Program-made: the position numbers and the translations under genes | Part shown: positions 1-28,278 of the stretch, one piece after another | How positions within the stretch are numbered: the first letter of the stretch is position 1 | Layout: each line of letters begins with the position of its first letter | Assembly (NCBI GenBank): GCA_964647575.1 | Contig: CAZYGF010000001.1 | Span: forward strand, 1 to 28,278 | DNA: 28,278 nt | Reading direction: 5' to 3' | Source: Candidatus Micrarchaeota archaeon | GTDB taxonomy: Archaea > Micrarchaeota > Micrarchaeia > Anstonellales > Bilamarchaeaceae | Notes under the pieces: model-generated | Database searches by the model: none | Seen by the model: only the letters and a program-made list of their open reading frames with translations | What the model was told of the DNA's origin: nothing

Positions 1-67
1 CTGGCGTGAGTTGCCCCCTGGCAATCACTACCCCGAGTATCTCCGGCGTTCTCCCGATCTCTTCCAT
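1..67 (-). CDS. 5' fragment of an unidentified protein running off the window start (MEEIGRTPEILGVVIARGQLTP...)
   Basis: Hand translation from the minus-strand ATG at 67 is open to base 1. A TATA-like TTTTTAA lies 22 nt upstream on the minus strand. It is too short to assign a family. Confidence 0.45.
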   Translation of the reverse strand, partial: MEEIGRTPEILGVVIARGQLTP

Positions 68-93
68 GCATGATTAACCCCGTGCATGATTAA
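67..93. repeat. Perfect 11-bp direct repeat TGCATGATTAA x2 (67-77, 83-93) in a divergent promoter gap
   Basis: Read directly from the sequence; 5-nt spacer CCCCG. Confidence 0.8.
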
Positions 94-96
94 AAA
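90..96. promoter_or_regulatory. TATA-like element TTAAAAA/TTTTTAA, possibly bidirectional
   Basis: 22 nt from the + strand ATG at 119 and 22 nt from the - strand ATG at 67. Confidence 0.5.
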
Positions 97-118
97 GATA
101 GCGCAGTGAAGTGCTTCC

Positions 119-727
119 ATGCCCAGGCTGGTGATTTTCGATTTCGACGATACGCTCCTCCATCTCAACGTGCAGTGGGATGCCGTCAGGAACGACGTTG
201 TCGCGCTGGCACGGGAAAAGAGCGTGGCCGTTGACCCGAGGCAGCACCTCGTGCCCATGGGCAACCTGCTTTCTGATACCCCAGCATGCAAGAAGGCGAT
301 AGACGCCATATATCTGAAGCGTGAAGCGGCTTGCATAGACAAAAAGAACTACGTGGTCTTCCCAAAGATGCTCGCATTGGCCAGGGAGCTGAAGGCGAAG
401 GGATTCCTGCTGGCCATAGCCAGCGGCAACCACACGAAGAACATCAAGCGGATACTGGCCGAGCTGAACGCGCCAGACCTGTTCGCTGTAGCCTGCGGGC
501 GGGAGCTGATAAGGCACAACAAGCCTGCGCCCGACCAGCTCCTGCTCATTCTGGGCAAGACCGGCGTGGAGAAGAAGGACGCCATATTCGTCGGCGATTC
601 GGTCAATGACGCCGCAGCGGCAAAAGCCGCAGGCATAGCCCATTTTCACGTCCGGCCAAACGACGAGGATGACATCGGGCGGCTGCGGAAACTGTTGCTG
701 CCGAGCAGCCCCACAGGTTCCATCTGA
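119..727 (+). CDS. HAD-superfamily hydrolase (phosphoglycolate phosphatase-like, subfamily IA)
   Basis: Motif I DFDDT, motif II ASGN, motif III KPAP, motif IV VGDSVND. Confidence 0.9.
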   Translation: MPRLVIFDFDDTLLHLNVQWDAVRNDVVALAREKSVAVDPRQHLVPMGNLLSDTPACKKAIDAIYLKREAACIDKKNYVVFPKMLALARELKAKGFLLAIASGNHTKNIKRILAELNAPDLFAVACGRELIRHNKPAPDQLLLILGKTGVEKKDAIFVGDSVNDAAAAKAAGIAHFHVRPNDEDDIGRLRKLLLPSSPTGSI

Positions 728-780
728 CGCTACGAAAGGAATAAATCCTCTTTGCAGCATCAATACTCACGGATGATTGC

Positions 781-1125
781 ATGGCTAATGGGATTACAAA
801 ACCGGAAAGCACAGAAATCGATAAAGCCAGAAAGGCATTGGTCACGCTGGCGAACGAGGGTTTCATAAAATTCCCTATCGCGCCGCTCTACCTCGGCAAC
901 TTCATGACCGAGCTGGCTCAGGAATACGTCAAGCTCAGGAACGCCAAGCCGGAGGGCGACAAAATCCAGCTGCTTAAGGATGCCATAGAAAATGCCCGGA
1001 GTACCACAAGCAACGTGATGCTGAACAAGGATACCTCTCCAAGTGCGTCCATAGCCGTCCTCAGCGAGGTCGGCGGCCTTTTCGGAAAAAGGTCAATAAA
1101 CAAATATCTGGAAAGCCTCGCCTAA
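781..1125 (+). CDS. Hypothetical protein, 114 aa
   Basis: ATG-started ORF filling the gap between HAD and dtdA, with natural-looking helical composition. Its stop overlaps the dtdA stop (1122-1125). No family recognised. Confidence 0.7.
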   Translation: MANGITKPESTEIDKARKALVTLANEGFIKFPIAPLYLGNFMTELAQEYVKLRNAKPEGDKIQLLKDAIENARSTTSNVMLNKDTSPSASIAVLSEVGGLFGKRSINKYLESLA

Positions 1126-1904
1126 ATCTTCCCGATTGCGATGCCGAATTTAGCTGCCAGCGCACTGACCTTCTCGCGCTGCGCCGCATTCGTTTCGTCC
1201 CTGGAGACCAGCACCTTCGACACCTTCTCCACGTTCTTCTCTATCGCCTGGCTGAACGTGCCCTCATCGAGCGCGTCTATGGCATATTTCGGGACTATAT
1301 GCCCTACCGCCAGCTGCGTTTCAAGGACGAGCTTCGTGAACGTTTTGGAGTAATGGCCCCCGCCGATGCCGAACACAGTTTCGAACGTTTCGCGCTTAGC
1401 CATCCTGTCGAGGACAGCAGTGACTGCGCTTGCGACCGCCTCCACCGCGTTTTCGTCTGCCCACTCCGCCTCGCCATTACCTATCTCCACGAACAGGATT
1501 GGCACATCGCAGGTGGGGCCGTGGTGGTCTGCCTCAAGGGAAACCGGCCACCCTATGCGGTCACCCGCCTTTTTCAGCTCCTGCAGCAGGATTTTCAGCG
1601 TGCTGGCTGCCGCGATGTTCAGCGTCTTCGGCTGGCCGCCCATGTCCGCGTTGCCCCAGTTGCCCGGCACGTGTGCGGTCAGCATTTTGCCAGGCACCTT
1701 GCTCCTGTGAGTGCTTAGAACAAGCAGGCAGTCCGTTTCGAAATCAGTTGGCACGTCGAGCACTGTCGGCGCATGCGTGTCAACCAGCCGCACGCCCCCG
1801 CGCTCCCATTCGTTCTCCGCCGCCTTCCTGAACCCGTGGCCTGCAATCAGCTTCCCGGCAATGTTCGCGCTCGCAGGATTTTGAGACGTAAAAAGTATTA
1901 TCAT
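1122..1904 (-). CDS. dtdA: Archaeal-type D-aminoacyl-tRNA deacylase (DTD2 family)
   Basis: Motifs LSTHRS, LTAHVPGNWG, EADHHGPT, FVEIG, GIGGGHY. Confidence 0.92.
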   Translation of the reverse strand: MIILFTSQNPASANIAGKLIAGHGFRKAAENEWERGGVRLVDTHAPTVLDVPTDFETDCLLVLSTHRSKVPGKMLTAHVPGNWGNADMGGQPKTLNIAAASTLKILLQELKKAGDRIGWPVSLEADHHGPTCDVPILFVEIGNGEAEWADENAVEAVASAVTAVLDRMAKRETFETVFGIGGGHYSKTFTKLVLETQLAVGHIVPKYAIDALDEGTFSQAIEKNVEKVSKVLVSRDETNAAQREKVSALAAKFGIAIGKI

Positions 1905-1907
1905 GAG

Positions 1908-2516
1908 TCACACGACCAGGAAAAACAGCACGCAGGCAACAGGTATCGCCAGGTTGTCTTCAAGGCCAGGAAGGCTCTCTGCGATTGTTGCGACGAGGGC
2001 GAGGGGGATTGCCGCAGGCCCCACGAAATACCAGGCGACCAGGGACGATATGAAGAATACCGCTGTGCCTTCCAGCGTCTTGTTCCTGTTGTACGGCAGT
2101 TTCATCCTCCCCTTCCTGCCGATGATGGTGGAGAAGGCGTCTGCCAGGCCCAGCACCACAAGGGATGCCGATATCTGGTTTATGTCCGTGAGGAACGTGA
2201 GCAGCAGGAGCACTCCAGTGGCATAGCAGGCGGAGCCCCAGCCCGGCAGCAGCGCGCCAGGCCGCTCAAGCCGCTCCTCGAACCACTGGACGAAGAATAT
2301 CCTCCCGCCGCGGAGCCGTATGTTCATCAGCAGGGTGCCGATGACGATTATGAAGAAGACCATGCCTATCATGAAGCCCCTGCCGAAGTGCAGGAGAAGC
2401 AGCAGCGCGACTACGCCGAGCAGGAGGTGGAAGACCTGCCTTTCAGCCTCGCGTTCCATCGCAAGGCCGCGCCCCGCGGCCTTATCTGCCGTGAAACGCT
2501 TCGCATCACGCCCCAT
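1908..2516 (-). CDS. Polyprenol/dolichol (phytol) kinase-like membrane protein, CTP-dependent family
   Basis: Multi-TM protein with RQVFH, ADAFSTIIGRK and NKTLEG motifs. Start placed at ATG 2516 (GGAGG upstream, 11-nt overlap with the PAP2 stop) rather than the ORF-track 2555. Confidence 0.8.
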   Translation of the reverse strand: MGRDAKRFTADKAAGRGLAMEREAERQVFHLLLGVVALLLLLHFGRGFMIGMVFFIIVIGTLLMNIRLRGGRIFFVQWFEERLERPGALLPGWGSACYATGVLLLLTFLTDINQISASLVVLGLADAFSTIIGRKGRMKLPYNRNKTLEGTAVFFISSLVAWYFVGPAAIPLALVATIAESLPGLEDNLAIPVACVLFFLVV

Positions 2517-2997
2517 GCTCTTTTCCTCCCTTCTTTTTCCCCGCGTTCCATGCAAGGTCGACAGCGTAATACCCCATGACCGCTATGGGCAGCGCCGCGG
2601 CCACGTCAACGAACGCATGCACCCCAAGATTCAGCCTGGTAAAAGACACGAACAGCGCGAAAAGCAGGTAGAGCGGATAGCTCCTCCTGTTCAGGAACGC
2701 TATCATCAGCATGAACGCGGCCGCGGCATGCATGCTGGGGAACGCATAGTCTGTGGGGCACCAGTCCTCCCCTGTGCATGGCCTGGGGTGCGCCAGCCCC
2801 TGTTTTATGGCCGCACAGAGCACCATAATGGCAACGAACGTCACCAGTATCTTGAGCCTCTTGTCGTTCCTGCTTTCGCCGAGCACAGTCAGCGCTATGA
2901 TAATGGCCACGTAGACGAATTCGTTGGCCAGGCCCTCTCCCACTGCCTTCAGCAGGGGGCTGTCTATGGAAAGCGCAAGGGCAGTTATGGCATCCAT
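2506..2997 (-). CDS. PAP2-family membrane phosphatase (polyprenyl-pyrophosphate phosphatase candidate)
   Basis: Motifs KQGLAHPRP, FPSMH and TRLNLGVHAFVD match the three PAP2 motifs. Start placed at ATG 2997, with a TATA-like box 23 nt upstream. Confidence 0.85.
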   Translation of the reverse strand: MDAITALALSIDSPLLKAVGEGLANEFVYVAIIIALTVLGESRNDKRLKILVTFVAIMVLCAAIKQGLAHPRPCTGEDWCPTDYAFPSMHAAAAFMLMIAFLNRRSYPLYLLFALFVSFTRLNLGVHAFVDVAAALPIAVMGYYAVDLAWNAGKKKGGKEHGA

Positions 2998-3020
2998 CGG
3001 AGGATTCTCTGGTGGCAAAC

Positions 3021-3028
3021 TTATAAAA
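3021..3028 (-). promoter_or_regulatory. TATA-like box TTTTATAA for the PAP2-kinase-dtdA unit
   Basis: AT-rich octamer 23 nt upstream of ATG 2997, in a divergent gap. Confidence 0.5.
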
Positions 3029-3117
3029 TGGACTGCGCAGGGCCATGCCATATCTTTTTATTCGGTTGCCGGACAGAATAGGTTGGACGGCAGCCGTACG
3101 CCCGCCATGGTGTTCAC

Positions 3118-4122
3118 TTGGACAAACGCATGCAGCTCCTGCTCAACCTCCTGGTATCGCTCGCCATTTTCGTGGCTGTGTTCTGGCTGGTCGGGGCAGG
3201 GAGGATATACGATACGCTGCTCAAGGCCAGGCCCGAACTCCTCGCCCTGGCGCTTGTGGCGTATTCTGCAGTCACGTTCGTGATGGCCTACCGGATAAAA
3301 TTCGTCCTTGCCGGCATGGGGGAGCGGCTCAGCCTCATGCAGGCTGCGCCTTCCAACCTGGCCGGGCTCCTGGCCTCTGACTTCACCCCTGCACGGGCCG
3401 GCTATTTCTTCACCGCATTCTCCCTTTCCTCAAAATTCGGCATGGCCATGGAGAAGACGGTCACCGCCATATTCGGCCCTCAGCTTTTTGATTTCCTGAT
3501 AAAGGCCTTTTCAGCCATCGTGCTCACCCTATTCATAGTGTCCAAGGCAGGAATCGGCGGGATGGCGCTCAACATCCTGGTCATCTGCGCAGCCCTCGGA
3601 GCCGTTCTGCTCGCCGGCCTGTTCGTCTTCCACCCCCCCTTCCTGGCGTATTTCTCGTTCGCCGAGCGGTTTCCCCTCGTCCCCACGCTATTCTCTTTCC
3701 TAAGGCGCATGCACGTCCATTCCGGCAGGATACTGGCCCTGAAATGGGGCGTGATGGGGATCACGCTGGTCACCTGGCTCCTGAAAGGCGTGGAATGGCT
3801 CTGCCTTTCCCATGCCCTGGGCATATCAATCACAGGGAGCCTGCCGTCAGACCTGGTTTTCATGATGATATTCCAGGCGGCCATAACCATTATACAGTTC
3901 ATTCCGACCCCGACGCTCGCCGGGGCAGGTGCAAGCGAGGCGGCCTTTGCCGCTGTACTGCTGCCTTTCGGCGTGCCTTTCGAGTCCAGCGTGGCATTCG
4001 GCTTCCTGACGCGGCTTACCATGATTGCCATCGATTCCCTTTCCCTGCCGGTCATAGTCTCTTACCTCCACAAACACAGCATGGAAAGCATCCTGGAGCG
4101 CATATCCGGGATGGAACACTAG
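3118..4122 (+). CDS. Flippase-like membrane protein (lysylphosphatidylglycerol synthase TM / UPF0104 family)
   Basis: About 8 hydrophobic segments with motifs AYRIK, DFTPARAGY, LKGVEW, PTPTLAGAGASE and LTRL. TTG start with GGTG upstream; alternative ATG at 3130. Confidence 0.82.
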   Translation: MDKRMQLLLNLLVSLAIFVAVFWLVGAGRIYDTLLKARPELLALALVAYSAVTFVMAYRIKFVLAGMGERLSLMQAAPSNLAGLLASDFTPARAGYFFTAFSLSSKFGMAMEKTVTAIFGPQLFDFLIKAFSAIVLTLFIVSKAGIGGMALNILVICAALGAVLLAGLFVFHPPFLAYFSFAERFPLVPTLFSFLRRMHVHSGRILALKWGVMGITLVTWLLKGVEWLCLSHALGISITGSLPSDLVFMMIFQAAITIIQFIPTPTLAGAGASEAAFAAVLLPFGVPFESSVAFGFLTRLTMIAIDSLSLPVIVSYLHKHSMESILERISGMEH

Positions 4123-4147
4123 GCCCGGGGTGCCGGCAGGCACTTGA

Positions 4148-4154
4148 TTAATAA
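4148..4154 (+). promoter_or_regulatory. TATA-like box TTAATAA
   Basis: 23 nt upstream of ATG 4178. Confidence 0.45.
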
Positions 4155-4177
4155 TGTTTCAGCCCAACTGTCTCCCT

Positions 4178-4840
4178 ATGCCTTCTGTTTCTGTGCTGCT
4201 TCCCACGCTGAACGAGGAGGAAAGCATCGGCAGGACCATAACGGAGGTCCGGGCAGTCGTGCCACAGGCGGAAGTAGTCGTCATAGACGGCCTGAGCACA
4301 GACAGGACGGTGGAGATAGCCAAATCTCTCGGTGCGCGCATCCTGCTCGAGAAAAGGAAAGGCAAGGCATTCGCCATAAAGACCGCCCTCAGGGAGATAG
4401 ACTCGGACTATGCAGTGATGCTGGACGTGGACCTGACCTACCCCGTCAAGGACATACCGAGATTCCTCTCCCTCCTGAAGGAGTCAGACGTAATCATGGG
4501 CTCCCGCTTCCGTGGCAGGATAGAACCCGGTGCCATGTCGCTCCTGAATGCCGTGGGCAACCGCATAATCTCGCTTTTCGCATCGGCCATCTTCCTCAGG
4601 CCCGTAAGCGACGTGTGCACCGGCATGTGGGCGTTCAGGAAAAGCGCCTACAAGGCCATGGACATAACCGCGCACGCCTTCGAGCTGGAATCCAACCTCT
4701 TTGCCCAGTCCGTTAAGAAGCGCTTCAGGATAACCGAGACTCCCATAACCTATGCGCGGAGAGGCGGCAGGTCCAAGGTCCAGCCCCTGGACGGCGTGAA
4801 AATCTGCCTATTCCTGCTGAAGGAGAGATTGAGGGCATAA
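4178..4840 (+). CDS. GT2 glycosyltransferase, polyprenol-phosphate sugar synthase (DPM1-like)
   Basis: LLPTLNEE, VIDGLSTD, GKAFA, LDVDLTY (DxD), GSRF, DVCTGMWAF, FELE. Start placed at ATG 4178; the ORF track starts at 4154. Confidence 0.88.
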   Translation: MPSVSVLLPTLNEEESIGRTITEVRAVVPQAEVVVIDGLSTDRTVEIAKSLGARILLEKRKGKAFAIKTALREIDSDYAVMLDVDLTYPVKDIPRFLSLLKESDVIMGSRFRGRIEPGAMSLLNAVGNRIISLFASAIFLRPVSDVCTGMWAFRKSAYKAMDITAHAFELESNLFAQSVKKRFRITETPITYARRGGRSKVQPLDGVKICLFLLKERLRA

Positions 4841-4862
4841 GCCCAGTCCTTTTTCCAAATCC

Positions 4863-4868
4863 TTTTAA
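4863..4868 (+). promoter_or_regulatory. TATA-like box TTTTAA
   Basis: 25 nt upstream of the gmhB ATG at 4894. Confidence 0.45.
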
Positions 4869-4893
4869 GGCAGCAAAGGCAGAATATCCGCAT

Positions 4894-5463
4894 ATGAAAC
4901 CCGCTTTTCTCGCCCTGGTGGACCGGGACGGCACCATAAACGAGGAGGTCGACCTTCTCCACCACGAAAGCAGGCTCGTCCTCATCCCCGAAGCAGCCAA
5001 AGGCATAGGGCTGCTCAACTCGCATGGCATAAAGGTCGCCATAGTCACCAACCAGCCGGTGGTGGCGCGCGGCATGTGCAGCGAGGAGGACGTCCAGCGG
5101 ATAAACAAAAAGCTCGCGGAGCTGCTCGGGCGCGAGGGCGCACGCATCGACGCCGTCTATTACTGCCCGCACCATCCCGACCACCACCCGGAGGGCAATC
5201 CGGAATACCGCAAGGAATGCTACTGCAGGAAGCCGAAGACAGGCATGCTTGAGGAAGCGTCGAAAAAGTTCCACGTGCCGCCGGAACGGTGCTTCATGAT
5301 AGGCGACAGCACCCGCGACATCGCAGCCGGAAGGGATTTCGGCTGCAGGACGATACTCGTGGGAACCGGATACGGCGGCAGGGACGGCAGGTACACTGCG
5401 GCGCCGGACTACGCTTGCGGCAACCTCTATGAGGCGGCGAAGCTCGTGGTGAGCCTGATATGA
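4894..5463 (+). CDS. gmhB: D-glycero-D-manno-heptose 1,7-bisphosphate phosphatase (HAD-IIIA)
   Basis: DRDGTIN, VTNQ, Zn-site CPHH...CYCRKP, MIGDSTRD. Confidence 0.88.
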   Translation: MKPAFLALVDRDGTINEEVDLLHHESRLVLIPEAAKGIGLLNSHGIKVAIVTNQPVVARGMCSEEDVQRINKKLAELLGREGARIDAVYYCPHHPDHHPEGNPEYRKECYCRKPKTGMLEEASKKFHVPPERCFMIGDSTRDIAAGRDFGCRTILVGTGYGGRDGRYTAAPDYACGNLYEAAKLVVSLI

Positions 5464-6161
5464 AGGCAGTCATAGTGGCAGGCGGCCTTGGCACGCGGCT
5501 CGGCAACCTGACAAAAAAACTGCCGAAAGGCCTTGTCATGGTGAAGGGCAGGCCGGTTTTGGAGCACCAGATCCTCTGGCTGGCGCGCTACGGAATAAAG
5601 GACATCGTCATATGCGCAGGGCACCTGGCAGAGCATGTGCAGGCCTATTTCGGCGACGGCAGCCGGCTGGGGGTGCGCATCAGATACTCAGTGGAGCGGA
5701 AGCTTCTTGGAACTGGCGGCGCGCTCAGGCAGGCCGCGCCCCTTCTCAGCGGCAGGTTCGTCATGCTGTACGGCGACCTGGTCGGCGAGATGGACCTGCG
5801 GAAGCTGATTGCTTTCCACGCAGGGAAGGGCGGCCTCGGGACGCTCACGGTCCGTGAGAGCGACCATCCCTACGATTCTGACGTGGTGGAGGTCGCGTCC
5901 GACTGGGAGGTACGGCGCTTTATAGGAAAGCCCAGACCCGGGCAGAAATTCGTCAACATATCCAATGCAGGCGTCTATTGCTTCGAGAAGGCAATCCTGA
6001 AGTATTTCCCCCCTGGCAAATCGATGCTTGACCGGGACGTCCTGCCTGCAGTCCTGGCTAGGGGCGGGAAGCTCTATGCATACATGACAAGGGAGGAACT
6101 CATCGACATTGGCACGCCCGAGCGGCTGAAGAAGTCGCTCGGCGCGAAGCGGCATGGCTGA
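5460..6161 (+). CDS. Sugar-1-phosphate nucleotidyltransferase (HddC / mannose-1-P guanylyltransferase-like)
   Basis: AGGLGTRL...LPK, LGTGGAL, LYGD, NAGVY, DIGTPE. ATGA-coupled to gmhB. Confidence 0.85.
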   Translation: MKAVIVAGGLGTRLGNLTKKLPKGLVMVKGRPVLEHQILWLARYGIKDIVICAGHLAEHVQAYFGDGSRLGVRIRYSVERKLLGTGGALRQAAPLLSGRFVMLYGDLVGEMDLRKLIAFHAGKGGLGTLTVRESDHPYDSDVVEVASDWEVRRFIGKPRPGQKFVNISNAGVYCFEKAILKYFPPGKSMLDRDVLPAVLARGGKLYAYMTREELIDIGTPERLKKSLGAKRHG

Positions 6162-6170
6162 CACAGCCCG

Positions 6171-6190
6171 GTTTTCCCAGGGTTTTTTGT
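6171..6190 (+). terminator. Oligo(T) tracts after the nucleotidyltransferase stop, possible archaeal-type terminator
   Basis: GGTTTTCCCAGGGTTTTTTGT shortly after TGA 6161, in a convergent gap. Confidence 0.3.
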
Positions 6191-6251
6191 GTTATTAAAT
6201 ACTTTTTAAAGGACGCCGCCCCAACCATTGCCTATCTTGCTGGCGCTTTTT

Positions 6252-8075
6252 TCAATTCACCTTCATCGCCAGGAAGCTCTGGCTCGAGAACTGCTGCTCC
6301 AGCGTGAACCTGCTATCCGGACCGAGTGCGGTGAGCTTGGCCTGTATCTGGTCCCCGCTAAACGTTTTCAGGCAGCTCTGGTCGATTATCGCATATTCGT
6401 AGCCGTATTTCTTCAGGAACGCATAGTTGCCGTCCAGGCTGTCGTTTATGGACTGCGCCTTGTAGTCGTTCACTTCCTTTACCCATGCGTAGCCGGCTTT
6501 GTCCACGCCATCGGCGAACACGTCGTTCATGCAGAAACCGAAAACCTTCGTGTTCGCAGGAAGCCCCTTCAGCTTGATGTAGCCGGCAACCTGCTCATCC
6601 GATGCCCAGGAGGCGCCGGGCGGCCACTGCGACGTCTCCACGACGCCTTTCGGGTATGCGGCCGTGAAGAGCAGCGCGGCCACCAGGACCACCTTTGCCG
6701 CGAGCTCCATGCCCTTCCGGTTCTTATCGGTGTACTCCAGCACTTTCACAGCGCCATATCCCGCCAGGATGGCGACCGGTATGGCCAGGAACACCCAGAA
6801 GCGGTGCGGCATCATCTTGAACGGCAGGGCATTGCCTTCCACTCCCACCATGCAAAAGACAAACCAAAGCAGAAGCGCAACCTGGAGCCAGCGATCTTCA
6901 CCAGCCCTCGCCTTCCTGACGGCAACCACTATGCCGAGCAGCAGCAACCCGCTCACCGCCAGCCCCCAGCCGGTCGGCTGGTCCATCTTGGAGGCGAGCG
7001 GGGCATCGAGGAAGTCATTCGGGCCGTAAATGACGCCGCCGCTCGTGTCCGGAGTCTTCTCAGTCACGAAACCGAGGCTCAGCCCCATCTGGTTCAAAAT
7101 GCCGCCCATGCCGTACATCGCTAACATCGGGCCCCAAAACAACAGCAAGGCGAGTGCAAGCGCCAGCAAAGGCACAGCGGCCGAATCCTTAAGGGCGGCT
7201 GCCTTGTCGCCGCTGGCCAGTATGGCCGGCAGCCTTACCGAGCCGACGTAAAGCACCACCATGATGAATATTATGCCAGCCACCGAAGGCTGGACCATCA
7301 GCACTGCGCCCAGCGTGAGCGCTGAAATCAGGGTAAGCGCCCTATCGCCACCGCGCAGGACCCTCTCAAGGAAATAAAACGCCGGAAAGACCAGCACCAT
7401 GGCCAGCGTCTGGGCCCATATGAAATGGCTCATTAAAGACGGCAAAACGGCGATGATGAACGTGGCCCAGAGCGCCACTCTCCCTTCGAACCTTGTCCTG
7501 ACCCAGCAATAGAACAGCGGTATCGTGAGGCTGACCAGGAGGGCGTTGAAGAACTTGAGCGTGAACTGGAGCGAGCCGGTATCCAGCTGGAAAAGCAGCC
7601 CCAGCAGGACATCGAAGAAAGGCGGGTAGGGAGCCAGGTAATGTATGAGCTCCGGGTTTGGCAGGATGTACGTGCTGTATATGGAGACGTACCTGACGGC
7701 CGCGGCGTGGCTCCAGGGGTCGTCATCCTCGAGCCACGGATAGTTCAGTGCCCCGGAAACATAGACGTAGAAGTGTATGAAGAAAAGCAGCAGCACTATC
7801 GCCCAGCCCCGGTCTATCCTGGGCAGCCTGGGCGCGATATCCCCTTTCCTCGCTGCCAGCACCACCAGGGCCAGCGCCACGGCCCCATAGACGTACCATG
7901 AGGAAAGCGAAAGGAAACCGAACACGACAGCCAATGGGACAAAGGCGGCGATTCCGGTGCCTGCCCAGAGGAAGAGCGCAGACATGTCGTCCTCCTCCTT
8001 GATGCCAAGCAGCCTCCAGACTGCGAATCCCAGCCCCACGCTCATGAAAGCAAGATAGATCAGCTGTTCCAACAT
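6252..8075 (-). CDS. Polytopic membrane protein, probable GT-C-fold glycosyltransferase
   Basis: More than 12 predicted TM segments, an acidic EDDDPWSH motif in the first large loop, YPPFF, HRFW and a soluble C-terminal domain (LKKYGYEYAIID). No WWDYG motif. Confidence 0.7.
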   Translation of the reverse strand: MLEQLIYLAFMSVGLGFAVWRLLGIKEEDDMSALFLWAGTGIAAFVPLAVVFGFLSLSSWYVYGAVALALVVLAARKGDIAPRLPRIDRGWAIVLLLFFIHFYVYVSGALNYPWLEDDDPWSHAAAVRYVSIYSTYILPNPELIHYLAPYPPFFDVLLGLLFQLDTGSLQFTLKFFNALLVSLTIPLFYCWVRTRFEGRVALWATFIIAVLPSLMSHFIWAQTLAMVLVFPAFYFLERVLRGGDRALTLISALTLGAVLMVQPSVAGIIFIMVVLYVGSVRLPAILASGDKAAALKDSAAVPLLALALALLLFWGPMLAMYGMGGILNQMGLSLGFVTEKTPDTSGGVIYGPNDFLDAPLASKMDQPTGWGLAVSGLLLLGIVVAVRKARAGEDRWLQVALLLWFVFCMVGVEGNALPFKMMPHRFWVFLAIPVAILAGYGAVKVLEYTDKNRKGMELAAKVVLVAALLFTAAYPKGVVETSQWPPGASWASDEQVAGYIKLKGLPANTKVFGFCMNDVFADGVDKAGYAWVKEVNDYKAQSINDSLDGNYAFLKKYGYEYAIIDQSCLKTFSGDQIQAKLTALGPDSRFTLEQQFSSQSFLAMKVN

Positions 8076-8124
8076 CTCTTCTCCCCATTGGCAGTCTCTG
8101 CTGCATTTTTATGCCCCCAAGCTG

Positions 8125-8130
8125 TTTAAA
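8125..8130 (+). promoter_or_regulatory. TATA-like box TTTAAA
   Basis: 22 nt upstream of ATG 8153, in a divergent gap. Confidence 0.45.
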
Positions 8131-8152
8131 GGCTTACATGCGATACCAATCC

Positions 8153-9064
8153 ATGCGAATTATCGTCACTGGAGGGGCAGGATTCATAGGCTCCCATCTC
8201 GTGGACAAACTTGTTTCCGAAGGTGCGGATGTGCTCGTCATAGACGACCTTTCCACAGGCAGAAAGGAGCAGGCCAATCCCAAGGCCCGCCTGGTCAGGA
8301 AGGACATACGCACGGACATATCGGCCGAACTTAGGGGTGCCGATGCCGTGTTCCATCTGGCCGCCGACCCGGAAGTCCGCAGGAGCGCGACCGAGCCAGG
8401 GCACGGCTTTGACATAAACGTCCGCGGCACCTTCAGCGTGCTGGAAGCATGCAGGAAAAGCGACGTGAAGCGCATCATCCTTGCCTCAACATCCACCGTC
8501 TACGGGGAGGCCAGGAAAATCCCCACACCAGAAGACCACCCCTGCATACCGGTCAGCAATTACGGCGCCAGCAAGCTCGCAGGCGAGGCATACGTGGCAT
8601 CGTACGCCGGGTCCTACGGCCTCAAGGGCACATCGCTCAGGTTCGCCAACATCTTCGGCGAGAGGAGCTCGCATGGCGTGATGTTCGATTTCTACCATAA
8701 GCTCAAAAAAACCCCGGAAAAGCTCGAGATACTTGGGGACGGGAAGCAGGACAAATCATACCTCTACGTGTCCGATTGCGTGGATGCCATGCTTACCGCC
8801 TGGACAAAGCAGAAGGCGCCATACGACGTCTTCAACGCGGGCAGCAGGGACCGCATCACCGTGGAATCCCTTGCCCGCCTCATGTGCGGCATCATGGGGG
8901 TTGAGCCTGAATTCTTCTACACAGGCACCAAGCGCGGCTGGACCGGAGACGTGCCGCTCATGCTCCTCGACGTCTCAAAACTGGAGGGGTTGGGATGGAA
9001 ACAGAAGGTCGGGTTCAAGCAGGGCATGGAGAGATACGTGCGCTGGCTGTCTTCCTCCAGGTGA
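8153..9064 (+). CDS. NAD-dependent epimerase/dehydratase (UDP-glucose 4-epimerase-like extended SDR)
   Basis: TGGAGFIG, HLAA, STSTVYG, YGASK (YxxxK), SYLYVSD. Start placed at ATG 8153. Confidence 0.9.
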   Translation: MRIIVTGGAGFIGSHLVDKLVSEGADVLVIDDLSTGRKEQANPKARLVRKDIRTDISAELRGADAVFHLAADPEVRRSATEPGHGFDINVRGTFSVLEACRKSDVKRIILASTSTVYGEARKIPTPEDHPCIPVSNYGASKLAGEAYVASYAGSYGLKGTSLRFANIFGERSSHGVMFDFYHKLKKTPEKLEILGDGKQDKSYLYVSDCVDAMLTAWTKQKAPYDVFNAGSRDRITVESLARLMCGIMGVEPEFFYTGTKRGWTGDVPLMLLDVSKLEGLGWKQKVGFKQGMERYVRWLSSSR

Positions 9065-9068
9065 GCGC

Positions 9069-9866
9069 ATGAGGGTCGTGGAAAGCATGAGGTGGTTCCT
9101 GTCCATTCCGTTTTACCCAGCCATCCCGTTCTCCGACCGTGCCCGCCTCGCCTACTACTACCTCAAATCCCTGCTCAACCGTTTCATCCTCCGGTTGAAG
9201 CCGTCAAACAGGCGCCTTAGCATATCCTACGCAGGCGAACCGCTTTATTTCAGGGACAACTGGTTCGACCCCCGCTCGGTCTATACGGTCTTCAGCAATG
9301 ATTATACCTCGCTGGACAATGGCATATTCGCCGGCCTGGGCACCTTCATCGACGTAGGCGCCAACGCCGGTTTCATCTCCCGCTGCGCGCGGCGTGCATC
9401 CCCCGGCTGCCGGATAATCTGCTTCGAACCGCTGCAGGAGAACACAGAGCTGTGCCGGCTGAACAACCCACATGCAGTGGTGGAGGCATGCGGAGTCGGC
9501 TCATCCAACGGCCCGAAGGAACTGCTGGTAGACGAGTGCGGCTTCATGGCCTCGAGCATCTGTTTCAGCTACCGCCAGGCAAAGAGGACCGTTCTGACCA
9601 CGACGCTTGACTCATACCTCAAAAAGCCCCAGACGATAGACCTTCTCAAGATTGATGTCGAGGGCATGGAAGCAGAGGTCCTTGCCGGAGCCAAACGGGT
9701 GCTCCCCGGAGTCCGGAGGGTCGTCGCCGAGGTGCATTCCAACGCGCTCCTCAGCCAGTTTTCCATCGCGATGAAGGGCTCCGGCTTCGAGGAAAACCGC
9801 ACCGCAGCCATCGGCAAGGAGACTTACATCACGGATTGGCGCAATGCGAGGTTTAAAACACGGTGA
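9069..9866 (+). CDS. FkbM-family SAM methyltransferase
   Basis: IDVGANAG, CFEP, LLKIDVEGME. Start placed at ATG 9069, just after the epimerase stop; the ORF-track extension from 8733 overlaps the epimerase. Confidence 0.85.
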   Translation: MRVVESMRWFLSIPFYPAIPFSDRARLAYYYLKSLLNRFILRLKPSNRRLSISYAGEPLYFRDNWFDPRSVYTVFSNDYTSLDNGIFAGLGTFIDVGANAGFISRCARRASPGCRIICFEPLQENTELCRLNNPHAVVEACGVGSSNGPKELLVDECGFMASSICFSYRQAKRTVLTTTLDSYLKKPQTIDLLKIDVEGMEAEVLAGAKRVLPGVRRVVAEVHSNALLSQFSIAMKGSGFEENRTAAIGKETYITDWRNARFKTR

Positions 9867-9870
9867 TTGA

Positions 9871-11016
9871 ATGGACGTAGTCCTGGTTCAGCCATTTCTT
9901 AACCAAAGGGGCGGCGGCGACAGGGTCATACTCGATATCGCAGAGAAGTTCAACCCGGTCATCTACACCACCATATACGAGCCTGGCAACACGTTCCCGG
10001 GCTTCCGCGAATTCGATGTACGCGTCCTCCCTAAAAACCCGGCAGAGTCAGCCCTTTTCTTTCTCAGGAACGACCCGCGCCGCTTCAACGGGGTGCGGGC
10101 CGGCCTCCGCTTCTACTTCAGCCGGCTAAAGGAAGACTATGACGTCATAAACGCCAACGGCTCGCCCTCTGAATGGATAAGGAACAGGAACCCCCGCGTG
10201 TGCTGGCTCGTTTACTCGCCCAGCCGCGAGGCCTTCGACCTGTATGACTGGCGCATGGCAAGGCTCGGCTTCCCGCAGAGGCAGCTCAACTACTGCATCA
10301 TCAGCGGCTTCAAGCAGGTGGAACATTCAATCGTGCCAAAAATAGAAAAGCTCTGCGCCATATCAGAAGTCGCCGAACAGCGCATAAGGAAATACCTCCA
10401 CCGGAACGATGCCGAAGTGATCCACCCCGGCATCGAAGTGCGCGACTTCGAGCCTGGAAGCTACGGGCGGTATTTCTTCATACCCTCCCGCATCGTGCCG
10501 GAGAAGCAGCTTGAGTTCAGCATAAGCGCGTTCCGGATTTTTTCCGGGAAGCACAGGGGCTGGAAGCTGGTAATTTCCGGGTTCATGCCCGGCCCTTCAG
10601 ACCCATATCTCAAAAAGATGAAAGGGCTGGCCGCTGGGCTTGACGTGCAATTCAGGGTCAATCCATCGGAAAAGGAATTCCATGGCATGTACTCCAACTG
10701 CTACGCAACCCTCTTCTCGGCGATAAACGAGGACTGGGGGCTTACGCCGCTGGAATCCATGGCATGCGAAAAGCCGTGCATCTCCATCAACCAGGGAGGC
10801 CCCAGATACAGCATAGTTGACGGGAAAACCGGTTTCCTGGTGGATTCCCCGGAAGAGATGGCGGAAAAGATGGCCTACCTTGCCGAAAACCCGGATGCAA
10901 ACGAGCGGATGGGCAAGGACGGGCGGAAGCATGTGGTGAAAAACTTCACCAAGGAGATTTTCCTGCAAAAGCTCGGGAAAGCGTTCAAGGAAGCCTCGGC
11001 AGCAGGGAATCGCTGA
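9871..11016 (+). CDS. GT4 glycosyltransferase (WbaZ/ALG2-like)
   Basis: GGGDRV, SRIVPEK, EDWGLTPLESMA (Ex7E), DGKTG. Confidence 0.88.
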   Translation: MDVVLVQPFLNQRGGGDRVILDIAEKFNPVIYTTIYEPGNTFPGFREFDVRVLPKNPAESALFFLRNDPRRFNGVRAGLRFYFSRLKEDYDVINANGSPSEWIRNRNPRVCWLVYSPSREAFDLYDWRMARLGFPQRQLNYCIISGFKQVEHSIVPKIEKLCAISEVAEQRIRKYLHRNDAEVIHPGIEVRDFEPGSYGRYFFIPSRIVPEKQLEFSISAFRIFSGKHRGWKLVISGFMPGPSDPYLKKMKGLAAGLDVQFRVNPSEKEFHGMYSNCYATLFSAINEDWGLTPLESMACEKPCISINQGGPRYSIVDGKTGFLVDSPEEMAEKMAYLAENPDANERMGKDGRKHVVKNFTKEIFLQKLGKAFKEASAAGNR

Positions 11017-11051
11017 ACTTCGCCGAGGGCATAATTTTTAATTACATTTGA

Positions 11052-11086
11052 GATAACCTTTTATCGGAGAAACCTACTCTTGGAGG
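11052..11086 (+). promoter_or_regulatory. Promoter/RBS of the NeuB operon: TTTTAT (11059-11064) inside palindrome GATAA-CCTT-TTATC, and GGAGG at 11082-11086
   Basis: Read directly from the AT-rich 77-nt intergenic gap. Confidence 0.5.
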
Positions 11087-11093
11087 GACTAGG

Positions 11094-12200
11094 ATGGCTA
11101 GACCAATCATACATCTGGGAAAATACAGCATATCCGAGGATTCGCCCTGCTTCGTAATCGCGGAGATAGGCCACAACCACCAGGGGAACCTGGACCTGGC
11201 CCGGAAAATGATTGATGCTGCGGCCCAGGCCGGAGCCAATGCCGTCAAGTTCCAGAAAAGGTCCAAGGACCTTTTCACCGCAGAGATGTACAACCGGCCT
11301 TACGACAATGAGAACAGCTTCGGCAAGACCTATGGCGCGCACCGGGAAGCCCTTGAATTCGGCGAATCCGAGTACAAGGCGCTGAAGGCCCATGCGGAGA
11401 GCCTCGGCCTGGTCTTCTTCGCCACGCCATTCGATATAAAAAGCGTAGAGTTCCTGGAAAAAATAGGGGTGCCTGCCTATAAGATAGCTTCCGCCTGCAT
11501 AACCGACATCCCGCTTATAGAGCACGTCGCAAAAAAAGGCAAGCCAATCTTCCTTTCACTCGGCACAGCAACGCTGGAAGACGTGGACCGGGCGTATAAG
11601 TGCGTCAAGGAGTACCGTGTCCCGCTATGCCTGCTCCACTGCGTGGCCGCCTATCCGATGATGAACTATGAGGAAGCCAACCTCAACGTGATCCATACAT
11701 TGAAGGAGCGCTACCCGGACGCGTTAATCGGATTCTCCAGCCATGAAAGCGGCATCGTGCTACCGGTCGTGGCGTACATGCTCGGCGCGAGGGTCGTGGA
11801 GAAGCATTTCACCCTGAACCGCGCGATGAAAGGGACCGACCAGCAGTATTCGCTTGAGCCGCAGGGGCTTACGAAGATGGTCCGTGACCTGAACCGCATC
11901 CGCGAAGCCCTGGGCGACGGCAAAAAGGTGGTACAGCCCTCGGAACTCGATGCGAAAAAGAAAATGGGGAAGAGCATCTTCGCCAGGACCCGCATACCCA
12001 AGGGTTCGGTGGTCTCTCCGGAAATGATAACTTTCAAGAGCCCCGGCACCGGCCTTCCCCCCTACCTTGTGGACGATGTCCTCGGGCGGACTGCAAACCG
12101 CGATATAGCCCCCGACGTTCCCATCGACTACTCCCTTCTCGGGCCCGAGAAAGTCAAAAAATTCGGCAAAGTTGACTGGGGTGCGTTGCTTGGGAAATGA
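11094..12200 (+). CDS. neuB: NeuB-family PEP-dependent ulosonate synthase with C-terminal SAF domain; resembles Neu5Ac-9-P/KDN-9-P synthases
   Basis: AEIGHNHQG, VKFQKR, RPY...SFGKTYGAH, KIAS, LHCVAAYP, GFSSHE, VEKHFTL, MKGTDQ. Confidence 0.92.
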   Translation: MARPIIHLGKYSISEDSPCFVIAEIGHNHQGNLDLARKMIDAAAQAGANAVKFQKRSKDLFTAEMYNRPYDNENSFGKTYGAHREALEFGESEYKALKAHAESLGLVFFATPFDIKSVEFLEKIGVPAYKIASACITDIPLIEHVAKKGKPIFLSLGTATLEDVDRAYKCVKEYRVPLCLLHCVAAYPMMNYEEANLNVIHTLKERYPDALIGFSSHESGIVLPVVAYMLGARVVEKHFTLNRAMKGTDQQYSLEPQGLTKMVRDLNRIREALGDGKKVVQPSELDAKKKMGKSIFARTRIPKGSVVSPEMITFKSPGTGLPPYLVDDVLGRTANRDIAPDVPIDYSLLGPEKVKKFGKVDWGALLGK

Positions 12201-12672
12201 TCCGGGCCGGATAAGCCTCGTCGCATTCGATTTTGACGGCGTCTTCACCGACAACCGCGTATATGTGGACCAGGACGGCCGGGAAAGCGTCTGCTGCAGC
12301 CGCTCCGACGGCATCGGCATCAGGAAACTGGACCGGGCCGGCATAAAATCAATAGTCATATCCGCTGAAACGAACCCGGTCGTGGAAAAGCGGTGCGCCA
12401 AACTGGGCATAAGGTGCGTGGCCGGCTGCAAAGACAAGCTTTCCGTATTGAAGGCGGCCATGGCCGAATCCGGAGTGGGGCGGGAATCCGTATGCTTCGT
12501 AGGCAACGACCTCCCGGATATAGAATGCCTCAGGTATGCCGGCCTTCCCGTTGCGGTCAGGGACAGCTGCCCAGAAGTGCTCGATGCTGCCAAGTACGTG
12601 ACATCCGCTCCAGGCGGCCGCGGGGCGGTGCGTGAAGTCTGCGACATGATTGTGAACGAGGGGAGAAAATGA
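12190..12672 (+). CDS. KdsC-like HAD phosphatase (ulosonate-phosphate phosphatase)
   Basis: FDFDGVFTDN, SRSDG, ISAE, KDK, VGNDLPD, GGRGAVREVCD. Probable TTG start at 12190 with GGGGTG upstream; alternatives 12172 and 12181. Confidence 0.85.
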   Translation: MGNDPGRISLVAFDFDGVFTDNRVYVDQDGRESVCCSRSDGIGIRKLDRAGIKSIVISAETNPVVEKRCAKLGIRCVAGCKDKLSVLKAAMAESGVGRESVCFVGNDLPDIECLRYAGLPVAVRDSCPEVLDAAKYVTSAPGGRGAVREVCDMIVNEGRK

Positions 12673-13457
12673 AAAAAATGTTCGATCTCAGCGGCAAAGT
12701 CGCTGTCGTGACAGGAGGCCTCGGCAACCTGGGGCAGGAATTCGTGAAGACGCTGCGGGATGCAGGTGCCAAAGTGGCCATACTGGAAATCCGGCCGGGC
12801 GCCTACAAGGACAAGGGCGTCATCGTGTGCGAAGCCGACATATCGGACAAGCTATCCTTATCCAGGGCGCTGGCCGATATAACCGCGCGGCTCGGCAAGC
12901 CATCCATACTGGTCAACTGCGCCGCCATCGACTCTCCGCCGGAATACGGCAGCGGAAAGAAAAGCGGGCTCATAGAGAGCGACGGGGCGGAAAAAACATA
13001 CGACAAGGTCATGGCAGTGAATGTCAAGGGCACGCTCCTTTGCTCACAGGTATTCGGCAATTTCATGGCTGAAAACGGCGGCGGCAGCATAATAAACATC
13101 TCATCCATCTATGGCGAGATTTCCCCGGACCAGCGGATATACCTCAGGAAGGGGAGGGAGCGGGAATTCTTCAAGCCCATAGCCTACTGCGTGAGCAAGG
13201 CCGCCATACCGAACATGACCCGTTATCTTGCCACATACTTCGCAGGCTCCAAAGTGCGGGTGAATACGCTCACATTCGGCGGGGTATTCAACAACCAGGA
13301 CCAGGAGTTCGTGGCCAACTACTCCTCCAAGGTGCCTCTCGGGAGGATGGCGAGAAAAGACGAATACAACGGCGCCGTCCTGTTCCTGGCGTCAGACGCT
13401 TCCTCCTACATGACAGGCTCCAACCTCGTGATAGACGGAGGATATACAAGCTGGTGA
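12669..13457 (+). CDS. Classical SDR oxidoreductase, similar in pattern to PtmA-like SDRs of nonulosonic acid clusters
   Basis: TGGLGNLG, NCAAID, IINISSIYG, YCVSK, VPLGRM, MTGSNLVIDGG. ATGA overlap with the phosphatase. Confidence 0.88.
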   Translation: MKKMFDLSGKVAVVTGGLGNLGQEFVKTLRDAGAKVAILEIRPGAYKDKGVIVCEADISDKLSLSRALADITARLGKPSILVNCAAIDSPPEYGSGKKSGLIESDGAEKTYDKVMAVNVKGTLLCSQVFGNFMAENGGGSIINISSIYGEISPDQRIYLRKGREREFFKPIAYCVSKAAIPNMTRYLATYFAGSKVRVNTLTFGGVFNNQDQEFVANYSSKVPLGRMARKDEYNGAVLFLASDASSYMTGSNLVIDGGYTSW

Positions 13458-14947
13458 TGACTATGGCAAAGCGGTTTTTCAACTTCATAGGCGGCGAGTG
13501 GAAGGACTCGGTTACCAAGAGGACCTTCGAGAAGAGGAACCCGGCCGATGCCAGCGAAGTTCTCGGCGTTTTTCCCCTCTCCGGCGCTGCCGATGTGGAG
13601 GCTGCCTGCCAGGCGGCGGGAAAAGCTTTCAAGGCATGGTCCAGCGTCACCCCGCCCGCGAGAGGGAAACTGCTTTTCGAAGCCGGGCGGCTGCTGGCTT
13701 CCAAGAAAGAGGAGCTGGCGCAGGTGCTGGTCAGGGAGACCGGCAAGACCACCAAGGAGGCGCTCGGAGAGGTCAATGCAGCCATAGACATGGCATACTT
13801 CATGGCCGGCGAAGGGAGGCGCCTCTACGGCGACGTGACGCACTCTGAGCTTCCGAACCGGTGGGCGCTGACCAAGCGCTGCCCAATAGGCGTATGCGGC
13901 ATAGTCACCCCGTGGAACTTCCCCATGTCGCTCATAAGCTGGAAGGTCTTCCCGGCGCTTATCTGCGGCAATGCCGTGGTCCTCAAGCCGGCCGAAGATG
14001 CACCCGAGACCGCGAACCGCATCGCAGAGATCCTGGCAGAGGCGGGCCTGCCGCCAGGCGTCCTGAACATCGTCCATGGGGCCGGCGAAGAGGCAGGCGA
14101 TGCGCTGGTGCGGAACGCAAACGTGAAGATGGTGTCGTTCACAGGGTCAAGCGAAGTCGGGAGGCGGATAGCCGCCATATGCGGGGAACGCCTAGCCAAG
14201 GTGTCGCTAGAGCTCGGGGGCAAGAATGCCGTCATAGTCATGGACGATGCTGATCTCGACCTGGCTGTCAGCGGGATAGTCAAAGGTGCCTTTACCGTGG
14301 CCGGGCAGCGTTGCACAGCCACAAGCAGGGCAATCGTCCACCGGCGCATCTACGACAAATTCATGGAGAAGCTCGTTGCAGAGACAAAACGGCTCAAGGT
14401 CGGCGCCGGCGGAAAAGACGGCACTGACGTATGCCCTGTCATCAACCGGAAGCAGCTGGAAAGGATTGCGAAATACGCGGAAACAGGCAAGAAGGAGGGC
14501 GCCAGGCTGGTGCTCGGCGGCCACGTCCTAAAGGAAGGCACGCACGCAAAAGGGTTCTTTTTCGAGCCTACCATATTCGGCGAAGTGCGGCCGGAGATGA
14601 CCGTGGCGAAGGAGGAGATATTCGGGCCTGTGCTCGCGGTCTTCAGGGCAGAGTCGCTCGAGCAGGCAATAGGGCTCCTGAACGACAGCGCCTATGGCCT
14701 GTCAGCATCCATATTCACAAAAGACATCAACGCCGCCCTTTCAGCCGTGGAAAGCTTCGAAACAGGCGTCTGCTACGTCAATGCCCCGACATTCGGCTCC
14801 GAGGTCCACCTCCCATTCGGCGGCATGAAAAAATCCGGCAACGGCCATCGCGAAGTGGGCAAGGCGGCGATTGAAGCGTTCTCAGACCTGAAGACGATAT
14901 ACCTGGACTATAGCGGGGTGATCCAGAATGCCCAGTTCAAAAAATAA
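13454..14947 (+). CDS. NAD(P)-dependent aldehyde dehydrogenase
   Basis: TPWNFP, KPAED, FTGS, LELGGKN (catalytic Glu), AGQRC (catalytic Cys), EEIFGP, PFGG. GTGA overlap with the SDR. Confidence 0.93.
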   Translation: MMTMAKRFFNFIGGEWKDSVTKRTFEKRNPADASEVLGVFPLSGAADVEAACQAAGKAFKAWSSVTPPARGKLLFEAGRLLASKKEELAQVLVRETGKTTKEALGEVNAAIDMAYFMAGEGRRLYGDVTHSELPNRWALTKRCPIGVCGIVTPWNFPMSLISWKVFPALICGNAVVLKPAEDAPETANRIAEILAEAGLPPGVLNIVHGAGEEAGDALVRNANVKMVSFTGSSEVGRRIAAICGERLAKVSLELGGKNAVIVMDDADLDLAVSGIVKGAFTVAGQRCTATSRAIVHRRIYDKFMEKLVAETKRLKVGAGGKDGTDVCPVINRKQLERIAKYAETGKKEGARLVLGGHVLKEGTHAKGFFFEPTIFGEVRPEMTVAKEEIFGPVLAVFRAESLEQAIGLLNDSAYGLSASIFTKDINAALSAVESFETGVCYVNAPTFGSEVHLPFGGMKKSGNGHREVGKAAIEAFSDLKTIYLDYSGVIQNAQFKK

Positions 14948-16835
14948 GCTCCTTTTCACCAATGGCGATTTTGAGAGGGCCCGGTCCCTGGCGATTGGAC
15001 AGGCTGAAAAACTGTCAATCATCGCAGATATGATCCGCTTCAATGCCCTCGCAGCCATAGTGCATGCGCGCTCCGGTCATATCGGCGCCTCCTTCAGTGC
15101 CATAGAGATCCTTGCGGTGCTGTACCACCACACGATGCGCCTGGATGCGCGCAAGCCAGGCCAGGCCGGGCGTGACATATTCATCCTGTCAAAAGGCCAT
15201 GCCGCCGCAGGCCAGTACGCGGCCCTGGCTTCCGCGGGGTTCATCCCAGAAGAGCGCCTCCTCAGCTTCAGGCAGTTCCGCGGCCTGCAGGGGCACGTGG
15301 ACGTATCCGTGCCCGGGGTGGACGCGAACACAGGGTCGCTTGGCATGGGTCTGTCCAAGGGCAAAGGATACGCCTGGGCCGCCAAGGCAGGAAAGACCGG
15401 CGCGTCGGTCTATGTTATGGTTGGCGATGGCGAGCTCCAGGAAGGGCAGAACTGGGAGGCAATCCAGTCAGCCCCGCACCTCAAGCTGGACAACCTCTAT
15501 CTCATAGTGGACCGGAACATGGTGCAGACGGACAGGGAAGTGCACAGGATACTGGACATATCCCCGCTTGACGAGAAGCTCAGGTCTTTCGGCTGGGATG
15601 TCATGACCATCGATGGTAATGACGTGGCTCAGGTCCTTGATGCCCTGGGCCGCAAGGCCGTAAGCGGAAAGCCCAAGGCTATTATCGCGAATACAATCAA
15701 GGGCAAAGGTGTATCCTTCATGGAGCACCCGGCCGTGCTGTCGCGCGACGGCGTCTACCGCTGGCACGGCAGCATACCGAAAGAGGAGGAATACCGCCTG
15801 GCTTACGATGAGCTGGCCCACAGGCTGATGGCACATCGGGATTTCACGTCATCCGGAATCTCTTTCCCGCAGTTCTTCTGCCCGGATGCTGTGCCGGCGG
15901 CTTTCAAGGGAAAGGCGCTGAAAAAGGCGTTTTCCGATTCGCTTGTGGAACTGGCGGAAAAACAGCGCCAGATGGTGGTGATGGATGCAGACCTGGCAGA
16001 GGACTGCGGCCTCAGGGATTTCGAAAACCGCCATCCGGACCGTTTCATCGAGGTCGGCATAGCCGAGCAGGACATGGTTTCCATGGCCGGCGGCCTGGCG
16101 CTGTGCGGCAAGCTGCCCATCGTCAATACGTACACCGCATTCCTCACTTCGCGCTCCAATGAGCAGATTTTCAACAACGCCTCGGAGAAGACGAAAATCA
16201 TCTATGTGGGCCATCTCGCCGGGCTGCTCCCTGCCAAGCCTGGCAAATCCCACCAGGGGCTGCGGGACATCTCCCTGCTCAGGGCGGTGCCCGACATCCT
16301 CCTCGGGGCTCCGTGCAACGCCGCGGAACTGAAGCAGATGATGGACTACTTCGTGCTCGGGACCGGCAGGAACTGCTACCTGCGGCTTGAGCACTTCCCC
16401 CCCAGGAACGACGTCCCCCTTCCGAAAGGCTACCGGCTCGGATTAGGGAAAGGCGCCATATTGGCAGAGGGCAAAGATGCAGCCGTGATAGCATACGGGT
16501 CGCTCATGCTCTCAGAGGCGCTGTCAGCCGCTGAAGAGCTAAAAAAAGACGGCATCAGGGTCCGGGTGATAAACCTCCCTTGGCTGAACAACATAGACGC
16601 CAGATGGCTGCTCAAGGCCATCGATGGCGTAAAGCATGTCTTTTGCATCGAGAACCATTCGCTCACAGGCGGCCAGGGGGAAGAGGTCCTGCGGCTGGCA
16701 GGGCCAGGGCACGTAGTCCACATCCTGGGCGTGGCCGGCTTCGGGCAGTCCGGGGAAGCCGAGGACATCCTGCGCAACTACTCGCTTGATTATAAATCCA
16801 TAAGCGCCAGAATCGCTGCGGAGGTAAGGAAATGA
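14928..16835 (+). CDS. ThDP-dependent transketolase-family enzyme, single chain, with a divergent substrate site
   Basis: SGHIG, SKGH, QGH, GSLG, GDGELQEG...DRN, WHG, DADLA, GIAEQ. The canonical GEDGPTHQ reads AKPGKSHQ. Confidence 0.88.
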   Translation: MPSSKNKLLFTNGDFERARSLAIGQAEKLSIIADMIRFNALAAIVHARSGHIGASFSAIEILAVLYHHTMRLDARKPGQAGRDIFILSKGHAAAGQYAALASAGFIPEERLLSFRQFRGLQGHVDVSVPGVDANTGSLGMGLSKGKGYAWAAKAGKTGASVYVMVGDGELQEGQNWEAIQSAPHLKLDNLYLIVDRNMVQTDREVHRILDISPLDEKLRSFGWDVMTIDGNDVAQVLDALGRKAVSGKPKAIIANTIKGKGVSFMEHPAVLSRDGVYRWHGSIPKEEEYRLAYDELAHRLMAHRDFTSSGISFPQFFCPDAVPAAFKGKALKKAFSDSLVELAEKQRQMVVMDADLAEDCGLRDFENRHPDRFIEVGIAEQDMVSMAGGLALCGKLPIVNTYTAFLTSRSNEQIFNNASEKTKIIYVGHLAGLLPAKPGKSHQGLRDISLLRAVPDILLGAPCNAAELKQMMDYFVLGTGRNCYLRLEHFPPRNDVPLPKGYRLGLGKGAILAEGKDAAVIAYGSLMLSEALSAAEELKKDGIRVRVINLPWLNNIDARWLLKAIDGVKHVFCIENHSLTGGQGEEVLRLAGPGHVVHILGVAGFGQSGEAEDILRNYSLDYKSISARIAAEVRK

Positions 16836-17548
16836 AGGTCCTCGCACTGATACTCGCCCGGGGCGGCTCGACCCGCATACCTAAGAAGAACATCGTCATG
16901 CTCGGAGGGCGCCCCCTCATCTTCTACACCATCGACGCTGCAAAGAGGTCAAAGCGCATAAACCGGATAATAGTTTCCACAGACAGCCGGGAAATCGCCG
17001 ACGTGGCCGTGAAATGCGGGGCAGAGGCGCCTTTCCTCAGGCCCGTGGAGATATCGAAATCAGATTCCACAGAGCTCGAAGCGTTCGAGCATGCGCTTGG
17101 CTGGCTCAAGGAGAACGAGGGCTATGTGCCCGACCTGATAGTCAAGCTCTTCCCGACATCGCCGTTCAGGAAGGCCGAATCAATAGACAAGGCGGTTGAG
17201 CTCATGATTGCCAATCCGGATGCGGACAGCGTCCGCTCAGTATGCCTCTGCAAGGAGCACCCCTACAAGATGTGGGTTATCGAGAACAAGCGCCTCAGGC
17301 CATTTGTGCCGTGGGAGAAGAAGCCGAAGGAGGCCCACACGCTCTCCTACCAGCTCCTGCCGCCGGTCTATGTGAACAACGCAAGCATCGATGTGACTAA
17401 ACCAGCAACGATATTCAATAAAAAATCCGTGACCGGAAGGGAGATCGTACCCTACCCGATGGAAGAATCGGAATCGCTCGACATCAATACCCGCATTGAC
17501 CTGGAACTCGCAAAAATCCTCATCGCGAAACCGCAGAAAGCCCGCTGA
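16832..17548 (+). CDS. neuA: CMP-ulosonic acid synthetase (acylneuraminate cytidylyltransferase family)
   Basis: ARGGSTRIPKKN, VSTD, PFLRP, PTSPFR, SLDI. ATGA overlap with the transketolase and GGAGGT RBS. Confidence 0.9.
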   Translation: MKVLALILARGGSTRIPKKNIVMLGGRPLIFYTIDAAKRSKRINRIIVSTDSREIADVAVKCGAEAPFLRPVEISKSDSTELEAFEHALGWLKENEGYVPDLIVKLFPTSPFRKAESIDKAVELMIANPDADSVRSVCLCKEHPYKMWVIENKRLRPFVPWEKKPKEAHTLSYQLLPPVYVNNASIDVTKPATIFNKKSVTGREIVPYPMEESESLDINTRIDLELAKILIAKPQKAR

Positions 17549-18784
17549 CTATACCACTTTCACTTCGGGCAGCGGCATGATGAACTTCCCGCCCTCATCC
17601 GCGAACCATTTCTCCTTCTTCGTTATCTCTTCGAAGTAGCTCCACGCCAGGATTAGTATGTAATCCGGCCTTTCCCTGTCTTCCCTCAGCCTTTTTGGCT
17701 GGAATATGGGTATGTGCACCCCCGGCATCACCCTGCCATACCTTTCCGGCGACTCATCAACCACATAATCAATCAAATCCTTCCCAAGGTTGCAGTAATT
17801 CAGCAGTATGGTGCCTCTTCCCGGCGCCCCGTAGGCGATTATCTTCTTGTTTTCGTATTTTAATTTTTTTATGAGGCCGGCAAGCTCCTTCTTTTTCCGT
17901 TCCACATTTTCCGCGAATTTCCTGTATCCCTTTTCGTCGTGCAGGCCCAGCGACTCTTCCAGGCGGATCAAATCGGCCACGGAGCGGTCCACATTATTTT
18001 TCCCGATTTTTTTCGCATGGACGCTTATGGAACCGGAATGTATCGGTATCCGTTTTACCCGTGTTATCTGCATCCCGTACCTGTTCATCAGGGCCTGGAG
18101 GGCCTTCACCGAGTAGTAGCACAGGTGCTCATGGTATATGGTATCGTACTGCACCTTCTCGATAAGGTCCACGATGTAGTGCACCTCAAAAACGAAAACG
18201 CCATCGTCTTTCAGCAATGTTTGTATGCCCTTCATGATGTCGTCTATGTCATCTATGTGCGCGAATACGTTATTCGCCAGCAGCATGTCCGCATTGCCCT
18301 TCTCGCTCCTGAGTTTTTCTGCAGTGCGTTCAGAGAAGAAATCGGTTATCACTTCCAACCCCTTTGCCTTCGCGACTTTCGCTATGTTCTCCGCCGGCTC
18401 AAATCCTATGCCCTTTACCCCCAGGTCCTCCAATGGCTTTAACAGGACGCCGTCATTGCATCCTATCTCCACAGCCAGCGAATCCCCGCCCAGCCCATAT
18501 TCCGAAACGAGCTCCCGTGCGTGCCGTTCGAAATGCTCCCGCAACGTTTTAGTGACCGATGACAGGTACCTGTAGTCCATGAACAGTATTTCCGGCGGCA
18601 CGATATCCATTATCTGCACCAGGGAGCAGGCCCTGCAGAAATAAACATCCAGCGGGAATTTCTGTTCCTGGGGTATCTGCTCCTCTTTTATGAATCCGCC
18701 TGCCAGCGGGACGTTTCCCAATGAAAGGAATCTTACGACATCCTTGCCATGGCAGACCCTGCAGTCCTCTCTATGGTTTAACAT
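17549..18784 (-). CDS. NDP-hexose 3-C-methyltransferase (TylC3/TcaB9/NovU family)
   Basis: Zn site CRVC...CRAC, EIGCNDG, NNVFAHI, IYHEH, YGAPGRG, PGVHIPI, LAWSY. Confidence 0.88.
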   Translation of the reverse strand: MLNHREDCRVCHGKDVVRFLSLGNVPLAGGFIKEEQIPQEQKFPLDVYFCRACSLVQIMDIVPPEILFMDYRYLSSVTKTLREHFERHARELVSEYGLGGDSLAVEIGCNDGVLLKPLEDLGVKGIGFEPAENIAKVAKAKGLEVITDFFSERTAEKLRSEKGNADMLLANNVFAHIDDIDDIMKGIQTLLKDDGVFVFEVHYIVDLIEKVQYDTIYHEHLCYYSVKALQALMNRYGMQITRVKRIPIHSGSISVHAKKIGKNNVDRSVADLIRLEESLGLHDEKGYRKFAENVERKKKELAGLIKKLKYENKKIIAYGAPGRGTILLNYCNLGKDLIDYVVDESPERYGRVMPGVHIPIFQPKRLREDRERPDYILILAWSYFEEITKKEKWFADEGGKFIMPLPEVKVV

Positions 18785-19643
18785 AAGGTTTCCTCTTCCA
18801 GGCGTAGGTCGTCATGTGCTGCGGATACGCTGTTTTCGTCTCGTACCCATATTCAGGGAGCAACTTCTCCAGCGCGTATCGTGTATACTTCCCGTCCACT
18901 ATGTGGTTGGATGCTATCGCCAGGTGGGCATCGCTCTGCGCCAAAATCCGTTTCGCTCCCTTTACGGTCTCTATCTCGGCCCCTTCGATATCCATCTTTA
19001 TGAAATCCACCTTCTCTATGCCCAGCGCCCTGAGCTCTTCGTCCAGGGTGACCACCGGCACCTCGATGACGCTTTTGGCCGCGCTTGGATTCGGGATTAT
19101 CGGGCTTTTCGACTTGTCCAGGAAAAGCGTGGACGTTCCCAGCCCCTTATTGTCGAACTTCATCTTCCCGGATTTGCTCCAGGTCGCCTTGTTCAGCAAT
19201 ATGACGTTGTGCACGCCGTTCATTTCTAGATTCCTGGCTGTCCTTTCATAATTGACCGGGTCCGGCTCGAACGCTATCACCTTCCCGTTTTTCCCGGCGA
19301 GTTTTGCCGCATATATGGTGAAGATGCCTATGTACGCCCCGCAGTCCACTATGGTGTCTCCTTCCGTGATATTGTATGCGCCCAAATCCCCCTTTAGGAG
19401 GTGGGGGATGCGGCTCCAGAACTCATCCAGGTTCCACATGTCCTTGGGGCATTTCAACGAGATGCCGTTGGAGAACCGGTATTCGAAATAATTGTCGCCC
19501 CCGGCAATCTCGCACGGGATGTTGTGCGTATGATAATAGATGGGGTATAGCTTAAGCCGCAGGAAATCCTTGGGCGCGCATTCCGGGCAATACTGGAAAA
19601 ACCTGAAAAATACCGCATTTTCCATCTTTGTAAGTATGCCCAT
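18771..19643 (-). CDS. FkbM-family SAM methyltransferase
   Basis: VDCGAYIG, AFEPDP, FIKMDIEGAE. GGTGA RBS. Confidence 0.87.
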   Translation of the reverse strand: MGILTKMENAVFFRFFQYCPECAPKDFLRLKLYPIYYHTHNIPCEIAGGDNYFEYRFSNGISLKCPKDMWNLDEFWSRIPHLLKGDLGAYNITEGDTIVDCGAYIGIFTIYAAKLAGKNGKVIAFEPDPVNYERTARNLEMNGVHNVILLNKATWSKSGKMKFDNKGLGTSTLFLDKSKSPIIPNPSAAKSVIEVPVVTLDEELRALGIEKVDFIKMDIEGAEIETVKGAKRILAQSDAHLAIASNHIVDGKYTRYALEKLLPEYGYETKTAYPQHMTTYAWKRKPYVKP

Positions 19644-19676
19644 GTCTTCACCAATCTAATTCGGCATCGCGCGTCG

Positions 19677-20570
19677 CTACGTCATTATTCCTTTCGTCTG
19701 CTTCCTTTTATTTCTTATCCATCCCAGGTCGAAGGACTCCGCTATGCCCTGCACGGTCGCAATGCCGCAATCCCAGCTGGTGAACAGCGTGTGCATCATG
19801 CCCGCCAGCAATACCCTCGCGAAAACCAGGGGGGAGAGCAGGACTATCTTGTAGGCTGGGTAAAATCCGAAAAAAAAGAGCAGCTTGTTCCTTGTGTACA
19901 GTCGGCATATGTCCGCCTTGGTGAAATTGCGCTTTACCGAGCCCTGGTGGAAATGGTAGAGCACCGAATCCTGGCACATCCTGATCATGTTGCCGCCAGC
20001 CCTGAGCCTGAAGGAGTAGTCGATGTCCTCCCAATACAGGAAGTATCTCTCTTCCATGGGAAATTTCTTCACCACCGCGGTCCTGAGCAACGTCGCGCCC
20101 AGCCCGGCATAGGGGATGTCCTCCATCGGCACTGTGCTGACGTTGCCGGAACAGGTTACAACATCGAACCGGGTGCCTGCCGCTTCCACCTTGCCTGTTT
20201 TTGGCGAGACCAGCCTGCTCATGACCGCCACCACCGACTTATCTTTTTCCAAAACATCCACGGATTTGGCGAGCCATCTCTTGTCAGGGATTATGTCTTC
20301 GTTCAGGAACGCCACATATTCTCCGCTCAGATGCGCGATGGAGCGGTTGAGCCCGCCGGCGCACCCGTAGTTCTTATCCAATTTTATCAGCTTCACCTTG
20401 TCCCTGTATGCGCCCGCGGCAATGAAATCCGTCGTTCCATCGTCGCTCCCATTGTCCACTATGATTACGTTCATCGCAGGGTAGTCCGTTTCCAATATCC
20501 TGGGGAGCGTCGTTTCCAATATGGCGCCGCTGTTGTACGCCAGGATGACCACATCCACTTTAGGTTTCAT
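19677..20570 (-). CDS. GT2 glycosyltransferase (rhamnosyltransferase-like)
   Basis: VILAYN, VDNGSDD, NYGCAGGLN, LNEDI, YFLYWEDIDYSFR, YHFHQGS. Confidence 0.88.
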   Translation of the reverse strand: MKPKVDVVILAYNSGAILETTLPRILETDYPAMNVIIVDNGSDDGTTDFIAAGAYRDKVKLIKLDKNYGCAGGLNRSIAHLSGEYVAFLNEDIIPDKRWLAKSVDVLEKDKSVVAVMSRLVSPKTGKVEAAGTRFDVVTCSGNVSTVPMEDIPYAGLGATLLRTAVVKKFPMEERYFLYWEDIDYSFRLRAGGNMIRMCQDSVLYHFHQGSVKRNFTKADICRLYTRNKLLFFFGFYPAYKIVLLSPLVFARVLLAGMMHTLFTSWDCGIATVQGIAESFDLGWIRNKRKQTKGIMT

Positions 20571-21306
20571 CGCCGCCCCCCAGCTTGTATTTTTTCCATC
20601 TTGTAGAATCGAGCGACATGTCCACCATCAGGCGGTAATCCGCTGTTTTTTCAAATTGCGCATAGGAGATGGGCTTTACCCCCGGCGTAGTCATTTTTGC
20701 GAGGTCGTACATGCTCAGCTTCCTGTCGCCTGTTATGTGGATTATGCCCGTCTGCCCGGCCTGGTAAACCTCATTTATGGCGCGGGCCAGGCCGTCGGCA
20801 AACAGATAAGTGCCATACCTGTCGATAAACGCCCCCTCATAGGGCCATTTCTCCTTTGGCACGAAATTAGCGCGGATTATCAGCTTCTTCTCCAGGGGGG
20901 CAGCGTCAACTGCGGTTTCGGCGACCAGTTTCGTGATGCCGTAATAGCTCCCCGGCGCCGGTACGTCGTCTTCCCTGTACCCGCCCTTCCCGCCGTCAAA
21001 AACACAGGCAGTCGACATGTAGATGAAATAGCATTTTTTATCGTGCTTTGCGCAGGCACCCAGCAGGTTCTTGGTGCCCTCGACGTTTATCCTCCACGCC
21101 TTCCCCTTGTCGTGTTCGCATCCAGGGACGCTGGTCATGGCGGCCAGATGGAATATCGCATCGGGCTTATGCCGTTCGATATAACCCTCTACCATCTTTT
21201 TATCAGTAATATCCAATTCTTTGCTATCCGGGGTTAAGGCATCCACAAAGATTTTTTTCATCTCTTTCCCAAGCCTTCCCGAAGCCCCGGTTATCAAAAC
21301 GCTCAT
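20560..21306 (-). CDS. NDP-4-keto-6-deoxyhexose reductase (RmlD-like SDR)
   Basis: TGASGRLG, LDIT, HLAAMT, STACVF, YYGITK. Start placed at ATG 21306 (ATGA overlap with the upstream stop). Confidence 0.82.
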   Translation of the reverse strand: MSVLITGASGRLGKEMKKIFVDALTPDSKELDITDKKMVEGYIERHKPDAIFHLAAMTSVPGCEHDKGKAWRINVEGTKNLLGACAKHDKKCYFIYMSTACVFDGGKGGYREDDVPAPGSYYGITKLVAETAVDAAPLEKKLIIRANFVPKEKWPYEGAFIDRYGTYLFADGLARAINEVYQAGQTGIIHITGDRKLSMYDLAKMTTPGVKPISYAQFEKTADYRLMVDMSLDSTRWKKYKLGGGDET

Positions 21307-22247
21307 GCCAGCCACTTCGTGCTCGTCAAAAGGCCCCGTATCCCCGCCTTGTCCAGCTTCTTGGCATTACCGGACGTGAATTCGTCAACCCTGCCGCTTT
21401 CATAGGCATCGCGTGGGTGGATGATGAAATATTCCGGTTTCTCCTCAGTCCTCATCATCTCCTCTTCCTGGACAAGCGTCTCGTGGATCTTCTCCCCGGG
21501 CCTGATTTTCGAGATGTGAGTCTTGACCCCATAATGCTGGGCGATGACCTCTGCCAGGTCCAGCATGTAGCCGGACGGGGATTTCCTCACGAACAGCTCG
21601 CCGCCCTTCCCGTTCTGCAGCGCATAGAAAACGAGGCCTATGGCATCATCCAGGGTCAGCAGGAATCTCGTCATGTCCTTGTGCGTCACACCGAGGGGCT
21701 TTTTCTCCTTGGCCAGGCCGACGAAATAAGGGACGACGCTGCCCCTGCTCCCCACGATGTTCCCGTACCTTACGCCCACAATCTTGGTGCCATGGTCGAA
21801 TTCATCAGATAAGAATATCTTTTCCTGGAGCGCCTTTGACATGCCCATGGCATTGACTGGCTTCACCGCCTTGTCGGTGGATATGAACACGATCTTGCCA
21901 ACCCCCTCCTCCACGGCGAGCCTCTTGACGTTGTACGCGCCCGTTATGTTCGTTTTCACCGCTTCCATTGGGTGGATTTCGCATTCGGGCACCTGTTTCA
22001 GCGCAGCGGCATGGAATACAGTATCCACGTCCCTCATGGCCTCCTTCACCCTGTCGTGGTCCCTCACGTCGCCCAATACGAAATTGAACTCAGGATACTC
22101 CATTTTCATCTCGAACTGGAGGTTCTCATGGCGCGAAAGTATGCGGACCTCCTTCGGCTTCAGAGGTATCAGTTTGCTCGCTATCGTGTGCCCGAAACTT
22201 CCGGTCCCGCCGGTTACCAGAACCACTTTACCCGTAATGTGCTCCAT
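21303..22247 (-). CDS. UDP-GlcNAc 4,6-dehydratase/epimerase (FnlA/CapE/WbjB-like)
   Basis: TGGTGSFG, HAAALKQVP, STDKAVKPVNAMGMSK (Met at the Tyr position), RYGNIVGSRGSV, MTRF, RPGEK. Confidence 0.88.
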   Translation of the reverse strand: MEHITGKVVLVTGGTGSFGHTIASKLIPLKPKEVRILSRHENLQFEMKMEYPEFNFVLGDVRDHDRVKEAMRDVDTVFHAAALKQVPECEIHPMEAVKTNITGAYNVKRLAVEEGVGKIVFISTDKAVKPVNAMGMSKALQEKIFLSDEFDHGTKIVGVRYGNIVGSRGSVVPYFVGLAKEKKPLGVTHKDMTRFLLTLDDAIGLVFYALQNGKGGELFVRKSPSGYMLDLAEVIAQHYGVKTHISKIRPGEKIHETLVQEEEMMRTEEKPEYFIIHPRDAYESGRVDEFTSGNAKKLDKAGIRGLLTSTKWLA

Positions 22248-22320
22248 AGAAGTACCCGTTCAAAACGTGTTTTTTGCTGCGCGGCTCAGATTTGCCTCTC
22301 ATAAGTATTGAAGTGAAATC

Positions 22321-22343
22321 TTTATATTGGCTATTACGGTAAT
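22321..22343 (+). promoter_or_regulatory. TATA-like box TTTATA (22321-22326) followed by palindrome ATTAC-G-GTAAT (22333-22343)
   Basis: Lies in the AT-rich divergent gap; the box ends 25 nt before ATG 22352. Confidence 0.45.
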
Positions 22344-22351
22344 TAACCTGC

Positions 22352-23005
22352 ATGGCATTAAGACAGACTCTTAAAAGCGTGCTATGCCCCTTTTACGAAC
22401 CTTTCATACCTAGTTATGAAACCGAACTAAGAAACGCCGTGGCTGGCTGCAAAAGCCTGCTGGACGTCGGCTGCGGTTCTTCCTCTCCCATAAAGGCCTT
22501 CTCGAAAAGCCTATACTGCGTCGGAGTGGACCTTTTCGAACCCAGCATCAAGGAGAGCAGGAAACAAAAAATCCATAACATGTGTTACGTGCTGGATGTC
22601 CTCGACATAGATAAGCGTTTCAAGGAAAAATCCTTCGATTGCGTCGTGGCCCTGGGGGTCATAGAGCACCTGGATAAAAAAGCCGGTATCGCGCTATTGA
22701 AAAAAATGGAGAAAGTCGCTAAGAAAAAAATAATCATCACAATGCCCAACGGCTTCGTGCCCCAGGGCGTTCATTTCGGCAATCCCCTCCAGGTCCACAG
22801 GTCCGGCTGGACCGTTGAAGAGATGAGGCGGTACGGATATGACGTGATCGGCATAAGCGGGTGGAAACCCCTCCGTGGGGAGGCCGGCCATATAAAATAT
22901 CAGCCCGATACGTTCTGGGCTGGCGTTTCCCTCCTGTCAAAACCAATCGTGAGAAACATGCCCGAACATGCCTTTGAACTGCTGTGCATCAAGCAGCTCT
23001 CATGA
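22352..23005 (+). CDS. Class I SAM-dependent methyltransferase
   Basis: LLDVGCG, GVDL, SFDCVVALGVIEHL, ITMPN. Confidence 0.85.
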   Translation: MALRQTLKSVLCPFYEPFIPSYETELRNAVAGCKSLLDVGCGSSSPIKAFSKSLYCVGVDLFEPSIKESRKQKIHNMCYVLDVLDIDKRFKEKSFDCVVALGVIEHLDKKAGIALLKKMEKVAKKKIIITMPNGFVPQGVHFGNPLQVHRSGWTVEEMRRYGYDVIGISGWKPLRGEAGHIKYQPDTFWAGVSLLSKPIVRNMPEHAFELLCIKQLS

Positions 23006-23057
23006 GCCTGCCGGCAGCAATCAGGCCGTGTATCGCATTTTTATTCGTGCGGGTCTA

Positions 23058-24464
23058 ATGAAAAACCAACAATGTCCCGAGGTGGATCCGATAACCAAAT
23101 CAAGGCCAAAAGTGAGACTTCTATACCCCCCAGACATCACCACCGTTGAGTTCGGTGTCCTCTTCTCCCTCTATCTCAAGGCGTTGGAGAAGCTTTCAAA
23201 AGAAGGTTTTGATGTAGGGGTAATAGGCCGTATGCCGGAGTCTGCTTTCAGGAAAACCTACGACACCTCCCTGTCATATCTGGACTTCTTCAAATCCGGA
23301 CAATTCTCAAGGAAACTCTCGCAAAAAGAGGTGGAAGATGCGGAGACTTATATGGGGCTCCCCTTCAACTACATCCTCTTTGCCAACCAGAAACGGTGGC
23401 ACTGGCTGAGCAAGCCCGGCCTGTACGAGAAAGCCGCCAGGGAAGTGTATGCATGGAAAGATGCCCTGAAAGACACGGACGTCATCCTCCCCACCCTGGA
23501 CAACCTGTTTTTCTTGTATAGCGCCGAGCGGGTCGCTGACCGGATGGGCGTGAAAATCATCAAGCCGATCCGCGGGCGCCTGGTCAATGACAGCCTGATT
23601 TTCTGGGACAAGGACAATCTCCCCATCTACTACAAGACGGATTACGGCGGCGATATCGCGGAGAAATTCACTGCAAGGGCATTAAGCCAGAAAACCAACG
23701 TGAAAATCGCCGAAACGGCCATAATCAAGACGGAAAACCTGCGCAAGCGGCTGATGGACGTGCCCCGAAAATTCAAGCTGTTGTTCCAGAGCAACAGGGC
23801 CGGTGTGGACGCGGATATCCCTGCATTCATCCCGAAATACAAGCGCCTCATATCAATGGGCCTGAGGCTCCTTGTCTACCCGAAGCTGCATGCCCTTTTC
23901 TTCGAGCGCCCCAAAAAAGAGGCGTATTTCCTATTTCCGCTCCATTACGAATGGGAAGCGCAACTGGCATTCCGTGAGCCTTTCATAAGCCAGCTCGGCC
24001 TGGCGAAGCAAATCTCGGAAATCCTGCCCAGCAACACGTACCTCTATATCAAGGTCCACCCGCATTGGAAAAACGCAGACCAGAGCCTGCGGGCGGTGTA
24101 CGGGCTGAGGAAAGCGAAGAATGTCCGTTTCATCCACCCGGAAGAGAATACCACCGACCTGGTCAGGAATTCCCTCGGGGTCATCATAATCAACTCCACC
24201 GTCGGCTATGAGGCCATCCTCCTGAAAAAGCCGCTGGTAGTGCTGGGGCATGAGGCGTATAAGGAGGCCGCGATAGACATGAAGGACCTGGCCGAGCTCC
24301 CGAAAACGCTCGCAAGGATAAAAAGCGGGGAATACAAGGTCGACGCAACGCATTACGAAAACTTCCTGAAAAAATACGCTGGCAACATCACCTCCACCAA
24401 TGACCCGGAGAAATTCACCCACGAGCTGAAGAACGTCATACTCTGGGTTCTTCAAAACGGCTGA
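23058..24464 (+). CDS. KpsS/KpsC-like (Capsule_synth family) protein, candidate CMP-ulosonate transferase
   Basis: FLFPLHYEWEAQ, YIKVHPHW, INSTVGYEAILLKKPLVVLG. Start placed at ATG 23058; alternatives GTG 23082 and 23112. Confidence 0.72.
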   Translation: MKNQQCPEVDPITKSRPKVRLLYPPDITTVEFGVLFSLYLKALEKLSKEGFDVGVIGRMPESAFRKTYDTSLSYLDFFKSGQFSRKLSQKEVEDAETYMGLPFNYILFANQKRWHWLSKPGLYEKAAREVYAWKDALKDTDVILPTLDNLFFLYSAERVADRMGVKIIKPIRGRLVNDSLIFWDKDNLPIYYKTDYGGDIAEKFTARALSQKTNVKIAETAIIKTENLRKRLMDVPRKFKLLFQSNRAGVDADIPAFIPKYKRLISMGLRLLVYPKLHALFFERPKKEAYFLFPLHYEWEAQLAFREPFISQLGLAKQISEILPSNTYLYIKVHPHWKNADQSLRAVYGLRKAKNVRFIHPEENTTDLVRNSLGVIIINSTVGYEAILLKKPLVVLGHEAYKEAAIDMKDLAELPKTLARIKSGEYKVDATHYENFLKKYAGNITSTNDPEKFTHELKNVILWVLQNG

Positions 24465-24493
24465 AACGGCCCGCCACACGGCGTGCACCATGC

Positions 24494-24501
24494 TATATAA
24501 A
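24494..24501 (+). promoter_or_regulatory. TATA-like box TATATAAA upstream of the dehydratase gene
   Basis: Lies in the intergenic gap; a GAGGT RBS-like element at 24530-24534 precedes ATG 24541. Confidence 0.45.
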
Positions 24502-24540
24502 CGTTATCAGATACTATCCCTCCAGAGATGAGGTCTTCTT

Positions 24541-25671
24541 ATGAACCTTTGCACTCTCGATAGCATTTTTGATCGTTCCAAATTCGAGCGCCTCGTGTCC
24601 GCCGGGTTCCTGATGGACATCGACGACATTGAAAAATATGTCGAAGGCCATGTGAAATCCACAAAGCCCAGCCCCAGGTTCTGGTCCGGAAAACGCGTTT
24701 TTGTAAGCGGCGCGGCTGGCATGGTGGGAAGCACCATAATAGACATCCTGGTCGGCATGGGCGCAGAGGTCCACGGGGCGGTGAAGCGCCATGGGCTGCC
24801 GAGCTACCCATACCTCCAATCAAGCCTCCAGGAAGGGAAACTCAAGCTCGCCGAAGTGGACCTCAGGGATTACAGCCGGGTGGCCGGGCTCATCAGGGAG
24901 ATCGAGCCGCACGTGATATTCCACCAGGCCGCGGAATCATTCGTGCCCACGAGCATACAGCAGCCGAGCCACGTGGTCGAGAACAACTGCGTCAGCACCG
25001 TGAACCTGCTGGAAGCCGCCACCAAGGATGACAAGAACCTTGAAGGGCTGCAGCTGGCCTGCTCATCCGAGCAGTACGGCTTCATCAAGAGCATGGAAGA
25101 GCTGCCAGTGAAAGAGACAAACGAATTGCGGCCGACTTCGACCTATGCGGCCACCAAGGTGTTCACGGAATATCTCGCCAAGTCCTATTTCTATTCCTAC
25201 CGCACGCCCACGGTCATAACCCGGACCTTCAACCAGGAAGGCCCGAGGAGGGGGCCGCAGTTCTTCACCGCAAGAATCGCCATACAGGTGAACGACTGCC
25301 TGAAGGGAAAAGCCAGGCAAATGGTGATGGGCAATCCCAATTCGGTGCGCGATTTCACCCATGTGCATGACTCTGCGGCCGCCCAGATAATCGCGGTCGA
25401 GAAGTGCAACCGCGGGGAGGCATACAACATCTGCTCCGGCAGGGGCATAACCACCGGCGACTACGCGAAGCTCGCCCTGCGCACGTTCAGCCTGGAAGGC
25501 AAGGTCCCGATCATGGTCGACAAGTCGCTTCTCAGGCCGTATGAGCGCGGCGAAGCGCTCATCGACGGTTTCATCGGGAACAACGGCAAGTTCTCTGAAA
25601 AAACAGGGTGGAAGCCGGTCAGGAGCATCCTGGACATCATCAGGGACGGCGTGGCCCACTATTCGGCCTGA
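24541..25671 (+). CDS. GDP-mannose 4,6-dehydratase / GDP-4-keto-6-deoxy-sugar reductase-like extended SDR
   Basis: [56 protein letters not shown]. Alternative start at ATG 24613. Confidence 0.8.
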
Positions 25672-25686
25672 CCCACGGCTGGCATA

Positions 25687-25693
25687 TTAAAAA
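25687..25693 (+). promoter_or_regulatory. TATA-like box TTAAAAA
   Basis: 22 nt upstream of the gmhA ATG at 25716. Confidence 0.45.
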
Positions 25694-25715
25694 ACTCACC
25701 CTCCTAAATCCAACC

Positions 25716-26294
25716 ATGGCAATATCCGAATCCATCGCGGAGCATGCCTCGGTCCTCAAGGGCATCGGCGCCGCGGAAATACAGGCATCTGCGGACGTCC
25801 TGCTCCGGACGCTTAAGAACGGAGGCAAGGTCCTCATATGCGGCAACGGCGGCAGCGCGGCCGACGCCCAGCACTTCGCCGCGGAACTCACAGGCAGGTA
25901 CGCCCGTGAGCGCAGGGCGCTGCCTGGCATCGCGCTGACAACCGACAGCTCGGCGCTCACCGCGATTTCGAACGACTACGGCTTAGGGCGCGTCTTCGCG
26001 CGGCAGGTGGAGGCGCTGGGCAAAAAGGGCGACGTGCTTGTGCTCATAAGCACCAGCGGCGAGTCTGAGAACCTGCTGGAGGCGGCGAAGGCCGCGAAGG
26101 CGATGGGCATCACCTCGGTCGCGCTGCTCGGCAAGGGCGGCGGGCGGCTGAAGGGGCTGTGCGACAACTCGCTGGTGGTCGCCTCGGACAAGGTGCCACG
26201 CATCCAGGAGATGCACATACTCATAATCCACTGCATCTGCGAACTGGTGGACGATTCGTTCGCAGTGCGCCCTGTGCCACACAAGAGCGGGTAG
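25716..26294 (+). CDS. gmhA: Sedoheptulose-7-phosphate isomerase (phosphoheptose isomerase)
   Basis: [36 protein letters not shown]...H. Start placed at ATG 25716. Confidence 0.93.
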
Positions 26295-26300
26295 CGTCAT

Positions 26301-27236
26301 ATGTTCAAGAAGGCGAAAATCCTGGTCATCGGCGATGTGATGCTCGACCATTACGTTTACGGCGTAGTCAATCGCATCTCGCCCGAGGCGCCGGTGCCGG
26401 TGCTCGACGTGGAAAAGGAGGAAGAGTTCCTGGGCGGTGCAGGCATAGTGGTGTCAGCCCTGTCGGCGCTGGGTGCGAGGCCGTCATTCATTTCGGTAGT
26501 GGGCGATGACCAGGCTGCAGTGCAGGTGAGAAAGCTGCTGGCTGCCCAGGCCGTCCCGGCCATCGTGGTGAGCGAAAAAGACAGGAAAACCACGGTGAAG
26601 AAGCGCTTCATCAAAACACAGCCACGTTTCGAGATGCTTTTGCGTGCGGACAGCGAAACCCGCCAGGACATAAAAACCACGACGGAAAGCACATTGCTGG
26701 GCATGCTTGAGAAAGCCGCCGAAGGCGCGGACTTCCTGGTCATTTCCGACTATGCCAAGGGCATGCTCACGAAAAGGCTGATTGCCGAAGTGCTGGAGTT
26801 CGCGGCAGGGAAAGGGAAGAGGGTCGTCGTGGACACCAAGGGCGATATCCGCGCCTACAAGGGCAGCAACGTCATCCTCGTCCCGAACCTCCATGAACTC
26901 GGGCTTGCATTCAGGAAGGAAATAAAAAACGAGGACGCCGACGTCCTGCAGTGCGCGCTGGATTTGTCCAAATCAAGCGGCAGCGCGGTGGTGGTGAAGC
27001 GCAGCGGCAAGGGCGCGAGCATCGCAGAGGGGAAAACCAGCTCGTTCCGGACCCACCCGTCCGTCGCTAAAGACGTGGTAAACGTTTCCGGGGCAGGCGA
27101 CATATTCGTGGCCGTATTCACGCTTGCGCTCGTCTCCGGAAATAACATGGACGATGCGGTGAAGCTGGCCAACGCGGGCTGCGCGAAGGCGATAGCCAAG
27201 CAGCACCCGTCCCTAACCGCAGCAGAACTGGGTTGA
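26301..27236 (+). CDS. rfaE1: Heptose-7-phosphate kinase (stand-alone HldE/RfaE domain I, PfkB family)
   Basis: GDVMLDHY...RISPEAPVPV, GGAG, SDYAKG, PNLHE, VSGAGD. Confidence 0.9.
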   Translation: MFKKAKILVIGDVMLDHYVYGVVNRISPEAPVPVLDVEKEEEFLGGAGIVVSALSALGARPSFISVVGDDQAAVQVRKLLAAQAVPAIVVSEKDRKTTVKKRFIKTQPRFEMLLRADSETRQDIKTTTESTLLGMLEKAAEGADFLVISDYAKGMLTKRLIAEVLEFAAGKGKRVVVDTKGDIRAYKGSNVILVPNLHELGLAFRKEIKNEDADVLQCALDLSKSSGSAVVVKRSGKGASIAEGKTSSFRTHPSVAKDVVNVSGAGDIFVAVFTLALVSGNNMDDAVKLANAGCAKAIAKQHPSLTAAELG

Positions 27237-27240
27237 TGCC

Positions 27241-27729
27241 ATGGGAGAACTCATCACGATTGAAAAGCTCGCGGCCATACGGCCGAAGCTCAGGGACCAG
27301 AAGAAGAAAGTAGTATTCACCAACGGCGTCTTCGACCTGTTGCACCTGGGCCACGTGCGCTTCCTGAAAAAGGCGAAATCGCACGGCGACGTCCTCATCG
27401 TCGGCATCAACTCTGACGCGTCCGTGAAAAAAATCAAGGGCCCGCTGCGGCCCATCGTGGCGCAGAAATACCGCGCGGAAGTGCTGTGCGCCCTTTCCTG
27501 CGTGGACTACGTGGTTATTTTCGAAGAAAGCACGCCGGAGAAAACCATCGAGGCGCTCCAGCCGGACATCCACGTGAAGGGTGGCGACTGGAAGGCGGAC
27601 AAACTGCCCGAGACCGGGCTCGTGCGCTCCTACGGCGGGAAGGTCGTGATAGAGGACTCGGAGTGCGAGATAACCACTACGTCTCTCATAAAAAAGATCA
27701 TGGAAGCCTACTCGGGCGGGGGGCGGTGA
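27241..27729 (+). CDS. rfaE2: Heptose-1-phosphate adenylyltransferase (stand-alone HldE/RfaE domain II)
   Basis: FTNGVFDLLHLGH, GINSDASV...KGPLRP, VKGGDW. Confidence 0.9.
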   Translation: MGELITIEKLAAIRPKLRDQKKKVVFTNGVFDLLHLGHVRFLKKAKSHGDVLIVGINSDASVKKIKGPLRPIVAQKYRAEVLCALSCVDYVVIFEESTPEKTIEALQPDIHVKGGDWKADKLPETGLVRSYGGKVVIEDSECEITTTSLIKKIMEAYSGGGR

Positions 27730-28278
27730 GCTTGTTCTACGGCGCCGAGCGCTTTGTCGAGAAAAAAATCCTGCCCCTGTGCTGCCGCCTCCTCTCCATA
27801 TTCAAGAGGAAGAAGCCGCTTGATGAAGAGCCGGAAAGCATACTGGTCCTCAGGTTCTGGGGTGTTGGCGAGACGATACTCACGCTGCCGATGCTGAAGG
27901 CGCTCAAGGACGCCAGGCCCAAGGCGAAGATAACTGTGCTGTGCACGCCGCGCAACTACGACGTGTTTTTCGCCCAGCCTTTCATAGACGAATGCAGGAA
28001 GGTATGGACCTGGCAGATTCCTGCGCTTGTGCTGGCCAACCTGTGGAGATACGGCCTTGTGATAGACACCGAGCCGCACTTTGCGATTTCAGCCATCCTC
28101 GCCTTCTTCATGGGGAAGCGCTCCCTGGGCTTCGATTACGGCGAGCGGGCGAAACTCTACGACGTAAACATCCATTACAACGACCGCCAGCACGTGGTCT
28201 ACACCTTCTGCGACCTGCTCTCCCCGCTGGGCATCACCACCCTGCCGAAAGAGCTCGTCCGGCTGAGATACGGCGAAG
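27726..28278 (+). CDS. GT9 ADP-heptose transferase-like glycosyltransferase, truncated by the window end (not in the ORF track)
   Basis: Hand translation from GTG 27726 (GTGA overlap with rfaE2) is open to the end: ...ILVLRFWGVGETILTLPMLKALKDARPKAKITVL...DLLSPLG, matching the WaaC/WaaF-type N-terminus. Confidence 0.85.
   Translation, partial: MSLFYGAERFVEKKILPLCCRLLSIFKRKKPLDEEPESILVLRFWGVGETILTLPMLKALKDARPKAKITVLCTPRNYDVFFAQPFIDECRKVWTWQIPALVLANLWRYGLVIDTEPHFAISAILAFFMGKRSLGFDYGERAKLYDVNIHYNDRQHVVYTFCDLLSPLGITTLPKELVRLRYGE

Follow-up and report, generated by a model that had tools for sequence, protein, structure and literature searches.

The 9-phosphate route to Kdn and Neu5Ac, of the Bacteroides thetaiotaomicron and vertebrate type, employs a Kdn-9-P synthase, a Kdn-9-P phosphatase, and a CMP-Kdn synthetase. 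A different kind of ulosonic acid processing is found in the Shewanella Kdo8N pathway, in which KdnB oxidizes the C8 hydroxyl of Kdo to an aldehyde and KdnA transaminates that aldehyde. Canonical transketolase (EC 2.2.1.1) of the short mammalian/split type is represented by human TKT (PDB 3MOS/4KXU). The ulosonic diacid Dha has been reported in bacteria (PMC4019464), and how it is made and activated has yet to be established (PMC12168206, PMC3355719).

Here, we analyzed a locus that shares features with each of these systems. The window, that is, the whole stretch of 28,278 nucleotides, comes from a DPANN-type archaeon. It contains six co-directional open reading frames (ORFs) at 11094-17548, each overlapping the next. 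All six ORFs are present, and profile searches returned the families that the sequence-only reading had assigned to them. The features are as follows:

11017..11093, plus strand: upstream spacer, A+T-rich, with a Shine-Dalgarno-like GGAGG; possible archaeal promoter region
11094..12200, plus strand: NeuB-type ulosonate synthase with a C-terminal SAF domain (PF03102, 263 bits over the full model; PF08666)
12190..12672, plus strand: KdsC/YrbI-family C0-type HAD phosphatase (TIGR01670, 111.9 bits, cut-off 106.95)
12669..13457, plus strand: classical NAD-type short-chain dehydrogenase, SDR (PF13561, PF00106)
13454..14947, start possibly ATG 13457, plus strand: NAD(P)-dependent aldehyde dehydrogenase, ALDH (PF00171, 577 bits)
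14928..16835, plus strand: transketolase-like (TK-like) ThDP enzyme with N, Pyr, and C domains in one chain (PF00456, PF02779, PF02780)
16832..17548, plus strand: CMP-ulosonate synthetase, NeuA/PseF-like, a CTP_transf_3 cytidylyltransferase (PF02348, 89 bits)
22968..24464, plus strand: KpsS/KpsC-like (Capsule_synth) protein (PF05159, 51 bits)

The genes are tightly packed. Of the overlaps proposed from the sequence (11, 4, 4, 20, and 4 nt), those of 4 nt (HAD/SDR), 20 nt (ALDH/TK), and 4 nt (TK/NeuA) were recovered as claimed. The 11-nt NeuB/HAD overlap needs a TTG start at 12190 in an ORF that opens at 12172, and the SDR/ALDH overlap is 4 nt from GTG 13454 or 1 nt from the adjacent ATG 13457, the equivalent of which is the ALDH start called in a 91%-identical relative (L001). 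At its downstream end, the unit does run flush against a convergent gene, with the NeuA stop at 17548 abutting the stop of a C-methyltransferase gene (17549-18784). This gene is one of the branched/methylated-sugar genes that surround the cluster.

The proposal that the unit has its own promoter and ribosome-binding site holds in part. The 77-nt spacer has an A+T content of 60%, compared with 43% for the window, and is also kept in L001, while GGAGG sits 8 nt upstream of the NeuB ATG. These features are compatible with a transcription and translation start, the promoter being putative. On the other side, the genes upstream of NeuB point the same way as the six-gene unit, and a sigma-70 scan is inapplicable because the host is archaeal. 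In two relatives (L002 and L004), a divergent gene lies directly upstream of NeuB, an arrangement that favors NeuB as the start of the unit.

To assess conservation, we collected 80 genome loci with a TK-like gene, 38 of which were informative and lay outside an Ignavibacteria clade, and counted neighbors within 10 kb. At these 38 loci, NeuB was present in 35, ALDH and NeuA in 32 each, the SDR in 25, and the HAD phosphatase in 18. The order NeuB-(HAD)-SDR-ALDH-TK-NeuA was found in L001, L002, L004, L006, and L007, and SDR-ALDH-TK together with NeuB and NeuA in Micrarchaeota, Hadarchaeota, Helarchaeota, Methanoregulaceae, and many bacterial phyla. The survey thus bears out the expectation that the SDR-ALDH-TK triad is conserved as a unit with NeuB and NeuA. 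Blind picks made from the SDR side gave the same picture, with NeuB-HAD-SDR-ALDH-TK in 3/3, including Helarchaeota and Vicinamibacterales contigs; SDR orthologues from archaeal and bacterial phyla share 55-68% identity. With this set found in dozens of unrelated genomes, chance is not a credible explanation for the arrangement. In two loci (L006 and L066), the module has a second NeuB/NeuC/NeuA set, of the canonical kind, as its neighbor, suggesting that the product of the module is a different one. A literature search found no published description of this module.

Like the Kdn/Neu5Ac route, the module has a NeuB-family synthase, a KdsC/YrbI-type C0 HAD directly after it, and a CTP_transf_3 CMP-transferase. 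It differs in the co-conserved SDR, ALDH, and TK-like genes that stand between the phosphatase and the CMP-transferase, in an optional phosphatase, and in proteins that score under the equivalog cut-offs for NeuB, PseI, KDN-9-P phosphatase, and PseF. The synthase scored 304 bits against NeuB_NnaB and 264 bits against PseI, its nearest solved structures being NeuAc synthetase (6ncs), PseI, and N. meningitidis NeuB; its orthologues in the module of other genomes scored 330-780 bits. NeuA scored 135 bits against PseF (TIGR03584, cut-off 206). The HAD protein has a visible DxD motif (FDFDGVFTDN) and scored 119 bits against the KdsC model and 83.5 bits against the KDN-9-P phosphatase model (cut-off 180), below the cut-off in both cases. 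We regard it as a candidate ulosonate omega-phosphate phosphatase and an optional part of the module. Its presence in fewer than half of the loci (18 of 38), and an internal deletion in L001, the nearest relative, indicate that the 9-phosphate route, on which the sequence-only reading had relied, is not obligatory.

In the SDR, the sequence TGGLGNLG and the acidic residue that closes beta-2 (the Glu of VAILEIRP) indicate NAD(H) as the cofactor, and the catalytic S/Y/K set is complete. An NAD-type enzyme would suit an oxidation. The ALDH motifs WNFP, ELGGKN, and GQRCTA are intact, and its top NCBIfam match is alpha-ketoglutaric semialdehyde dehydrogenase (554 bits, cut-off 770). The family scores of both enzymes are generic and all lie under equivalog cut-offs, which counts against the scheme described below. 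At three loci in Bacteroidota/Kapaibacteria (L051, L075, and L067), a class-III aminotransferase (PF00202) occupies the ALDH position. This replacement points to an aldehyde intermediate, as would be expected if the TK step left a terminal aldehyde.

The TK-like protein has the same three-domain architecture as human TKT, its nearest structure (263 bits), and scored 435 bits against NF004559 (cut-off 488). We surveyed its residues across 120 homologues, using human transketolase numbering. His37, His77, His110, His258, Lys244, Glu366, Asp155, Asn185, and Glu160/165 are invariant, so that, as in human TKT, all ThDP, metal, and catalytic residues are retained. Among these, the His37/His258 pair presumably holds the donor C1-OH. 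In contrast to human TKT, the phosphate-site positions are altered, with Arg318 replaced by V/L/A/K, Ser345 by D/S, His416 by L/Y, and Arg474 by I/H, and Asp424 is Pro in 119 of the 120 homologues. The family also has a new invariant PGKSHQ loop, and its substrate loop has gained a conserved Lys. In human transketolase, the five altered positions are listed around the X5P-ThDP adduct (PMC8016368). The retained His pair and the missing phosphate site would fit a ketol donor other than a sugar phosphate. Unlike canonical transketolase genes, the TK-like gene lies inside ulosonic acid clusters rather than with pentose-phosphate genes. In the Ignavibacteria/Melioribacter clade, a gene with the same altered residues stands alone among housekeeping genes, suggesting some role outside the module and counting against the scheme described below.

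Our leading interpretation, to which we assign a probability of roughly 0.45, is that the six genes are transcribed as a single unit and produce a chain-shortened ulosonic acid, activated with CMP, for a glycan at the cell surface. The starting aldose, the number of carbons in the chain, the product, and every reaction with its place in the sequence are inferred, as follows. NeuB would join PEP to an aldose or its phosphate (Man-6-P is one possibility), yielding a 3-deoxy-2-ulosonate, and the KdsC-type phosphatase, where present, would free the terminal CH2OH. The NAD-dependent SDR would then oxidize the penultimate carbinol to a ketone, creating a CH2OH-C(=O)- ketol tail. The TK-like ThDP enzyme, lacking a phosphate site, would cut off the C2 ketol unit to leave a terminal aldehyde. 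ALDH would turn this aldehyde into a second carboxylate, or, in the sister loci, the class-III aminotransferase would make an amine from it. Finally, NeuA would attach CMP, and the sugar would be transferred to the glycan by a KpsS-like enzyme.

This scheme, running from the NeuB product through the SDR ketol, C2 removal by TK, and the ALDH diacid to the CMP sugar, was first put forward in the sequence-only reading, and taken as a whole it is tentative, with somewhat less than an even chance of being right. The TK site changes, the aminotransferase swap, and the NAD-type SDR speak for it, and it assigns a role to each of the six genes. Against it stand eight Chloroflexota loci with NeuB-ALDH-NeuA-TK and without the SDR, near which no other dehydrogenase was seen. 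In these, either the ketol comes from an unlinked enzyme or the scheme is wrong at that step. That the phosphatase can be dispensed with also weighs against it. As in the Shewanella Kdo8N pathway, the distal end of a ulosonic acid would be tailored via an aldehyde, and the aminotransferase variant would end in a terminal amine. In contrast to the primary-alcohol oxidation of that pathway, the aldehyde would arise by ThDP-dependent C-C cleavage with loss of two carbons, and the enzyme families are SDR, TK-like, and ALDH or class-III aminotransferase.

With respect to stereochemistry, Fischer analysis agrees with the earlier claim that 8-keto-Kdn, viewed from C9, has the D-threo arrangement at C7/C6. 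In the nonulosonate pyranose, O6 is the ring oxygen, unlike in any transketolase donor known to us, which counts against the scheme. The predicted product belongs to the same class as Dha, the C7 3-deoxy-2-ulosaric diacids. With Kdn as the intermediate, it would be 3-deoxy-L-arabino-hept-2-ulosaric acid, with the L-arabino configuration of periodate-derived C7 sialic acid analogues, and not Dha, which is D-lyxo and would require an aldose of opposite configuration at the carbons becoming C5 and C6.

Chain cleavage could also precede condensation. In that case, the SDR would make a keto-hexonate or hexuronate-derived ketose, bearing a terminal ketol and, at the opposite end, a carboxylate, and TK would cleave it to a C4 aldehyde-acid (a tetruronic acid). 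NeuB would add PEP to give a 3-deoxy-heptulosaric acid directly, while ALDH would only clear the released glycolaldehyde; from D-tagaturonate, the product would be Dha. Four plus three carbons would yield a C7 diacid without shortening a ulosonate, the lost phosphate site and the Lys gained in the substrate loop would suit a carboxylate substrate, and the best NCBIfam matches of the SDR include gluconate 5-dehydrogenase (144 bits) and D-mannonate oxidoreductase (143 bits), albeit far under the cut-offs. We nevertheless consider this order unlikely. It gives no role to the phosphatase, which overlaps NeuB and occurs in nearly half of the loci, makes ALDH a mere scavenger despite its wide retention, and leaves the omega-type aminotransferase in its place unexplained. 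Moreover, NeuB would need the TK-made aldehyde, and an ALDH or aminotransferase acting on that aldehyde would destroy the pathway.

It is very unlikely, in our assessment, that the ThDP enzyme catalyzes synthesis rather than cleavage, like DXS or branched-sugar E1-like enzymes, adding C2 to a sugar aldehyde or ketone to give a longer or branched ulosonic acid, with the SDR reducing the new ketone after chain extension or C-branching. The transketolase reaction is reversible, the neighbors include the branched/methylated-sugar genes and the C-methyltransferase, and the TK-like protein also matches DXS models (TIGR00204, 194 bits), but this score is far below the cut-off and the nearest structures are transketolases. 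The His pair suited to a donor that carries CH2OH does not vary, no module enzyme would produce the acceptor aldehyde, and ALDH, or the aminotransferase substituting for it, would have no role if the ThDP enzyme consumed the aldehyde.

An ordinary metabolic transketolase supplying sedoheptulose-7-P for the window's heptose genes (GmhA-, kinase-, GmhB-, and nucleotidyltransferase-like), or erythrose-4-P/ribose-5-P, with a plain Kdn/Neu5Ac-like product and the SDR and ALDH as passengers, would account for those genes and for the solitary Ignavibacteria gene, and a commonly stated view is that DPANN archaea acquired transketolase to serve the pentose phosphate pathway (PMC8407392), but we give it hardly any credence: the phosphate-site residues and Asp424 are altered across the family, the protein falls under NCBIfam transketolase cut-offs, the heptose genes, unlike NeuB, ALDH, and NeuA, are not kept with TK at other loci, and SDR orthologues lie in the same module whenever sampled (3/3).

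Returning to the chain-shortened, CMP-activated product, the KpsS/KpsC-like protein is a tentative candidate for its transferase. A homologue lies less than 8 kb from the module in the archaeal relatives L001, L002, and L004; in bacterial loci, a TagF-like or unknown 430-470-aa protein directly after TK takes its place. If the scheme is true, the module would make a shortened, doubly acidic sugar in archaea and many bacterial phyla.

The operon is formed by six ORFs on the plus strand:

11094-12200, plus strand, NeuB-type synthase
12172/12190-12672, plus strand, HAD phosphatase of the KdsC/YrbI type
12669-13457, plus strand, SDR
13454-14947, plus strand, ALDH
14928-16835, plus strand, transketolase-like ThDP enzyme (TK-like)
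16832-17548, plus strand, NeuA, the CMP-ulosonate synthetase

The sequence-only reading, which proposed that an ulosonate is shortened by the SDR, the TK-like enzyme and the ALDH, had described all six genes as overlapping their neighbours. The ORFs lie where it placed them, but two overlaps depend on the choice of start codon. The phosphatase ORF opens at 12172, and an 11-nt overlap with NeuB requires a TTG start at 12190; at the SDR/ALDH junction, an ATG at 13457, as called in the closest relative, L001 (TK-like protein 91% identical), would give a 1-nt overlap, versus the GTG at 13454. A convergent ORF (17549-18784) abuts the operon end at 17548, as had been noted. The operon had also been credited with its own promoter and ribosome-binding site. 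The 77-nt spacer 5' of NeuB contains GGAGG, is rich in A+T (60% versus 43%) and is conserved in L001; a promoter there is plausible. A divergent gene precedes NeuB in two other relatives, L002 and L004. Within the operon, a scan for promoters and terminators found none above shuffled expectation, using a bacterial consensus that does not apply to an archaeal host.

The six products were compared with Pfam and NCBIfam models. NeuB matches PF03102 (263 bits, residues 39-278, model positions 1-241) and carries the C-terminal SAF/antifreeze-like domain of NeuB-type synthases (PF08666, 38 bits). It scores below the equivalogs for N-acetylneuraminate synthase (TIGR03569, 303.8 against a cut-off of 399.65) and pseudaminate synthase (TIGR03586, 264.2 against 340.25); its substrate cannot be assigned. 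The phosphatase passes the KdsC/YrbI subfamily model TIGR01670 (111.9 against 106.95) with HAD motif I (DxD) intact in FDFDGVFTDN, and lies below the specific equivalogs for KdsC (119 against 208) and KDN-9-P phosphatase (83.5 against 180). The SDR is of the classical type, with TGGxGxxG and the S/Y/K residues intact; a Glu at the end of beta-2 indicates NAD(H), and its NCBIfam matches show a weak resemblance to gluconate-5- and mannonate dehydrogenases. The ALDH covers PF00171 (576.6 bits, model positions 1-461), retains GQRCTA with the catalytic Cys, ELGGKN with the general-base Glu and the Asn of WNFP, and falls below the KGSADH equivalog (554 against 770). NeuA matches PF02348 (CTP_transf_3; 88.9 against a gathering score of 22.6) and is below the PseF equivalog (134.7 against 205.7). 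Since no curated equivalog cut-off is reached, an exact function cannot be read for any of the six products.

The TK-like protein has the three-domain transketolase architecture (PF00456, PF02779 and PF02780). It falls below the transketolase equivalogs NF004559 (434.8 against 488) and TIGR00232 (194.5 against 682) and the DXS equivalog TIGR00204 (193.9 against 465.95). Among solved structures, human transketolase (263 bits) and a split transketolase from a bacterium come closest, and PDB matches to DXS are confined to the Pyr and C domains. The exact sequence of the window protein is not on a database record, and relatives were used instead.

We aligned 120 TK-like homologues with human TKT. 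The cofactor and catalytic residues His37, His77, His110, Lys75, Lys244, His258, Glu366, Asp155, Asn185 and Glu160/165 are invariant. Four residues that bind the sugar phosphate in normal transketolases are replaced (Arg318 by V/L/A/K, Ser345 by D/S, His416 by L/Y and Arg474 by I/H), and Asp424, which normally reads a substrate hydroxyl, is Pro in 119 of the 120; the window protein has K, D, L, H and P at Arg318, Ser345, His416, Arg474 and Asp424. His takes the place of Gln428, as it does in yeast and E. coli transketolase, and the loop PA.PGKSHQ has gained a Lys that is nearly invariant. This pattern also holds across 80 genome loci. All five replaced residues are listed in the active site around the X5P-ThDP adduct of human transketolase (PMC8016368). 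From this pattern we infer that the enzyme keeps ketol-transfer chemistry, including the His pair that holds the donor CH2OH, and that its substrate is not a sugar phosphate, though it may be otherwise anionic.

The TK-like protein has thousands of homologues. In a genome scan with one genome per species, 596 encoding stretches were found, and the best 80 loci were analyzed by comparing all their ORFs with the window proteins (phmmer) and placing the transketolases on a neighbour-joining tree. Sufficient flank was available at 47 loci; nine belong to one Ignavibacteria/Melioribacter clade and were set apart, leaving 38 as the informative set. Within 10 kb of the TK-like gene, these 38 loci encode NeuB in 35, ALDH in 32, NeuA in 32, SDR in 25 and the phosphatase in 18. 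The synthase, phosphatase and CMP-synthetase frame is that of the known route to Kdn- or Neu5Ac-type sugars. With a phosphatase in fewer than half of the loci, the 9-phosphate route is not obligatory.

The sequence-only reading would fall if the inserted genes were not conserved as a unit, and in the survey it does not fall. NeuB, SDR and ALDH are all present in 22 of the 38 loci, and three contigs picked blind from the SDR side all show NeuB-HAD-SDR-ALDH-TK. Among five relatives with TK-like proteins 91% to 46% identical, NeuB, ALDH and the CMP-transferase lie beside TK in every case, and four of them have the SDR as well. SDR orthologues (55-68% identical) occur in Micrarchaeota, Hadarchaeales, Nitrososphaerota, Helarchaeota, Fibrobacteria, Vicinamibacterales and Auribacterota. 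No curated family covers the module, we found no described pathway that contains the inserted SDR-ALDH-TK set, and a literature search for transketolase in nonulosonic or sialic acid synthesis, or for ulosaric acid, did not find the module; one joint mention keeps the topics separate.

Outside the operon, the window is a glycan locus with glycosyltransferases, FkbM-type and C-methyltransferases, 4,6-dehydratase-like enzymes, a KpsS/KpsC-like Capsule_synth protein and a heptose-pathway-like gene set. The following features were recorded:

1122-1904, minus strand, DTD2-type D-aminoacyl-tRNA deacylase; best named relatives, at no more than 83% identity, in Candidatus (I)ainarchaeum and Micrarchaeota MAGs
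4894-6161 and 24541-27729, heptose-pathway-like genes: GmhB-like HAD, nucleotidyltransferase, GDP-mannose-dehydratase-like, SIS isomerase, PfkB kinase and cytidylyl/adenylyltransferase-like
6252-8075, minus strand, 607-aa ORF that lacks a Pfam match and lies midway through the glycan locus
17549-19643 (minus strand), 8733-9866 (plus strand) and 22352-23005 (plus strand), methyltransferases: a TylC3-type sugar C-methyltransferase (Methyltransf_13/14), two of FkbM type and another SAM methyltransferase

The relatives of the deacylase identify the host as a DPANN-type archaeon. The gene content suggests that a (6-deoxy-)heptose occurs in the same glycan, which is probably heavily methylated or branched. 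The ORF at 8733-9866 overlaps that at 8111-9064; it probably begins near 9070 instead, where its L001 counterpart starts.

A chain-shortening scheme would give every gene of the operon a role, and we put its probability at about 0.45. The synthase would form an omega-phospho-ulosonate, and the phosphatase would free its terminal CH2OH. The NAD-dependent SDR would then oxidize the penultimate carbon to a ketone, the TK-like enzyme would remove the CH2OH-CO unit and leave an aldehyde, the ALDH would convert this to a second carboxylate, and NeuA would activate the product. Our own Fischer analysis agrees with the earlier remark on D-threo configuration: C7/C6 of 8-keto-Kdn, read from C9, have the arrangement of fructose and xylulose. 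The loss of Asp424 would also make sense, since the pyranose uses O6 as its ring oxygen.

Variants of the module bear on this scheme. In three Bacteroidota/Kapaibacteria MAGs, a class-III aminotransferase (PF00202) takes the position of the ALDH:

L051:8093-15599 (also L075 and L067), TagF-like, NeuA, TK, class-III aminotransferase, SDR, HAD and NeuB

Class-III aminotransferases typically act on terminal aldehydes and amines, and the alternation of the two enzymes would be expected if both used one shared aldehyde. This points to an aldehyde that is carried on the sugar, is not consumed by NeuB and is made late, most simply by the TK step. The predicted product of the variant is a terminally aminated, shortened ulosonic acid. 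In two further loci, a second, canonical NeuB/NeuC(Epimerase_2)/NeuA set lies less than 10 kb from the module (L006:17298-19970 and L066:1199-4093). The module product therefore differs from ordinary Neu5Ac/legionaminic-type sugars, and each of the two organisms apparently produces two distinct ulosonic acids.

The phosphatase was never found without the SDR among the compared loci. In L001, a deletion of about 390 bp has removed the central part of the phosphatase gene (L001:3553-3664, compared with window 12190-12672); what is left of it between NeuB and SDR is about 45 nt at the 5' end and about 40 nt at the 3' end. Since only these ends remain, the phosphatase is dispensable. Eight Chloroflexota loci have NeuB-ALDH-NeuA-TK-TagF-like-methyltransferase, without SDR and without phosphatase, and they are the main observation that the shortening scheme does not explain. 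No substitute dehydrogenase was found near them; the genes around them encode methyltransferases, glycosyltransferases, TagF-like proteins and an ABC protein, and a single locus has a 373-aa ORF without a Pfam match. L042, which is related to these loci, has a NeuC-type epimerase.

In the Ignavibacteria/Melioribacter clade (L023, L030, L085 and 18 further loci), the TK-like gene occurs by itself, surrounded by housekeeping genes (histidine phosphatase, sensor kinase, DinB-like polymerase, Memo and beta-eliminating lyase), with identical altered substrate residues. In bacterial loci with the module, TK is always followed by a Pfam-less protein of 430-470 aa (L007:11993-13297 and nine further loci) or a TagF-like Glyphos_transf protein, either of which is a candidate transferase or polymerase for the module product. 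In a Helarchaeota locus, the gene directly after TK encodes a 539-aa protein in which a CTP_transf_3 cytidylyltransferase is fused to a SAM methyltransferase domain (L089:14335-15954), and a separate NeuA is also present upstream.

Remodelling of the precursor is the rival that survives best, though we consider it improbable. Here the SDR would make a keto-hexonate, the TK-like enzyme would cleave it to a tetruronic acid, and NeuB with PEP would give the diacid directly. This would account for a carboxylate-friendly TK site and for the SDR's weak likeness to sugar-acid dehydrogenases, but offers no explanation for the phosphatase, the ALDH or the aminotransferase swap. Chain extension or branching by the ThDP enzyme is less probable again, as the ALDH would have no use. 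A housekeeping transketolase that feeds the heptose genes, or supplies S7P/E4P, deserves hardly any weight, being contradicted by the missing phosphate site and the conservation pattern, in which the heptose-pathway-like genes are not conserved with the module elsewhere. We also rejected alpha-keto-acid decarboxylation at ulosonate C1: the product would lack the anomeric C2 that NeuA needs for CMP activation, whereas NeuA and transferases are conserved along with the TK-like gene.

If the shortening scheme starts from Kdn, the product would, by our own Fischer analysis, be 3-deoxy-L-arabino-hept-2-ulosaric acid, with the configuration of periodate-derived C7 sialic acid analogues. Functionally, the closest parallel is the distal-end tailoring of Kdo to Kdo8N via an aldehyde. 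The sequence-only reading had likened the product to Dha. The two share the C7 ulosaric class, but Dha is D-lyxo, so that the Kdn-derived product would not be Dha; to make Dha, the module would have to start from an aldose configured oppositely at the positions that give rise to C5 and C6. Dha occurs in RG-II, prasinophytes and Acinetobacter haemolyticus LPS (PMC4019464), and its biosynthesis is listed as unknown in reviews of plant RG-II (PMC12168206, PMC3355719).

Taken at the level of gene content, the gene set appears to be a widespread, uncharacterised pathway to ulosonic acids in which both the tailoring module and the transketolase subfamily are new. More tentatively, and with the odds against it, it could be an unrecognised prokaryotic route to C7 3-deoxy-hept-2-ulosaric acids of the Dha class, with 7-amino analogues from the aminotransferase variant. 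Its core enzyme would be the first of the transketolase family to be specialised for removing two carbons from a nonulosonic acid that lacks phosphate and is possibly bound to CMP; the reaction would be an enzymatic counterpart of the periodate truncation of sialic acids.

Current annotations of the TK-like family read 'transketolase', 'transketolase C-terminal domain-containing protein' or 'DXS', and the 'transketolase' and 'DXS' labels are likely to mislead metabolic reconstructions. Because the sugar-phosphate site is missing, these genes ought not to be read as evidence for a non-oxidative pentose-phosphate or MEP pathway in streamlined archaea (compare PMC8407392). If the scheme is true, DPANN, Hadarchaeota and Asgard archaea, as well as many bacterial phyla, would display on their surfaces a new class of activated acidic sugars, namely dicarboxylic or terminally aminated C7 ulosonic acids. 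The module would then provide the first genetic handle on making Dha-type heptulosaric acids, and would broaden transketolase chemistry to include the tailoring of sugar acids that carry no phosphate.

Follow-up and report, generated by a model that had tools for sequence, protein, structure and literature searches.

The window analysed here, a stretch of 28,278 nucleotides from a Candidatus Micrarchaeota archaeon, encodes a sialic acid-type synthase whose gene is followed at once by that of a phosphatase, and the locus raises the question of which sugar this pair would act on and what acid would finally be formed from it. The initial annotation had likened the synthase to the eukaryote-type and Bacteroides 9-phosphate enzymes and had proposed that a hexose 6-phosphate, most simply Man-6-P, is converted to KDN. 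The reading that we favour, and regard as reasonably probable, goes further: a synthase from a sister clade of animal NANS would take an aldose with a terminal phosphate, the coupled HAD phosphatase would dephosphorylate the product, and an SDR, a transketolase-like enzyme and an aldehyde dehydrogenase (ALDH) would convert the C9 acid to a CMP-activated ulosaric acid.

The gene unit and the synthase protein

An archaeal host, already suspected from the sequence, is supported by an archaeal DtdA gene, by a genome of about 1 Mb and by the closest named homologue of the synthase, which comes from a Ca. Micrarchaeota genome and is 78% identical. The leader upstream of the synthase is likely to mark the start of a six-gene unit, as read from the sequence, and may act as its promoter (Table 1).

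Table 1. Features of the window, numbered from its first nucleotide.
Feature	Position	Strand	Basis
Archaeal DtdA	1122-1904		PF04414
Intergenic leader, AT-rich in part, with a GGAGG that lies 7 nt upstream of the synthase start codon (ATG)	11017-11093	+	Sequence reading, ORF map
NeuB-family PEP-condensing ulosonate synthase, TIM barrel and SAF domain, NANS-sister clade	11094-12200	+	Profiles, homologues, tree
KdsC/YrbI-subfamily (type C0) HAD phosphatase	12172-12672	+	TIGR01670, motifs DFDGVFTD and GNDLPD
Classical SDR oxidoreductase, gluconate-5-dehydrogenase-like	12669-13457	+	Profiles; 4-nt overlap with the phosphatase
Aldehyde dehydrogenase, semialdehyde-dehydrogenase-like	13454-14947	+	Profiles
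Transketolase-like ThDP enzyme in a single chain, lacking the canonical residues that bind sugar phosphate	14928-16835	+	Profiles, comparison with TktA
CMP-ulosonic acid cytidylyltransferase (CTP_transf_3), resembling PseF but under the equivalog cut-off	16832-17548	+	Profiles
KpsC/KpsS-like (PF05159) protein	22968-24464	+	Profile

The synthase gene is translated into a protein of 368 amino acids that has the two-domain build of the NeuB family, a NeuB TIM barrel (PF03102, 262.9 bits, covering profile positions 1-241 of 241) followed by a C-terminal SAF/AFP-like domain (PF08666, 38.4 bits). All of the motifs quoted in the initial annotation are found in this translation: AEIGHNHQG at residues 23-31, RPYDNENSFGKTYGAH at 68-83, LEF at 87-89, SHESG at 216-220, MKGTDQQ at 245-251 and KMGKS at 290-294. 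A search of the ESM Atlas with the synthase returned generic NeuB clusters only.

Relationship of the synthase to known enzymes

Four groups of sialic-acid-type synthase are usually distinguished, NeuB, LegI, PseI and the eukaryote-type 9-phosphate enzymes, and the bacterial NeuB, LegI and PseI enzymes use non-phosphorylated sugars as substrates. The window synthase shares the fold and the PEP- and metal-binding motifs of these bacterial enzymes; it is 37-39% identical to E. coli K1 NeuB and to a NeuB-type paralogue from M. fulvum, and its matches in the PDB include N. meningitidis NeuB (1XUZ) and C. jejuni PseI (8H2C), with E values from 1e-44 to 4e-48. It nevertheless scores below the cut-offs of both equivalog models, with 303.8 bits against 399.65 for NeuB/NnaB (TIGR03569, which includes the LegI type) and 264.2 bits against 340.25 for PseI (TIGR03586). 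As controls, E. coli K1 NeuB (456.8) and the M. fulvum paralogue (505.3) pass the former, and a PseI-type paralogue from S. soli (465.7) passes the latter. Animal NANS, like the window synthase, fails both.

The synthase differs from classic NeuB in a signature, KFQK..PY..NS[FW]GxTYGxH[KR]..LE[FL] together with KxGKS, that is common to the retrieved animal NANS sequences. The classic enzymes have KFQTF where the window synthase has KFQKR, they do not carry the NSFGxTYGxHR block, and they keep an Arg at position 316 that is Ser in the window synthase. Residue 55 is Lys in 100% of the operon and NANS clades and Thr in the classic enzymes; K290 and K293 are conserved. That the motif block is an insertion relative to classic NeuB was considered and rejected; because the stretch of N. 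meningitidis NeuB at this place is of similar length, the block is best described as a replaced segment. The corresponding stretch is missing only in the Leptospira enzyme 6ncs.

The phylogeny was examined in a quick tree of 121 rows and in a careful maximum-likelihood tree of 68 rows, in which the animal anchors were four named synthases, from cricket (P0213), pseudoscorpion (NANS, P0262), clam (P0228) and aphid (P0174). In the careful tree the window synthase lies in a clade of operon-borne enzymes (100/100), which is sister (92/94) to the clade that holds the four animal synthases (96/93), and the classic clade of E. coli K1 NeuB, NeuB/LegI-type and PseI-type enzymes is split from the rest with 100/99. 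Support for the sister relation is good, if not of the highest grade. At five positions the sister clades conserve different residues. The nearest representative at 50% clustering (P0071, 56% identity) is itself a synthase-HAD fusion; further homologue and cluster searches returned no names beyond those of animals, protist transcripts and the FCB group.

The placement originally proposed therefore stands in part. The synthase does not group with NeuB, LegI-type or PseI-type enzymes, its clade is sister to that of animal NANS, and the signature is common to both; it falls outside the NANS clade itself, the 9-phosphate reference in this tree being the animal enzymes, as BT1714 of Bacteroides and the P. 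parvum enzyme were not among the rows. Judged by these trees, the operon clade is a separate, large and uncharacterised sister clade of the NANS clade and, among prokaryotes, the closest relative of the animal NANS group. The synthase is a member of a fifth clade, whose motif has more than 600 matches in species-representative genomes; for hundreds of species, to annotate such genes as N-acetylneuraminate synthase is almost certainly an error. The clade also bears on where among prokaryotes the phosphate-dependent branch, from which animal sialic acid synthesis arose, is found.

The phosphatase and the predicted substrate

The KdsC-like phosphatase noted after the synthase is confirmed by profile search (TIGR01670, 111.9 bits against a cut-off of 106.95), with motif I, DxDGxxTD, intact. 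Its ORF overlaps the 3′ end of the synthase gene by 29 nt, and each of the candidate starts (TTG at 12172, GTG at 12181 and TTG at 12190) overlaps the synthase stop codon. Like the Kdo-8-P phosphatase KdsC, it belongs to the type C0 HAD proteins of about 150 residues without a cap domain, and its best PDB matches are 3mmz (E 1e-33) and KdsC structures, whereas BT1713 is matched only with E 3e-15. It differs from KdsC in standing in a NeuB-type rather than a KdsA-type operon and in having GND rather than GDD in motif IV, and it falls below the cut-offs of the KdsC equivalog (119 against 208) and of the Bacteroides KDN-9-P phosphatase model NF058599 (83.5 bits against 180). The KdsC models score it higher than the Bacteroides model does.

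Conservation of the neighbourhood was counted over 80 related loci from about 20 bacterial phyla. A HAD phosphatase of either kind is present in 43 of these, a KdsC-like one in 28 and an unrelated one (PF12710/HAD_2) in 15 others; the two never occur together, and the type of HAD tracks the subclade of the synthase. Moreover, signature-bearing synthases are fused to a HAD in P0071, P0128, P0217, P0172 and L021, in three architectures, the HAD being of the KdsC type in P0071, P0128 and L021, whereas among ten synthase fusions from outside the two sister clades none is to a HAD. As in NANS-type systems, the synthase has a dedicated sugar-acid phosphate phosphatase as partner, a trait that is not universal. 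Gene coupling, the fusions and the complementary distribution of two unrelated HADs back a route through a phosphorylated intermediate, in which the synthase would most likely condense PEP with an aldose carrying a terminal phosphate and the translationally coupled phosphatase would remove the phosphate from the product.

A synthase that uses a free aldose, as NeuB, LegI and PseI do, with the HAD acting on another intermediate or as an accessory, would agree with the absence of any detectable HAD from 20 of the 55 related loci that have at least 8 kb downstream. It would also agree with genome-wide searches (query P0002) of five genomes with HAD-less loci, as no KdsC-like gene was found in four of them, the closest relative (Micrarchaeota, 78% identity) included; the phosphatase is therefore either dispensable or replaced in these organisms. 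Redundant sugar phosphatases are, however, a known cause of missing dedicated genes and can account for such gaps. A homologue of the dedicated phosphatase is likewise absent from P. parvum (PMC6200933). Because the fusions are independent, the two unrelated HADs are complementary and the synthase is placed apart from all classic non-phosphate enzymes, we consider the free-aldose route improbable.

For the identity of the phosphorylated aldose, the simplest candidate is Man-6-P, from which KDN-9-P would be formed. ManNAc-6-P was set aside because neither NeuC nor a kinase is present: as had been noted for neuC, ManNAc kinase, aminotransferase and acetyltransferase, no Epimerase_2/NeuC, ROK kinase, DegT aminotransferase or acetyltransferase domain was detected in the 38 ORFs of the window that were scanned, and a whole-genome search with PF02350 gave only a sub-threshold match on another contig. 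The substrate could also be another sugar phosphate, either D-glycero-D-manno-heptose 7-phosphate, supplied by the GmhA of the window and leading to a 10-carbon acid, or a pentose or tetrose phosphate. The window does encode GmhA, a PfkB kinase, a GmhB-like protein and a nucleotidyltransferase, and no convincing phosphomannose isomerase was found in its genome (56% complete) or in a 93%-complete congener; in the window's genome PF01238 gave no match, TIGR02128 a sub-threshold one and PF01050 two cupin matches just above the cut-off, to which no clean ORF could be tied. The heptose genes nevertheless make up a separate NDP-heptose set of the usual kind, and because a gmhA homologue was found in none of the 80 related loci, heptose supply does not belong to the conserved system. 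A pentose phosphate would, by our reasoning, yield a chain-shortened product with too few carbons for a pyranose ulosaric acid. These other sugar phosphates are accordingly improbable as substrates, and Man-6-P is retained as the candidate.

The conserved operon and the predicted end product

In the related loci, the SDR gene directly follows the synthase or the phosphatase gene in 72 of 80, and ALDH (58/80), the CMP-transferase (56/80) and the transketolase-like enzyme (45/80) belong to the same overlapping gene string. The transketolase-like enzyme keeps the catalytic residues of E. coli TktA (H26, H66, H100, D155, N185, E411 and H473). At R358, S385, H461 and R520, however, it carries A, A, G and H. 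Since the sugar-phosphate site is lost, it is not an enzyme of central metabolism. Cultured carriers of the operon are Magnetospirillum fulvum DSM 13234, Solirubrobacter soli DSM 22325 and Thermosulfuriphilus ammonigenes. A literature search found no report on a synthase-SDR-ALDH-transketolase operon, and nothing of relevance turned up on teichulosonic or ulosaric acid.

The simplest pathway would end at KDN, running from Man-6-P through KDN-9-P and KDN to CMP-KDN as in Bacteroides thetaiotaomicron, with the SDR, ALDH and transketolase-like genes unrelated to it. The synthase does adjoin NANS in the tree, a phosphatase and a CMP-transferase are both in the operon, and the strict Man-6-P enzyme of P. 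parvum demonstrates that such pathways exist (PMC6200933). But so fixed a partnership over about 20 phyla would be difficult to account for if these three genes had nothing to do with the synthase, and a transketolase without a phosphate site would hardly serve central metabolism; we therefore think it unlikely that KDN is the end product. The conversion of Man-6-P to KDN is probably incomplete as a full account of the locus: that SDR, ALDH and the transketolase-like enzyme accompany the synthase argues that a KDN-like acid, if made, is an intermediate.

In the favoured pathway, the free C9 acid would be oxidised by the SDR next to its terminal CH2OH, a C2 unit would be removed by the transketolase-like enzyme, and the new aldehyde would be oxidised to a carboxylate by ALDH; this order relative to the synthase is suggested by gene order, the lost phosphate site and the chemistry. 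The resulting 3-deoxy-2-ulosaric acid would be activated with CMP and transferred to a glycan. The KpsC/KpsS-like protein is tentatively a candidate for this transferase; in a Micrarchaeota relative (L002), a homologue with 50% identity is encoded about 1.6 kb away from the operon.

A more specific proposal, which is possible but distinctly more speculative, is that the synthase and phosphatase together open a hitherto undescribed pathway, common across Bacteria and taken up by a few Micrarchaeota, that leads to a CMP-activated C7 3-deoxy-2-ulosaric (dicarboxylic) acid, an isomer or relative of Dha. A KDN-like C9 acid would be oxidised at C8, lose C8-C9 in a transketolase-type reaction and undergo aldehyde oxidation. 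To our knowledge, the origin of Dha is still unknown, in plants included. No biosynthetic genes for a heptulosaric acid sugar are known in any organism (PMC12168206), so that this route, if true, would be the first. The operon is in any case a concrete, testable candidate for making an acidic surface sugar of a new kind, perhaps a heptulosaric acid.

Comparison with known pathways

Animal NANS, an N-acylneuraminate-9-phosphate/KDN-9-phosphate synthase, likewise combines a NeuB barrel with a SAF/AFP-like domain and is 38-43% identical to the window synthase. The latter differs in belonging to a prokaryotic clade of its own, in its operon with SDR, ALDH and transketolase-like genes, and in having no ManNAc-6-P supply genes with it. 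The succession of synthase, type C0 HAD phosphatase and CMP-transferase is that of BT1714 and BT1713 of Bacteroides thetaiotaomicron and of P. parvum; we know of no SDR/ALDH/transketolase module in these KDN pathways, and PMC6200933 does not mention one. The Bacteroides, Prymnesium and human pathways run via phosphorylated intermediates, and the P. parvum Kdn-9-P synthetase, when tested biochemically, accepted Man-6-P as its sole substrate (PMC6200933).

For the later steps, there is an experimental precedent in the conversion of 5-keto-D-gluconate to L-tartrate, in which ketol formation is followed by transketolase cleavage and a semialdehyde dehydrogenase (PMC13527115). There, a dehydrogenase introduces a terminal ketol into a sugar acid, transketolase removes a C2 unit, and an aldehyde dehydrogenase, the succinate-semialdehyde dehydrogenase, forms the second carboxylate, so that both the enzyme classes and their order match those proposed here (PMC13527115; PMC7970118). 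The pathway of the window would differ from the L-tartrate route in that its proposed substrate is a C9 3-deoxy-2-ulosonic acid and its transketolase is diverged and dedicated and lacks the phosphate site.

The synthase family and its distribution

The synthase ATG is preceded by a 77-nt AT-rich spacer and then by GGAGG, 7 nt ahead of the ATG, and the 368-aa translation contains every motif quoted in the initial annotation, namely AEIGHNHQG (residues 23-31), RPYDNENSFGKTYGAH (68-83), LEF (87-89), SHESG (216-220), MKGTDQQ (245-251) and KMGKS (290-294). In domain searches the protein matches NeuB over its full length (262.9 bits) and also SAF, and it falls below the curated NCBIfam equivalog cut-offs of both NeuB_NnaB (303.8 vs 399.65) and PseI (264.2 vs 340.25). 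When 1.84 billion cluster representatives were searched exhaustively with HMMER, 150 relatives (37-56% identity) came up, and 76 of them contain the block [FWY]Gx[TS][YF]GxH. Four of these carriers are, by their cluster names, animal enzymes: a Gryllus AFP-like protein (P0213), Cordylochernes NANS (P0262), a Mercenaria sialic acid synthase-like protein (P0228) and an aphid sialic acid synthase (P0174). All four read KFQKS/KTN...RPY..[HN]S[WF]G[KP]TYGEH[KR]..LEF, so that the resemblance to NANS pointed out in the initial annotation is real. Classic enzymes, in contrast, have KFQTF...EYQ...SQ..ML..LEL or KxQTYTADT at the same site. The block is not an insertion relative to classic NeuB; it is a replaced segment, because the corresponding stretch of N. 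meningitidis NeuB is about as long.

Classic references for the phylogeny were E. coli K1 NeuB (strain UTI89) and the NeuB/LegI-type and PseI-type paralogues of Magnetospirillum fulvum and Solirubrobacter soli, each labelled by the equivalog model whose cut-off it passes; the named references on the NANS side were the four animal enzymes, and the comparison with 9-phosphate synthases covers these. A quick IQ-TREE analysis (LG+C20+F+G4 PMSF, 121 rows) and a careful tree (68 rows, ultrafast bootstrap and SH-aLRT) were concordant. In the careful tree, classic NeuB, LegI and PseI are separated from all other sequences (support 100/99), and the window synthase groups with none of them. It lies in a 26-row clade (100/100), which holds every sequence from SDR-ALDH-TK operons and is sister (92/94) to a clade of the four animal enzymes and eight unnamed relatives (96/93). 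Its proposed membership of the 9-phosphate clade is thus correct in setting it apart from NeuB, LegI and PseI, but the synthase stands outside the NANS clade, in a sister clade of its own that has no characterised member. Other lineages that carry the signature, among them a cytidylyltransferase-synthase fusion group, lie below the two sisters, and the NANS side includes FCB-group bacteria. By column statistics, every sequence of the two sister clades has Lys at position 55 (100%), where classic enzymes have Thr, and the sisters also share conserved K290 and K293. At position 316 the operon clade has Ser in place of the Arg kept by classic enzymes; in N. meningitidis NeuB this Arg contacts the N-acetyl group.

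Unusual architectures also occur in the family. P0133 (679 aa), a signature-bearing synthase with a Hint_2 (intein-type) domain after NeuB profile position ~154, is a NeuB-family enzyme interrupted by an intein; P0159 (595 aa), from the NANS-side clade, is fused to a GT29 sialyltransferase domain; and several proteins (P0154, P0165 and P0194; 574-634 aa) are cytidylyltransferase-synthase fusions.

The host (assembly 0.99 Mb, 56% complete) is archaeal, as first supposed: archaeal DtdA is present, and the closest named homologues of the synthase are from Ca. Micrarchaeota. Related loci, taken as the best 80 of at least 600 motif-scan matches in a species-representative genome collection, come from about 20 bacterial phyla, including the cultured M. 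fulvum and S. soli, and from one Micrarchaeota genome. In a 151-genome sample of the phylum, an operon-type synthase orthologue was found only in the window and one congener, the other 13 matches being 34-41% identical and from other subfamilies; it therefore looks as though the genus gained the operon from bacteria.

The phosphatase and the phosphate route

Features of the window and of related loci. Counts are homologues beside the synthase (tblastn of window proteins) in the best 80 of at least 600 related loci, many contigs of which end early
Feature	Position	Strand	Basis or note	Loci
Synthase (NeuB family)	11094-12200	+	translated ORF, 368 aa	
Cap-less HAD phosphatase, 150 residues	12172-12672		next ORF, overlapping synthase stop codon	
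SDR	12669-13457		operon gene 3; domain/model search	72/80
Aldehyde dehydrogenase (ALDH)	13454-14947		operon gene 4; domain/model search	58/80
Transketolase-like protein (TK), single-chain	14928-16835		operon gene 5; domain/model search	45/80
CTP_transf_3 cytidylyltransferase	16832-17548		operon gene 6; domain/model search	56/80
gmhA				0/80
NDP-heptose gene set	4894-6161 and 25608-27729	+	both island ends	
Sugar-modification cassette	17549-22247	-		
KpsC/KpsS-like protein	22968-24464	+	PF05159	
KpsC/KpsS-like homologue	L002:16915-18273	-	50% identical, ~1.6 kb from operon	
Cytidylyltransferase-KdsC-like fusion	L090:754-1980	+	Chloroflexi CFX5	
Pfam-less family, ~567 aa	L003:742-2445		20 loci	
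Pfam-less family, ~307 aa	L074:9048-9971		14 loci	
Pfam-less family, ~157 aa	L067:12620-13093		7 loci	

The KdsC-like phosphatase described as following the synthase at once does so, and the four genes after it overlap by 4-20 nt. It passes the KdsC/YrbI subfamily cut-off (111.9 vs 106.95) and falls below the equivalog cut-offs of KdsC (119 vs 208) and of the Bacteroides KDN-9-P phosphatase (83.5 vs 180). The nearest solved structures are 3mmz (E 1e-33) and then those of KdsC, whereas B. thetaiotaomicron KDN-9-P phosphatase structures match more weakly (E 3e-15). As had been noted, neuC, ManNAc kinase, aminotransferase and acetyltransferase genes are missing from the window: NeuC, ROK-kinase, DegT and acetyltransferase domains were found in none of the 38 ORFs scanned, and a search of the whole assembly gave no PF02350 match above cut-off.

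Coupling, fusions, HAD distribution and characterised relatives point to a phosphorylated product of the synthase. The nearest 50%-cluster representative (P0071) is a fusion of the synthase with a KdsC-like HAD closely resembling the phosphatase query (P0002), an architecture shared by P0128 and locus L021; P0217 is a HAD-synthase fusion and P0172 a HAD_2-cytidylyltransferase-synthase fusion. Ten fusions whose synthases belong to neither sister clade all lack a HAD domain, their partners being methyltransferase, cytidylyltransferase, radical SAM, AP_endonuc_2 or amine oxidase domains. Among the best 80 of at least 600 related loci, 28 have a KdsC-like gene, 15 others have an unrelated HAD (PF12710/HAD_2, ~230-265 aa) at the far operon end, and none has both; the HAD type tracks the synthase subclade, the KdsC type occurring in those closest to the window synthase. 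To our knowledge, all characterised relatives on the NANS side use sugar phosphates.

Man-6-P is the sole substrate of the P. parvum enzyme, which leaves Man, ManNAc, ManNAc-6-P and Ara-5-P unconverted; according to the authors, the human, Bacteroides and Prymnesium routes proceed by phosphorylation and then dephosphorylation (PMC6200933). A phosphatase is clearly not obligatory for the pathway, as a detectable HAD is absent from 20 of the 55 loci, among the best 80 of at least 600, that extend at least 8 kb downstream. Four of five genomes of HAD-less loci searched, including that of a 78%-identical Micrarchaeota relative, have no P0002 homologue, and the fifth (Chloroflexi CFX5) has, away from its phosphatase-less operon, a cytidylyltransferase-KdsC-like fusion with the same architecture as mammalian CMP-sialic acid synthetase. 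A missing dedicated enzyme has a known explanation in redundant sugar phosphatases, and P. parvum likewise has no homologue (PMC6200933).

The substrate

Man-6-P is the simplest guess for the substrate, and the genome context gives it no support: type I PMI was not found in the genome search, scores with the archaeal PGI/PMI model stayed below threshold both in this genome and in a 93%-complete congener, and PF01050 gave just two marginal cupin matches. Heptose-7-P as a general substrate is likewise not supported, since gmhA is absent from all of the best 80 of at least 600 loci; the heptose genes of the window are an ordinary NDP-heptose set, with a GmhB-like HAD and a nucleotidyltransferase at one end and a SIS GmhA, a PfkB kinase and a cytidylyltransferase-like protein at the other. 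No conserved precursor-supplying isomerase, epimerase or kinase was found across the best 80 of at least 600 loci, and the recurrent extra genes encode glycosyltransferases, ABC exporters, methyltransferases and, in a minority, a DegT aminotransferase. A substrate from central metabolism fits this pattern.

Other neighbours may be mentioned. Three Pfam-less families are found repeatedly next to the synthase, on the strand of the operon, among the best 80 of at least 600 loci, the ~307-aa family directly upstream of it. The minus-strand cassette (Methyltransf_13/14 sugar C-methyltransferase, FkbM methyltransferase, GT2, RmlD-like reductase and Polysacc_synt_2 dehydratase) appears to yield a branched or methylated deoxy sugar. 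PF05159 is a family of beta-Kdo transferases, and the KpsC/KpsS-like protein, which has homologues in the Micrarchaeota relative L002 and, weakly, downstream of the operon in Fibrobacterota locus L044, is a candidate for transferring the CMP-activated acid.

The conserved operon and its predicted product

The usual gene order in related loci is synthase-(phosphatase)-SDR-ALDH-(CMP-transferase)-TK. Because the synthase lies in its own large clade, defined by this conserved downstream module, plain KDN is an unlikely end point and probably not the final product, and the whole operon may constitute a new pathway. When aligned to E. coli TktA, all 31 operon TKs keep H26, H66, H100, D155, N185, E411 and H473, and the sugar-phosphate-holding residues are gone (the window TK has A, A, G and H in place of R358, S385, H461 and R520), as is D469. 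Because these residues are missing, the operon TK cannot bind sugar phosphates in the usual way, which fits an enzyme acting downstream of the phosphatase.

The SDR, TK and ALDH match the enzymes of the route from 5-keto-D-gluconate to L-tartrate, long proposed (PMC7970118) and experimentally shown (PMC13527115), in which a sugar acid first receives a terminal ketol from a dehydrogenase, transketolase then cleaves off the C2 unit, and the second carboxylate comes from a semialdehyde dehydrogenase. By analogy, KDN would be converted to 8-keto-KDN, which by configurational reasoning has the D-threo arrangement required of transketolase donors, then to a C7 aldehyde and to 3-deoxy-hept-2-ulosaric acid, which would finally become a CMP ester. 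Among natural sugars of this class only Dha is well known, and neither the enzymes that make it nor its activated form have yet been identified (PMC3355719; PMC12168206); with Man-6-P as the start, the pathway would be predicted to yield not Dha itself but one of its stereoisomers.

Follow-up and report, generated by a model that had tools for sequence, protein, structure and literature searches.

A transketolase-like enzyme with a rebuilt sugar-phosphate pocket in a putative CMP-ulosonic acid operon of Micrarchaeota

The window analyzed here, the whole 28,278-nucleotide stretch from a Candidatus Micrarchaeota archaeon, carries consecutive same-strand genes for a NeuB-family synthase, a KdsC-like phosphatase, an SDR, an aldehyde dehydrogenase (ALDH), a transketolase-like (TK-like) protein, and a CMP-transferase (Table 1). 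The genes from the HAD phosphatase through the CMP-transferase are translationally coupled, with overlaps of 4–20 nt. A NeuB synthase and a CMP-cytidylyltransferase, with an optional KdsC-type phosphatase, mark a CMP-ulosonic acid operon, and all three are found in the window. This combination of a NeuB-family synthase, a KdsC-family phosphatase, and a CTP_transf_3 cytidylyltransferase resembles Kdn and sialic-acid pathways, but the known ones lack the TK, ALDH, and SDR trio. The NeuB-family protein scored 303.8 bits on the NCBIfam NeuB model (cut-off 399.65), the nearest model of the CMP-transferase was PseF (134.7 bits vs 205.7), and neither these two nor the phosphatase reached an equivalog cut-off for Neu5Ac, Pse, or Kdo enzymes; by cut-offs, the operon is not equivalent to a known Neu5Ac, Pse, Leg, Kdn, or Kdo pathway. 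The best named NCBIfam matches of the SDR were sugar-acid dehydrogenases (gluconate 5-dehydrogenase and mannonate oxidoreductase), all sub-cut-off, and the ALDH was nearest to alpha-ketoglutaric semialdehyde dehydrogenase (554 bits, below the cut-off of 770). In the PDB, the SDR, ALDH, and NeuB proteins matched generic relatives only, and the called neighbours in the loci examined included no conserved amino-sugar genes. The window also holds heptose-pathway genes, namely an SIS isomerase, a PfkB kinase, and a nucleotidyltransferase.

Table 1. Genes and sequence features of the TK-like locus, in window coordinates. Ec, E. coli TktA; Hs, human TK.
Feature	Position	Strand	Basis or remark
GT1/GT4 glycosyltransferase, head of the same-strand gene run	9871..11016	+	Equally placed in archaeal locus L093
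NeuB-family PEP-condensing ulosonic acid synthase	11094..12200	+	Pfam NeuB and SAF
KdsC-type HAD phosphatase	12172..12672	+	TIGR01670 111.9, over the 106.95 cut-off
Classical SDR, 262 aa; start 4 nt inside HAD stop	12669..13457	+	Pfam adh_short_C2
ALDH, 497 aa; end overlaps TK-like start by 20 nt	13454..14947	+	Pfam Aldedh, E 4e-173
TK-like ThDP enzyme, 635 aa	14928..16835	+	ORF, ATG start; three Pfam TK domains
PP (ThDP diphosphate-binding) domain, aa 32–263	15021..15716	+	Carries SGH, KGH, QGH, and GDG...N motifs
ALKKAF; EcR358/HsR318 (first phosphate-binding Arg) to K332	15915..15932	+	Alignments
DADLAEDC; EcS385/HsS345 to D359, then near-invariant C360	15984..16007	+	Alignments
GHLAGLLPAKPGKSHQGLRD; rebuilt substrate loop	16209..16268	+	Alignments; motif matches 80/83 loci
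YLRLEHFPPRN; EcR520/HsR474 (second phosphate-binding Arg) to H489; R493 downstream	16377..16409	+	Alignment to split-TK YLRLGR
CMP-ulosonic acid cytidylyltransferase (CTP_transf_3); start overlaps TK-like stop by 4 nt	16832..17548	+	Pfam
Capsule_synth (KpsS/KpsC-like), candidate CMP-sugar transferase	22968..24464	+	Recurs in archaeal relatives L001, L093, L096

We quantified the conservation of this neighbourhood in 47 loci with ≥ 8 kb on both sides, scoring five partners (NeuB, HAD, SDR, ALDH, and CMP-transferase) within 9 kb of the TK-like gene. At least two partners were present in 32 of the 47 loci and all five in 15. The gene set is shared by Micrarchaeia, Methanoregulaceae, Chloroflexota, Desulfobacterota, Planctomycetota, Acidobacteriota, Nitrospirota, and other lineages, with per-gene identities of 41–63%. 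The phosphatase and the SDR are not universal: several Chloroflexota loci consist of NeuB, ALDH, CMP-transferase, and TK only, and the phosphatase is absent from the close archaeal relatives L093 and L096. At most one partner was found in 15/47 loci (Ignavibacteriales, some Actinomycetes, and Chthonomonas), and in Ignavibacteriales and Chthonomonas the TK-like gene stands alone amid unrelated genes; the clade is therefore not confined to neuB operons, a restriction that the preliminary description had raised as a check. A distant Streptomyces homologue lies in a NeuB-SDR-TK operon with a class III aminotransferase in place of the ALDH, and some bacterial operons add an enolase-superfamily dehydratase and an ApbA-type 2-ketoacid reductase.

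The TK-like protein has the PP/Pyr/C fold of the TK superfamily, since Transketolase_N (PF00456; aa 32–263, E 1e-37), Transket_pyr (PF02779; aa 330–477, E 2e-27), and Transketolase_C (PF02780; aa 507–625, E 1e-18) all exceed their gathering scores. Its best matches in the PDB are short-form TKs, led by human TKT (3MOS/4KXU; E 3e-77) and followed by the split TK of Carboxydothermus hydrogenoformans (6YAK/6YAJ; E 7e-64/3e-42). With these it shares the three domains, the ThDP/Mg2+ motif, the cofactor-activating Glu, and the whole catalytic His set (E. coli H26, H66, H100, H261, and H473). Retention of the cofactor and catalytic positions had been claimed before, and every motif listed then was located in the ORF: SGH (49–51), KGH (89–91), QGH (121–123), GDGELQEGQN (166–175, with N197), WHG (279–281), GIAEQ (377–381), and SHQ (441–443). 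Residues H51, H91, H123, D167, E172, N197, H280, E380, and H442 are invariant across 120 homologues. In TK structures, the His residues of this catalytic set, H123 and H280 among them, touch the donor C1-OH, in keeping with ketol chemistry.

The distal half of the pocket is different. In E. coli TktA, the substrate phosphate is bound by R358, S385, H461, and R520, and the stereo-selecting D469 contacts the acceptor 2-OH or donor 4-OH. Substitutions at these positions were read from three independent alignments, one by HMMER against human TK and two by MAFFT; because R358, S385, and H461 fall wrongly in a linker and a loop when E. coli TktA is aligned globally by MAFFT, inspected alignments containing human and split TKs were used. 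All three reproduce the gap-free match of ALKKAF...DADLAED to ASRKAS...SADLAPS that had been drawn by hand, with R358 replaced by Lys and S385 by Asp. The K332 position is Lys in 19/120 homologues and Arg in none; at the D359 position, 78/120 carry Asp and 34/120 carry Ser, and the motif D-x-D-L-x-x-D-C recurs in 82/83 loci. They also agree on the replacement of the second phosphate-binding Arg by H489, described earlier as a change from ILSR to RLEH: YLRLEH, with a strand at 482–486 in the AlphaFold2 (AF2) model, aligns with split-TK YLRLGR and human FIRTSR, and the 120 homologues carry H, I, or N here, never Arg. A semi-conserved Arg, R493 in the window protein, lies 4–5 residues past H489.

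Between these sites, the substrate loop GHLAGLLPAKPGKSHQGLRD keeps H429 and H442 but has a one-residue insertion and an invariant R446, where short-form TKs have a Glu after HQ. Given the extra residue, the invariant H429 is most likely still the counterpart of H461/HsH416. The TK consensus GEDGP-[ST]-[HQ] becomes AKPGKSH, changing E468 to K437, D469/HsD424 to P438, and P471 to K440. The loss of D469, read earlier as GEDGPTHQ turned into AKPGKSHQ, was recovered in all three alignments, and Pro occupies the position in 119/120 homologues. Both of the gained Lys residues noted with it are present in the window protein; K440 extends across the family (105/120), and K437 is specific to a clade (51/120). 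Among the Asp and Lys changes, only K440 is thus family-wide and D359 partly so, and the earlier suggestion that the Asp and new Lys may suit a substrate carrying a carboxylate or nucleotide is tentative.

The substitutions mark the family as a whole and are no peculiarity of one protein, as no homologue among the 120 has Arg at either phosphate position. At least 588 species genomes contain relatives. In a neighbour-joining tree, proteins with the altered residues form a distinct clade that is sister to human and split-type TKs. The closest canonical enzymes, namely human TK and the split TKs of Enterococcus, Fusobacterium, and Solidesulfovibrio, keep the R...H...D...R set. The possibility that housekeeping TKs commonly share the substitutions finds no support among these bacterial split-type and human comparators, to which the comparison extends. 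We ran the NCBIfam TK and DXS models on six family members, including the window protein, and all six fell below every TK and DXS cut-off. The window protein scored 434.8 on NF004559 (cut-off 488; the other five scored 387–410), 194.5 on TIGR00232 (cut-off 682), and 193.9 on the DXS model TIGR00204 (cut-off 465.95). No family member turned up in a tblastn search of 72,556 plasmids; the best matches, split TKs at 41% identity, served as canonical comparators. Some sources label family members as DXS. Sequence comparison shows that the TK-like gene belongs to a large clade of uncharacterised ThDP enzymes, which keeps the TK cofactor and catalytic half and has lost the distal substrate residues. 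Strong comparative support for the earlier proposal that it is no pentose-phosphate enzyme comes from the separate clade, the missing phosphate Arg residues, the sub-cut-off scores, the usual operon setting, and the intact canonical relatives.

An ordinary housekeeping TK that happens to lie in a glycan cluster, for instance to supply sedoheptulose 7-phosphate to the heptose genes of the window, is accordingly a very unlikely reading, even though those genes are close by and the gene stands alone in Ignavibacteriales and Chthonomonas. Canonical relatives keep the Arg pair and the Asp that all 120 homologues have replaced, the scanned members miss every curated TK cut-off, and the NeuB/ALDH/CMP-transferase synteny also holds where a genome has no heptose genes. 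The annotation of Melioribacter roseus lists two transketolases (PMC3534657), so the family member there need not be the housekeeping one. Identity with DXS is ruled out by the cut-offs and the substrate residues: the DXS model is missed widely, and the GAP-binding R420, D427, and R478 of DXS align with L430, P438, and H489. Identity to DXS is 21–24%, and there is no MEP-pathway context. A DXS-like enzyme or keto-acid decarboxylase/carboligase, which would decarboxylate pyruvate or a sugar alpha-keto-acid end and then add C2 to an aldehyde or release an aldehyde for the ALDH, is unlikely but deserves more weight than a housekeeping role. Two independent AF2 models (pTM 0.90 and 0.92; pLDDT 91.7 for the TK-like protein) superpose on DXS with TM 0.74–0.78 and on human TK with 0.45–0.47, and their predicted PP/Pyr packing is intra-chain as in DXS and not TK-like, although this arrangement comes from monomer-only prediction without a control. 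The Pyr and C domains also match DXS (E 1e-32), the H-x-AG-L motif before the HQ loop resembles D-R-AG-L of DXS, and the DXS labels point the same way. Against this, human and split TKs match over the full length at 263 bits, whereas DXS matches the C-terminal half at 116 bits, and the clade groups with TKs in the tree. The DXS-like domain placement nevertheless leaves some room for decarboxylative chemistry.

The replaced phosphate pocket and the recurring CMP-sugar operon suggest that the TK-like enzyme probably edits the carbon chain of a CMP-activated acidic sugar rather than serving central metabolism. In the pathway that we favour, at roughly even odds (about 0.5), the SDR forms a ketol on a ulosonic acid, the TK-like enzyme removes C2, and the ALDH oxidises the resulting aldehyde, giving a CMP-activated ulosaric (Dha-like) acid. 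From PEP and an aldose, free or phosphorylated, NeuB would build a 3-deoxy-2-ulosonic acid, probably a nine-carbon, Kdn-like one, and the phosphatase, where present, would strip its terminal phosphate. The SDR would then oxidise the penultimate hydroxyl to a terminal HOCH2-C(=O)- ketol, the donor group recognised by transketolase. Cleavage of the C–C bond beside the ketone would transfer a glycolaldehyde unit to ThDP and leave an aldehyde on the shortened sugar acid, which the ALDH would turn into a second carboxylate; the 3-deoxy-hept-2-ulosaric acid would receive CMP and pass onto a surface glycan. The rebuilt pocket may bind a ring-closed sugar acid bearing a carboxylate or CMP, and a substrate whose "4-OH" is the ring oxygen would explain the dispensable Asp. 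Weak, sub-threshold hints for two steps come from the relatives of the SDR (gluconate 5-dehydrogenase), which oxidise the penultimate carbon of sugar acids, and from the nearest model of the ALDH, the substrate of which is a 2-keto-3-deoxy acid ending in an aldehyde. The exchange of ALDH for an aminotransferase in Streptomyces is what one would expect of a TK-like enzyme that yields an aldehyde intermediate, and the dehydratase and ApbA-type reductase of some operons require a hydroxy-acid terminus, in line with a carboxylate being newly formed. Counting against the pathway, the similarities of the SDR and ALDH are generic, some loci lack the SDR or the phosphatase, nearly a third of the well-flanked loci have one partner or none, and both AF2 models predict a DXS-like placement of the domains. 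By stereochemical reasoning, Dha itself is excluded as a product from Kdn, the shortening of which would give the L-arabino heptulosaric acid rather than the D-lyxo configuration of Dha.

The same enzymes could also act in the reverse order, the SDR and TK-like protein cutting a free keto-sugar acid such as 5-keto-gluconate into glycolaldehyde and a four-carbon aldehyde-acid, to which NeuB would add PEP to form a heptulosaric acid while the ALDH clears glycolaldehyde. A carboxylate-bearing ketose would suit the lost phosphate site, gluconate 5-dehydrogenase is among the best named SDR matches, and many loci, relatives at 91% and 60% among them, do without the phosphatase, as would suit a NeuB substrate that is not phosphorylated; the cleavage of 5-keto-gluconate by TK has, moreover, already been proposed (PMC7970118). 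We nevertheless regard this order as improbable: a co-expressed ALDH would compete for the aldehyde substrate of NeuB, a KdsC-family phosphatase over its curated cut-off lies in the window and accompanies the other partners in the 15 complete loci, NeuB comes first in gene order, and the Streptomyces aminotransferase argues that a sugar aldehyde, not glycolaldehyde, is processed.

The proposed shortening of a ulosonic acid by ketol formation and C2 removal follows the logic of the proposed plant tartrate route, in which L-idonate dehydrogenase yields 5-keto-D-gluconate, transketolase releases tartrate semialdehyde, and a semialdehyde dehydrogenase forms the second carboxylate (PMC7970118). The steps of the plant route are unconfirmed and ascribed to a promiscuous housekeeping TK, whereas the operon pairs a dedicated, remodelled TK with an SDR and an ALDH, and the substrate would be a ulosonic acid. 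The searchable literature contained no description of the TK-like family or operon and no link between transketolase and nonulosonic acid synthesis; the single co-occurrence, in Clostridium butyricum, is unrelated. We tentatively propose, as a possibility that we rate below even, that NeuB, SDR, TK-like enzyme, ALDH, and CMP-transferase form an undescribed and widespread prokaryotic route to CMP-3-deoxy-heptulosaric (Dha-type) acid through two-carbon shortening of a nonulosonic acid.

Dha is a constituent of plant RG-II and of the LPS of Acinetobacter haemolyticus and is also found in green algae (PMC3355719, PMC4019464); a 2025 review (PMC12168206) still counts its biosynthesis and nucleotide form among the unknowns. 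If our reading is correct, the operon would supply the first candidate enzymes for heptulosaric (Dha-type) acids, a concrete and testable set, and the TK-like protein would be the first dedicated TK-family enzyme that edits a ulosonic acid side chain, combining TK catalytic residues with a predicted DXS-like architecture. Its remodelled pocket, a natural example of TK specificity shifted off phosphorylated substrates, is also relevant to biocatalysis. On the same reading, the proteins labelled "transketolase" or "DXS" that form an enzyme class of their own would number in the thousands, and genomes in which they are counted as such would be credited with too much pentose-phosphate or isoprenoid capacity. 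C–C cleavage by a ThDP enzyme would join the known ways of diversifying sialic-acid-like sugars, and many uncultured bacteria and DPANN-type archaea would be predicted to display a new acidic dicarboxylate sugar at their surfaces.

Pfam places three domains in the transketolase-like (TK-like) protein under study, PP (residues 32–263), Pyr (330–477), and a C-terminal domain (507–625), all far over gathering scores. Its top solved relative in HMMER searches was human transketolase (TK), aligned end to end (263 bits, E = 3e-77), and the split-gene transketolase of Carboxydothermus hydrogenoformans was also among the best; DXS, by comparison, matched the C-terminal half only (116 bits), and matches to E. 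coli-type TKs were mostly confined to the N-terminal domain. All motifs that a preliminary description had listed as kept (SGH, KGH, QGH, GDG...EG...N, WHG, GIAE, and SHQ) were found, with GIAE extending to GIAEQ, and H51, H91, H123, D167, E172, N197, H280, E380, and H442 proved invariant when the 120 best homologues were aligned (120/120).

The substitutions claimed for the substrate site were checked in three ways, by a HMMER alignment to human TK and by two MAFFT alignments that took in E. coli TktA and DXS (MG1655), human TK, and plasmid-borne canonical split TKs, and they were borne out. R358 of E. coli TktA (Ec; R318 in human TK, Hs) corresponds to K332 in the three alignments, EcS385/HsS345 to D359, which is followed by C360, and EcR520/HsR474 to H489, while the loop EcE468-D469-G-P471 reads K437-P438-G-K440, losing the Asp and gaining two Lys. 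On the basis of yeast, E. coli, and human TK structures, we take EcR358, S385, H461, and R520 to bind the substrate phosphate and D469 to bind the acceptor 2-OH. The H489 assignment appears robust, because the preceding strand YLRLEH is near-identical to YLRLGR of the split TKs and is a beta-strand in the predicted model; R493, a partly conserved Arg in the family alignment, lies four residues further on. In alignment, the substrate loop is one residue longer than in canonical TKs, and because of this extra residue the invariant H429 is most probably still equivalent to the phosphate-contacting EcH461. As judged from these alignments, the protein is a predicted ThDP enzyme whose catalytic half-site is intact and whose distal half-site has been replaced.

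The altered residues are, by alignment, a family trait and not a peculiarity of the window protein. Among the 120 best database matches, all full-length and at least 44% identical, the loop reads H-x-[AS]-G-x-x-P-A-x-P-G-K-S-H-Q. The R358 column holds V, L, A, K, or S and the R520 column I, H, or N, never R in either; the D469 column is Pro in 119. Lys is found at K440 in 105, Asp at D359 in 78 (with Ser in 34), Cys at C360 in 118, and Arg at R446, in place of the canonical Glu, in 119. The loop motif was matched in 80 of 83 loci examined. The closest named homologues come from Micrarchaeota and Hadarchaeales MAGs, and a pattern scan with one genome per GTDB species found relatives in at least 588 genomes, in lineages including Methanoregulaceae, Chloroflexota, Desulfobacterota, Planctomycetota, Ignavibacteriota, Actinomycetota, Gemmatimonadota, Acidobacteriota, and Nitrospirota.

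A housekeeping TK is one rival explanation for this protein. The Arg...His...Asp...Arg set is kept in canonical short TKs, represented by human TK and by split TKs from Enterococcus gilvus, Fusobacterium vincentii, and Solidesulfovibrio carbinolicus, whose identity to the query reaches 41%. The preliminary description would have been refuted by the same substitutions being common in housekeeping archaeal transketolases; the check covered these human and bacterial comparators, which have not lost the Arg pair or the Asp. (The E. gilvus split TK adjoins dihydroxyacetone kinase.) Six family members including the window protein scored 387–435 bits against the nearest NCBIfam transketolase model (cut-off 488) and fell far under the cut-offs of DXS models. 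In a neighbour-joining tree without bootstrap, the family and a 38%-identical Streptomyces homologue grouped together, with human and split TKs as their sister group and DXS outside. The protein is a member of the TK superfamily but departs from transketolase proper in three defining features that were tested: it lacks the Arg pair, lacks the Asp, and scores under the curated cut-off. The earlier proposal that it is not a pentose-phosphate enzyme is well supported by the loss of these residues and the missed cut-off.

DXS-like or decarboxylative chemistry is another rival, and it draws on predicted structure. AlphaFold2 monomer models of the window protein (m434d679f53b3; 20 sequences, pLDDT 91.7, pTM 0.90) and of P0104, a 45%-identical homologue (ma7045472bc93; 71 sequences, pLDDT 93.9, pTM 0.92), both show DXS-type domain packing: they superpose globally on DXS structures (TM 0.72–0.78, rmsd 3–6 Å) and poorly on TKs of human, bacterial, or plant origin (TM 0.41–0.47, rmsd 20–22 Å; 0.45–0.47 for human TK). 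The models offer a lead that PP and Pyr of one chain pair as in DXS, instead of bridging the two subunits of the dimer as they do in TK. When only a monomer is predicted, contacts between subunits can end up folded into a single chain, and the packing would reflect either a true intra-chain active site in the family or an artefact of monomer prediction. Both proteins are nevertheless closer in sequence identity to human TK than to DXS, and the TK-like protein lacks the DXS features tested in its sequence, a score above the curated cut-off and the GAP-binding residues. Its mode of action is most like that of a transketolase, plausibly one whose substrate is acidic and not phosphorylated.

The TK-like gene is the fifth in a translationally coupled, same-strand run of six, with a GT1/GT4 glycosyltransferase gene upstream.

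Genes of the translationally coupled run in the window
Feature	Position	Strand	Remarks
NeuB-family synthase	11094-12200	+	
KdsC-family phosphatase (HAD)	12172-12672	+	TIGR01670 111.9 vs cut-off 106.95
Classical SDR	12669-13457	+	
Aldehyde dehydrogenase (ALDH)	13454-14947	+	
TK-like gene	14928-16835	+	ORF, ATG start, 635 aa
CMP-type cytidylyltransferase	16832-17548	+	

Outside this run the window is a surface-glycan locus, whose products include methyltransferases, GT2, a CapD-like dehydratase, and a Capsule_synth protein of KpsS/KpsC-like type and which also carries heptose genes; an archaeal-type D-aminoacyl-tRNA deacylase is encoded there as well. The nucleotide-heptose set (24541–27729 and 4894–6161) comprises an SDR/epimerase, SIS isomerase, PfkB kinase, cytidylyltransferase-like protein, HAD phosphatase, and NTP-transferase; in the bacterial locus L089, too, the module (the TK-like gene and its five partners) is flanked by HldE-like and heptosyltransferase genes. 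The nucleotidyltransferase genes are separated from the epimerase gene by a 607-aa ORF without Pfam match (6252–8075, −). Beside the operon are a sugar C-methyltransferase (Methyltransf_13/14 plus zinc domain) and two FkbM-type methyltransferases (17549–18784, −; 18771–19643, −; 8733–9866, +). Genes of FkbM type again adjoin the module in L001, L003, L093, L094, and L096, which suggests that the sugar or glycan is methylated.

The module is also found in Micrarchaeia (L001, L096), in a 91% relative (L093), and in bacteria (L003, L005, L089, L094; TK identity 41–47%). Across 47 genome loci in which the TK gene is flanked by 8 kb or more in each direction, tblastn with the window proteins found at least two of the five partners in 32 and all five in 15. 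Its linkage to genes for a PEP-condensing ulosonic acid synthase, an oxidoreductase, an ALDH, and a CMP-transferase is thus tight and conserved. Composition varies: the KdsC-type phosphatase is present in the window and L001 and cleanly absent between NeuB and SDR in L093 (3553–3664) and L096 (6696–6735), and some Chloroflexota loci hold NeuB-ALDH-CMP-transferase-TK only. The operon of one bacterial locus, L005 (L006 is a duplicate of it), carries two inserted genes, one for an enolase-superfamily dehydratase and one for an ApbA-type reductase. A 430–450 aa protein that matches no Pfam family and bears a 'RELD' motif near its N terminus, often encoded directly downstream of the TK-like gene in bacterial loci (L094 10993–12297, L005 10252–11610, and at least 10 others), is a candidate transferase for the CMP-sugar.

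Confinement of the clade to neuB operons, raised earlier, did not hold, as 15 of the 47 well-flanked loci had none or one of the partners. Actinomycetes among these still have glycopolymer genes as neighbours (PMT_2, TagF-like, MR_MLE), and related loci carry the module 7–9 kb upstream. Loci from Melioribacter, Ignavibacteriales, and Chthonomonas (L023, L048, L086, and similar) combine the full altered motif with unrelated neighbours (PdxJ, CitMHS, histidine kinase, DinB, GHMP kinase), and no NeuB, ALDH, or CMP-transferase was found within 9 kb. The annotation of Melioribacter roseus lists two transketolases (PMC3534657), so its housekeeping enzyme need not be the family member.

As the best mechanism we propose that two carbons are trimmed from the tail of an ulosonic acid, and we give this account as a whole a probability of about 0.5. 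The SDR would oxidise the penultimate hydroxyl of the ulosonic acid, free or CMP-linked, to a terminal ketol, which the TK-like enzyme would cleave to leave an aldehyde, and ALDH would convert this aldehyde to a second carboxylate; a nine-carbon acid would yield a 3-deoxy-heptulosaric acid. Ketol chemistry is hinted at by the retained donor-contacting His residues, and loss of the Asp may be compatible, since the hydroxyl that it normally reads would, in an ulosonic acid of pyranose form, be the ring oxygen. The best named relatives of the SDR include gluconate 5-dehydrogenase, and the nearest model for ALDH is alpha-ketoglutaric semialdehyde dehydrogenase, both below threshold. A new carboxylate is hinted at by L005, because the two accessory enzymes there, the dehydratase and the 2-ketoacid reductase, require substrates that end in a hydroxy acid. 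The steps could also run in the reverse order, and a point against tail shortening is that the SDR and phosphatase are not universal among loci. By Fischer-projection reasoning, 8-keto-Kdn has the D-threo arrangement needed by TK donors; as a source of Dha itself it was rejected, as the product would be the L-arabino and not the D-lyxo isomer. The nearest functional analogy is plant tartrate formation from 5-keto-D-gluconate, for which dehydrogenase/TK/semialdehyde-dehydrogenase logic has been proposed (PMC7970118). Dha is known from plant RG-II, from the coverings of prasinophytes and Mesostigma, and from the LPS of Acinetobacter haemolyticus (PMC3355719, PMC4019464); a 2025 review still lists its enzymes and nucleotide form as unknown (PMC12168206), and we found no full-text literature linking transketolase with nonulosonic/Kdn-type pathways or heptulosaric acid synthesis.

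A distant fused homologue (38% identity) that lost both Arg, LAGLLPAGPGHSHQ, is encoded on the Streptomyces sp. NBC_01237 plasmid NZ_CP108509.1 (L090, ~541–11395), in the order NeuB-SDR-TK-RmlD-like-HAD-class III aminotransferase. The aminotransferase takes the position of ALDH, which fits an aldehyde intermediate. The run directly follows HmaS/Hmo/HpgT-like hydroxyphenylglycine genes and looks like a natural-product cluster for an aminated, chain-edited sugar acid. A canonical-type split transketolase with R, H, D, and R kept adjoins FabG on S. carbinolicus pDCAR1 (L091, 2204–4748), in a pseF/acylneuraminate cytidylyltransferase cluster that also encodes methyltransferases and an ATP-grasp protein. 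Because of this split TK, ThDP enzymes in nonulosonic-acid clusters may be a wider theme.
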